A stretch of 64,000 nucleotides of DNA from Sphaerodactylus townsendi (GCF_021028975.2 NC_059426.1:126294001-126358000); one strand, 5' to 3'. Positions 1 to 64,000 are shown, counted from the first letter of the stretch. The notes: generated from the letters alone by a model not told the origin. Program-made: numbers and translations.

Positions 1-465
1 CAAGGTCACTCAGCACACTTCTTTTGTAGGAGTGTAGGAGTGGGGATCCAGTTCTCCAGATTATAGTCCAGCACTCTTAACCACTACACAATGCTGGGTC
101 TCAGTGTGGCTCTCAATATGCTGATGTGACCTATTGAGTTTGAGATGGTAATGAAACATCCAAACAGAAATATCAGCCCAATTGCTCGAGGTTCAGAACT
201 GGATGAAATGGGAAAACTTTTGGGATAGAGTTGGGTGTTATCTACATGTATGTGAACTGAAACCCATGGAATTTGTTCAGGACTCTCGAGGACAATGTGT
301 AGTGAAACAAAAGCAAAGGCCTAAAAACAAACCCCTGGGTGAAGATAGAAACTCCTTACTATAAAAATAATCTTTATTCATTTATTAGATGAATTTCTTT
401 AAAAATCAAGCAACAGCCATAAAAATGGATATGTCACCTGTTTTACATAGTGCTTTCTCCTAGAG

Positions 466-585
466 CAGGGGTCTGCAACCTGTGGCTCTCCAGATGTTCA
501 TAGACTACAAATTGGCCATGCTGGCAGGGGCTGATGGGAACTGTAGTCTATGAACATCTGGAGAGCCACAGGTTGCAGACTCCTG
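466..585. mobile_element. hAT (Charlie-type) MITE, palindromic
   Basis: CAGGGGTCTGCAACCT terminal inverted repeats; perfect 8-bp TSD TCCTAGAG (458-465, 586-593). Confidence 0.85.
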
Positions 586-1275
586 TCCTAGAGGTAAATA
601 TGGATGGAAAACAGAGTAGTTTATTTTAACAATAGGTTCTGACAGTTATAGCTTTGTAACTGTTATAGCTTTGTACTCTCAAATGAGCTGATATCCATGA
701 TCTATCTCCCAAGAAGAATAAAAGAAACTGGCATCAAGGTTCCAAAAGAGAAAAATATAAAAATACTTTAAAAAACCAGGGGGAGTAAAATAACCTGAAA
801 ACCATAACAGTGATGTATGTAGAGATGTTGTAGAATGCAGCCAAAGTTCCTTGGTGCCACCGTCACCCAAATATTTTGTGCCTTTGTTGTCCCTTTAGAA
901 CTGTGAATTCTTCACAGAATCTTAGTCCCCTCTTAATGGTGAGGCTTTGGCCTCACATTATAGGTTTTAGTCCCCTTTGTCAAGCACTGGGTTCCAAGCA
1001 AATCACCTGATGCTTAGTTAGAAGGCAACACAATATTTAAGCAGATTGCCAAAACCCTAATCATGGCAACAGCTTCCCAACTCTTGAGAGGCTGCTTGGC
1101 AACCCAGAATGCTGTAGTGACAAAAGCCACGAGAGGGGAGATCAGTGGGCCCTGAGACAAAACCAGTGGAGAGGGAAAGGAAGGCAAGAGGGGAGGGAGG
1201 AGTGATCCCCCCACCTATGTTTTTAAGCCTCTTGTTTAAAATAGTCTTTGAACGTAAGAAAGTTCTGCATTTTAC

Positions 1276-1328
1276 CTCCATCTGTTGCAAAGGTGTCTGG
1301 ATTGGGGCATGAAGTAAAGTGTCCATCT
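1276..1328 (-). CDS. KNL1: KNL1 coding exon 8 (EMDTLLHAPIQTPLQQME)
   Basis: aag acceptor, GTAAAA donor, 53 nt; resembles human GMNTLLSAPIHTQMQQKE. Confidence 0.9.
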
Positions 1329-4300
1329 CTTTTAGGAAAAAGATAAAGAAAATGTTAATTTCCAATCAACATTGTATTATGAAGATTTAAAACAAGAAGC
1401 TTCCAGTCAACAACTTGATTGGTTAGTTAAAATTAACATGTGAAACTCATCCTTGGTAACATTCTAAGACTTTGTTGCCCCCATTGGGACAGTTAGGTCA
1501 CAATGCTGCAGTGAACACAGAAGCTACAATTGGGATAAATCCTCTACTATGGTCCAGACATTAAACCTATAAGCCCGTTCCTCTTGGCTGCAACCACGAT
1601 CTCATTATTTCCTGCCTGCCGATGGCACACAGGGGGTCTAGAGAAATGTAGATGTTTTTGCACCAGTCCTACTTTTTCATTCTTTTTTCCCCTTTCAGTT
1701 CCATCTCACCCTTGCTAATTGTTTTGTTGAGTTCCTGTTTTTCGGACAACTGTCTGCTCTGTTTCGCTTCCTTTAGCTATCTTCTCTCGAGTAGCCTTTT
1801 AGTATTGTTTTACTCTCCAACAGCATCAAGTCCTCCTAATTTCAAATGCTGAGCCAGTGATATTTCTTCAGAGCTCTCTCTGTGATTAGTCTCTTGCCAC
1901 TTCTGTTCCATGGGTGCTCTGCTGCTTTCCCGCAAACCCCATTCCGCATCTAACCTTCCTTGAGTTCCTTTCTCAGGCTGATGCCTGCTTCGTACCTTTT
2001 CTCTTTGCCGCCTTTTTGTCTTTTAACTTCCCTGTTAGTAGTGACCTCTTACCAGTCCTTTGCCTTCCTGCGTTAAGGATTATGTTCCAGGAAACCGACA
2101 ATTTCCCTAATGTTACTGAAAATGTTTTAGGATCAGAGAATTCGCTGGCACAAGTACAACAAAATACAGAATATTTTAATTGCCTGTAGCAGTAATTGTC
2201 TTTAGGTAGAATGACTCAGGACAAAGTCTAATTACTTAAGAGATTGATTGTTTTCCAAAGATTGTTCAAATATACAGCTTTTAAAAGCACAGCTCATCTC
2301 TATACTTACCAGTGATCTCACACTGGACAGTCTCTGGTTTTTCTTTTCTTTAAAAAAGCACACACAATTTAGCAATGTAGCAAAACTGATCATTAACAGA
2401 AAACTGAATTGGACCTACTCTTATGTAACCTAAAATCTCAATAAACTTAAAATATACTTTTTAGAATGCTTTGTCAATGTCACAAGTGAAATTAAATACC
2501 TGCTGCAGGAAGCAGGAATTTACCTACAACTTCAAAAGTTTGTAATTAATCTTTCTATACTGTAGATTGGATAATTCCCAAAGTATACTTGGGTGGGAGG
2601 TGGGGGGTGAGGATACTAGAGCATAATGAGGAACAGTGAAAGGCTGTTGTAGCTTTAAAATACTCAAATGTCAGATGAGGCTGTCCGTGGCATTGCTATA
2701 TGATTTACTGCTCTAGTCAGCTTAGGTTTAATTCTGTTGCACCTCTGCACTTGCTGTGATTACAGCACAAAGATACAACATTACCTGCTTTCAGATGCCA
2801 ACACTTATCATCTTAGAATATTCTATAAATAAACCTTTGTGGGCAAAACAAAGAAGTGTGGAGAATATTGCATTAAGCATTGAACAACAATGGTGCTAGT
2901 ATCGTTTAGATTAACGTCAACTTGGAAACACTTCAAACTAGACTACTTGTTCATGGAATTCACTGAAAACTTACTGATCAAATGGTTCTTGATGCCTTGC
3001 TGCTACAGTTTCCTCTAAAATTAGAAAAGCAAACATCATGAAAAGCATCAGTATCGTGGCATGCATTTATCACAACAGTGCATATAAAAAGGCTTCATTT
3101 ATCATTTCTGGTCAATTATGGATGCAACTGTAACAGAAGTTCCCGCCTGCATAATCTGACTCACCATTTGTTTGAAGATCTGCTGGAAAAACCCTAAAAA
3201 ACCACAAACAGTTTTAATTGCTTGGAGGGAAAATCTCTTTATGAAGACACGCACAACTTTATACTATCAAATGATTTCATCATGTCACTTGCCAGTATTT
3301 CAATAGCACCATACAAGTCACCTAGTACCCTTCACATTACAAAAGGGGAAAAAATTAAGAAGCCAGATTTCTCAGGCAAATCATCCTGCATTTAAAAGAA
3401 CAAGCTCACCTTATTGTATCTGCAAAACTGACACGGCGGGAGTTTTTCTGACGTTTCTCGATATCGCAACCCTGAACATGCAACACAGAAATCAAACCAT
3501 AGACCGCAAATTCTCTTTTATATGAAAGTATTCCAATTATCATATATAGGTCGTTAAAATAAATAATATTAAGAATACTACTCATCATCATAAAACCTTC
3601 TTCATATATTAAGCACTAGCGAGGCAAAGTTATAGCACATTGCCTGTATTTTGCATACATCTGTTTCACACAGGCCAAATAAGATGCCCTGGGGACTGAA
3701 AAAAGGCTTCTTGGGGAGGCACTCCACAGAGCTGCTTTCCCAAGGTGTCCTCAGGATGCCTTACTTCAGCTCAAAGCATTTTTTTAATGCTTCAAAGTAC
3801 ACTTTCCCCCCCTTAAGTCACCTGCAAGACTTCTCTTGCCTGGTTGTGCGGAGTGCAGGAGCTCAGGAGGAGACTTATTTTTCCTGCCCGACCATTTCAC
3901 TCTCTGGTCAGTTTCACCCTCTGCTTGCGTCTGACATTTTGTGTGCTGCAGAAGGGGTTCTCCCTGCCGCCATTTGCTGAAGGTTGCCCGAGGACGTTTG
4001 CTCCATAGGTTCCGGTCCTGAGCACCTTTTCAGCCCAAAGAGTACACAGTTTGTACTTGGCTTGTCCTGCTGATTCCAGCAATATATAGTTTTCTTTTTA
4101 AAAAAAAAACTTTAAGTGACTTATTTTTGTAACTAAGCAGACACATGTCTGAGAATCTAAGCTGCTTCGAATCTTAGCTGCTTCTGCCCTTTGAAAAGCA
4201 TTGGGTAAACCTTCCCACAGTGGACCGACTTAGTAAAAAACTAAGTCAGTCAGTGACGGGCAGCTCTACCCAGTGCTTTTCAAAGGGCAGAAGACCCGTA

Positions 4301-7300
4301 TTCCGAGCAGCTTAAGATTCTCAGACACGTGTCTGCGTAGCTACAAAGACAGCTCATTAAAAAAAATTTAAAAGGAAAACTATATATTGCTAGAATCGGT
4401 AGGATGAGCTGAGTACAACTATATCCCCTTTGGGCTGAAAAGGCGCCCAGGATCAGAGCCTGCAGGCCAAATGCCTTAGGACAACCTTCAGCAAATGGAA
4501 GCTGGGAGAACCCCTTCTGCAGCACAAAAAATGTCGGGTGCAAGCCGACTAGAGAGCAAAAAGAATTGGGCGTTAAAAAAAGCCTCTTTTTTCCTCTGAT
4601 GCCTGTGCTGTCCGGAAAACAAATGAGAGGCATTTTTTTAAAGACATCCCCAGGACGTCTTATTTTGGGTGTGCAGAGTGAAATTAAGAAGTCCCCCAGA
4701 TGTCTAATTTGTGCTGTGCAGAACAGACCTCAGAGGTGCATGGGGGTTCCTTCCGTACCTACCAAAAAGGCTCCTTTGTGTGTTTGGACTGGCTCAACTT
4801 CTCTCTACATACTGTCACCTCTTCTATACACAAATATGTGCAGGTTAGCAATTGAAGAGGACAAAAACTAGAACTGCAACTCTTCTTTTGTAGTTAACTA
4901 ACCTATGAGGTTTCACTGGCTTGAAGATAACATCTAGTATTTCTATAAAGACTGAAAGATAGTTTGGCAAGCAAAGCAAATTTGTTGGAAACTGAGTTAC
5001 TGAACAGTTAGATCACCCTGTGACAAAAGATGAACGTTCTGTAAAATAAAGGTAGCACTTAGTAATGCATCTAGACTATCAGGAGCAAAAGCATCAATCA
5101 TAACTGAAAGAGTGTGCAGTTAAAACAGCTTTAATGGCATCAAACTCAGTGATTACTCTGTCGAGCTATGAACGTTGATACCAAACTTCTGGGATAACGG
5201 TCATTTCATCACAATCTGGAGCTTTATTTCAAGGTAAACCCCCCCCCCCCCCCGCAAACACTCTTAATCCCCTCATGATCCAAACAGCAGTGATCTTGCA
5301 TGTTTTATATCTTTCTAAGGTAGGTTTCTAAGCATAAACAGCCAAATCAGTAATAATTTTAAGTTCTACATCTCTTCTGATACGGAAAGTGTACAATGTA
5401 ACTCAAGAAATCTTATCTGATACAGAAAGTAGAGCTAAACAGCAGTATGGATTAACCCTTATAGAAAATATCTATAAAGTATTGCAATCTGATCCCAAAC
5501 ACCATTCAGTCCTAGTGATCACAAGGGAGCTTGCTTCCATATATATGTGTCAAGATATTATTTCTACTTATATAGATATCACTATAGATATTTTAATCAG
5601 CAGGATGTTGCAGGTTCTGAAGTAGATTAGAGACCAGCCTTTAAAAAAAATACTAACAGAGTAAAAAAATGACATTTACCTGGATGCACTCATTTCCACT
5701 CATTAGCTCACGAAGAGGAGTTCGGGGGACTTTTAAAATCTAATAGGAAAATTAGTATAGATGAAAAAATTTTCAGTGCAAACTATTCTTTTTTTTAAAG
5801 TCAGCTGTTATGTTTTAACTAAACACACTTTTCTACAGCTGATACTGGCTTGCTTTGCTGACAGGGCAGCTACAATAATAAGAGCTCCAGAAAAAAGTCT
5901 GGTTGCCACAGGTTACACCCTTGCCTGTACATAAATGGCTCCTTTGAATCATTGCCCAATTTAAATCTGCAGATTAACTGAGAAAAATTTCTTGACCGAT
6001 CATTATTGGTTGTAGGTCATAAAGCAGGGAGTGTAAAGTTTTAACAATGCACCTTAAAATAGAGGGCATTTGGCTGAAAAGGGCCATTTATCTGAGCTCA
6101 TATCCAGATGAGAAACGCATAGTATAAGTCAAATAAAATACACATATAGAGCCACCTTGGGCATAGTGGAAAGTTAGGATGTAATTTTAATTATCTTATT
6201 TATTTACAGTACTTATGCAACATATGAACTGCAGATAAAAATGAACTCAGTGTCACAAAGTTCTCTCCATTTTTTAAAATCAAGACTACACCAAAGAATG
6301 ACATTTTATTGTGGGTAAGCATGCCTTGTTAAGTCATTTTGTTTACTCCATGACGAAATATTGTTCTGCTAGCAATAGACAACATGCTCGATCTTTTATC
6401 AAAGGGATACCATTTTACTATGTTTGTATAGGCATTAATAAACAGCTTTGACCTGGATAGCGCAACTATCTTGATCTTGTCAGATGTCTAAACATAAGCA
6501 GGGTCAACCCTAGTTAGAGTTTGGATAGGAGACCACCAAGGATCTCTATGTAGAAGCGGGCAATGGAAAACCACCTCTGAACACCTCTTGCCTTGAAAAC
6601 CTTCTAGGAGTGCCATAAGTTGGCTGCAGCTTGATACCACTTAACAAATACATTAATATACATCTTAAAATTATAACATTTTCTTTAGCAGTTTTGCTTT
6701 GCATTAATGTTTCTCTTTATACAAATGAAAGGATTACCACTTATCTCTGCAAGAGAAAAAACAGACCTTTGTCTCATTTTTGGCCTGGTATACTCCGCCC
6801 AGAGCCCTCTGGGGGTGGGCGGTTTAAAATCTAATAAATAAATAAATAATACTTACTGATGAAACTCTTCTTTTAGTTGTATGGTCACTAAAAACAAACA
6901 AGAAGGAACTCAATGTACAAGCAAAATGATCCCATAAACTCCTCATAATCCCCAAAACTAAGATGCTCTTAGATAGCACACGCCATACCCTCCACCCATT
7001 TGGTAGACTGACCATTATTAGAGCTAAGTACAGTACTTGTACTTTTAAACGTCACACATTTTAAACTTTGCATACCAATCATATACTGAGAAAAATATGA
7101 ATTATTCATGATATGTTCTTAAAATTAGTTTAGGTATCATAAGAAAGTTAGTATTGCATATGTTTCGATTTCTCTCTAAACTTCTTTCCTTCTCAAGATA
7201 GCCATGTGAACAGCTTGAAGAATTCCAGAAAAAATGTGCATCTCTAGTCACATACATATGCAGGAGCTTGCAAAAGAATCACAGTTTCCGATAAAGGAGG

Positions 7301-7410
7301 CAGTGTTCTGGGCAAATAAGACTGCAATTTTTAAAAAATCACCATAAAAACATTTGTTGAGAAAGTTCAACTTACTCTTCTGCAATTATTTCAGAATAAA
7401 TTCTGTCCAT
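1276..7410 (-). CDS. KNL1: Kinetochore scaffold 1, 5' part; join(7376..7410,6857..6887,5680..5739,3410..3471,3165..3193,2975..3014,2310..2347,1276..1328); continues off the left edge
   Basis: Spliced translation MDRIYSEIIAEDDHTTKRRVSSILKVPRTPLRELMSGNECIQGCDIEKRQKNSRRVSFADTIRVFPADLQTNEETVAARHQEPFDQKEKPETVQCEITEMDTLLHAPIQTPLQQME. It carries the PP1-binding SILK and RVSF motifs of the KNL1 N-terminus. All introns are GT-AG with consistent phases. Syntenic with RPUSD2 and CCDC32. Confidence 0.93.
2310..2347 (-). CDS. KNL1: KNL1 coding exon 7 (KEKPETVQCEIT)
   Basis: aag acceptor, GTAAGT donor, 38 nt, phase-consistent; CEIT matches the human orthologue. Confidence 0.82.
2975..3014 (-). CDS. KNL1: KNL1 coding exon 6 (EETVAARHQEPFD)
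   Basis: tag acceptor, GTAAGT donor, 40 nt; bridges phase 1 to phase 2. Confidence 0.75.
3165..3193 (-). CDS. KNL1: KNL1 coding exon 5 (VFPADLQTN)
   Basis: tag acceptor, GTGAGT donor, 29 nt; continues ADTIR-VF as in the orthologue. Confidence 0.85.
3410..3471 (-). CDS. KNL1: KNL1 coding exon 4 (RVSF motif)
   Basis: KNSRRVSFADTI; cag acceptor, GTGAGC donor. Confidence 0.95.
3660..4730. mobile_element. ~1.1-kb fold-back non-autonomous DNA transposon (possibly PIF/Harbinger-type) in a KNL1 intron
   Basis: Imperfect palindrome centred near 4237 (GACTTAGT-AAAAA-ACTAAGTC). Arms ~3930-4234 and ~4240-4545 align as reverse complements; the termini are also related. Confidence 0.65.
5680..5739 (-). 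CDS. KNL1: KNL1 coding exon 3 (ILKVPRTPLRELMSGNECIQ)
   Basis: Completes SSILK; 60 nt, phase 0-0. Confidence 0.93.
6452..6650 (+). mobile_element. 5S rRNA-derived SINE with RTE-like tail
   Basis: Head resembles the 5S internal control region (TAAGCAGGGTC...TTGGATAGGAGACC); tail GCCATAAGTTGGCTGCAGCTTGATACCAC. Confidence 0.55.
6857..6887 (-). CDS. KNL1: KNL1 coding exon 2 (DHTTKRRVSS)
   Basis: tag acceptor, GTAAGT donor, 31 nt. Confidence 0.9.
7376..7410 (-). CDS. KNL1: KNL1 coding exon 1 (start codon, MDRIYSEIIAE)
   Basis: AAGATGG Kozak context, 35 coding nt, GTAAGT donor. Confidence 0.88.
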
Positions 7411-8080
7411 CTTGGAGGGCCTGGTTTCTACAACAGCCATAACATTAGTATCTCAAAATATTGTGTGAAAACAACAACAACAACAACAACAGCAAGGAAC
7501 AGTTAAAGAGACCTCTCTGGGGACTCATTTTATTTATTTCTCCCCTTTCAAAATGACCACAAAGAGTAAACGGAGGTGTACTATTTATTCAGATTACCAC
7601 AGTCCTGGGATTCAATCATAAATGTAGTTTATGATTTTAAACTTGGGAACATAATTCCTAGGATTACAACATATCCCCCGCACCTTCCGACCGCGATCCT
7701 AGACACACTTTTGTTAGTAATCATTCAGAGAATCGGGCAGCAAATAAAACAATGCCAGGGCGAAGCTAGAACTGCTCTTCCTGATGCAGGTTTGGGGGCG
7801 GGCAGGGAAACATTAATCATTTGACTCTCCCCACAGCCGATTCTTGCCACCTCCAATCAACTCTGTCCCTTGGGCCAAAGAATCACATTTGGCAAAACTG
7901 CTGCTTCTAGGCCACGTCTTGGGACACACAACGACTTAAGGGAGCAAACCCACGGGCAAAGTGAGATTTGCTTCCGAGTAAGCATGTACGGAACAGGGCT
8001 GCTGTGGACGCAAGGAAGAGTGTGAGAAGCTAAAGCGGCCCTGGAATAGCAAAGAGAATGGCGGCCATTGCAAGACTCAC

Positions 8081-8240
8081 CCTAAGGCCACGTCCCGACT
8101 TTCGGCTACAAGCGGCGAGGACAGCGGCTGCACGAGGAGGCCGCAGAGCAACCAATGAGCCCGGCCGCCCTCAAACCACCGCGTCCTAGCGAGGAAACCC
8201 GCCCTTCAGCACCCCCATGAATTTTGACTGGGGCCGCCAG
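8081..8240 (-). other. KNL1: Probable non-coding first exon of KNL1 (5' end approximate)
   Basis: CpG-rich segment ending at a GTGAGT donor (8075-8080), immediately downstream of the CDE/CHR element. Confidence 0.6.
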
Positions 8241-8244
8241 AGAA

Positions 8245-8276
8245 TTCAAACTAACCGCCAAATCGTGCGCATGCGC
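8245..8276 (-). promoter_or_regulatory. CDE/CHR cell-cycle element plus NRF1-like site in the KNL1 promoter
   Basis: Minus strand reads GGCGG-TTAG-TTTGAA (CDE 8255-8259, 4-nt spacer, CHR 8245-8250). TGCGCATGCGC at 8266-8276. CCAAT at 8152-8156. Confidence 0.8.
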
Positions 8277-8597
8277 CTGGCTCGCGGCATACCGTAAAAA
8301 TAGACCGTAGCTCGCCTTTGCGACATGGCAGCATTCACGTTCCGTACAATATGGTGGCTTCCAAGTAGGTAGGCCAGTTCAGCTCTCCGCCGCAATTGCA
8401 AGGTGTTGAGGTAAAGGAGGCTCGAGAAAGCGATCTGCGAGGTTTTCGAAGGAGTTGTCATTAATGACTGCTTTGGTTCTGCGTATCCTCTGCATTTATT
8501 AGTTGAAAAACAAACTGCATCTATATAAATATACGATTGAAGCACAGATTTGGCAGTAGCAGTTTCTTCTGGCCTTGGAAGGAAATAAAATTCCTGT

Positions 8598-8679
8598 GAC
8601 GAGGTGGCCGAGTGGTTAAGGCGATGGACTGCTAATCCATTGTGTTCTGCACGCGTGGGTTCGAATCCCATCCTCGTCG
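8598..8679 (+). tRNA. tRNA-Ser (anticodon GCT)
   Basis: 82-nt GACGAGGTGGCCGAGTGGTTAAGGCG...GCT...GGTTCGAATCCCATCCTCGTCG with A and B boxes and a long variable arm; TTTTT Pol III terminator at 8684-8688. Confidence 0.98.
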
Positions 8680-10285
8680 TCAGTTTTTCCTGAAAATGAA
8701 CAGCTTCAGGGGATCATATCCAGTATTGGTTTTTATAATATTTATTTGCCAACTGGACATTGTGTTTTGATACACACTTGCAATCCTGAGCTCTTTTTTA
8801 GACGTTGGTATTAAGTAGCTGTTGGTAGACAGTGCTATATTACTAAAATACTATAAAATAGACATTCTGTACAATATAACCATTAAAAATTGGAATAAAT
8901 TTATGTATCAAGGCTCAGTGCTTGTAAAAAGAAATATTTGATATAAGGGAAAAGCATAGATGCTCTTTGTTAATACACTGTTCTTTCTCAAACAGGATCA
9001 AAACATTCACTCGAATTCCTATTGCCAGTAAATGTTCCAATAATTAAAAACAATATAGCACAGTCAAGAACATCATTCATCGGGGGACTGGGAATTTTCT
9101 GTTTTACTTTGCTTCCTTTGTGAATCCAGCTATGTTTTCGATTTAATATTGCAAATATCCTCATTTTGGAGAGAATACTTATTTACTGAGAAATGTTGGG
9201 CCTCAGGTGACATGATTGTTCCTGGAGACACATTGCTGACGCCCAGCACGGCCACCACAAAACTCAGTACCTTCCAAGGGTCCAAAGCAAAAGCCACATC
9301 ATACCTTTTATTAAAACCAGCTAAAAGAACACAAACTTTTGAGCTCTTCATAACTCTTCATGGGGCACACAATTAAAAGGGGAGAGACAACATATCTTTC
9401 AAGGGACTGTTTGGTAGTGCTTGTGTTAGGATACCGGTGGGATGATTAGCAGGCTTCAGTGGAGGCAGACAGTGGCTGTTAAAGCTGGCATCTCATTGCT
9501 CCCCTCCACTCTTTCTGGAAACAGTGGAAATCACTGGTGTAAATTTCATTTGAACCAGGTTATGGGGCATTTATGCCAGCACTGGAGTACGCATGCTGAT
9601 ACCAGCGATTCATGCCCCCAGAGACACCCCCAAACCTCGCCTTGGATTGCACTGTAACACAGTGACATGCACAATTACTTAGTTGTTTCCTAACATGTAA
9701 TTCTCACTCGTGCAATCAAAAACAACTTTGCTGCTGCCACATATCATTTAGCTCTGTTCACAGTGCAATCCTAAACAGATGAGCAACCCAATCCAGAGCC
9801 TTGGGCAGAAGGATGGCATTGCTGCGGCTTCTGGTAGTGTGGGGACAGAGACACCCCCGCCCCCCGCAACCCACACTGCCGGAAAGCCCTTCATAGGGCT
9901 TAATGGACTTCTGCCACCCAAAAGGGTGTCACCGTAGGTCTATGCCCCGACCTGTGGCACAACTTCCCGCAAACCTGAGGTGGAAGCTGACTGTCAGGTC
10001 CTCCCCTGGGAACACCTCTGCCATGCCCCCGCTATGCCAACAGGGCAGGAAGATGCATGGAAGTGCTCTTGCTTCCGAGTGATCTGAGGGGCTACAGCAG
10101 GCATGTTTGCCCTTTCACCTGGGAAAGTGTTCTAGGGAGGACAAATCTGTCGGTGTGCGGGGGGGGGGGGGGGTGCTGCCTCTCAAAGCCAATTTGCCCC
10201 CCCCCCCCCATTGGGCTGTTACACCCATTTTATTTATTTGTAAAACATTTATGCCACCTTTACACATAAACTGCTCAAGGCACCT

Positions 10286-10580
10286 TGTGTGTTAAGTGCC
10301 AGCAAGTGACTTCTTACTTATGATGACCCTTTGAATTAATGTCCTTTCAAAAGTCCTGTTGTTAACAGCCTTGCTCAAGCTGGCGTTTCCTGTATCAAGT
10401 TTAATTCATTTTATGCTGGGTCTCCCTGTTTTCCTACTGCCTCCAACTTTTCCTGACCAGGACTCTTGTCTTCTCATTGTGTGACCAAAGTACAATAGTC
10501 TCAATAAGTCATGCATGTTACTCAGAAGAAAACCTCTGTTTAATGAAGTTTGCAAGCAAGCAAGCAAGCAAGCATAGAAC
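10286..10580 (-). mobile_element. RTE/BovB LINE 3' fragment, left arm of an inverted duplication
   Basis: Translates LYFGHTMRRQE...GKVGGSRKTGRP, the RTE ORF C-terminus; CA-repeat tail. Confidence 0.75.
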
Positions 10581-11096
10581 TGCAGTTTTACAGTGCAATC
10601 CAACCCAGAGTTTCATCCTTCCAAGTCTATTAAAGTAAATCAACCATAGAGAGGAAGCTGATTGTTATAAGTCAAGGGATGTATACTTAAGTGGTTCTGT
10701 TCTCCAGCTTAGAGTACACCTATCCTACACCCCTCTGGCTCTTTAATTTAAAAAGTTGCTGGTTCTTACATATACCTCCTCTCATACTGTCCATTCCACC
10801 AGCTAAGATCTTCCTGACAAAACCTGGGCCTTCAAGAGGTAAAGCAGGCAGTGACCAGAGATGGAGCTGTTTCAGCCATGGACCTTTTTCCTGTGAATAC
10901 CCTTCTTTAAGCTTGCTTTACACCTACCCAACTCTTTTAAGGACCAGTGCCCCCCCCAGATTTCTTGTTATTCAGGCTTTTAGTTAAGGGGGTTGATTTT
11001 TTAATATAATTTGCTTCTACAGTTTTATCAAACTTATTTTAAACTGCTCCATAAATTATGATGCTTTAATGCTCTGGTTGGATTTGTAATGGTGAG

Positions 11097-11099
11097 GTT

Positions 11100-11133
<34 letters not shown>

Positions 11134-11401
11134 AAACTTCATTAAACATGGAGGTTTTCTTCTGAGTAACATGCATGACTTATTGAGACTATTGTACTTT
11201 GGTCACACAATGAGAAGACAAGAGTCCTGGTCAGGAAAAGTTGGAGGCAGTAGGAAAACAGGGAGACCCAGCATAAAATGGATTAAACTTGATACAGGAA
11301 ACCCCAGCTTGAGCAAGGCTGTTAACAACAGGACTTTTGAAAGGATATTAATTCAAAGGGTCATCATAAGTCAGAAGTCACTTGCTGGCACTTAACACAC
11401 A
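11097..11401 (+). mobile_element. RTE/BovB LINE 3' fragment, right arm of an inverted duplication
   Basis: Near-identical reverse complement of 10286-10580. Confidence 0.75.
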
Positions 11402-12284
11402 CCCGCGCGGAGTGCAGTGAATGAATTTTCTTTGTGTTAACTTTGATACTGTTTGTCACCATGCTATTTCGCTCCTCCCCAGTGCCTTATTACCAACACA
11501 TCCTGAATGATGGGCATCCTGACTAATGTGACACAGAATTCAGGGAAACAAATGTAAAATCTGGTGGGTTGTTAAAAATGGTAAAGACTACAGCAGCACA
11601 TCTAAGCATCACTACTTTACCACTTAGCCTATCACACCACAATCAGTCTCAGTACCTGGAGACCCCACGGCCAAACTTCTGCCCAAGTAGAACCAGTTGA
11701 CCTTTAAATGGTCAGCCTGGAGGCAAGGAGGCAATGCAGAGGGACTGGTGGTTTCCTGGCAACAGGATAGCCCTGTTTTGCATGAGGTTGTAGTTGCCAC
11801 TTTATATACTTGGACAGATGTCCAATCTCTGTGCAGCTCACAGCATTTATGTATTTGTTAACATTTTCCCATGAATTCTGTCTTGTAAGGCAAAGCTTCC
11901 ATTTTCAGATGTTGTGCTAATTTTTGTTCAACACAACTTGTGATGCTTGCTTTGCTATTAAATCTCCTTTGCCTATTAAGTTTTTGTAAAGGGAGAGCTG
12001 ACTAATCCTGTAAATAAAGTTGATTAATTAAGGGAGTCATTTTAAAAATAAAGCCATTCAATTCATGGCTCAGAAGTAAATTCCACACCTGCAAATAGTC
12101 ATTTGCTCTCCTCACTATGACCATGCATGGCTGAATCTTCCATTCTTTTTCAATTTATTATGACAGTAGCTAGCTAATTACTTCACCGAGGATTACAAAG
12201 ATGTGGTTGTACTATTTCCTGCAGTGAACTGCAAGCATCCATTTGATAAACTGTCTCCAAAAATAGAAATGATAGTTTTGGCTA

Positions 12285-12510
12285 TTCGGGCTGTTGACGG
12301 TGGAAAGTGCCATGAAGTTGCCGCCAACTCATGGCAACCTCATAGAGTTTTCAAGGCAATTTACATTCAGAGGTGTTTGCATTTGCCCGTGTCTACATAC
12401 CAACCACAGACTTCCTTGGTGGTCTCCCACCCAAGTATTAATCAGGGCTAGCCCTGCTTATCTTCTGAGACATAACAAGATTGAGCCAGTCTGAACCATC
12501 CAGATCAGGG
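12285..12510 (-). mobile_element. 5S-derived SINE with RTE-like tail
   Basis: Reverse complement of the family at 6452, 14950, 36337 and 41965. Confidence 0.5.
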
Positions 12511-13034
12511 TTGTTAATGTAACCCCCATGCCCAGAATGGGTTGAACCAGTAAGGGGGTGGAGACTCAGAGCAGCAGAAAGGCTGCAGAGCTCTTTGGAG
12601 AAGACAAGACTACCAGACTCGGACCTTGGTTCTATAAGCCCTTAACACCTTGTTAAGGGTTTTCTTTTTGTGGTTGTAATGGGTGAGAGTTCTCCTGGAA
12701 ACCTTCATCATGTTGCATCCTGTTCATCAAGCCCTTGGAGTCTTCAGGAGCCAACCCACTTGCAAAGAAGAATTGGACTTGGCAGTATCAGTAAACTGTA
12801 ACTAGAAGGACTTGAAATGCAACCTGACCTTGAATTGTAATGTTTAAATGTTGATGTTTAATGTTATTTGTAAAGAGAAGTAAATTGTTTTGTTTAAATT
12901 TGGTTCTTTGCAACTCCTTCCAAGTACTGCCCCACAGAACCCACAAGCTGAGGTTACATTAAGACTTCTAGGAATTAAATGTTGTTTCCTTCATGCAGTT
13001 ATTAATTTCTAATCCTTGCAAGGACAAATTAGCA

Positions 13035-13210
13035 CATTGGTTCTCAATCTTCCTAATGCCGCGACCCTTTAATACAGTTCCTCATGTTGTAGTGACCCCC
13101 AACCCTAATACTTATTCATTTTACAGATGGAGAACACTGATAGTCTTAGGCGACCCCTGTGTGTTGTTCGACCCCCAAAGGGGTCCTGACCCACAGGTTG
13201 AGAACCACTG
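13035..13210. mobile_element. SPIN/URR1-like hAT MITE
   Basis: TIR CAGTGGTTCTCAACCT-like; internal GCCGCGACCCTTTAATACAGTTCCTCATGTTGT matches the URR1/SPIN MITE consensus as I recall it; perfect 8-bp TSD AATTAGCA. Confidence 0.85.
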
Positions 13211-14949
13211 AATTAGCACATCACAACACCCCATCAATTGAACTGTGTTAAGGAGCAGCTCAACTTGCTATCTATCAGTTCTAGTGTTCGTGTATTTTGA
13301 AGCTTTTTTCATCTATGAATGTTCCCCATACTGCTATTTATTTTATAAAAACATTATTGTATGTGTTTTTTCTACTTTCTTTGCAAACCCACCCCTCTTT
13401 TATGCTTTCTTCACAAAGATAATAGCCCATCCCAATCATTTTTAAATAGCCCTTTCTTTTTTGTATCTTTTGCATTACATTTTTAGATGTACAGTGACCA
13501 GAAATGCACACATTATGTCCACATATGTAGACTTAGGAAATGACCAAAAACACCTTTCACAATTGCAATTGTTGTTTTTCCCCACATTGCTGCAGCACAC
13601 AGAATAAATGTTTTCAGTTAATTTTTTACACTTCAACATAAAAATCTGACTTTTAATGTGCACTCATTAATACATTAATTTACACTATATTATTCTGCCT
13701 GTGCACATTTCTACATGCTTAACACTAGATATCACATGCCATTATTTTTCTAGTTACTCAGATTGGATAGGACTTCTGTCTACTGTGGACTTATTTTCTC
13801 ATATTTACTACGAAAAATATTGCAGGATTTCTTTTCATGATCGGAAACTGCCTTTGTCAAACAATTTTTAATGTATTTCTTGTTGCTGCAAAGAATCCAG
13901 AAAACTCAGATCAAATTATTACTTGTACTGTCAGCATGTGACATGGTTTCAGAATTAAGTTTTGTTGCAGGAAAGTAATGTAATTCCTCTTCCACTTACC
14001 ATGATAATCATGTAGGTGTACTGTAAGTCACTCAAGCTTCAAAAGAAGAACACTAAAGACACCATTGCATTTGCTGGGTCCAGGCTTCAGGCCCTTTCAA
14101 GCATACAGACTGTGCCCAAATAATTATAAAGACATTTTGATATGTGTATTATTGGAACTGGTTCAGTTCTTCCTAAAAGGCTTCAGATATTATAACCGCA
14201 AATGATTGCTCAGAAGCCAGGATTTTGAAAGCCATGAAGCTGGCAGTTAAAAACTCCCACTGGGCAATTCTGCTCTTCAGGTTAACAATCATTACAACTG
14301 TTCAGCGAGCCCCACTGTACAATTAATTTATTGGAATGAGAATGTGCAGTGATCCAGGAACAAAACAGCAGAATGGTAGCCAACCATAGTAAAGTGAGAA
14401 TGGCAATAGGCAGCAATTAAAAATCTGTTGTATTCCAGGCTTGTTGAACCATGCAGCCCCCTGCCTACTTAATCCAGATTCATACCAACCTGTTGCAACC
14501 CAGTATGATCTGTTTTTGAACACATCGTTCTGAGGCCTGCTGCTGTCCAGAGAAAATATGATTCAGTAGATGGTGCTCTAAAATGCACAACTGGGGTGTC
14601 TTACACGAGGCAGGTCTACTCTTCAATGTTAAAATTTTTTAGAAGTATAAACAGGGTATGAAGCATGCACAAAATTCTCCCAGCATAGGGGCAATTTAGA
14701 GATTCATTTCTACTCATGCCATGAAAGCTTGCTGGGTGGCCTTGGGCCAGTCACACACTCTTAGCCTTCACCTTGGCAAGTGTATGGATGGGAAGCCTCC
14801 AAGGAATACCAGGGTCGTGATGCAGAGGCAGGCAATGGCAAACCACCTCTGGATGTCTCTTGCCTTGAAGATCCTACAGGGATGCCATAACTATAACTTG
14901 ACACCAAAGCAAACAACCACCACCACCTTTCCACTGCCTTTTATTGAAG

Positions 14950-15150
14950 CCCTAATAGCCCAGACCAGGCAAATCTCATCATAGCTTGGAAGCTAAGCAG
15001 GGCAGTGCTTGGATGGGAGACCATCAAGGAACACTGAAGGTGCAACACACAGGAAGACCATGCCAAACCACATCTGCTCATCTTTTGCCTTGAAAACCCA
15101 CGAGGTGGAACTTCATGGGGTTACCATAAGCCAGTTACAACATGATAGCA
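14950..15150 (+). mobile_element. 5S-derived SINE with RTE-like tail
   Basis: AGCTAAGCAGGG (5S box A, 14991) and TGGATGGGAG (box C, 15010), followed by the shared tail. Confidence 0.6.
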
Positions 15151-16685
15151 CACTTTGCCTTTATTTTGATTTGGGGGACCCAGAGCAGCCTAAACATTGC
15201 TCTTTGCTCCTCCATTTTTATTCACAACCACCATGCTGTGAAGTAGCTTAGGCAAAGATTATGACTGGCTGAAGGTCACCAAGTGAGATTCCATAGCAGA
15301 GTAATGATTTGAAGTTGGGTTTCCCAGATCTTAGTCTGACACCCTTTACACATCCTATAGAGAGACAACACAGTTATGGTCCCTTGTATCTGCTCCAGTC
15401 ATCTACTCCCAGCTGATTTAATGTGCAACAGTCCTGGAGTCTTGCTCACCAGAGCAAGTAAGGAGGAAATGGGTTGGCAGAGCTGTGGCTGCCCCATTTC
15501 CCTCTGCAGTGGAAGTCTGGAAGCTACACCTTAAAACAGCCATGTAGTAACGCTAAGTGTGGACAGTAAATATATTTGATTATGTGATCAAGTAAGCAGG
15601 GCAGTATAATTTTCCTTGCATGCAGAAAACCTAGCATTTTGTCATCAGTGATGCTGTAATGAGGAACTAGATGTCCTACTCAGATTCAGCAGCAGGTGGC
15701 AGAAAGGATTCCACAATGGACGTAACATCCTGAGACATGGCAGAACTTAAAACCAAAAAAAAAGATGGTTCGATATAAAACAATTTAAATGTGTGTGTGT
15801 GTGGGACTCCTTGATGAGGCAAATCTAACGAAGAACGCTGCAAAGTACTTAATTTCATTAAATTTAAGTTTCAAGTGAAATGCAGATCTGAGGCTGTTCT
15901 GAACTGAATTAAATCATAAACCTTTTGGCAGAAGCTATGCTTTTTCTATGTTCTGACATGTGTTTTGTATACATATACATATATTTATAAACCCAATGAA
16001 TAAATAAATATATACTGTTGGAGCTAAAGATACATGCAGACTAAGGCTAAAGACCAAATTCATTACAGATGGATCATGGATGGCAGGATGAAAGTCTCAC
16101 ATTTGCCACACTAAACTCAGGCAGTTTTTTGAAGGCAGAGTGAGTCTAAGTGCTCACTGATGAACAGGATTGAGGAAAGTTCATCATCTTACTGAGAAAG
16201 AAGGAAGACAACAAAGCACCAACTTATTATATGAAATCTGTTGACACAAGCTATGATTAAAGACTTTAACATTCCACCAGCTCTTACACACTGAGATAAC
16301 ATTCCAGTTGTAGGCATTCTGTAAACAATGAATACAGGTGACCATCAAATCTTTTTAAGAACATTATCTGTAATTTTCTCATTACTTTTTTTTTTGCAAG
16401 AAAGATTTTAAAAATGCAAGGCAAACCCTGACTACATGCTTCCTTGTGAACCTACCTGACCACTGCAGTCATCTTTCAAGGTTCTGTAAAAGAAATAAAT
16501 CATACTGCAAAAGCTAGTTTGCAAAACATTAATTTTTTTGCATGGCTTCTACAACAAATCAGACAAGAGTTTTTCCTTTTCCTCCACTGTTCAACAAAAC
16601 CAGCGATTACAACAATTAAAAAACAGCATGTGTGGGAAACATTCTTGCCGTATACAAATTTAAGTCTTTACAAAACATTATAATC

Positions 16686-17456
16686 TCAGGTCTCTTCCCA
16701 GTTGTCCTGCGCCCACTGAGGCATCTTGGAGCAATATTCAAAGTCTGCCCCTTTGTAGCACAAGGCATGGAGATACATCACAAGATCTTTTGGTGATGGG
16801 TCCGGTCTCACTGTTTTGCATTCTCTACATAAATGATCCTTTCCATCCTGCTGCTCACTTGTGTGAGTTTCTCCACACTCTGACTCATGAGCCTGTAACT
16901 GAAGGACAGAATTCTGAGGACATGTGAATGTTTCACCCTCACTTTCGCTCTTTGATTCATCACTTCTGCAAGAATTGGTGCTTACAGAGCTGGCCTGTGC
17001 AGGCTTCACACCATTCCCGTGGCTATCGTGTTCTTTATCTCCCACAGTTTGTGTCAGATCTTCTTCAGCTATGTCCAAGATACCCCCACTCTCTTTCGAA
17101 AGGTGTTCTCTAACCAATGCCTGCAGCAGCTCTTTGTCCGTTTTGTTAATATGGCCACCTTTACCTTTTGCAGGTCCCCAGACATCTGCATTGTAGATGG
17201 GATCATTGACAATAGGGTGCCCCAGAAACTGCAAATGGACACGAATCTGGTGGGTACGCCCGGTGTATGGAAAGCACTTCACCACACTAGTCTTGCCATT
17301 GTAACTTAGCCTCTGGAAAACCGTTTTGCAGGTTTTACCCTTGGGGTCGACTCGACACACCCCCACTTTGTAGGAAACAACCAGGATGGGTTCTTCACAG
17401 GTCACCTCAGTTTCTGGAAACTCTCCAAGTACACGGCACACATATTCCTTCTCCAG
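16686..17456 (-). CDS. RPUSD2: RPUSD2 exon 3
   Basis: LEKEYVCRV...DNWEET*; pyrimidine tract plus aag acceptor. Confidence 0.95.
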
Positions 17457-20400
17457 CTTGGGGGGTGGGGGTGGAGAAAGGAGCAAGATGAAAATCAAGA
17501 ATCAACATCAATTCAAGAGCTAGAATGCAGATATAAGTGACAAATACAGTGCTGCCTAGTCAATTATATTTCCTCTCATTTTAGAGCACCTACAGCATTT
17601 GTTGTTTAGCTTCCTTAGGCAACTCCTGTTATCTGAAAACTTACCTTGCATCTCATTGACCCATTATTTAAAACTTAAACATAGAGCTGAACAGAAAAAA
17701 AGCTCAGTTTATATATAGTCGGGCTTTTGAAAAGACCTCATAGGAAAAAAACCCTAATCCATTCAGTGGCTAAGAATATTTCTGTATTCACTTAGCATTC
17801 AGGGTATCAATTACACCTTAAATCAGAATAAATACTTATTTCCACAATACTAGCTTTGATGGCTATCCATGCACCCCTACAGCTTGCATCTTGTGGAAAA
17901 TTTTCTCATATTGGCAGGGGTAGGTGTCACCAACTCTCCCTTGATGCTGTTCCAGAGGGGGGGGGGTTCCCTTTCCCCAGGATCAGCTTTTTAAGGCGTA
18001 TTTTGGACAGCAGGAAGAATACAGAGGTGGGGAAGATACACTCCCTTCTCTACTGGATCCAAGGCAAAAACTGGAAACTATTGCAAAATCCTATCAAAAC
18101 CCAAACACTGTCATCAGAACTAGATTAATCCTATGCACAACATGCAGCACCAGTTAGATAACATGGTGAAAAGGGCTGAAAAAATATACCCAAGAGACTT
18201 TTTATTTTGAAGAAAGCTGTAATGCACTGGATTAATTAGGCAATACTGATCTTCCTTTAATTAAGTCATTTTATTACATTTAGACGGTCCCACCTCTCCT
18301 TCAGTCTATCTACAGCTACAGTGATGAGCAAACCAATGACAAATATTTGCAGAACAGCTGTAAGTAAGCTAATGACCAAGGACCAGAATTCTTGAACACC
18401 ATCTAAGTCACTCTCCTTTTCCCCTTAGTATACCATCAGCTGCCAATTTGAAATCTTAGCATTCTAAATTCTGACATTAAAATGTTATAGCTAATATAAA
18501 GGAAATTAGTGTAGGCATACTGGGAAACTACACTCTAAATGTGGGCTGATGGGAATTGTAGTCCATGAACATCTGAAGTACCAGAGTTGGACACTTCTGT
18601 TCTACAGGATTAGATGCTTTTGCAGTGCAGACCCACACTCACACACATCTTCCAACATTTACAGGGCTGTAAAGTATAGTAATAAGGAAATTAATGCACA
18701 TCCTCCAACTGCCAGTTTTAGAATTTGAAAGTGAAAAATGTATGACACTACCAGGTTGACCATACACAGAATTATGCAGAGGCAGCTGGCTGTTCCCACT
18801 TTTTGACAGGGGTGCTTGCAGGTTTGAAACACTGTTGTAGAGAAGCACTAATTTCATAACACAAACAACCTAAGAGCAACTGTGCTATCATGTTTAATGC
18901 AGTGACTAACCAGGAAGGCCTGTTGCTGTTGACCCAGGTGTGATAAGAAGCAGGATGTACAAATGCAGCAATTTGGACAATCAAAGCAAGCTCTTTTGCG
19001 TGTGTGCACATGCTGTCAAGTCACAGCTGCCTTATGGTAACCCCACAGGATTTTCAAGAAGAGATGGTTTGCCATTATCTGCCTCTATGTGAGCTGAGAG
19101 AGATCTGAGAGAACTGTGACTGGCCCAAGGTCACCCAGTAGGCGTCATGTGGAGGAAACCAGGTTCTCCAGGTTAGAACCCTGCTGCTCTTAACCACTAT
19201 GAGAGGCTGCAAATATGAAAAATGGAACTGACTGCACATCTGTTCTGCAGCCAGAGGCAGCAGTTTACATGAACAGCAATTGCATGCAAGGCAACTGGAC
19301 TGAGCATTTTTCCAGAAGCCCTTTTGGAATCCACCAATTATATGAACTAGTCCCAAAAAGATTTCAAGTGCTGTATTCAAGGGTAACATTTATTGTAAAC
19401 GTTTAAAGAAAAAAAGTATATCAAAACAATGCTAGATCTTCACCTGTCGTTCACGAACTTGCTCATCAATCCGCTTGGACACTTCTGCAGATTTGGCAAA
19501 TATAAGGACACCTGAGGTCAGGCGATCAAGCCGATGAATTGTGTGCAGCTCCTTCAGGTTATGCTCTTTACCCAAGATGAAGATGACAGTGTTGTGCCGA
19601 AATCTGCCACATGGATGGACAGGTAAGGATGAAGGCTTATCCACAACCACCACCTCCTCATTTTCTACCAGAAATTCAATCGGCTGTGCTGTGACTGGGG
19701 GTTCATGGCGATGCACCGTGTTTTGCAGGAAGTCATTATTCTGTAAGTAATGCAATTTATATTCAAAATAGCAAAGAATATTCAGGAATAGTCTGTTCCA
19801 GAATTTATGGTTAAATTCCACAGAGTAAACCAAGGAAGTACACAGTAAAAAAACAAGCTAGAAAAAGAATAGTGAAGAATAGTAAGTCAAGTTGGGTCTG
19901 CAGAACGAAGAGAGAATCAGCAAATAAATACCCCCCCATTTATTTATTTATTTATTTTATTAGGCTTTTATACCGCCCCATCCCTGAAGGGCTCTGGGCG
20001 GTGTACAGCATATAAGAATAACAATATAAAATAATTAAACATTTAAAAGCAGCGATAAAACTAGAAATTTAATTTACACAATAATCTCAGTAAATAGAGA
20101 TATAATTAGAAATATGTGATTGGCGCCCAGCATTCCAGATTTAAAATTCCCTCTCCCCTAAAAACTGCTGCTATATTATTTTAAGGACCAGCACATTGCT
20201 GAAACAGGACCTCTGGATCCAAATCCATATATGAAAGGTACTTGGTAGAAAACTGGCTTTTTAGCCTCCTGCAGCGAACCAGTCATATTGAACTTGTGTC
20301 AAGACTACATCAGTGAATGAACTGTTGGAGGAGTGAACGCCTTGTCACACAGAGCTCGACACAGAGTGCCAGCAACTAGTCCAATCTATCTGAGTGAGTA

Positions 20401-22810
20401 TGAAGCTCCGCACAAACCTATTTAAAATGCTGAACTGAGAAAACCACAACTTTGCTCTTCACTTTTCTGGCCACTGACCAGAAGAAAAAAGACCAAAAAA
20501 TGCATATAAATCCTCCACGCAACAAGTGGTCATTTTTACCCTCAGCCAGCCTAAGGTGGTGAGAAAACTGTGAGCTGGGAGCAGAAAGAAAGAGGATGTA
20601 ATAAGACGGTGGTGCAAAGCATGTGCTATGGGCACAAAGGGAAGGAGATATCATGGGGTACTGGCTATGGGAAATCCAGTAGGGGAGAAGTACCAAAGTT
20701 TGCAAGTTGGGGGTAGTGTGAAGAGAGCCATGCAAGACTGCGATGAAGGGAGAGTGTGTTTCATACTGAAGAGAGAAAAATAGGAAGTGTTAGAAAGAGA
20801 GATAAGAAACAAGAAGCAAACACTGATGTGACTCTTTGGAGTTAATACAAATTGTACACATGAGTTGTCGAAGGCTTTCACGGCCGGAATCACTTGGGTG
20901 CTGTGTGGTTTCCGGGCTGTATGGCCGTGTTCTAGCAGCATTCTCTCCTGACGTTTCGCCTGCATCTGTGGCTCATCATGATCCTCTGAAGATGCCAGCC
21001 ACAGATGCAGGCGAAACGTCAGGAGAGAATGCTGCTAGAACACGGCCATACAGCCCGGAAACCACACAGCACCCAAATGTACACATGAGCTCTACATCTG
21101 ACAGCTAACATCCTGATCTACTTCCCTTCATAAGTGAGGGATTATATATGTTTGATCCCTAGAGGGAAACATTTTCTCTGCATGGACAACTAGATATCAG
21201 GATTCTCTTCCCCAATATGCCCCACTGAAATATATGACTGAAGCCTTCTGAAGATACCACTCTTCAAATGGATGAGATCAGTAGTTGCCTACACTCAAGT
21301 ATCTCTGTTGTGGCCATTTTGGGGCCAAGGAAGTTAAGGTGGCCAAAGACGTCAAGGTGGCTCCCACACTTCTAATTTTCACACAGAATTTAAAATGGAA
21401 TTGTTCAAGACAGCATTTTTATAAAAGGTGTAATAAAAGGAATTGGTTAGGAGGGGTGCTTTCAGGATGGAATACGGTTGTGCTTTATAGCATTGCTTAT
21501 TGCATGCATTACCTTGTTTGTACTGCATTGTTTATGACTTGGTAACCTAATTGCTGCAAGTTTACAGTATATCTATGCAGGTTTCTTCATTCCATTATTT
21601 TCCTAATTTCGTAAAGTGCTTTGAGCATCAGTGAGACAAGCAGACCATAAATGCAATACACTGGCCATTCTCCCTCTACCACTCACCATTCCTGGGTGAG
21701 AAAGCAGCAGATAAGGAAATAAGAATTTGAACTGAAATTTCTACTCTACCAAGGTCAACAGAGAAGTATTGCAGCCCTGTTTGTAGCTGCAGTCCCACCC
21801 CATATCCAGCTTGCATCTCCCTGGAAGAAAAGCAAGGGGGATGGAGGGTCAGGAGAAGAACCGAACCAATCCCCTATTCCCGACACGTTAGGTTTCTGCA
21901 CGCAGCGTTTCTGTTCTTCCGTTCTGGAAAGGTGCCGACATATGACACATTCCGAAATAGTACAGTCTGGAAACAGGTATTGTCCACCTCTCATAACACG
22001 AGCGCTAGGAGTTTTTTACTACTGGTTTAAAGAGTCCTGACTACATTTGAACTGCTGTACGTAAAGGTCTTGTTTGTTTTGGTTTTTTTTTTTTTAACAG
22101 ATGCTGTCTTTCGACATTAGCTCCCACGCGTGTCGCACTTTTTGCGAAGCGACGGGCTGGACTACGATGTGCTTTTAAACCGGGTAGGGAACCTGCGGCT
22201 CTCCAGATGTTTAAGACTACAATTCCCATCAGCCTACCAGCATGACCCAATTGGCCCATGCTGACGAAACTGATGAAGTGCTGGTCCTAATCTGGTTAAA
22301 CAAACGCTTTGATTGCTGCTCACTCGCCTTGAGGACGACGCTGAGGTCCCGGACGGGTTGCTCGTTGAGGCGGAGGCGGCCGGCGCTGGCCGCGGCCCGG
22401 TAGTACTGGAGGGGCTGGGCGCGGAACTCGCTGCTGAAGACGTCCAGGAGGCTCCTGCCCAGCCAGCGGCCCTTGCAGTAGCTCTCGAAGTCGAAGTAGT
22501 AGGGCCGCACCTTCCGCAGCCCGCCCTCGAAATAGTAGCTGGTCTCGGCGAAATGCGCCTCGCTGAAGCCCACGCCGGGATTCCGCTTCTTCGGAGGCGG
22601 CACGTAGCGCTTCTCGCCCTCCTCCGGCAGCCCGGCCCTCTTCTCCGGCAACAGCCGCCGCCGCCGCCGCTTCGCGGGCGGGGGGAAGCCGGCCTGCTCG
22701 TTGGCCTCGGAGAGCAGCTTCTCCGCCATGCCTGCGCCGCCCACAGCAACCGGTGAACCGCGCCGGCCTCCCCAGGCAGGCACGAGAGACGGAAGCCGCC
22801 CACGATGCAT
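16686..22810 (-). CDS. RPUSD2: RNA pseudouridine synthase D2; join(22328..22810,19444..19740,16686..17456), 516 aa from the first ATG (alternative ATG at 22729)
   Basis: RluA-family motifs [20 protein letters not shown] (catalytic Asp), [18 protein letters not shown] and [10 protein letters not shown]. Both introns phase 0; first intron is GC-AG. Confidence 0.96.
19444..19740 (-). CDS. RPUSD2: RPUSD2 exon 2
   Basis: [15 protein letters not shown]...VRERQ; cag acceptor, GTGAAG donor. Confidence 0.96.
20865..21077. mobile_element. Penelope-like element remnant: inverted pseudo-LTR palindrome
   Basis: Near-perfect ~85-bp inverted arms; 12-bp TSD TGTACACATGAG; same sequence as the terminal repeat of the Penelope ORF fragment at 45853. 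Confidence 0.85.
20982..21024 (+). ncRNA. Minimal type I hammerhead ribozyme motif (Penelope-associated)
   Basis: UCCU-CUGAAGA-U-GCC(loop)GGC-GAAA-C-GUC^AGGA: stem I UCCU/AGGA, conserved core, palindromic ACGU in place of stem III, GUC cleavage triplet. Confidence 0.75.
22328..22810 (-). CDS. RPUSD2: RPUSD2 exon 1 (in CpG island)
   Basis: [20 protein letters not shown]...CKGRW...DLSVVLK; donor AAG|GCGAGT. Confidence 0.9.
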
Positions 22811-23435
22811 GCTCGGCCAACCTCCGCCCACGTGCCACCCCAAGGCCTGGCGCCTCGGTGACGAAGCAGGTGAGCGACGAAAACGAAGAGGAGGACGAGC
22901 CCCAGGACGGCCAAGTTTCTCCTCCGTAAGCTTAAGGCAGGAGTAAGTTTGCGGATAGCCCTGTGGGTCTGCAGAAGAAGAACAAGATTCGAGTCCGGCA
23001 GCTCAGCTTTTCCAGGGTGGAGGTTTTCCAGAGTCAACGGCCCCCTTTCTCAGATAGCTGGGGAGGTGGCAGAAAGGATGGCAGAGGGGGTTCTGCAGTG
23101 CTCACCTAGCTAATGTGTTCCTGCAAGGGAGAAAACTAGGCCAGCAAAAAGGGGGAGAAGGCGATTTCTTCTAGTTTTCTTTGCATATTCCTAATGGGAA
23201 GTGGACATCCATGAGATAAGATGCTAGTGATGCATTTCATTCTGCCACCTCCATAAGCTATTACCTCTCCACTTTAGGTTGTCATTACATAACATGCTAA
23301 ACTGATGTCAGGATTACAAAGCATATACTCTGTGTACAATATACCACTCTATAGTGATAGTATTAACTATTATTTAGGCAGATCAGCTTGTATGTGCAGT
23401 ATCTTGGGATCAAAACGGAAAGCTAACAACATTGT

Positions 23436-23678
23436 ATTGTCGAAGGCTTTCATGGCCGGATTCAACTAGTTGTGGGTTTTCCGGTCTGTGTGGCCATGGT
23501 CTGGTAGATCTTGTTCCTAACATTTCGCCTGCATCTGTGACTGGCATCTTCAGAGGTGTATCACAGAGGGAAGTCTGTTACACATTGTGTCCAGTGAGAA
23601 AGGAAATGCCAGCCACAGATGCAGGCGAAATGTTAGGAACAAGATCTACCAGACCAATGCCACACAGCCTGGGAAAAT
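23436..23678. mobile_element. Penelope-like inverted pseudo-LTR palindrome (second subfamily)
   Basis: 12-bp TSD TAACAACATTGT; hammerhead-like core on the minus strand. Confidence 0.8.
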
Positions 23679-23840
23679 TAACAACATTGTGTTCTTCTGA
23701 TTATCCAGTGGCAACTAGGTGGACATCTGTGGAAATACAATGCTAAGACTGGAGAGAACTTGGTCTGCTTCAATTTAACACAATGTAAGACTTCCATCCA
23801 ATGAGTAAATGAAAGAAAGAAAATGAGCCAGGTTTAATTT

Positions 23841-23846
23841 TTTATT
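23841..23846 (-). terminator. Probable polyadenylation signal of the PCMT1-like gene
   Basis: AATAAA on the minus strand ~380 nt after the RDEI stop codon. Confidence 0.55.
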
Positions 23847-24224
23847 AACTGATCCACTATGTCACTTTCAGCAGTAGATGTTCAAACAGGAACATTTTCC
23901 AACTAGCATTAAAGGTACATTTAAAATATACCATAATCTACAAAAAAAGAAAAAGACAGCTGAACCAACATTAAAGTTATTTTTAAATTTACTTAAATGA
24001 TTGGTCACAGCTGCAACAGTTCTTGGGAATAAAGATTCTGGGGAGTCTGTCTCCAGACAGTCTCATTACCCAAAATTGTATTTGTGATATTACCAAGGGC
24101 GTAGAGAAAAGGTTCATTAAAAAAACCCAAAGCCTTATATGTGTGTATATGCAGCATATGAATGCCTGATCCAAGCACGGTTGACAGGCTTTCCAAGAGA
24201 TCCTTTACAAGTGATTTAACTCAT

Positions 24225-24237
24225 TTAAATTTCATCC
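24225..24237 (-). CDS. PCMT1-like terminal coding exon (R-D-E-I-stop)
   Basis: tctctctttctctag|G GAT GAA ATT TAA; phase 2 matches exon 7; parallels the RDEL exon of PCMT1 isoform II. Confidence 0.82.
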
Positions 24238-27200
24238 CTAGAGAAAGAGAGACAATGGATTGTTAATATCATACCTGAATGTCAATTTCCAAAATGTGGT
24301 GTTCACACTTGCTGTCAAGAGGAATTTTCCTGAAGCGTTTCGCCTGCATCTGTGGCTGGCATCTTCAGAGATGTATCACAGAGAAAAGTCTGTTATAAGA
24401 GAAGTCTGGATACAGTGTATAACAGACTTCTCTCTGTGATACACCTCTGAAGATACCAGCCACAGATGCAGGTGAAACATTAGGAACAAGATCTACCAGA
24501 CCACAGCCACGTAGCCCAGAAAACCCACAATAACCAACATTGAAAATGATGCTGTTTGGAATCTACCCTGAAATAGCATCACTTTCAATGTTGTTTAAAC
24601 TAGGGAGCCCAGAGTCTCCCTTTAAGGTGGATTTAAAAGGAGAATCTGGGCTCTCTAGTTTAAACAACATTAAAAGTGATGCTGTTTCAGGGTGGATTCC
24701 CCCCTCCAAAAAATAGCATCACTTTCAATGTTTTTTAAACTAGGGAGCCCTGGGTGTGTTCAGATTTGTGTGTTGGGGCATGTTCTATAATGTGTTGGTG
24801 ACTTTGAGATGACCTGGTGCAAAAAATGTTTGGTCGTGGTGGTGGTGGTGGTGGGGGGTCTTGCACATAACCTACTACCACATCCTTTAAACTGGAGATG
24901 GTGGGGGCTCAACTGGGAATCTTCTGCAGGCCACGTAGAGGCTGTAGCACTGAGCCACAGCTTCACTGTCACCCCACAGGGAGGAAAAGGGCTGTTTCAC
25001 ATATTAGCTGTGACTTCTCAAAGCCCTCCAAATACCTACAAAGTACAGCATGAGTTCAGGACAAGGTCTACCCATCAAATCCTCTGTTCCAACTACACCA
25101 AGCTTTTTGTGCAGCATTTTCATGCCGGGGGATCCACCACGTGGGAAAGGATTATGCCCGTATTGCTATACTTATTAAACTTCCCTGAATATATGCTATT
25201 CGGACTCAAGACATTGTTGAGCTGTGTTTCTAAGTTGTTGAGTTTTAGTGATTAGTTTACTACCCTCTTTTGAATACTTCTACAATAGTTCTTTTACATA
25301 GATTCTACAACGGAAATTATTCTATCCATATATTACTCTCAAGTAGTAATGTAGTTCCTTATCCTCTAAATAATGATGTACTATACCCAACACTTGGTCC
25401 TACTGTCTTCCTCTAAACAAGGGCTAAATATAAACAGTAATTTACTACAGCTGAAGCTGCAAGAATAATGATTTCAAGCATTATTTATACCATAGAGCCG
25501 TGATGGCGAACCTATGGCACGGGTGCCCAAGGTGGCACTCAGAGCCATCTCTGTGGGCCCGCATGCCGTCATCTCCCCCTCCCCCAGCCAGAGGTGGCTG
25601 CCAGCAAATGCGTTGGGAGTCACACTGGCCATGCACAAGGCGCTCCTCTTGAGTTGACCTGATTTGCTGTAAGTACCATCTAATGGCCCACAAGTATTCC
25701 CCCTTTCCCACAAAGCTTGGGAGACTGGAGGCTGGCATGCTTTTCTTGGTGTGTAACTTTTGGAGTACTTTGGGGTTAGGATTAAAAAGCCCCGTAAAAC
25801 TTTGGGGGTAGGATTAAAAAGCAGCAGTCCAGGTGAGGAGCTTCCATTGGGAGGAGTGCGTCTGCCAAGAGAAGGGCAGGCACAGTGGTGGGATTTAGGC
25901 CCTTGCCCTGATTGGAGTGAACTGTTTGTTAAGGGCCCCCCTCCCCTGGGAGAGAGAGTGATGGGGCTTTTAGTGCCTGGGAACCCAGGGTGGGGAGGAG
26001 AGATCTTGCAAGGTCCCTAGGCTCGACGCCAATCCCGTTCCCACAGGATCAAAGCAAAAGGACAAAAGACAAAAGGCATTTCACACCGATAAAGAATTGA
26101 CAGGCAGGAAAGGGAGAGGAGCATCCCTTCCCCAACCCCTTTGTTAGAATTAGGGCCATTCTGACAGAGGCAAATGTGGGACAGAGAGGTTCATTTCAAA
26201 ATATTCTCTATGCTTTTATTTTTCTGTTCCTGTTACATTTTGTGGGAAGTCAAGTGCTGTGATGACATGTGAAGAAAAAACTGCAGATCAGATGGTTGCT
26301 CCACCAATTTAGCTTTCCTGAAGTTATCCCACCCCTTGCATAGCATTCATGCTTAGGATTGCCTTCCTTGACTGCCTTTTTACTTCTGTTTTGTGGTGGT
26401 AGGGTTATTGGGTTTCAGAAAGTGAAAGTTTTACTTCCCTCTCCCCCCTTCCCCTTTCCCCGCCAGGCCCCCAGTGTGATAATAGGGTAACTATTTCAGG
26501 GAGATTATTAGCATTATACTTCAGACCTAGTTTTGGGGAAGCAGTGTAGGTAACCCTGTTAAGCGGTGTTAAACTACACTGATTTTCATGGGAAGAACTA
26601 AAGCGTTATCCTTTATCTGGGAGTAAGCTTGGTTGCTGGCAATGGCTTGCTTCTGAGTAAACCCTCCTAGGGTCATGATTCACCCATTCAAAGCATTGCA
26701 CTGTTGCTTCAAAGCAAAGCCACCGACTACCACCAAGCTTACTCCTGAGTAACGCATACCTTGGAGCCAACTGTTTTTTCTAGACGAAAACATCAGTATT
26801 TAGATTAAATTGCCATGTTCGCACTTTGCGCTAAATAAGTGAGTTTTGGGTTGCAATTTGGGCACTTGGTCTCAAAAAGGTTCGCCATCACTGCCATAGG
26901 GTAAATACAGATTTGTTCAGCCTAAAAATAGTCAATGAAATTAAGCTGCCCCAGTGCAGGGTGCATTATAATACATGCAGTTTGATTTCATGCAGGTTTA
27001 TCCCATTCAGTACAGTGGGGCTTACTTGCAGTTGTGCACAGGATCACAGGACAACAGATCCGCATTCATGGCCTATTTCACAGAGTTGTTGCAAGTACAT
27101 CAAAAGTAGGAAGCCAGCTAGGGAAGCTGTAGGCCCGTTAGATGATGAAGGAACAAAGGGTGTGCTAAAAGATGACTGGGAGATTGCAGAGGAGTTGAAT

Positions 27201-30200
27201 GAATTCTTTGCATCTGTCTTCACCCAAGAGGAGGTGATGAAAATTCCTGCATCTGAATCAAGCTTCTCAGGAGGCGAATCCGAGGAACTAGTGAAGATAG
27301 TGGTAGACAAGGAAGAAGTTCTGGCAGCCACTGATAAACTAAATGCTACCAAATCGCCTGGCCCAGATTGCATTCACCCAAGAGTTCTTAAAGAGCTCAA
27401 GCATGAAATTGCTGATCTTCTCACTTTAATATGCAACTTTTCCCTGAAATCAGCCTCCATCCCTGAAGACTGGAAGATGGCCAATGTCACACCAATCTTT
27501 AAGAAAGGACCGGGGGGGGGGGGGGGGCTGGGAAATTACAGGCCAGTCAGTTTGACATCTGTTCCTGGTAAATTAGTAGAATCTATCATTAAAGATAAAA
27601 TTATAAAACATGTAGAAAAGCAAGACCTGTTGAGGAAGAGTCAGCATGGCTTTTGCAGAGGCAAATCCTGTCTTACAAACTTACTAGAGTTCTTTGAGGG
27701 TGTAAACAGGGATGTGGATAAGGGGGAACCAGTGGACATTGTCTACTTGGATTTCCAAAAGGCTTTTGACAAACGTTCCTCACCAAAGACTATTAAGAAA
27801 ACTCAACAATGAAGGAATAAGAGGGGAAGTCTTCCTATGGATTCAAAACTGGCTGAGGAACAGGAAGCAAAGGGTGGGTGTAAATGGGAAGTTCTCACAA
27901 TGGAGAGATGTAGGGATGTGGTGAGAACCACAAAGGATGTAGGGAGTGGTGAGAACCACAAAAGATTGCGAAGAGCTCCAAGTGGACCTTGATAAATTAG
28001 GTGAGTGGGCTAAGAAATGGCAAATGCACTTCAATGTAGCAAAATGTAAAGTGATGCACATAGGGGCAAAGAATCCAAACTTCACATACACGCTACAGGG
28101 GTCAGTGCTATCAGTTACAGACAAGAAAAGGGATTTGGGCGTCTTAGTTGATAATTCCATGGGAATGTCAACTCAGTGAATGGCAGCTGTGAAAAAGGCA
28201 AACTCTATGCTGGGGATAATTAGGAAAGGAATTGATTATAAAACTGCAAAGATTCTCATGCCTTTATATAAAGCAGTGGTGCGACTGCACCACGTTCAGT
28301 TCTGGTTGCCACATCTCAAAAAGGATATCGAAGAAATAGAAAAAGTGCAGAGAAGGGCAACGAGGATGATTGAAGGATTGGAGCACCTTCCTTATGAGGA
28401 GAGGCTGCAGTGTTTGGGTCTCTTTAGTTTGGAGAGGAGACGTCTGGGGGGGATATGATTGAAGTCTATAAAATTATGCATGGGGTAGAAAATGTTGACA
28501 GAGAGAAATTTTTCTCTCTTTCTCACAATACTAGAACCAGGGGGCATTCATTGAAAATGCTGGGGAAGGGGGGGATTAGGACTAATAAAAGGAAACATTG
28601 GAATATGTTGCCCGAGGAGGTGGTGATGGCCACTAGCCTGGATAGCTTTAAAAAGATTTATGGAGGAGAAGTCGATGGCTACCAATCTTGATCCTCCTTG
28701 ATCTGAGATTGCAAATGCCTTAGCAGACCAGGTGCTCAGGAGCAACAGCCGCATGTGAGCTCCCTGCATGTGAGCTCCCAAAGCAGCAGAAGGCCATTGC
28801 TTTCACATCCTGCATGTGAGCTCCCAAAGGCACCTGGTGGGCCGCTCATTAATATTTTACCGAGGCCATTGTTTCTCCTTATCTGTCAGAGGAACATAGA
28901 TTACACCCATAGTTCTTATGTTCTTATGCAGTGGGATAAAATGGGACTAGTCACATACGTGGTCCTGAGCTCATTGGACAAAGCATGAAAGATCAGTGTG
29001 ATTGTTATTTATTATTAGTTTAGACGGTTTGTGTCTGCAGCAAAGATTTAAAAATACTGACATCGTTATATGGAATAAGAAACTGAAGCTACGAGTTTCT
29101 TTTCTGTGGTTCCCAAGGCACTTTCCTATTTCTACTTTTATGAACTCTTATAATAGCTGCACTGCACCCAATTTCTTTGCATTGCCTAGTACAAAGGGTA
29201 GTGGTTAGGGATTTTCTTTTCACTATTAAGATGTAACTATAGGAAAAGTGAACTTTTTTACAGCTGTGCCTTGCAAAAGAGGAGAAGAGCTCATTAATAT
29301 TTTACCGAGGCCATTGTTTCTCCTTATCTGTCAGAGGAACATAGATTACACCCATAAGTTGCTTCTCCACAATATTTCCATCTTCAGTTTTGTCATACTG
29401 CATCATAACCTGGTTTCCACCCTCAGGCCCTACAGGCAAAATTAGTCGTCCTCCAAGTTTCAACTGATTCAGCAGCTGGAAAAAGGGAAACAGAATCAAT
29501 TAGGTGAATGGAACATAACATGGAAACTGAAAAATTCAGTACAGCAAGCACAGAACAAACTATTTGTTGCTGATCTGCTGAAAATGCAAACCTCATCTAT
29601 TTATATCCCAAGCTGGGATGACACTAACAATTACTTATTCCTATGACAATAAGAGATATAATTCAATCTGTTTTTGACATCCTACTTTGGAAGTGGCTAT
29701 TCTGTTTCAGAGGTTAGAACAAATAGTATCAATTAAACATTGTCTCAGCAAAATTATTCTGCACAGAAAACAGATTTGAAAAGGACTCTGTTCATTATGG
29801 TATGTCATAGTCACAAAAGAAGTGACACTTTGTCACCTACCATATATACTCGCATATAAATTGATTTTTCAGCACACTTTTTGTGCTGAAAAAGCCCCCC
29901 TCGACTTATACGCGAGTGAGGTGTATTTTAAAAAATATTTTAAGGTTTTTACTTTGTCGGCCGCCAGGGGGCGCAGCTTTTAGGCTAGCAGCACCAAAAT
30001 TTCAGGGTATCATCAGGTGACACTTCACTAAACCTAGGTGGTATAATCAGTATAGACTCCTGCTGACACCACCCAGGTTTGGTGAAGGTTGGCTCAGGGG
30101 GTCCAAAGATAATCTCTTGCTGATACCAGCCAGGTTTGGTGATGTTTGGTTCAAAGGGTCCAAAGTTATGGACCCTCAAAATGTAGCCCCATCTATTATT

Positions 30201-33200
30201 AGCTCCCATTGGAAACAATGGGGAATGGGCACCCCTTTGGGGGTCCATAACTTTGGACCCCCTGAGCCAACCTTCACCAAACCTGGGTGGTGTCAGCAGG
30301 AGGGTCTCCTAAAGATACTCTGAAATGTTGGTACTACTAACATAAACATTCCTCCCCTGACAGAAGCATTTAACCTACTGATGCCTCAATGTAATTTTAT
30401 TGGTATCTATTTTTATTTTTGAAATTTACCAGTAGCTGCTGCATTTCTCACCCTTGACTTATATGCGAGTCAATAAGTTTTCCCAGTTTTCAAATCACAA
30501 ATAGTGGTCAGATTTCCAAAGCAGTTTTCATTTTCCGAGACAGTTGTTTTACTTAAGATTCATTAAATGCTATATCTTCTGTAAGTATATCTGAATGGTA
30601 CAGTATTATTTAGGGTTATTCAGATTTCTTGCTACAGTCAGTCTGGCTGCAATGAGGAAACCTCCCAGTGGGAAAATTTTCTGGTAAAGCCACCAGTAAC
30701 CAAATAGACTCAGGGGAATCTAGTTAGTTTTATCTCATAATATTTTAATTATGATTTTATCAAAATCTAATATAGTCCAGTTTCAACAGGCCTCTAGCAT
30801 GAATTAAATAAATCTTCTAGAGCAGGGGTCTGCAACCTGCGGCTCTCCAGATGTTCATGGACTACAATTCCCATCAGCCCCTGCCACCATGGCCAATTGG
30901 CCATGGTGGTAGGGGCTGATGGGAATTGCAGTCCATGAACATCTGGAGAGCTGCAGGTTGGAGACCCCTGTTCTAGAGGCACAGACTACTAACATTTAGC
31001 AGAATTTTTGAATATTTTTGCGGTTTGGCAGATAGATCCTAATAAAAGGGGATTGTATAGATTTTTCCCTGACATATCCTTTTTGCAGGATACAAAGAAT
31101 CAAAACTCTAGACACAAAACTATTGTTGTATGGAAATCCCAAAGCTTCTCTGTTCCATCCTCTCCCATGAAGAAAGAATATGTCATTTTCCACAGAAATC
31201 ATCTAAACTTAGTAAAAGATATAGTAATTAACTTATTTAAAAACTCTAGCTAGTGTCTTGAAGGACGCTGTTTTTTCCCCTTTCTTTCTTACCTCGTTTG
31301 GCACTGTGGGTGCAGCTGCTCCAACATGGATGGCATCATAAGGGGCTTCTTCAGGGTACCCCTTTCTGCCATCCCCAACTGTGGAGAGAGAATGTGTAGT
31401 GAAGGTTCTTGTTCAGATGGTAGCTGTTTCTAAACCATTTGCCTCTGCCTCTGCCTTTCCTTTCACTTGAAGCCTATATGTAGGAGAGACCTGTATGCAG
31501 ATTATGTGAGCATTTGGGACGTCCCAACACAATGTGGAAGCCATGCTGAGGGATATGTAGCTTTCCAATATTTTGATCTAGGCCGCATGAAACTGGAAAA
31601 GCAAAGGAAGTGGTACAGAGGGAAAAGATAGATGGATCTTAGATTATAAGTAGCTAGTTATCACATAAATATACTTCTAGATATTTGGCGTCAAAGACAC
31701 AATCCTATGCACGGTTACTTTTTAAAAAACTGTCAGGATTTGCTTTTGATTTTAAGTTGGTTGAAGAGGCTGGGCAAAATAGCCATTTTGTATGAGCATA
31801 ACCAAGGATTAGAAATTCCATATAACTCCCCACTGGTTTCATTAGAACTTGATCCTAATTAAATATAGAATCACTTCTGTGTTAGAAATAAAAAAATAAT
31901 TTTGAATTTGTGAATTGGAACAGAAACACCTGATGTAGTAATATGAGAACTGCAAGTGCCTCTTAGGCTTGCACAACAGAATTAAGCAATTTTTATTCCA
32001 TGTCTCTGCCAACTGGGACCACTAGATTTCCCAGTTCCTGATTTAGCTTCCACATATAACACACCACATCTCAAACACATTTCCACATCCTCCTATATTT
32101 CTAAGTATATGTTAAGGCTATCTGCTTCAGTGGCATTTTCAAAGTAAAAGTGTTATCCAACTGTCCAGCCAGTCTATTTACATCAGAATATCCAGAAAGT
32201 GCATCAGCAAAAAACTGAAACAACTTATTGTGTACCATCTGCCTCTCCACATACTTTCAGGTAGCACAACTAATTATTTAATTTATATTCAACAAAGAGC
32301 AATTACATGCATTTTAAAGTGTGTGCCCTGCCAAATATGGTTCCACAGAATGGCACAGGCCATTAACAAGTTATCAGTTTGAAAATGCAGAGTTACCACA
32401 TCATGCAGAATACATATTGGCAGCAGAGTCAAACACAAAAGAACACGTCTGTCCAACTCCATAACCTATGCCATCTGCTTAGACACCAAGGGGACACAAA
32501 GTATCTCACACACTCACCTAAAGAATTGCTTAAAAAAAAAAGTACCCACCAACCTTCTAAAACGAAAGAGGCCTGAGGCCTCTCTGCAGATGGAGCTCCA
32601 GAGTAAGGGTTTTTCTATACAGAAGTCCTAGTTCTTTGTCATCAGTCTAGCCTGCAACAAAGATAATACCCGGTTCTGGGTTCCCTTAGATAATGGCAGT
32701 GTATGAGGAGGAGACTTACAGTTCTCCAAGATAAATGATCTAGGTCTGGTTTGTCATAAGAGTTGATATTAGTAACAACAAGGCAATCTACTTCTCACAT
32801 CCTAACCAAACGCACCTCAGTGTTATTGCTGGACAGCACGCTGCTGAAGAAGCCTATACCAAATGAATAAGGGTAAATGGCCCCAAATAAAGGAATTTGT
32901 ACCACTACTACAATCCAAAGAGCTCACCTAGAAGTTTCACACGTCCAGAGCTAAGCAAAGTTGCATCATCCTCTCTGACATTTCTGATGGATTCATGAAC
33001 CAAATCTTCAATGTGTTCAATTCCCACTGCCTTCCCTGTGGGACCCACCTGTAAGAGGAACCATTTCAAGCTACATTGTAGCTACAAATTAAAGAACTGA
33101 TAATTTCTCTTACTGTGATTATTTTATAAGCTGGACATTTATATGCAACAATGACTTTATTCAGTACATTTCTGGTTATCCCTAGACATACTCTTCATTA

Positions 33201-36200
33201 ATATAAAATGTGGCAAAGGAAATCTGGCTAAGTTCCTACATGATTGTTCGGTAATGTCCAAGGTACGGAAAAGACATTTTCAGCAGTTGCTAGGACTAGC
33301 ATGTGCACATTATTTAAAACTGCAAAACCTGCTTCAATAGCCTCATTTAATTTATCCAAACATCAGTTCGGTTCAAGGGAATACTCCGCTGGACATTAAT
33401 AGCTGTAAATATTTAGATATCTCACAAGCAGTTCTGAGAAGAGCCTCAGGTTTTTAACAAAAACTGGATGTCTATGTTTTCGCCACAAATTCGCAAGAAA
33501 ACGTTCTGCTTACCATCCTAGCAAAGCACGCCGTGAGGTATCCACTTCCTGATCCCACATCCAGTGCCAAGGCTCCTTCCACTAACTGATCCTTCAGTAA
33601 CTCTAGAGCATGAGCATGCTGTAAAAATAAACAATATTTCATAATTTCCAATACATAGAAATGTACCTTATGGTCCCCGTGCCCAATGCCAATAAAAGAA
33701 TATAGTAAAAACAAATTGGCAATAAAGATATAGAAAGTATATAACGGGATTTCCCAAATCTCTCATTTTGGCAGACAAATAAGAAGGAAGGTCACACATA
33801 GTTCCTGGACAATCTTGCTTGACTTTGCAGATAAATGGCACAAGCACAGGTAGGTTTAAGGATCACCCACTCCACCCATATCACTGACTGGCATTCCCTG
33901 AATGTCTTAAGAAACAGACTGTTATTGCTTTTTGATCCACATGAAAGGTAAAGGAAAGCAGCTGCAGAATGTTGAGAACAAGGCTTGCAATTAAGGGCAC
34001 TGTTTTTGCACTGTATTATGCCTACACCTAGGTTATACTCCCATTCCACCAGATTGTAGCATTTGTGCACACAGGTTGATAAATTTGACACCAACCGACA
34101 CTACAACTAAAATAATCCTTCAGCACAGGTTCTTAGGATATCAATTTCACGGGAGATACAATGCATCCATGAGGCATATGAGAATAATGGTGGGTAAGGC
34201 ATAGAGTGGAAGACTCTTGAGTTCCAGGTTCAATTTCCCACTCCTGCATGAAGCCTGCTGGATGACCTCGGTTCAGTTACAGTTCTCTCAGAACTCCCTC
34301 AGCCCATGTGGAGGCAGGAAATGGCAAACCATCTCTGAATGTGTCTTCCCTTGAAAACCTATGGGGTTGCCATAAGTCAGCTGTGACCTGATGATACACA
34401 CAAACAACAAATAATAATTGAACCATGCTTCTAAAGAATGGGAAAGGCCATACATCAGTAGCAGGACACACAGTTTTCATGCAGAAGTTCTAGATTCAAT
34501 TGTTTGTATTTCTACTGAAACGGAACAGGACTGGAAGATGCCACTGCTGGAGTCCCAAGACAACTGCTGTCAGTCAGAGCAGACAGTGCAAAGTGAGATG
34601 GGCAAATGATCAGATGGAGCACAAAACACTTTCATTTCTTTCAGTACTTTTGTGGTCCCTCCACTAAACACTTAGTGCACATTTGTCCTCAAGCACTGCT
34701 TTAACAGATCTGAAAGTGGGCCTTACCATGTGAGGTGCACTGATTGTAGCCTGGTATCCTGAAAGAAATATTTTCATGTCAAGACTTTATAGTAACTTGA
34801 GCATTTTCTATGGATTTGAATTGTTGCTATCATAATTAACCCCCTCTCCCATTTTCCGAGGCAATTCAAAGATGTCCTGATGTGTCTCCTATAGTGTTAG
34901 CAGAATAATCTATCCACAAAAACTTTCCATGATCCACTTCTGCAGCCAAAGCAGAACTCGCAATTGCTGAAGATTCCAAGGAAGTCATGTTCAAGTCTCT
35001 ATGATCATCAGTAAAGTGTCACATTCTTTATTAACTGGTAATTGTCTATGGCATTTCTTACCAATGGATTGAGGAGAATCCATATATGGAAAATACTTGG
35101 TGTAGTGTGCTCGGTCTGTGGCCAGTAATACATCATAGACTCGCTGAGACTTAATCACACCATTTTCTACAGAACAGGGAACAAGAAATGAATAAAACAA
35201 AGTAGATATATATAAATTCATGTAAGCCTGAACACAAATTGTAATTAGGATAGTCTTACAACAAGCATATATTTGGGTCAATGTCTGGACCTCTCATTAA
35301 AAAAACTGACACAAAGTATTTCTCATGTAAAACTAACACTGACTACTCCAGTTCAAGGAAGATGTTCTTTACAAGCCATAACATATGGTAAAGTACCAAT
35401 AAGAGGGGTTGGGTTTTGCCTCAGAGGTCAGTTTGGGTCAGATTCACAGTAGGAAGACTGGAGGAAGAGTGTCAATTTACCAAGATTTAGCTTGTTTGAC
35501 TAGCTTGTTTGAGCCCAGTGGAAAGACCCATGCAATTGGTCCTATCCACATGCCTTCAAACATCAGAAGCTGCATGCTGAAAGAGCCCACAGAAAGCCAG
35601 CCAGTCCCCCCCAATGGTGAGGTGCATCTCTCAGTTTCCAACCTAAGATAAGTTATAGGATCGTGTGGGATGTGCAGGATACAGACAAGAGCTTCGCCAG
35701 TCCAGCCACCTGGTTTCTTTTTACAGTGGTGCTGCTGTCATACAAGTAGCAGAGACATGTACGTACTCCCATTTCAGATCACTAGTATGAAAAGCACAAG
35801 AATATACAGCATGACTGTATTTCAAAGGAAACTTAGTAGAAGAAATAGCTATCTACTCCAGGTGTAGTGGGGCTCAGCCACTTCATCTTTGTGGACAGGT
35901 TTTTTTCCCCCTGTACTAGACGCTTAGAACAGGTTTCTTGGTCAGCTCATTTCTTGCTCATGAAATTAATAATCACAAATCCAAAGTAACCAGAAAGACA
36001 GGGACTCGTTATTTGTCTTGTGGCCCATGTCCAATTAAAATATTTATTCTTAAAAATTATTTATACCCTACCTTTCTTCCCAGTGGGGACCCAAAGCAGC
36101 TTACATAGTTCTCTCCATTTTATCCTTACAACAACTACTCTGTGAGACAGGCCATGCTAAGTGTGCGTGACTGGCCGCAGGTCATTCAGCAAGCTTCCAT

Positions 36201-36811
36201 GGCACAGAGGATTTGAACCTGGGTCTCTCAGATCCTAGTCTGAGACTCTAACAACTATACCTCACTGGCACTCCATATCTCCACAGACCGCTATACAGTC
36301 ATGTGCATTTGAAAAAAAATTAGAGGCAACACACTGTCCTGGATGGCCCAGGCTAGCTCCATCTGGTCAGAGCTTGGAAGCTAGGAAGGATCGGCCCCGG
36401 CTGGTACTTGAATGTAGGACCTCCAAGGAATACTAATGTTGTGTTGCTGAAACAGGCAATGGCAAACCCCCTCTGTTCATCTCTTGCCTAGCAAATCTGA
36501 CAGGTGGCTGCAACTTGATGGCACTTTCCACCACCACAGAGACAACATTGTTAAGAATAAATTAGCATGTCTTAGACTAATTCATTCAGCATAACTCTGA
36601 TTTTTTTAAATAAAGAAGCATACAATGAACCATATATCCAGTTACTTCAGCCAGTTCTTTGCCAATGCACCCAAAATGCAGGCAGCTTCCTGTACTCACT
36701 GTAAAGGTTGTTGATCAATTCAGCATGTGTCTTCCCAGTCGAGGTCCAGGCCATGGTTCTGCTCAGCAGCAGTCCCATCAGCAAGGTAGCAAAAGGCACT
36801 GTATAGCTCAT
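24225..36811 (-). CDS. Protein-L-isoaspartate(D-aspartate) O-methyltransferase-like (PCMT1 paralogue); join(36700..36811,35062..35166,34727..34758,33514..33618,32928..33048,31293..31378,29306..29475,24225..24237), 247 aa (228 aa from the MAW ATG at 36754)
   Basis: All PIMT motifs are intact: [54 protein letters not shown]. All introns are GT-AG with consistent phases and there are no stops. Confidence 0.93.
24337..24538. mobile_element. Penelope-like inverted pseudo-LTR palindrome, left arm truncated
   Basis: CGTTTCGCCTGCATCTGTGGCTGGCATCTTCAGAG and its reverse complement around a 20-nt spacer. Confidence 0.75.
24535..24752. repeat. Alternating direct/inverted repeat units (AGCATCACTTTCAATGTTGTTTAAACTAGGGAGCCC), likely a transposon-internal repeat
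   Basis: Unit occurs several times in alternating orientation. Confidence 0.55.
25498..26893. mobile_element. Non-autonomous hAT transposon (~1.4 kb), hAT1-like TIRs
   Basis: TIRs C(C/A)GTGATGGCGAACCT; 8-bp TSD CCATAGAG/CCATAGGG; no transposase ORF. Confidence 0.85.
27090..28928 (+). mobile_element. CR1 LINE, 5'-truncated, frameshifted, RT catalytic core deleted
   Basis: [43 protein letters not shown]; the PQGS-YADD region is missing near 27910-27950; (TTCTTATG)n tail. Confidence 0.92.
29306..29475 (-). CDS. PCMT1-like coding exon 7 (read-through stop TAA at 29302-29304 if unspliced)
   Basis: [22 protein letters not shown]...[13 protein letters not shown]; CG|GTAAAA donor. Confidence 0.94.
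29838..30490. mobile_element. Tc1/mariner (pogo/Tigger-like) non-autonomous element fragment with internal repeats
   Basis: TACCATATATACTCGCATATAA terminus; repeated CTCGACTTATACGCGAGT motif; internal inverted GGTTTGGTGAAGGTTGGCTCAGGGGGTCCAAAG units. Confidence 0.6.
30823..30970. mobile_element. hAT (Charlie-type) MITE, complete palindrome
   Basis: Same family as 466-585; perfect TSD TTCTAGAG. Confidence 0.88.
31293..31378 (-). CDS. PCMT1-like coding exon 6
   Basis: [29 protein letters not shown]. Confidence 0.95.
32928..33048 (-). CDS. PCMT1-like coding exon 5
   Basis: [40 protein letters not shown]. Confidence 0.95.
33514..33618 (-). CDS. PCMT1-like coding exon 4 (SAM-binding motif I)
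   Basis: [35 protein letters not shown]. Confidence 0.96.
34727..34758 (-). CDS. PCMT1-like coding exon 3
   Basis: [11 protein letters not shown], 32 nt. Confidence 0.95.
35062..35166 (-). CDS. PCMT1-like coding exon 2
   Basis: [22 protein letters not shown]...[10 protein letters not shown]. Confidence 0.95.
36337..36535 (+). mobile_element. 5S-derived SINE with RTE-like tail
   Basis: TCTGGTCAGAGCTTGGAAGCTAGGAAGGATCGG...GTACTTGAATG, similar to 5S rRNA; shared tail. Confidence 0.55.
36700..36811 (-). CDS. PCMT1-like first coding exon ([37 protein letters not shown])
   Basis: cag acceptor at 36842-36844, GTGAGT donor; the MAW... segment matches the PCMT1 N-terminus. Confidence 0.88.
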
Positions 36812-37397
36812 CACACAAAAATGCACCGGGGGTTCCCAGGCCTGAACAGCCAGTCATGATGAAGCAAAGAGGGAAAAAAATTGTGTAAGGCAAGCTCATG
36901 TAACACGCAACAGAAACCTAATCCTCTGTAAGCAGATGCAACCAAGTTTAAGAATAGATGCACAGACATAAAAAAGAAAACTGGATGATACATTTGCTGT
37001 CAAAGTCAAACACAGACTACTTGATAGCAGCAGGGCAATTTGTGCTACTTTATTTTGGCAAGCGTTCTTTTTGTGTTACAAGTACTGTGCAACACCCTAT
37101 TACAGCTAGACTACCCCAGATCCTGTCTATTATATCTTGATTGGTTATCATGCCATTATTTTAAGAACTGCCAAGAATGCAAGCTGCACAGCAACTTTCA
37201 CAGTATCCTACTTATAAAAGCAAGGAGAAGGAGGGACCAAACATTACTGGCAATTCTTAACTGGACAAAATCTGTCCTCTCTACACCATCTGACATATTA
37301 TTGCTTATGTTTAGTTAATTCCTATCGAACATAACCTATTTAAGAATTGAGAAAGGGGGAAAGTTCCACCTCCAATTCCAACCACCGCTTTATGTTT

Positions 37398-37503
37398 AAA
37401 TATAAATCTTCTCAAGATAGTACCGTACTGATGCTGGCTCATGTGCCCAATTTTCCTCTGGAGCCAGCATCAGTACGGTACTATCTTGAGAAGATTTATA
37501 TTT
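37398..37503. repeat. Perfect 43-bp inverted repeat with 20-nt loop
   Basis: 37398-37440 is the exact reverse complement of 37461-37503. Confidence 0.95.
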
Positions 37504-38057
37504 TATCAAACCTCTGCTGGTTATTGAAGTCACAATTGACCTGATCTCTGCTTTCTGATATTTCAGATGAGAGAATGAAGTCTTTCTTCATGTCCCTTTT
37601 TTTGGTTTTCTTCTGAAGTGGTGTTACGTTGCTGTTCTTGGGAAGACCTCCAGTTTGCTTCCCTACTCTTATTCCACTGGCAAGTAATGATATGATGCTT
37701 TCATCTCCAGGGGGAACACTGAGCAACATACTAAAATGCCAGGATAATATGAGGAAAAAGTTGGCGACTGGGGCCAAAATGGAAAACATTAAATCAAATA
37801 AAGAAAGTACTACAGCAAAAATCACATAATGGCACAAGACCACACAGTATGAAGTGCCAACAGTCCCAGTAGTCTCTGATGAAACAGTACTAGCCTATCA
37901 AAAGCACACAATCTGTATAGAAAGATACAAACTCAAAGGTGGGAAAATTTTTTCTTATTTTCTATAAAGACTAATATGACCATACTTAAATAGATCAAGA
38001 GAACTGTAGCTCTGGAATCCAAACCAAACCCTAAAATTATAATAAGTTAAATTTCAA

Positions 38058-38285
38058 TGTATTGTCGAAGGCTTTCACAGCCGGAATCACTGAGGTGCTG
38101 AGTGGTTTCCCACCTGTATGACCGTGTTCTAGCAGCATTCTCTCCTGATGTTTCGCCTGCATCTGTGGCTGGCATCTTCAGAGATTTACCATCCTCTGAA
38201 GATGCCAGCCACAGACGCAGGCGAAATGTCAGGAGAGAATGCTGCTAAAACACGGCCATACAGCCCGGAAACCACACAGCACCCC
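38058..38285. mobile_element. Penelope-like inverted pseudo-LTR palindrome with hammerhead cores on both strands
   Basis: 13-bp TSD AGTTAAATTTCAA; CTGAAGA...GAAA cores on both strands. Confidence 0.85.
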
Positions 38286-39039
38286 AGTTAAATTTCAACT
38301 GCAAGAGGCATACAATTTGGAGCTAAGCAAACACTGGGCAATTATGATAATTGCAACCAGATGTCCCCTTGGTAAACTTGTATTGCTTGTAAAAGAAACC
38401 TGGGCATTTCAACGCTATGCCAATCATGCAACACCTCCCCAATACTTTGAGGCCCATGAGCCATTTCCCCCTTTCCCTGATCCATTCATGTATTTCATGT
38501 GCTTATACTCTTTCTCCCAGCATATTGAAGTTCTACATTCTTTTGGGGTTGATCTAGTTTGTTCTTTGATTTATTTTGTTTTACTTTGATTCTTTTAACA
38601 ATGCCCTCTACTTCTCCAACAACAACCTCCGCCTTAGGGATTTAACAATCTCTAAGTCACTTAGGGAGACTAATGTCCCTATACTGCTACTCAGTTGTTC
38701 TCAACATTCCATCCTTGCTAGAACATTTTCAGGCTGCATCAGTCCAACCTTTAAGGTTTTCCTTCTGTTAATATAATCAGCCATCTTTTTCTTTGAAGCC
38801 TCACATGCAGTGTCCATGGGCAGCCCTGCTGTGTTACTTGTATTGTCCATAGAGGAACCTCCCATTTTTCTACAAGATGTAGTAATTTTCCCAATACTCC
38901 TCCTGTAGCCTCTATCTTTTAGAAAAGCATTAGATGCAAATAATCATCAAGTTGTCCTGAATGAAGTTTGTCAATTTTACTGCTACATTTTGAATAAAGG
39001 AACTGATATGTTTCCAGAACACTCTCAGAAGTTTTCAAG

Positions 39040-39740
39040 AACATTAGGAGAGCCTTGCTGGATCAGACCAGTGGCCCTTATAGTCCAGCCTCCTTTTTCA
39101 TATAGCAGCCAATCCACTGTTCTGGAAGGCTAATGGACAGACCTCAAAGACCAAGCCTTCCCCGATCTTGCTTACCATCTCTGAACATAGATTCCCTTTT
39201 GGCTACTACAACTGATGCACCTGTCCTCCATGAATCTGCCCAATCCCCTTTTACAGGTATCTATGCTCTTAACCATCGCTACTTCCAATGGCAGTGAATT
39301 CCGCAATGTAATTACTCACTGAGTAAAGAACTGTTTCCTTTTATCTGCCCTATACCTATTGCCCATGAACTTCATTGGGTCTAGTATTATAAAATAGGGA
39401 GAAAAAATTCTCTCTATCCATTTCCTCCTCATGCATAATTTGATAAACCTCTACATGTCTTCCATAACCTTTTTTCTAAACTAGAATGCTCCAGAATCTT
39501 CTGCCTTCCCTCCTCAGAAAGGTGCTCAGAGACCTTGATGATTTCTCTCTTTTACACCTTTTCCAGCTCTGCAGTATCATTTTTGAGATACAGCAACCAG
39601 ACCGCCACACAGGATTCCCAACGGAGGCTGCACCATGGCTCTGTACAAGGCCGTTAGCAATATTTGCTATTCTATTTTCACTTCCTTTCCTAATAAGCCC
39701 CCACATTGAGTTTTTTCATCACTGCTGCAGACTGGATCAC
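39040..39740 (-). mobile_element. Old CR1 LINE 3' fragment
   Basis: Degenerate similarity to the CR1 3' ORF2/UTR seen at 42251-43068. Confidence 0.65.
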
Positions 39741-39903
39741 TGTCTTCTTTCTTCTCTGCTTTCCCCCAAACATTTCCAAAGTCACATGAAGAACAATCTC
39801 TTCTGAAAAGTAACCTATGCCAAGAGGGTAACTTGAAAGGAGCACCAGGGGCTTAACCTTTTCTCCCTATGTATGACAGATCACGAGGTGATAACCCTAA
39901 TGT

Positions 39904-40004
39904 CAGTGGTGGGATTCAGCAGGTTCGCACCACTTCGGCAGAACCGGTTGTTAAAATGGTGCTTGTAACCAACCAGTTGTTAAATTATTTGTATCCCACC
40001 ACTG
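39904..40004. mobile_element. hAT-type MITE
   Basis: TIRs CAGTGGTGGGAT; no clear TSD. Confidence 0.6.
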
Positions 40005-40199
40005 CATGGGATGGCAGGGCCCTGGAGCTCGGGTTGCCCACTTTCCTCCTTCTCTGTTGGAGTGATAACCCTTTCTCCTAGCTGAACACACAAAAAAAAA
40101 AATCCAAAAGCTAGAGACAATCAGAAGCAAATTAGAAAGACCATCAATCAGTCAAATCTACCAGCCCCGCGCTTCCCCAAGAAAAGCCCCCAGTCCTGT

Positions 40200-41400
40200 A
40201 AATACCACTTCCAGGGACCACGCAGTGAAGAATGTACCAACACCCTAACCTGCGCAGCCGCACTCTTGCTCCCATGCCTCTTACAGCAGTTGTTTTTATA
40301 TTAATACTTTGAAACAGGAAGGGGCGGAGGGAAAGAAGAGAACAGTATGGTCAGTTACGCAAAAGGCAAAATAGGTCTCTTCCGCCAGTCACCAAGATGT
40401 CGTGTTTAACTACACTGAACAGCCTCACGCGCTTTTTCAAAAGCGTCTAAAGCGGCAAAAAGAGTCTAGACACTTTCACTTCCGGTTCCGATTAGAACTT
40501 TCCCCGCAATGTGGGGGCAAGAACGGTAGAAATACATCTATGACTATGTGAAACAGCAAAGAATACAGGATTAGAGTCCCTATTCGTTACTGTGTTTTGA
40601 AGCAATCGTTCACTCCGGGTGCAGTTTACTCCATGCATTTAATAAAGTGGTACTAGTTGAATTTCTGCCCCTTAGAACACGGGATAAGGACCCTGCCCCA
40701 GTTATTTTCTCCTCTACTATTAAATTTAGGGTAAGCTTTCTCTTCACGGCTTCATTTGTAAAATTTCTGTTTGGTACGAGATTGAAAAGCATGAGAACTG
40801 TCGGAGGAAAAGGTCAACCTTGTCTAGCTTTTTTTATGCCATTAATATTTCTAAGCATTGCAACAAAGAACAGTCCCTGTTCTGCCTACGTTGAGACTGT
40901 TCCATTAATTCTTGTGTGATTTTACATCGCCTGCCCCGCAAATGGACACTTGTAATTGGAAACCGGACGTAGTGCCGAAGAAACCTAGATAGGTCCCCAT
41001 ACTCTTTAATCATAGAAGGAAAAGAGGAGATTGATTCTTTTTGCCGCCTATAGCAGCATAAAGCTGCGACATGTCCCCGCCTCTTTCCTGATTGGCCAGT
41101 TTGGGACAACAATAGAGCGAGTGTTCTGGCTGCCTTTTGTGACCCCTGAAAACCAAGGAAGGGGGTGGGGGGCGCAAAGTGGACGCCACCAATCCAGGTA
41201 GGGGAGGACCGGGGAAAGAAGAGTGGCGGGCCAATCTATGCGCGTGGAGACCTGAAGCGAGGGACTGGCCAAGTCCTGTGGAAGTCCGACAGGTGGGTCA
41301 GCCTTCCGGGCCACCAGGTAGGCTCTCCTGCCCTGGTCACTATTGCCCGAAATGCCGTTTTGGGTCTTGAAGTGCCCGTAGCCTGCAGTCCCAAGATCTG
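40200..41400. promoter_or_regulatory. Divergent promoter region of the PCMT1-like gene (-) and CCDC32 (+)
   Basis: Two CpG-enriched blocks; ETS-like CACTTCCGG (~40477); CCAAT boxes (~41091, 41189, 41232); GC boxes; candidate first-exon donors on both strands (40250/40285 minus; 41292/41317 plus). Confidence 0.6.
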
Positions 41401-41964
41401 CGGTTATTCTATTGAAGATGGCTGGTTCTGATTTCCTGTGTAGGTTTATTTATAATTCAACTCATTGAGTTGCCCCCACAAACCAAACCAGTCAATGGGA
41501 CTGTGGTTTATTGGATGGCAGTTTTTCAGGGGCTTTTGCAGACGATGAAATAAGTAGATAACTGTCTGCTATGTGACTGTCAAGGTATCTTTCTGAAATG
41601 CCAGATAATCTGTGACTGGTCCCTGTTTCTGCGAATGTAAACATTGTGCTATATGTGTAAATATATCTGTGAATGTTAGTAAAATCTGATAAAGTAGTCA
41701 TAGGTTGCCCATATTTGGAATTATGCATTCTGCCCCCATGGAGTTCTTCCCCTTCTATTGTTATCTCTGGCCAGTGGAGGAAGATGTATCTGTTTTGTCT
41801 AGAATTTCCTTGCTGACCTTCCTTCCTGTTTATGGGTTTTGCTTAATGATTATTATTGTTTTCCTACTAAATGTTTCACAAGCTGTTTTTAATGTTATTT
41901 TACTGTTTGCTATCTTGGAAACCCGAAGATGGGTGGAAAAGCAGCATAAAAATGTTCTGGATAA

Positions 41965-42160
41965 CATAGGCTAGTCTGATTGTATCAGATTGTAGAAGCA
42001 AAGCAGGATTGGCTCTTGTAAATTTGGATGGGAGACCACCAAGGAAATCAGGGGCGATGAGGCAGAAACAGGCAATGGCAAACCACCTCTAAACATCTGT
42101 TGCCTTGAAAACACTGTGGGGTCACCATAAGCTGTCTGTAACTTGATAGCAAACAAACAA
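41965..42160 (+). mobile_element. 5S-derived SINE with RTE-like tail
   Basis: GAAGCAAAGCAGGATTGG...TTGGATGGGAGACCACCAAGGAA, then GGCAATGGCAAACCACC...GGGTCACCATAAG. Confidence 0.6.
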
Positions 42161-42250
42161 TGCCCCCCCCCATGCATGTCATGTGTGAACTTTGATCAGT
42201 CTTATGTCTGATCAGGTATGTAAACTGGGGTCTGTCATGTCCTAACCAAG

Positions 42251-43068
42251 CATAAGAACATAAGAACATAAGAACATAAGAACTAGCCTGCTGGATCAGA
42301 CCAGAGTCCATCTAGTCCAGCATTCTGCTACTCGCAGTGGCCCACCAGGTGCCTTTGGGAGCTCACATGCAGGATGTGAAAGCAATGGCCTGCTGCTGCT
42401 GCTGCTCCTGAGCACCTGGTCTGCTAAGGCATTTGCAAAACCCAAAAACAGCTTGTGAAACATTTAGTAGGAAAACAATAATAATCATTAAGCAAAACCC
42501 ATAAACCTGGTCTGCTAAGGCATTTGCAATCTCAAAGAGGATCAAGATTGGTAGCCATAGATTGACTTCTCCTCCATAAATCTGTCCAAGCCCTTTTTAA
42601 AGCTATCCAGGTTAGTGGCCATCACCACCTCCTGTGGCAGCATATTCCAAACACCAATCACACGTTGCGTGAAGAAGTGTTTCCTTTTATTAGTCCTAAT
42701 TCTTCCCCCCAGCATTTTCAATGAATGCCCCCTGGTTCTAGTATTGTGAGAAAGAGAGAAAAATTTCTCTCTGTCAACATTTTCTACCCCATGCATAATT
42801 TTATAGACTTCAATCCCATCCCCCCTCAGACGTCTCCTCTCCAAACTAAAGAGTCTGCACGCTGCAGCCTCTCCTCATAAGGAAGGTGCTCCAATCCTTC
42901 AATCATCCTCGTTGCCCTTCTCTGCACTTTTTCTATCTCTTCGATATCCTTTTTGAGATGTGGCGACCAGAACTGAACACAGTACTCCAAGTGTGGTCGC
43001 ACCACTGCTTTATATAAGGGCATGACAATCCTTGCAGTTTTATTATCAACTCCTTTCCTAATTATCCA
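42251..43068 (-). mobile_element. CR1 LINE 3' fragment (young)
   Basis: [26 protein letters not shown]...; (CATAAGAA)4 tail; very similar to the copy at 28180-28928. Confidence 0.92.
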
Positions 43069-44861
43069 CAGCTATGCTATATTGTCAGTCCCACTGTTGT
43101 AATGTCATACCCATGTGCACTACCTGAATCCTGCCTGTACCTCCTATAGCCTCCACCATTTCTGCCTTGGCAAGGGTGTCTTGGTTGTTGGACTGATGTT
43201 ATGGAATGATCTACCTGAGAACATTCCATCAGTCCCAGTTTTGTCCAGAGACCTGTGAAAAGGTTCTGGAATCATAGAATCATAGAGTTGGAAGAGACCA
43301 AGAGCTATCAAGTCCAACACCCTGCCATGCAAGAATAAACAATCATTGTGTATTCAAGAATACAAGTCCTATTTCAGAGCGGTTTTTTAAAGTATTCTGA
43401 ATATTTTGGATTTTAGACTGTTTAATGTTTTATATGTGCCTGCTAGCACCTTATTGCAGTTTTGCATTTGCATTTGTTAGCCATCCAGAGTCTCCAGAAA
43501 AAAGCAAGTGTAAACACTGTGATAAATTAAAATGTTGGGGTTTAAAATGCATTTGGGACTTGGATTTGGCCTTTATTCACAATCATAGAATAGTGATTGA
43601 TCTGCGGTTTGTGTTTTTTTTGCCTGTGTTCATGCTGTAATGTGTACCCCTTTAGTGTTTGCCTGGTTATGCCTAGAGATGACATACTGGAATTGACAGA
43701 AGCAAATATAAATGTGTAATTCATAAAATGAAAAGCTGAGGACCAATTTTCCTTGCCTATACTTCACACAGAAGTGAAATGATGTTTGATGGGTCAGTCT
43801 GACAGTCTTCTCTTCAGAATATTCTGTGTGTCAGTTCCTTTGGGTTTAAAAAATAATACTTTACATTTCCATCAATGGTGTGATTTCCATACTTCAGAGC
43901 TGACCTCTTGTAGCTACAGTTCTACAGACCAGGTAAAGACGTTGTCTTTAGTCTCTGTTTATCTGATCTATAGTGACTTGATACTCACTGTAGACTGTAA
44001 AGCTTTCGTAAACTATAATCTTCTAGAAAAATAGGCATGTACACCCTGCACATGCCATCGTTTGACAAAAAATGTGGTTATCAGAGTAGGAAATTCTGAT
44101 TCGATGGAAGTGAAAGGCACCTATGCAAATTTTTCTGGACCCAGTTTTTATCAGTTTGTTTGCAAAGTGGAGTAAACTTAAAAACTGGTGTGACTGATCT
44201 ATAAACTATTTCAGAAGAATGTCTATCTATAAAGTTCAAGTAGTCTGGCTGTTGTGGGTTTTCCAGGCTGTGTAGCTGTGGTCTGACCACACATCCCAGA
44301 AAACTCACAAGAGCCACTTGATTCTGGCTGTGAAAGCCTTTGACAATACATTCTAGTAGTTTCATAAATAAGTAGATTAAAGAATTTAGTTTCAGTCTCT
44401 AATATACTTCTAGATTGTAAGGGTGTTTTAAAGCTAAAACTCTCCAATGCTGTAGAAGCTAGCCCTGTGTAGACTGATCACATGCATGGTTACTTAGAAG
44501 TAGGCATTCAAAATTCTGGCCAAGCTTATGAGCCATTGTGGTTTTCTAAGTTTTACAGAGGAAGAGAAACTGACTTCAGCGCCTACCCAGTTGTTGTTCA
44601 CCGCCCTGAGCCCTTCGGGGGAAGGGCGGTATATAAATCGAATAATACAATACAATACAATACAATACCTAAATGTGAGACATTTGATCCACTTTTTTTT
44701 ATTCTTAAGAAGTTTTTTCAGGGTCATTTAAGAAGTTAAACTTCTCATTCAAAACCTGAGAACTAAACATTTCCTGACTTCTTTTTGTGGGTTAAAAGAG
44801 GAAGAAAATTTGAACTGTCTGTTCATTAAAGCCACCTTATTTTTTTCAGGATTTCTCCATC

Positions 44862-45105
44862 ATGATAATGATTGAAAGTGTCGACTCAGTGGTCAGTATC
44901 TCCAGCCAGGACCTCTGGGCTGAAATCTGTTCATCTCTTCCACATCCAGAGCAGACTGAAGACTCAAGCAATGCATTTGCAGATTCCTTTACAGATTCTT
45001 ACTTTCACATAGAAAGCCAGAATGATGTAATGGACACCTCTTTTCAAGCCAACTTGAAGCCCTGGGCACCACTAAAAGATTCAGAGGTCTATTTGGCATC
45101 TTTAG
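44862..45105 (+). CDS. CCDC32: CCDC32 coding exon 1
   Basis: Acceptor at 44847-44849, ATG 44862, GTCAGT donor. Confidence 0.94.
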
Positions 45106-48100
45106 GTCAGTGATTCTCTTCGATTGTAGAGATTTGTGCAGTCTTTCAGAGAAGCATATTGCATGTAATTATTAATGTAACCTATGAATGAAAGTATTGT
45201 ATGTATGTCCTTGATCCCTCACAAGGTGTTAGTGCTGTAGAAAACTGAAAATTAATGCTGCATTTTAAAAAAAAAACATTTACTTGAAGGTAGTCCTCAA
45301 GTTGATGGAGTTGGTCTACAATAATGGGATGTGGACTACAAAAGTATTGCAGATTTTCCTGACCATCTCTTTCATCTAACCTTCTTGACCATCTCTTCCA
45401 CATATATGTATTTCGGATACTTTTAATATTTTAAATATAAAATATCATTTTTTAAAAAAATTGGAAGGAGCAGAGTAATCTATTCACTTCCCTCCAGACT
45501 TGTCAGAGACACTGTGTGTGTGTGAGAAAAAGAATCTTTAGGTTTTTAAGTTCTGTTTGATTTGTTCTTTGATAGAGTCTGGAATGGTATATGAGATCCT
45601 TCTGTCTAATATCTTGAGTTAAGAGGGAAAAATGCAATTTATCTTTCTCTGTTTAATGTCTAATTGGGACACAGCAACTTGAGTTTCCAAAAACTAGAAT
45701 TTTAAGATCTCCATGATATCGTTCTGCATGGAATAGCATCAGTTGATTCTTTTTCAGCTGTTGGCAGGCACCAAGTGAGCTGTGATTGAATCCCAGGATG
45801 CAATTCCACAACTTATAATAAGTGTAAATGGGGCTCTGATGTAAGGTCATATTGGGGTGTTGTGGGGTTTCTGGACTGGATGGCCGTGTTCCAGTAGCAT
45901 TTTCTCCTGATGCTTTGTGTATTTGTGGCTGGCATCTTCAGAGGATCTGATGGTAGTAAAGCAAGTGGAGTATATATACCTGCAGAATGTCCAGAGTGGG
46001 AGAAAGAACCATTTGCATTGGTTAACAAGTGTAAAGGGTGCAATTAGCAATTGTGATTTGCATGTGTTGAGTGGAATCCACCCATTTTAGCATATGCAAG
46101 TAACAATAAGGTTGAATAATCAATTAGCGACGGCATCTGCATAGTACCGTGGTGGCAAACCTTTGGCACTCCAATTGGCCATGCTTGCAGGGGCTGATGG
46201 GAATTGTAGTCCATAACATCTGGAGTGCCAAAGGTTCGCCACCACTGGCATAGTAGTTGCCTGGCATTTTAATCCGTTTGATTGTTTCCTGCCTGGAGAC
46301 ATCCTGTGTCTGGGTGGTGTTAACTAACCATTGTCTTGATTCTAGTGTTTTTAAGTACTAGTAGCCAAATTTTGTTCATTTTCATGGTTTCTTTCATTCC
46401 GTTGAAATTGTCCATGTGTTTGTGGATTTCAATGACTTCTCTGTGTAGTCTGACAGTGGTTGTCAGAGTGATCCAAGGAATAAGAGGTTCAAGGTTCACA
46501 TATTCATGCAATATGTGATTGGTATTTGAAATATGTTGCCACAGGAGGTGGTGATGGCTGCTAACCTGGATAGCTTTAAAAGGAGCGTGGATAGATTTAT
46601 GGAGGAGAAGTCAATTTTTGCCTACCAATCTTGATCCTCCTTGATCTCAGATTGCAAATGCCTTAGCAGACCAGGTGCTCAGGAGCAGCAGCAGCAGAAG
46701 GCCATTGCTTTCACATCCTGCATGTGAGCTCCCAAAGGCACCTGGTGGGCCACTGTGAGTAGCAGAGTGCTGGACTAGATGGACTCTGGTCTGATCCAGC
46801 AGGCTTGTTCTTATGTTCTTATGTCCAGAATCTCTGTGTTTTCAAATAACATTGTGTGTCCAGCTTGGTTTATCACGTGTTCTGCTATTGCTGATTTTTC
46901 TGGCTGAATTAATCTGCAATGCCTTTCATGTTTTTTGTAGTATGCAATGCCTTTCATTTTTTTGTGTCTGGGTGTTGCATTTCGTGGTCCCTATGTAGAC
47001 TTGTCCACAGCTGCACGGTACGCAGTAGACTCCTGCAGAGGTAGAGGAACCCTCTTATCCTTTGCTGAACGTTTGTTGAAATTTGTTGAATTTTCTTAGT
47101 GGGTCTGTAGATTGTTTGGAGGTTACGTTTCTTCATCAGTTTCCCTAAACAATCAGTGATTCCCTTGATGTATGGTAAAAACACCTTCCCCTTGGGTGGC
47201 TGTTTATCTTCATTCCTGTGGTTTGTTCTTGGTCTTGCAGCTCTTCTGATGTCTGTTGCAGAGTAACCATTAGCCTGTGGAGTCCATTGGTCTTGCAGCT
47301 CTTCTGATGTCTGTAGTAGAGTAACCATTAGCCTGTAGGGTCACATTCTTGATGTGGGATTTAGAATGGGAACACCAAGTAGACAGTGAAGGAAAAATCT
47401 CGATTCTGTTTGCTCTCTGACAAAACAGAACTGAGGGTGTAAAAGTGAAATCTCTGGATATCCTGTCATGGCAAAATGGATTCTTTCAGTGGTGTTTGCC
47501 GTTCATAGTAAGGGTAATCTAATAGTTTTAGCAGATAACCTCTTACTTTTAATCATCCATCTGTTTCCATTGTGTTCCAATAAGGCACTTTCCCCTTTCT
47601 TTCTTGTCTCTAGAGAGAAGACTGATGAGAATCAAGGGTTTATCTCAGGAAGTAACTTCCAAGGATATGCTGCATACCCTTGCTCAAGCCAAGAAGGAAT
47701 GTTGGGACAGGTTTCTGCAGGAGAAGTCTGAGTCTGACTATTATATGGAGGGAACGGAACCTGATGAGAGGTGATAACATGGCAGCAAGGGTCTGATTCA
47801 TACAGTGCCTTCAAATTGTACGCCTTAGGGCCATACAGCACCTCCTGTTGGAGATTTGTGACTAGATCCCCAGATTGTTCACACCAGTGGTGCCTGCATT
47901 TTTTTCTTCCTGTGAGTCTGATAGAAGCTTGCTGCATGTGTGTGATTTAGACAGCAGTCCTAATTTAGTCTACTCAGAGTCTTACTCAGGTTTATTAAAT
48001 GATGCTTACTCCTAGGAAGTGTTCTTAGGATCACATTTTTAAATGGGACTCTTTTTAAACACCTTCCCTCCCATCTCAAAGTGGCTGCTACTTAGCCTCC

Positions 48101-50023
48101 AATAGCTATATATCAGTAAAAATAAAAGCAGTGCCTGACCATCCAGTGATTGATCTCTTCCTATGTAACTTGTAGTTAGTGTGGCTTCTTTTACGCCAGG
48201 GTTTGCACTCAACTCAGAGCACATTTTCTGACTGCTGAGTAAGTGCTGCCTACTTTCCTCATACTTTCACATGTCTGTGGCTAGGGCAGGGACGGAGCGA
48301 GGGGGCACTGCACCTGGGGCATGTGTGTGCCCCATGCCCCTGCCACGCCCCCCTCCCCTGAATGCCCCTGCCACTTCCCCGCACCGGCACACGCCCGGTG
48401 CGTTGCCCCCCCTTTCCCGCAGCGCTACACCACTGGGCTAGGGTGCAACCTTTGCAGTCAGAGAGGTGAAGGGACAGTATTTTTCTTTATGTGGATAATT
48501 TTAACTACAAGTTAAAAGTGTATAGTTTCTCTGTAGGTTAGTTAATGTTGAGTGCAAAAATAGAAACTCTGTAGGGGGCAAGACAAGAAGGACTTGGTGG
48601 CATGTAGAGCTATGGGAAAACTGGGGGAAACTGATATATTATTTCATTTTTAAAAAAACCCTATAGCTGGTGCTCTAGGAGTGATCCTCCAGAAGTACAC
48701 TTTATGCTGTGAAGTTTTTAGCCTTCCAGGTACAATGCAAGGTGAATCATACCTTGACTGTATTGCACTGTGATTCTTATATCATGATCAGCCAAGAGAA
48801 AGCTCTGAAGAACATCTATTCATTTCATTCTGAACCTGGTCCTAGAGTGTGCAGTAAATTAAAAAGCTGCAGAATGGGGCCAAATAAAGCAGAGGGAAAT
48901 ATTTCTCAAATCTGGGGTCACCCTCAGGCTTTCAGAAAATTTTCCAAGAAAAAAAGGCATAAAATGAAAGTTAAAGGTTTTGGTACCTGTTATGGATTAA
49001 CATAGTTGCCTAGGTAAACTAAAGTGGTGGCTGCAGAGAAGTTCGAGGGGGAAGGAATAAGCTGGAAAGACCAGAAGGAAGATGGGAGGGCTGAAGCAAA
49101 GTCAGAGTAGAGAAAGTGGGGGAAAGAAAATGAAGTGAAGGGAGAGATGCGGGCTGGAGGGAGGGAAGAAAGAAAGGTGAGAGAGAGGAGAAGCTGCAAG
49201 GGGGAGGAAAGGAAGGAATGAAGGGAAGGTTGCAGATGGAAGACTGGGAAAGGTAGGAGGGAGGCAAGGAAGCATGTGGGGGGGAAGGTTAAGGTAGCAA
49301 GGTACAAGGTGAGGGGAAGGCTAAGGTAGCATGAAGGGAGAACTAGCCCAGGGGATTTTCATTGCCCCTTTCCCTGCCCTCTGGTACTGCCTGCAGGTCA
49401 CTGTTTGTTCATCTGTAATGTTTGAATTGCTTCCACTATGCAAAGCTTCACGGTTGATGATAGAAATTTAACACACCAAAAAGTAGCCTATTTGTCCAAG
49501 GCATTTTTAGTATCTGGAAGCTTGCAATACACTCTACCCCACCCCCATCTGAAATTATGTAGTCTCGGTAGGACAGTGTGGCATGGTTCTGTTGAACCGC
49601 CTTTAAATAGGTGTTCTTCAGTAGCTGCTCAGTCCTTGGAGTTTAGCCAAAGGCAGCAAAAAATTATTTTACTTGAGTTGGTACGTGGTAGCCAAGACTC
49701 AGTAACTTATCAGTATGGGATAAAGATATTCTGAATTAATAAATACAATGAACGGATTGGATGTTCTTACTTTCATATTTTTTTCCTTAACCTACCAATG
49801 GTAGATTGTTGATAGCATGATTATGGTATTGTTTTCCCCTGCTGGCAAGTTGTATTTCTACTTAACTCTTTTTCTTTCTTTCAGCACTTTGGAACACTTG
49901 AAGCGCTGGCTGCAGCCTGATAAAGTGGCAGTCAGCACGGAGGAAGTACAGTATCTGATTCCCCTGGAAGCCCATGTAGAGAAGCAGGACACTGAAGAAG
50001 AGTCTATGGTGGCAGAACAGTGA
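44862..50023 (+). CDS. CCDC32: Coiled-coil domain containing 32; join(44862..45105,47614..47770,49885..50023), 179 aa
   Basis: QDLWAEICS, KPWAPLKDSEVYLASLE, EVTSKDML.TLAQAKKECWDRFLQE and TLEHLKRWLQPDKVAVSTEEVQYLIP match human C15orf57/CCDC32; phases 1 and 2 are consistent. Confidence 0.96.
46147..46247. mobile_element. hAT MITE nested in the Penelope fragment
   Basis: TIR C(C/A)GTGGTGGC(A/G)AACCTTTGGCACTCCA; perfect TSD GCATAGTA. Confidence 0.85.
46528..46823 (+). mobile_element. CR1 3' end nested in the Penelope fragment
   Basis: Uninterrupted CR1 3' UTR with TTCTTATG tail; serves as the in-window reference for the other two copies. Confidence 0.88.
47614..47770 (+). CDS. CCDC32: CCDC32 coding exon 2
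   Basis: ERRLMRIKGLSQEVTSKDML...EPDES. Confidence 0.94.
49040..49340. repeat. GA-rich low-complexity tract
   Basis: Strongly purine-biased stretch. Confidence 0.7.
49885..50023 (+). CDS. CCDC32: CCDC32 coding exon 3
   Basis: TLEHLKRWLQPDK...VAEQ*; AATAAA candidates at 50839 and 51151. Confidence 0.95.
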
Positions 50024-51302
50024 AAAGCATTCCGATCTTGCCTCGTATCAGGGCTGGTAGGGCTTGTATTTTGAAAAGAGGGGGGAGGGGAAATGCCCAT
50101 GCTTTGTTAAACTAGGCCTCAGTTTTTCCCCTCCACAGTACTTCCTCTCTTACGCAGCTGTTCCAGGGTACCGTGTTCCAAAATTATAGCCTTCTGTAGT
50201 TTGCTGAGGCATAATCTGAGCTGAAAGGTTGCAGTGTTGGCTAATACGATGAACTAGAGTCGCATGATGAACTAGAGTTGCATGTGCAAGATCATTAGCT
50301 TCTATTATTTTCCCCACCCCTTCCTTGGGTTTTCCCTTGCATCTGCATTGTTCTCAGAACATCTTACTGTATTATTTTTGAAAGACTGACATAAATATGG
50401 ATTTCTTGTATAATGTCTCTATAAGTGTGATGCGCTCTGTGTCACCAGGCCCTAATCTTTCCTTGAAATGTGTAGAAGATTGAATTTTGAAATTCCAGAA
50501 TACATTGTATAATCCTAAGCAGAGATGCACCTTTAAGCCCATTTCGACTTCAATGTACTTAGAAGGGAATAATTCATTTTAGGATGATACTGATAAAAAC
50601 ATATTTGACATTCCTTACATTACAGCATGCCATTCCCTAATGGTAATTCCTGAGGCTGATGCTCCTCAGGATTTGCAGTCACGTTATGTCTTTCTTCCAG
50701 TACTGTTCTTTTTTAAACCAAATGGTATCTGAATCTTTTTCTTGTGATGAGTGAAAAGCAGCTGTGGGAAGGTCAGTGTTGAGTAGCCCTCTGTTGTGTA
50801 GGTTCAGCCTTAGATATATGAAAAATATCTTCCAGCAAAATAAACCCTTTCAGTTGAAACTGGTGTTTTCATCTGCACAAAGATTTCCCATTGATAAACA
50901 GTTATGACTTTACACAATCATTTTTGTATAACTTTGAGTTTAAAACTGTTTGGGAGTTGATTTTCCTAGAATTATCATTTGTATTATCTCTGTACTTGAG
51001 TGTTATGACCTCTCCAAAAAATCTGTGTTCCTAGCCAATATATTCATGAATCTCTCCTTATTCAGCCTCAGTTTTTATAATTATAAGGAGAGAAAGCCAA
51101 TGAATTCTGAAGCAATCCTGGAACAAAACCTTTATTTAGTAGTGAATTTGAATAAAATATGAGTTGAAAAATATGAAGCTGTCATATTTGATGCTTTTCC
51201 TCTTTTCAGAATTTCTGAGGGGTTCTGGAGTTTCAGTGAAATGATTAGGGAATACAGTATCAAATGAGACAAAATATCTGAATATTCAAGAAACTTGCAG
51301 AT

Positions 51303-51400
51303 GATCCTCTGAAGATGTCAGCCACAGATGAAGGCAAAACGTCAGGAGAAAACACTACTAGAACATGGCCATACAGCCCGGAAACCACACAACTCCCCAA
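51303..51400 (+). mobile_element. Penelope pLTR half with degenerate hammerhead
   Basis: ATCCTCTGAAGATGTCAGCC...GGCAAAACGTCAGGA (GAAA mutated to AAAA). Confidence 0.75.
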
Positions 51401-53619
51401 CTTTCTTTTTATTATTTCACTTAATTTCATGTTTAGGCCAATTCTGAACTGTATACTCTTCTGTTGGACTGGTGGCATGGGTTTTAATTAGTTTATTTGC
51501 ATAGTTAAAATTTTTAAAACTATCTTAATTGTAACTTTTCTCTAACTAGCAGAATATGTTGGATAACCTTGCAACTTGCTGCGTTACTTTTTTCAACAAT
51601 ATCGTTGCAAAACTGAGATGATAAATTAGTACTTGCCCTGCTTCAATTTCTTGGTTTAAAAGAAGCAAGTAAAGTGGTCACAACTCTGAAATTAAGGAAT
51701 CTCTGGATAGCTCTGGTAGTAAATACTTCTGATTGGTATGTAGATCAAACAGAGCAGTTTCAAGGAACCCCCTTTCAGGTGTATTTTGTTAGTTATTCTA
51801 ATCAATTATAATAAAGTTAAATAGTTGCTTCTGTTAATTGGCTTTTTCCACATTCTGAGGAAACTCTTGAGGCTGATGAAATTTTATTTATGTTGGAGGT
51901 AGGGTTGTGGTTCAGTGACAGAGCATCTGATTTCCATGCAGGAGGCCTCAGCCTCAGGCCCCAGCATCTCCATTTAAAAGGGTCAGATATTGGAAAATGC
52001 GGCCAAGTTACAGACGACTCATGGCAACCTCATGGGTTTTCAAGGTGAGAAGCAAACAATAGTAAACAGGTTTGCCATTGCCTCTGCATAGCAACCATGA
52101 ACTTCCTTGGTGGTCTTCCATCCAAGTGAGGACCCTGGTTAGCTGACAAAATTGGGCTGGCCTGGGCCATTCATGTCAGGTGGTCAGGTAGTAGATGATG
52201 TCAAAAACTCTAGAGAGCCCCATCAATAAAAGTCAACGCTGCTTACTGTTACAAAACCAGTGATTTGACTCAGTATAGGGCAACCTCATGCATTCGGTAT
52301 ATTCTTCTGGTCATGTTCCCTAACTTGCAGAGCAGAGTAGTGAAAGCAGCCAACAGGGCTTTGACAAAGAATTTTAGGAGGTGAAATGTTAAGTGGAAGA
52401 AATTCAGGTAGGCACATCTATATGGGGCAGAGGGAGAAACACAGGTGTACATTGAAGGGGGACATGCAGCCAACTTCATGGGGGTACGAATTTGCACCAA
52501 TTTTTAATGGGATATAACCTAGGAAGAGCAGGTCCTATTAACATCACATTCCCTATTCAATAATTGTTTAACTTTGAAGAAGAAGAAGAGTTTGGACTTA
52601 TATCCCCCCTTTCTCTCCTATAGGAGACTCAAAGGGGCTTACAATCTCCCTTCCCCCCTCACAACAAACACCCTGTGAAGTGTTCCACAGCCCCTAAAAT
52701 AATAGGTATGCTCCTCTGATAGCCCTATATTTATTCCAACTTGCTGCTTCCTATTTTTTTAGCCAGCTCTCAGTCCATAAGAGGACTTGTCCTGTTATCC
52801 TATGAGGATGAAGTTTGCTTCAAAGTGACAGGCAGGATAATGTTGCTGTGTTGTCTTTGGTTGGCCACTGTGAAGGATGGACCTTAATCCAGCATGGCTT
52901 TTCTTATGTTCTTAACATGAAGTTCACGATATAAGCTTTCAAGAGTCAAAGCTTCCTTTGTCAGAAACAACAAAGGGAGAAGTGAAGATCTCTTAGTTCT
53001 TTAATTCTAGTCCAGAAGTGGAAGGGATATTGTAAAGAATAATATAAAGGATGCAAAGATTCATATTGTAATTAGTGCGATTAGAGGAGAGAGCAAATGC
53101 TTGGGGACAGAAATTTAGCATCTGTAGTGATGTAAGAATCCTATGTTCCTAGCTAGCCCTGGGGGTCCATTGTTCTATACTTATAAATTAACTGAAGTTA
53201 AACAATGTCATCTTGTACTTTCCCCTAATAATTTCTTTCTTCCAGTCTGCCATTCTTAGTTCAGCAATGGATGGACCTGGGAGATTAATTTTTTCTCTCA
53301 CTGGTTTTTGAATGTTGCAATTTTTAATGTCAGATTTTTGCCATCCGTCAGAAGATAGGGAGATTCATTCCATTCTTTACAGACACTGGGCACAGTATGG
53401 CCCAGCTACACCTCTACCTAACATTTATTTTTAATGCAAATAAGCAAACTCTGTGATGTAGTTACCTAAGTATATGGCTGATTTCATTATTTCCAAAATG
53501 GAGAAAGTTATGAAACTGTTCTGTTTGGCTGATATTTTTTGTTGGAAACACCAGCTGAAGAATGCCAAATGACAGAATACAGAAGATGGAAACAAAGGTA
53601 AGTTGTAACATTTAAGAAT

Positions 53620-54780
53620 AATTATGGATAAACATAGATGGGTTGAAGGGATTTGGAATTCAGTAATGTGGGATTTGTCCTGTGGACTGCCACAAGGTTC
53701 TACTCTCTCACCTATGCTCTCCAACATTTGTATGAGGCTTCTGAATGAGATAGTCCAGAGCTTGAAGTTTGGGCATCATCCATATGCAGATGACATTCAG
53801 CTCTGTAATTCATTAGCCACGCCTACAGATACACTCATATCTGAACCTGTGCTTTGAAACTGGTTAGTTGACTAAGGTAGAACATTCTGAAGCTGGATCC
53901 ATACAACTTAGAGGTGATGCTGTTGGTGGAGAAGGCTCATATTTTAGAGGGATTGCTTGCACTTATAGTGGATGGAGTGGAATTGGCATTTACAGAGCAG
54001 GTCAAAAGCTTGGAGGTATTCATGGGTCTAACCTTGAAATCTGAAAATCAGGTAATGATCATGAGTGTTTTCTATCAATCTACATTTGGCTTAGTCTCAG
54101 ATGATCTGGCCACACTAATCCCCGCTTTTTAACCTCATGGTTGGACTACTGTAAGATACTCTGTGATGGGCTGCCATGTTTTTTTGCCATCAAGTCATAG
54201 CCAACATACAGTAACCCCATAGAGTTTTGAATGCAAGAGACATTCAATGGTGGTTTTGCCATTGCCTTCCTCTGTGTAGTGACCCAGGTATTCCTTGGTG
54301 CCCTTCCACTCAAATACTAACCAGTGTTGACCCTGCTTAGATTCCAACATTGGGCTAACTTGGGCTATCCAGCGAAGGTCACTCTTCAATACAACCCAAA
54401 ATCTTGTGGTGGTTCAGAATGTAGCAGCTTAATTATTTTTAGGAACTAGCCCATGGCAAATACGTTGCCCACCTCAAACAGCTACACTGCCTTTGAAACA
54501 CCTACACTGCCAATTCAGGGTACTGGTTATGACCCTGAAAAAGTTCACGGCTGAGGACTCATATCTAAAGGACCACCATCTGCCATATCTCCCCGTGTAC
54601 TACCTGTGGTCCACAGGGTGCCATCTATTGGCAGTTCCCCCAATTTAGGTAACCTGTCTGGCATCAACCACAGCCGGTACCTATTCATTTGTTGTTCCCA
54701 CTGCTGGAGGAGGTGGGAGGTTGCCATCTGTGGAATTTTTTAGGAGGCGCTATAAGGCCTTTTTATTTGCCAGGGTTTTT
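53620..54780 (+). mobile_element. Old L2/CR1-clade LINE RT fragment, interrupted by a SINE (~54180-54372)
   Basis: GLPQGSTLSPML...YADDIQL reverse-transcriptase motifs, degenerate. Confidence 0.7.
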
Positions 54781-57700
54781 CATGGAAAATAAACAACAAG
54801 TGTCTGGGGGGGGGTATTTGAAGTTTTTAGTTTGTTTATTTTAAATTATAAATGTTTTGAGTGTCCGTTAGAATAAGTATTTTGTCACTTCGTGAATTTT
54901 TATTTTTGTATGTGTTGGAAAGATTTTGAAGTACAAATAAAATGTTGATGCAAAAATTGTAAATGTTTAATTATTATTGGTAAGTCACTGGAGCCACAAG
55001 GAAAGGCAGGATATAAATATTTTAATGAATAAATCCCAGTTCACAAAAATACTTGCTTCAAATACATTTTATGCAGAAAATACTGGTTGAGAGGGCACCT
55101 ACTAACTAGGATGCCTCATTCATCAGGATGAATTCACTGCTTGAAAATGTTTTGTATTACCTTGAAAGGGCCATTTGCTTCTATCAGTACAAAATGATAT
55201 TCAAGATGAGCAAAAGATTCCTCCCAGTAAGTGATATATAATTAAAGATAATTGCCTCCCAATGTATAAGTAACTCTGACTTGGTTTCAAAGAGATGGGT
55301 CCTAGTAACGTCTGGCTATTTTTTAAAATTCTTGTCCTTTCTCTGATATTAATAACAATTCCTATCCCAAAGCACCAAAGAATGCTTCCTGCTGAGTTTT
55401 GAGCTCCTTGATATCCACTGTGTGAAAAGAGACGACAAGATCTTTCATTTGGGACAAAACATTTTCAAAATAAAGAACACTAAAGATGAGTGCCCAATTT
55501 GGGGGCTAAACGTTTTAAGGGACAGATTCTCATCTACATCAGCTTCAAGCTCGTTAATCAAAAGAGCACATTTTATGTTCAATTAAAGCCATCAAAAAAA
55601 CCAAAAACCTGGTTTTAGTTGTTTCTTTCAACAAAGAGAAGCGATTTTAAAAAGCCTCGATATTTCACAAAGAAGTGGGGCTACAAAGCTATAATTTCCT
55701 TCTGCCACTTTACTGTATGAAAAAGGTTTAAAAGGCCAAAAGCTTTTAAAGTGTATTGATTGCTGTAGTAACAATTAACCTCTGAAGGTCACACAATTAC
55801 CTATTGAATTGAAAATCCTGCTTTGATTCTTTGCTTGGTTTGTGTGGTCACCAAGTGAGAAGTAAACACACTTGTGGATGTCTTCATGCCTACTGCTTCA
55901 TCGTCTATACCTTTTCATGTTCATTCTGAACAGCAAAAAAACAACAAAATAAATGTTGACAGTTTCCCTGTAATTTGTTGTAGGAACAGGATTGGCCACT
56001 TAAGACAGAGATTGTTTAGCTTCCCATGCCTTGCCTTCACTCTTGGAAATTAGTGTAGTCAAGATAGATGCGGCAACAAATACACATAATGCACCATTCA
56101 GCCAAGATCGGATTTTAGACCCTACCGGATTTGAAGGGAAAGTCAGACCCAGACTTCTCTCTGTTGCACGGAAACCAGTGGGACCTAAAAGCAGAAATGT
56201 GGACGCATGAAGCTGCCTTATACTGAATAAGATCACTGGGTCTACCAACATCAGTACTGTGTACACTGACTGGCAGTAGCTCTCCAAGATCTCAAGAATA
56301 GGTCATCATAACATATATTATCTGATCCTTCCAATGGGGAGATTCTGGGCATGGACCCTGGGACCTTCTGCATGCAAAGCAGATGCCCTATTATAACCAC
56401 AGCAGCATTCAACTTGACCTGTTTCCCCAGGTATAGTCAGGACTTGTATTGTTGCCCTGCCATCCAAATAACAGCTCTACAGAGTTGTTGGGAGACTAGT
56501 ACCTCATTGATCCCATGCCACAATTTCAGTCTGAATTGGAGCAAAGACTCCTGCATTTTTTTTAAAGGTGGGGGATGCTGAGAAATTCATTCACAGAAAT
56601 TCCAGCATCACATATGTTTTGGTCCTAAGCTTCTTTTTGTTTTCAGATAGTCTGCTTTCTCCACAGAATGATCTTATACTATCTGAACTGCAGAAGGTAT
56701 GGAGTTGTAAACTGTGAGACTGAAGTTGGTTCTCAGTTTGCTCTTTGCAGTTACTGCTTCCTTAGTCTCCAGTGCAACCACAAATGCTGATGTTACTTAA
56801 ACAGCTCTGCACCCCAAATACATTTTAGACCACCCCAAATTATATGTCTCTAGACTATGGAAGCACTGCCCAACAAAGGGACATAGAGTACTTCCTGATC
56901 TAAAGAGGGAAGAGCTACAGAATAAATAGCTGAGGGCTACTATATGCTGTGAATTGGGGGTATACATCACTGGGATCAGGAGACATATCATAATGAGGCA
57001 GTAGCTCCAGCAGATTCAGGTTCAGAGGGATTTCTCCTCACAAAAGCTCCCCCTTGCCTTTTCTGCATGGCTGGGTTTGCCCAAGCCTGCTACTTGCCCA
57101 AGCCTCCTCTTTGTCCACGCTTTGGTCATAGAACTCTCTACCCATGAAAAACCAGGGTTCTTGTTGAGAAAAGGCTTCACGTTGCAACTCAATGTGTGGG
57201 ACACTGGAAGAGAGACTGGAGGCAGACTATGTTAAATGGGAAAAAGAGACAATGAAGAGCTTTTGCAAGCAGTGGATGGTTCTCTGGACCAGTTTGCACT
57301 AAAAGGGACTCTTTTCCTCTACCTGTCTTGTCTGCTATCTCATGTCCTCCAGCTTTTTGAATGCCCCTTTTTGTTAGCATGTGTATTAGAGAAAGTGTAG
57401 TCAACCCAGAACACAGAACTACTACAGCCATCAAGATTCTACCAATCGCTTTGTGAGTTGATTGCTGATCATGCCTTGGGAGTTGCTGATGCTAAAAGGA
57501 ATGATCAAGAATGATGATTGGGATGCAGTGTATCACCCACTTGTACGGGTATGCCCCAATAATCTGCCACTGCCATAGCAATCTTGAGGATGCCACATGC
57601 CAGCAGATGCTCTAATTAGGCTCAGAGATGTTCTGGGGATGGTACTTGCTTAGATTACAATGTCCTCTTTCTAGCTTGGAAGACTCAGCAGAGTGTCTGT

Positions 57701-58169
57701 GTTCAGATCAAAATCCACTGAGAAGACAATGGCTTTCAGTGTTCTACGCCCAAAAGGAAATATTTTTCTTGGTATTATTGAATGTGTTATCTATTTTTGG
57801 TTAATTTTCTTGCTATAATGTGCAGCATATTTTCTTAGATGGGAATTATTCATACAATTGTTATTTATTACGTTTAGAAGGGTGCAAAGACAAACAGACA
57901 GACAGGGTGAGTGGTGAAAATTTCCAAATAAATACATCAAGGTTATGAGAAATCGACAAGATTTTAAATGTGGCTGTCTTAGACATGGGAGTTAATGTTC
58001 GGCTTCATTTTGAATTGCTGAAAAGATAGGAAAGAATCTATTGAATCCAGTGACTGACGATACAAAAGTCAAGCAAGTGGACACCTGTAGGTATCAGAAT
58101 GCTTTCGTTGCAACTACTGGAGGAAAAGAAAGCTGAATAAATCACCCTAGCTGGTTCATAACACTAATT

Positions 58170-58720
58170 CCTTCAGTAGCGTAGCTTACACCCAGCCGTC
58201 CACCCATATTCGGCTCCAGGAAAGCAAAGTGAATTTTGATACAAAGAGCGATCATGTAGGAGAAGAGCGGACAGAAAAGTAGCCAGCTCGTTTGGATTCA
58301 GACAGAGGCGGCGGCAGAGGGAAGAGATGTTTCCTCCCTCGCTCACTTTGCTCCAGCACCACTGAGAGAGGACAGCTCCTGCGGGGGTGGGGAAGGGCGC
58401 CTTCATGCCGCCTTGATTTACAGGCGGCCAAACAGGTCAGAACACCGGAGATCTGCAGTTAAGAATCGTGTTTTTTGAGAAGCAACCGATTCGCCCAAGT
58501 GCCGAAGAAAAGGACTCGGCCGCTGTCTTGCTCTTTCTGTCCTCCTGTTCTCTTGTTAAATTTTGTCTGAAACGCATCTTGCGGAATCCTCGCCTGCATC
58601 TCAGAGACTGAAGGAAGGGACCGGGGGTTCATTCAAGGGTAACTAAGTAAGCGGTGAGTAAGACTGGGGGAGTGGGGGGGGATAAAGCGGGTTCGCTAAA
58701 CTCCAGAGAGCGAACCAAAG
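58170..58720 (+). promoter_or_regulatory. CpG-rich probable promoter/first non-coding exon of an unidentified gene
   Basis: Local CpG enrichment in non-repeat DNA; consensus donor GCG|GTGAGT at 58653/58654; no coding exon recognised downstream in the window. Confidence 0.45.
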
Positions 58721-61158
58721 AAAGTGCGGTGGGCTCTTTAGGGATCTCTTGCCCTCTTCCTGCATTTCTCACAACTTTAGCACCTGTTCCAGAGAAGGGG
58801 GCTCTCACAATCCGTCTTGTTATTGGTGCTTTAGAATTTCCTTAGATCTCGATCACACACCATTATGCTTTTATTCCACTGAAATCAGTTCTAGCTGGGG
58901 GGAAGGATTCGGCATGCATGTCTATTCTGATGTGTCTTGCAGCATGATAAATGCAAGGATGTTGGAACTGACCCCTCAATGTGCTTTCTGTATAATGTAA
59001 GTGTGCTGTGCAAAGCAGTGCCCAGTGAAGCTGGTTAAAATTCAGCTGAGCAGCCTAGGTCTTCAACCCTCATTTGTCATGCTGGTTAACAAGCTCTTAT
59101 TGGAAAGGGGCATGACCACAGAACAGTTTTCTACAATCTGGAGACAAGGGCTGAGTGACACACGGCCACCTTTGGTCTCCCTCCATGAGCCAGAAGGAAA
59201 TAGAAAAATACTGCTGTGCGCTCTAGGAGGGATCACAAGGCAACACAAACTGTATCACAGATGTCTTTGAAATGTATCAAGTGACATGCAAACAAACTAA
59301 TAAAGATTAGGTTTTAACTATTGGACAGCTGAGGGAGCTATATTGGATTGTGCTTGGGGGGGGGGAGTTCCTACATTGATACACTCACACCACATTATGG
59401 AGGACTGTATGGAGTTGCCTTCTGCTGAATGGGACCATTATCCACTCAGCATGGGGCTCCAATAGCTTTTTCTAGCTTTGTTCACTGAGGATCCTTCCCA
59501 TAACTGGAGATAGCAGGAGCTGAACACAAGACTTGCAAAGGGTATGTTCTTCTACAATGGCCTTTTGAGACTTTTCAGTAAACCAAAATGAGCTGTGCCA
59601 GTGCCACCCTTTCATTGATTGTCTTTCATTTTATAGGTTGGTCATGTTGATTTTAAAGAGACCTGCATATCATTTTATGGGATGAAAGGATAGGACCGCA
59701 CATGGTGAAATGTTGGGATAGAGATGACTGCATTAATCTTGGGTAGGGTCTTAAAAATAAAGGCTACCTGCTTATATTTGGTGTGATGTTTACACTCACT
59801 ACAGTGCCATCAAACATAAACCAGCAGTTTACTGACCTCAAGACCATTTCCAAAGTCACACACCCCCTACTCTGAAAGCACTTATTTGTAGGAATTACTG
59901 TGAACATTATGTGTAGATCTTCACTTGGCAGTCCTGTGTGTCGGTGGTTCACTTCATGCTAGGAATACAGCCATGTAACTGTCAGTAGCCTCCAGATTTA
60001 AAAACATTGGGGAGACTATAAATTACATAAATAAATGCCCACCTCTTGTAAATTTAGGGATTGAGGTCCTTATAATTTTATCAGTATTTGAAGACTTGGT
60101 ATATAGAAGCCAACTGCGCAATTACTTATTTTTAGTTATTTGGAAATCCTTTATAGAAACTTATGTGTAGATCTGCCAGACTGCCACCACTTCAGGATCT
60201 TTTTGTTTCTAGCTTATGTCTATTTCCCCCCCTCCCCCCCTTTTTAATTAGTTGCTGGGTTTTACGCTTTTATTTCCTATTCTTCTTTTCTTTTGTTTCT
60301 GAAAGAAAGGAAAAACAAATTTGAAAAGTGTCATGACTGACTTTAAGTGTTAGATGGTATATTATCTATGTCATTTGTGAAGCAGACCTGCTGTGGCAGT
60401 TTCTGTGATCTCTTTTGTACATTACTGGGTGCCCAAGGCAACTGAAAGAGCAACAGTACGTGTTTCTCTCTTGAATGCTGTTGGAGGGAATGCCTCCCTG
60501 TAACCCCCCTGCCACAATAGATCATAGGAGCTGACATTCCAGAGCGTTTGTCAGGATGGAAGAAGATCACTTTATTTAAGCATTTACAGGCCATTTTACT
60601 CTCCAATGTGATCCAACATGGCTTACAATATAAAAGCACTAATGTAAATAAATAAAATGGGGGTGGGGGTGGGGTCCTAAATGCAAAGGTAGGTCTTTTT
60701 GCCAGCTGATCTTCCCCCTATGCCAGACTGTGACTCTCAGGCCATTTGGCTCATACTTAACAGGCCAATTCAGGTTTACAAAAGTTGCCTGCAAGCATGG
60801 GGCATGGCAGAGGCTCAGCTACAAGATCTCACAACAGCTGATGAAGGGTTACTCCTCCTCTCTCCCACCCACCAAACTATTAAAGGCTCCAGGGCTTGAC
60901 ACTTCCATTTGATTTTGCATAACGTATTAAACAGCATCTTTGTAGCTGTTTTGTAGCTTTGTGCCCTGTAAGTGAAAGTTGTTGAATGAAATAGAGAGCT
61001 TAGGAGACAAACTGAATGTACATCACATCTGGTACAGATTTTTCGAGTTTTGTGGCATACAAGTTTTAAAAGAAATTTATTGCAGTCACAAAGAAATTGG
61101 TCTAAATTCTTCTAGTCTGTGTTTATTTATTTTTTCCCAAACAGGCTGTTCTGGATTC

Positions 61159-61228
61159 AGTATTGGATGTAGTCTGGATGTAGTCTGGATGTAGTCTGGA
61201 TGTAGTATTGGATGTAGTCTGGATGTAG
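61159..61228. repeat. 11-bp minisatellite (GGATGTAGTCT) about 6 copies
   Basis: Directly visible tandem units. Confidence 0.85.
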
Positions 61229-61781
61229 GAGAGCTAACAGTGTAATAAAACTTATCACAGTAAAGAAGAAAGTAAGTGGGTTCAGGTTTTTTATTCAAAG
61301 AGAGGATAACCTTCCTTTCCATGTACACATGTGTAAGAACATGCACCATGAGCTTTCTTGTGATAGCATTTATCCCACCAATCCCTCCTTTCTTGGAACT
61401 GCTAGAGATAGAAGGTACATCCTCTTCCTATGCCTCACCCATGAAGACAGCACCATTTATGTTTAAGCAAACAGGCTGACTTAAACCACTCATACAATTG
61501 CTGTTGTCGCATAACATTTAGATAGGGCTGCAAACCTCAAATTTAGCACACAAGTGGGAACCTGCAAGGATGAGTGGTAGGTATCTCATTTCTCTCTTAC
61601 CCAATATTTCCACTTTCCCCTTCCTGCACCCCCCCAGTCTTTCCCTGCTTCCTTCTGTTCTAGCCACCCCAATAGCCTATCAACATTTATCAGCCTTTTA
61701 TCAACAGCATCCCCTCCCCAAGGAACCTTTACCTAGGAAAATCACAATTGGGGAAGCTTGGTTGGTTATTGTGACCAAATA

Positions 61782-62012
61782 TGTATTGTCAGAAGGCTTT
61801 CCTTGGACCAGTTGAGGAATCATTGGGGTTCTGTGTGGTTTCTGGGCTGTATGGCCGTGTTCTAGCAGCATTCTCTCCTGACGTTTCCCCTGCATCTGTG
61901 GCTGGCATCTTCAGATCCTCTGAAGATCCTCTGAAGATGCCAGAACCACAGAATGCGATGGCGAAGCGTCAGGGAGAGCGAATGTTGCCGAACACGACCA
62001 TACAGCCCCAAC
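61782..62012. mobile_element. Penelope-like inverted pLTR palindrome
   Basis: Left arm close to family consensus, right arm with many indels; central GATCCTCTGAA duplication. Confidence 0.75.
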
Positions 62013-64000
62013 CGAAATTTCCACATAACTGTGTGGACCCCAGTTGTGTGATAGTTCACATGGACAATAGGAGTTGCTGGGGGCATCTCCCTTTCCCTTG
62101 TATCACCCTTCCTGCATTATTTCCCCTTTCCTATTTTCAACAACCCCTATATCCTCATCCTTTTTGCTGTCCCTTTCTCAGCCACTGGGGGAATCAGTTT
62201 GTTAAAGCTGCGGGTGCTCCTTTTAATCATTTTTGGGTTTTTAACCCTTCTCTTATTTTTTGTTTAGATTTCACATTTTTCTGCAAACATAGGGCCCTTT
62301 TCAAGGAAAGATCTGTCTTGCCTGTTCACAACTCCAGTCACCAGATGTAAGTATCCAAAATATTAGCCGACTTTGTTATAAGAATTTTAGATGGTGATAA
62401 TGCATTTGCAGATTATGCAGATGGACATCTTCCTAGACTCAGCAACAGGAAAACACCTACCCTCCTCCTGTGTGCTGAGGATAAATCCATACTTTCTCTT
62501 TCCAGGTGAGGACTCTGGTATCTTTTAAAGACATTTTTAAATTACTGCTCTTCAAATGACCTAAAGATAAATTATCAGGAGTTCAACATACTGGTATTTG
62601 AAAGGAAATTTATACACTGCAGGTAGACACTTGATGGTCAAACTCTGGAACAAGTTTAGAATTTCCAATATGTGGGCTTAAATTTTCATCACTCCCTATC
62701 TTGGTCCACACACAGACAAGATGCCCTGCAAAAGGTCATGCGGGCCTACAGTCGTGCTACATCTTTTTACTGTGCAGATTACCTAAAGAATTTAACAGTC
62801 GCTCATTATTGCTGCTTTCCAACCAAAGCTAGATTAAATCTTTTCCTGCCAGAAGTACTCCAAGGTAGATAGTTGGGAGTTCTGTATCAGTCCAGACTTT
62901 GTACCTGCAGTCTTCAGGAACTTGAAACCCTGTCACACATTATTTTAACTTGTAATCACTATGCATGTGAATGGTATAGCAGGATTTCTCCATTACTGAT
63001 GAGGTTAAACTTTAATTCTGTGCAGTCTTGAATGAAATTCTTATTAGAGGATAAAAAGCCTTCATATTACCTTAATGCTGGCAAAATTCTTAGCGGGGTT
63101 TCTCAGGAGTAAGAATCAGAGATTACTTGAGACAAACTATCTATAATGATCAGATGTATATATTTCATAATTGTCATGTATTTAGTTGTATGAGCTAAAT
63201 TAAATGTATAATCTCTGTGTTTTTACATGAATCTACTGACCGCAATAAATTTTGTTATCATTATGTATTTGCATTGATATACATTGGGTTTTTCCTCTCT
63301 TCATGAAGAAACGTACTCTTTAATTCACCATATAAAGCTTTGCTAATGAAGAAACCATTACTTGTATTGTCGAAAGCATTACTTGCTCTCTGTTCTGAAG
63401 ATCTTTTGCTCCCCCGTGTGACAAGGTATGGAATAGATTATCTGAAGGTAGAGAACTTGGCATCCTTGAAATTCTCAGCTCAATCCCGTTACCATTGACA
63501 ACCCCTAACTACTTGTGGGAGTAACAATTTTTATATTCTCATAGTTAACATCCACATCACTTCACATTTAAAATCATATAGTAAAAGGACTTCATGATCC
63601 CGCTTTGGTTCTAAATGCACAGAGCATGGGAATTGAATTGTTCGACTTTAAAAAAAATTATTAAACATGATGATAACCAGTTGAACAGTATTTTAAATGA
63701 CCTGAACTCAAAATATCACATAGCATCAGTGTGGGAGGTGGAGTATCAAACCATTTTCAATTTTTCAAAAGAATGGTTTGTCAAGTCATAAATTAGAAGT
63801 GTTATTGAAGTAATATTTTTCCCAAAAAAATGTTTCCTTATTTGACAGATGGCTATAACAATTAAGGAATTCCATTTCAGTTCATCAGACTGCTGGATCA
63901 ATGCACTCTGTTGTACACTGATAATCTTCACAATCTTTGTGGGTTTTCCAGGCAGCTGACCTTGGTCAAATGGCGGAACTGGTTTAATCGCTCATATTGT

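Follow-up and report, generated by a model that had tools for sequence, protein, structure and literature searches.

A pcmtl orthologue of the gecko Sphaerodactylus townsendi encodes a predicted isoaspartyl methyltransferase with a conserved signal-peptide-like leader and a KDEL-like tail

In this work, we confirmed that a gene of Sphaerodactylus townsendi, read on the minus strand of a 64,000-nucleotide stretch of DNA (the window), encodes a leader-bearing enzyme of the PCMT family with an RDEI tail, as had been observed in a sequence-only reading of the same DNA. Judging by its motifs, its neighbours and its place in a phylogenetic tree, it is a sequence-intact isoaspartyl O-methyltransferase paralogue, the orthologue of vertebrate pcmtl. 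The alignment of orthologues proposed in that reading as a check showed that both the leader and the tail are conserved from skates to birds. In our judgement, there is about an even chance that the long form of the gecko protein is an enzyme of the ER lumen, with a cytosolic form produced from the downstream MAW start.

On re-reading the minus strand, we found the PCMT-family gene as described, with eight coding exons running from 36811 to 24225 (Table 1). Their summed length of 744 nt corresponds to 247 aa plus a stop, the product size originally given, and the MAW start (ATG 36754-36752) is preceded in frame by the leader ATG (36811-36809, context gtgATGa). Exons 2, 4, 5, 6 and 7 each matched the Pfam PCMT profile (PF01135) above the Pfam cut-off, jointly covering profile positions 13-210, and the match of exon 7 to human PIMT (1i1n) reached 82 bits. 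The SAM-binding and family-specific PCMT motifs are all intact, with no stops or frameshifts in the gecko frame. Two annotated S. townsendi proteins from the database align to the exons at 97-100% identity, in BLAST pieces that comprise exons 1, 2, 6 and 7 and the isoform-specific exons, none being listed for exons 3-5. No differences were found between the exon 1 region (36508-37100) and DNA contigs of the source organism.

Table 1. Features of the gecko pcmtl locus, with positions counted from the first letter of the window
Feature	Position	Strand	Basis
Putative 3′UTR to AATAAA at 23846	23841..24224	-	first ~100 nt conserved among squamates
Terminal coding microexon G GAT GAA ATT TAA, 13 nt	24225..24237	-	conserved in 6 reptile genera
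LINE reverse transcriptase	26835-27809	+	LINE insertion
Isoform X2 alternative terminal exon, 80 aa	27047..27286	-	X2 protein maps at 100%
Perfect 68-nt duplicate of exon 7 end and donor	28844..28911	-	original at 29289-29356
Coding exon 7, donor cg/gtaaaa	29306..29475	-	PF01135 and 1i1n matches
Coding exon 6, contains GDGRKGY	31293..31378	-	PF01135 match
Coding exon 5	32928..33048	-	PF01135 match
Coding exon 4, SAM-binding motif ALDVGSGSG	33514..33618	-	PF01135 match
Coding exon 3, 32 nt	34727..34758	-	reading of minus strand
Coding exon 2	35062..35166	-	PCMT PF01135 match
Remainder of first coding exon, MAW start to donor a/gtgagt	36700..36754	-	pN/pS 0.05
Leader coding sequence, 19 codons	36755..36811	-	kept in 82 distinct orthologue leaders; selection in squamates
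30 bases from acceptor (ttcag/) to leader ATG; 5′UTR or optional coding	36812..36841	-	pN/pS 0.77
Block just upstream of acceptor	36842..37024	-	74-88% conserved in five other squamates
Isoform X3 upstream exon, 54 aa (MFSILAPV...KNSN)	37628..37789	-	X3 protein maps at 100%

The C-terminus depends on the last splice. If exon 7 is left unspliced, the reading CGG TAA ends the protein at ...QWPR; splicing of 29306 to 24237 supplies the last base of the Arg codon, followed by D-E-I and a stop, giving ...QWPRDEI. The separate 13-nt exon, 5 kb downstream, that had been proposed to supply this end is thus borne out by the junction read in the sequence and by its conservation: the acceptor tctctttctctag/ precedes the microexon, and acceptor and microexon are kept in Gekko, Heteronotia, Hemicordylus, Anolis, Zootoca and Chelonia. 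The homologous exon 7/microexon joint is seen in an RNA-derived, cDNA-like contig of another squamate, which also contains the leader. The exact 247-aa form, with leader start and RDEI, is absent from the two isoforms retrieved for S. townsendi; Gekko and Heteronotia are annotated with this form, and 247-aa forms with the leader start but an RGEL end are annotated in Hemicordylus, Elgaria and Erythrolamprus.

Alternative ends are annotated as well. Three transcripts of this species (isoform X2) swap RDEI for a LINE-derived tail, their terminal exon being read antisense through a LINE insertion. Isoform X3 joins its upstream exon (37789-37628) in frame to 36841, where a good acceptor for the leader exon lies at 36842/36841; no Pfam match was found for the X3 exon. 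The 30 bases between this acceptor and the leader ATG are open in frame in the gecko (AWEPPVHFCV) and carry an in-frame stop in Hemicordylus and Chelonia, so that they are either 5′UTR or optional coding sequence. The conserved block further upstream, which holds an out-of-frame ATG (36857), could represent the end of an intron, 5′UTR or a proximal promoter.

The gene order CCDC32 - gecko gene - RPUSD2 is found both here and in Hemicordylus, and RPUSD2 lies downstream of pcmtl in Gekko, Heteronotia and Zootoca. In the window, these neighbours appear as a Pfam CCDC32 match (44814-45110, plus strand) and as PseudoU_synth_2 exons downstream of the gecko gene. In the tree, the gecko gene groups outside the PCMT1 clade (support 96/91); the bony-vertebrate pcmtl clade received 80/78, with the position of the skate unsettled. 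By these two lines of evidence, the gene is the S. townsendi orthologue of vertebrate pcmtl and not PCMT1, in agreement with its earlier designation as a paralogue. Mammals appear to lack pcmtl.

The gecko leader had been described as resembling a signal peptide, and this description holds. Judged by manual criteria, it has the n-h-c build of a cleavable ER signal peptide: Arg is the sole charged residue among its 19, the core averages 2.44 on the Kyte-Doolittle scale over 10 residues, and T-M-A occupy -3 to -1 before W, which puts T and A at -3/-1. The n-region has no basic residue in the gecko; R3 or R6 is found in most other lineages. We surveyed 82 distinct pcmtl leaders, from skate to birds, and found the start position preserved in all. 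Their length is 17-23 residues (mode 21), with one to four basic residues each, one to three as a rule, and an uncharged run of about 12-19 residues (mode 13); the Kyte-Doolittle mean of the best 10 residues is 2.29. The proposed cut has Ala, rarely Ser, at -1, and M follows T, A, V or S in 81 of the 82. Conservation of the leader's second half, xMGLLL[ST]R[TS], goes beyond what is usual for signal peptides.

In squamates, pN/pS is 0.77 in the ten codons upstream of the leader ATG and 0.81 in leader codons 2-9; it is 0.19 in leader codons 10-19 and 0.05 in the mature part, and several synonymous changes are seen at the leader Leu codons. These values argue that the leader is not a product of chance and is under purifying selection at the protein level. 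In Hemicordylus and Chelonia, the in-frame stop lies just upstream of the leader ATG, which makes this ATG the first usable start there and indicates that the leader reading frame is not merely an extension picked by annotation software.

The tail of pcmtl varies. Among 24 tail variants, position -2 is E in 20 and D in four, and position -1 is L in 17, I in three, F in two, V in one and H in one. KDEL receptors accept any residue but Pro at -3, E much more readily than D at -2, and L or F, then M, then I at -1 (Raykhel et al. 2007, PMC2140024). The pcmtl variants fit this profile, with RDEI as a predicted weak member; GGEL, GHEL and RDEH are doubtful ligands. The proposal that RDEI acts as a retrieval signal gains support from the receptor assays as far as the tail variants are concerned, and loses some at Ile in -1, a weak residue, through which RDEI also fails to match the PROSITE ER motif [KRHQSA]-[DENQ]-E-L as quoted in PMC2140024. 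In human cells, AKDEI gave partial ER localisation (>20% of cells, weak signal; PMC2140024). For the gecko tail, this is a result on AKDEI and not on RDEI; its Arg at -4 and Asp at -3 are favourable residues (PMC2140024).

Taken together, these features suggest a mechanism in which one gecko pcmtl mRNA is read from two in-frame starts. Initiation at the upstream AUG would yield a precursor headed by a cleavable ER signal peptide of 19 aa; signal peptidase would most likely cut after T-M-A, releasing a soluble enzyme into the ER lumen. There RDEI, as a weak KDEL-type signal, would allow partial retrieval by KDEL receptors, so that the enzyme could act on isoaspartyl damage of luminal and secretory proteins, and part of it may be secreted. 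Ribosomes scanning past the first AUG would reach the MAW AUG and produce the ordinary cytosolic enzyme. The leader AUG has G at -3 and A at +4, and the context of the MAW start (agaaccATGg) is the same in all eight aligned sequences; this perfect context and the lack of synonymous change in AGA ACC imply that much of the product may be cytosolic. A single Cys in the mature domain of 94 of 111 pcmtl proteins, as against two to four in PCMT1, would be a weak pointer to the ER lumen. No N-glycosylation sequon was found in pcmtl, nor in PCMT1, so that this feature is uninformative on a luminal life. A luminal enzyme would need luminal SAM, and we know of no SAM transporter of the animal ER. If the ER reading is true, a repair enzyme for aspartate damage works inside the secretory pathway.

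Three other readings of the leader have to be weighed against the ER signal peptide. The leader could be a mitochondrial presequence, directing the enzyme to the matrix, where a processing-peptidase cut after Arg-X would leave a mature protein beginning at MAW and the enzyme would repair mitochondrial proteins with imported SAM; the tail would be kept for some other reason, e.g. enzyme function. Mitochondria have their SAM supply secured, and plant PIMT2 reaches organelles through alternative N-termini. Acidic residues are absent from all 82 leaders, each of which has a basic residue two positions before Met (Arg in 80, Lys in two), the classical R-2 position, and the second half of the leader is unusually well conserved. 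We nevertheless consider this reading unlikely: the leaders are uniformly hydrophobic rather than amphipathic, as seen from their uncharged runs and Kyte-Doolittle mean, their basic residues are few, with just one in the gecko, and a presequence leaves unexplained why a dedicated 13-nt exon has kept a C-terminal [ED]-[LFIV] within the space permitted by KDEL receptors for more than 400 million years. An uncleaved N-terminal anchor, holding the catalytic domain on the cytosolic face of the ER or of another membrane, would restrict the enzyme to cytosolic or membrane-proximal substrates, and its tail would never meet KDEL receptors. Such an anchor would not require luminal SAM, and it accords with the gecko leader, which is uncharged from Met1 to Ser17 and then carries Arg and Lys like anchors of the cytochrome P450 type, as well as with the anchor-like stretch in long forms of PCMT1 described below. 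It seems improbable, since the uncharged run of 13 in most lineages is too short for the bilayer, the basic residue on the N-terminal side (R3 or R6) favours the orientation of a signal peptide, and neither the conserved small residues at -3/-1 before W nor the conserved tail would have a role.

It is also conceivable, albeit rather unlikely, that the leader is rarely or never translated in the gecko, either because transcripts begin downstream or because the MAW AUG is preferred. The gene would then specify a second cytosolic isoaspartyl methyltransferase whose tail plays no part in targeting, which is also the general assumption for PCMT1 isoform II. The invariant, optimal context of the MAW AUG, compared with only G at -3 and A at +4 for the leader AUG, speaks for it, as does the finding of neither a CpG island nor a mapped start site at the leader exon, and the curated zebrafish Pcmtl in PMC7859441 is apparently the short form, to judge from its residue numbering. 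Against it, the start position has been kept and the frame held open under protein-level selection from skates to birds, the upstream stops in two species speak against an annotation artefact, and among RNA-derived contigs of a frog, with a 5′UTR of 126-278 nt, one has no AUG ahead of the leader AUG, which is nearly the first otherwise.

The ER reading of pcmtl had been coupled with the view that PCMT1 lacks a signal for entry, its orphan RDEL being perhaps a relic. Neither part of this view is supported. In hamster, rat, opossum, wallaby, shrew, turtle, fishes and sharks, long PCMT1 isoforms are annotated in which a conserved hydrophobic extension of 40-70 aa immediately precedes MAW; within it, a transmembrane-like stretch of ~22 residues (19-residue Kyte-Doolittle mean 1.5-2.1) is followed by RR. 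Moreover, a lamprey gene already has a signal-like leader together with RDEL, which indicates that the pair of features existed before the paralogues diverged and is no peculiarity of pcmtl. The original interpretation as a whole is therefore partly supported. Recent papers treat PCMT1 as having no signal sequence (PMC12187236), and our literature search found no paper describing the pcmtl leader/tail pair, the PCMT1 extension or the lamprey combination. A conserved hydrophobic segment immediately ahead of MAW is common to the lamprey gene, pcmtl and the long PCMT1 isoforms, most of which end in xDEL-like tails. Tentatively, and with more doubt than confidence, we suggest that dual targeting through two in-frame starts could be ancestral and general in vertebrate isoaspartyl methyltransferase genes. 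If so, all vertebrates would have, in addition to the cytosolic repair enzyme, one that is directed to a membrane or a lumen. This would account both for the extracellular actions of PCMT1 reported recently and for the RDEL puzzle, now 30 years old, and it would mean that S-adenosylmethionine is present in the early secretory pathway of animals.

Change of compartment through alternative N-termini has precedents. In Arabidopsis, the second PIMT gene, PIMT2, has alternative 5′ ends, which arise from alternative transcription start and splicing and, by altering the N-terminus, determine the compartment; the protein is directed to the nucleus and organelles and has no KDEL-like tail. It is, however, a plant gene from an independent duplication. 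In MSRB3, alternative N-termini direct one form (MSRB3A) to the ER and another (MSRB3B) to mitochondria. Like the enzyme in our proposed model, the ER form is a protein-repair enzyme with a KDEL-like tail (KAEL), and MSRB3 with this tail was found in the ER (Table I, PMC2140024); it differs in its unrelated fold, its chemistry and its use of a reductant instead of SAM, and its targeting has been demonstrated by experiment, whereas that of the gecko enzyme is a prediction.

Mammalian PCMT1 isoform II shares with the gecko gene the family and exon plan, including an xDEL tail from a separate small terminal exon, the alternative to which is an end at ...QWSR(WK) or close by. As early as 1992, this tail was proposed to have a function in the ER, as cited in PMC7859441. 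It belongs to another locus and clade, its tail is almost invariably RDEL whereas that of pcmtl drifts, and its long transmembrane-like extension contrasts with the short signal-peptide-like leader of pcmtl. Zebrafish Pcmtl, the fish member of the gecko gene's orthologue group, has proven isoaspartyl methyltransferase activity (Km 3.6 uM for a test peptide) and is broadly expressed, most highly in brain and gonads (PMC7859441). Its tail is GDEL, and apparently only the MAW-start form was studied, on which TargetP gave no signal; its authors remarked on the possible existence of isoforms extended at the N-terminus (PMC7859441). Other cyprinid pcmtl sequences do have the leader, beginning with MQT[LV].

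Reading the minus strand directly showed an ATG at 36811 in phase with the MAW start of pcmtl, the vertebrate PCMT1-like paralogue; this start is conserved and lies at 36754. The upstream ATG adds 19 residues to the protein, as the sequence-only reading had proposed. Seven more coding exons were placed by means of peptides and splice sites, and the splice sites bear out the claim of a separate 13-nt coding exon which ends the protein in RDEI (...QWPRDEI). The eight exons total 744 nt, i.e., 247 aa. The exons were searched one by one, and full-length comparisons were made via the database proteins mapping to the window. In the profile search per exon, five exons singly passed the Pfam PCMT threshold, and exon 7 matched human PIMT at 82 bits. 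A search for RNA runs of S. townsendi found four data sets from one study, all of them DNA, as their intron sequence shows. The assembly at exon 1 was confirmed by two of these DNA contig sets; a sister organism has only two differences in exon 1, synonymous ones lying past MAW, and these are too few for any test. The gene model in the window is right, and the observation is real.

Positions and properties of the features in and around pcmtl
Feature	Position	Strand	Details
CCDC32	44814-45110	+	flanks pcmtl
Extra upstream exon of isoform X3	37789-37628	-	joined in frame to acceptor 36841; X3 has 311 aa and ends in RDEI
Conserved block	36842-37024	-	~180 nt, directly upstream of the leader exon acceptor
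CpG-poor region around the leader exon	36000-38700		CpG observed/expected 0.08-0.46
Leader	36811-36755	-	19 codons
AGAACC ahead of the MAW ATG	36757-36751	-	fixed in eight reptile sequences (the window plus loci L001-L007)
Repeat in intron 1	36004-36623		high-copy
Repeat in intron 3	34144-34515		high-copy
Exon 7 donor	29306	-	cg/gtaaaa
68-nt direct repeat, copy at exon 7	29289-29356		51 nt from the end of exon 7, then donor and 17 intronic nt
68-nt direct repeat, extra copy	28844-28911		located 445 nt farther downstream within the last intron
CR1-like LINE	26835-28690	+	reverse-transcriptase domain; inside the last intron
Terminal exon of isoform X2	27286-27047	-	80 residues replacing RDEI; X2 has 324 aa (three accessions) and begins at the leader ATG
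Terminal microexon	24237-24225	-	acceptor tctctttctctag, then G GAT GAA ATT TAA
CpG island, RPUSD2 first exon	22100-23200
CpG island, another site	7800-8500

When exon 7 was searched against protein representatives and the best full-length match was then used as a new query, many proteins were matched, annotated as [quoted passage not shown] or "l-isoaspartyl protein carboxyl methyltransferase, like"; there was no mammalian pcmtl among the matches listed. The gene lies between CCDC32 and, downstream on the same strand, RPUSD2, and has the same neighbours in other squamates; it is therefore a paralogue, as had been assumed, and not the PCMT1 locus. A maximum-likelihood tree recovered a PCMT1 clade (support 96/91) and a bony-vertebrate pcmtl clade (80/78) with invertebrates outside both (96/97), the skate sequence being on a long branch with its placement unresolved. 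Both the enzyme and the gene are already known and annotated.

The leader is conserved across orthologues, an in-frame ATG about 20 codons ahead of MAW being found in every pcmtl lineage. It comprises 21 residues in fish and 19 in squamates, and reads MSSFLRLATITLPFGLLFTRV in frog, MSRLLQCAIFTVLMGLLFTRT in turtle, MSRLLLYVTLALMGLLFSRS in bird and MMMSLRSMLRLSVVFPVGVFLVRT in skate. The 82 distinct pcmtl leaders are 17-23 residues long and carry 1-4 basic residues each and no Asp or Glu (0/82); the mode of their uncharged run is 13, and the Kyte-Doolittle mean of the best 10 residues is 2.29. In all 82, the second residue ahead of Met is Arg or Lys; in 81, T, A, V or S directly precedes Met. The leader exon was aligned using the DNA of five squamates and one turtle, together with several RNA-derived contigs. 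Pairwise pN/pS among the squamates, a small sample of non-independent pairs, was 0.77 in the 10 codons ahead of the ATG, 0.81 in leader codons 2-9, 0.19 in leader codons 10-19 and 0.05 in the mature part of exon 1, while the Leu codons of the leader showed several synonymous changes. Even so, the pattern looks like that of a translated leader with its second half constrained. In-frame stops lie directly upstream of the leader ATG in Hemicordylus and Chelonia, and the annotated leader therefore does not reflect a mere choice of the furthest ATG by annotators. Judging by these alignments, the leader is more than chance.

At the other end of the gene, conservation in six other reptiles extends from the acceptor through the 13-nt microexon into the first part of the 3′UTR, and the tail is RDEI in geckos, RGEL in other lizards and RDEV in the turtle. 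The last tetrapeptide has 24 different forms across pcmtl, with E (20/24) or D (4/24) at position -2 and L (17), I (3), F (2), V (1) or H (1) at position -1. Human KDEL receptors tolerate all residues but Pro at -3, strongly prefer E at -2 (D is weak), and at -1 accept L and F to the same degree and M after them, while I yields >20% ER cells; proteins ending in PGEL, KDEF and KAEL are located in the ER (Raykhel et al. 2007, PMC2140024). The variation of the pcmtl tail is close to the experimental tolerance of these receptors. RDEI does not match the PROSITE ER motif but, by the measured tolerance, would fall in the weak part of functional KDEL-receptor space. Both the leader and the tail are of ancient origin and under selection.

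Spliced RNA-derived contigs of other species hold the leader as well as the tail joint. One squamate contig of 1272 nt contains the leader, together with an upstream exon whose joint is homologous to 36841, and also runs from exon 7 into the microexon (...CCACG/GGGTGAACTTTAA). A 249-aa protein of a frog occurs in 40 index blocks of the contig collection. The 5′UTRs of the three frog contigs read are 126-278 nt long; one of them has no AUG ahead of that of the leader, and in the others only short upstream ORFs come before it. The bases flanking the leader AUG are G (-3) and A (+4). The context of the MAW AUG (agaaccATGg) is invariant in 8/8 aligned sequences, AGA ACC showing no synonymous change, which points to selection acting on the context of this second start codon. 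Nearby Leu codons vary freely.

Two annotated S. townsendi isoforms map to the window, the pieces listed by BLAST being 97-100% identical. The terminal exon of X2 is the antisense strand of the CR1-like LINE, and looks like a species- or lineage-specific exonisation which would remove the retrieval signal. The downstream copy of the perfect 68-nt direct repeat adjoins the LINE 3′ end; since both copies lie on one side of the LINE, a target-site duplication was ruled out. In each of the two DNA runs, thousands of short contigs cover the repeats in introns 1 and 3, which are probably SINE-like; many joints connect them, and ORF fragments (a 24-residue example) recur across the window.

The block upstream of the leader exon is 74-88% identical in Gekko, Heteronotia, Hemicordylus, Anolis and Zootoca, which exceeds the expectation for an intron, and a turtle, too, retains CATCATGACTGGCTG from within it. 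The block may function as a proximal promoter or a regulatory element. No CpG-island promoter was found at the leader exon within 36-64 kb, which hints at a tissue-restricted pcmtl promoter or a distant first exon.

Taken together, the reading that we consider most likely, with about an even chance of being correct, is that the long form of pcmtl bears a cleavable ER signal peptide for entry into the secretory pathway and is weakly retrieved through RDEI in the KDEL manner, while leaky scanning to the second AUG (MAW) would yield a cytosolic form beside it. The invariant Arg of the leader and the supply of S-adenosylmethionine would also suit a mitochondrial presequence, but the hydrophobicity of the leader and the conserved tail make this unlikely. 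It is about as unlikely that the first AUG is little or never used in S. townsendi, or that the leader acts as an uncleaved anchor facing the cytosol. N-glycosylation sequons were dropped as a luminal mark: 98 of 111 pcmtl have none, and the test is uninformative because PCMT1 lacks them as well (12/12). The Cys count differs little between pcmtl and PCMT1 and is weak evidence.

The idea of an ER role for the RDEL tail goes back to 1992, as cited in the zebrafish Pcmt/Pcmtl study (PMC7859441). There, both zebrafish enzymes were active, TargetP gave no signal on sequences that were MAW-started judging by residue numbering, and the authors remarked that N-terminally extended isoforms might exist. 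In papers of 2022-2025, PCMT1 is said to have no signal sequence and to be secreted unconventionally (PMC12187236). In the literature on PCMT1/Pcmtl we found no description of a signal peptide, an ER form or an N-terminal proteoform, nor any paper that gives a targeting role to the leader of pcmtl or the extension of PCMT1, in agreement with the earlier impression that this targeting had not been characterised. Isoaspartate formation is a major spontaneous protein damage, which also builds up in calreticulin, collagens, fibronectin, receptor ectodomains and other long-lived proteins that are luminal or secreted; to our knowledge, the sole known repair enzyme is held to be cytosolic. For PCMT1, the RDEL tail has been a curiosity lacking an explanation since 1992. 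Since pcmtl carries a secretion-type leader and a KDEL-like tail, both conserved from skates to birds, a luminal repair pathway becomes testable in zebrafish, Xenopus or chicken. If such a pathway is real, S-adenosylmethionine would have to enter the ER of animals by some route, and we know of none that has been identified.

The analysis of pcmtl also brings into view the neglected upstream-start isoforms of PCMT1 itself. The premise that PCMT1 has no entry signal did not hold up, as long annotated isoforms of true PCMT1 (MAWKSGG...) have a conserved extension upstream of MAW: ...VTVWEVVSLLGKLLGTVAALKVVLYLLRVCFA in hamster and rat, with similar extensions in opossum, wallaby, shrew, turtle, birds, lizards, caecilians, fishes and sharks. 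The mammalian ones came from a whole-protein search; an extension-only exact-word search gave no mammals. The extension is longer than the pcmtl leader and transmembrane-like, followed by RR, and by the positive-inside rule could tether the enzyme on the cytosolic face. From sharks to mammals, a hydrophobic stretch of ~22 residues abuts MAW (...VVSLLGKLLGTVAALKVVLYLLRVCFA/MAW in hamster and rat; database proteins P0347, P0376, P0345, P0348, P0352, P0257, P0406 and others). The use of mouse residues 59-283 for alignment in PMC7859441 fits an N-terminal PCMT1 extension.

A short hydrophobic stretch ahead of MAW, without an xDEL tail, is also present in single annotated PCMT proteins of the invertebrates Nicrophorus (P0053; MELLFWLLTFTVT/MAW in this beetle) and Mesorhabditis (P0174), and could be an annotation accident or part of a wider phenomenon. 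In cyclostomes, signal-like leaders precede MAW in Lampetra (P0413) and Myxine (P0410), the hagfish protein ending in REEM. The lamprey gene has both MGRPVAQLAVRLLFFGSVVVSRFAA ahead of MAW and RDEL at the C-terminus, and so the pair of hydrophobic leader and xDEL tail seems older than the split between PCMT1 and pcmtl. Given this pair and the PCMT1 extensions, the RDEL of PCMT1, which the sequence-only reading had called an orphan and possibly a relic, is not obviously an orphan.
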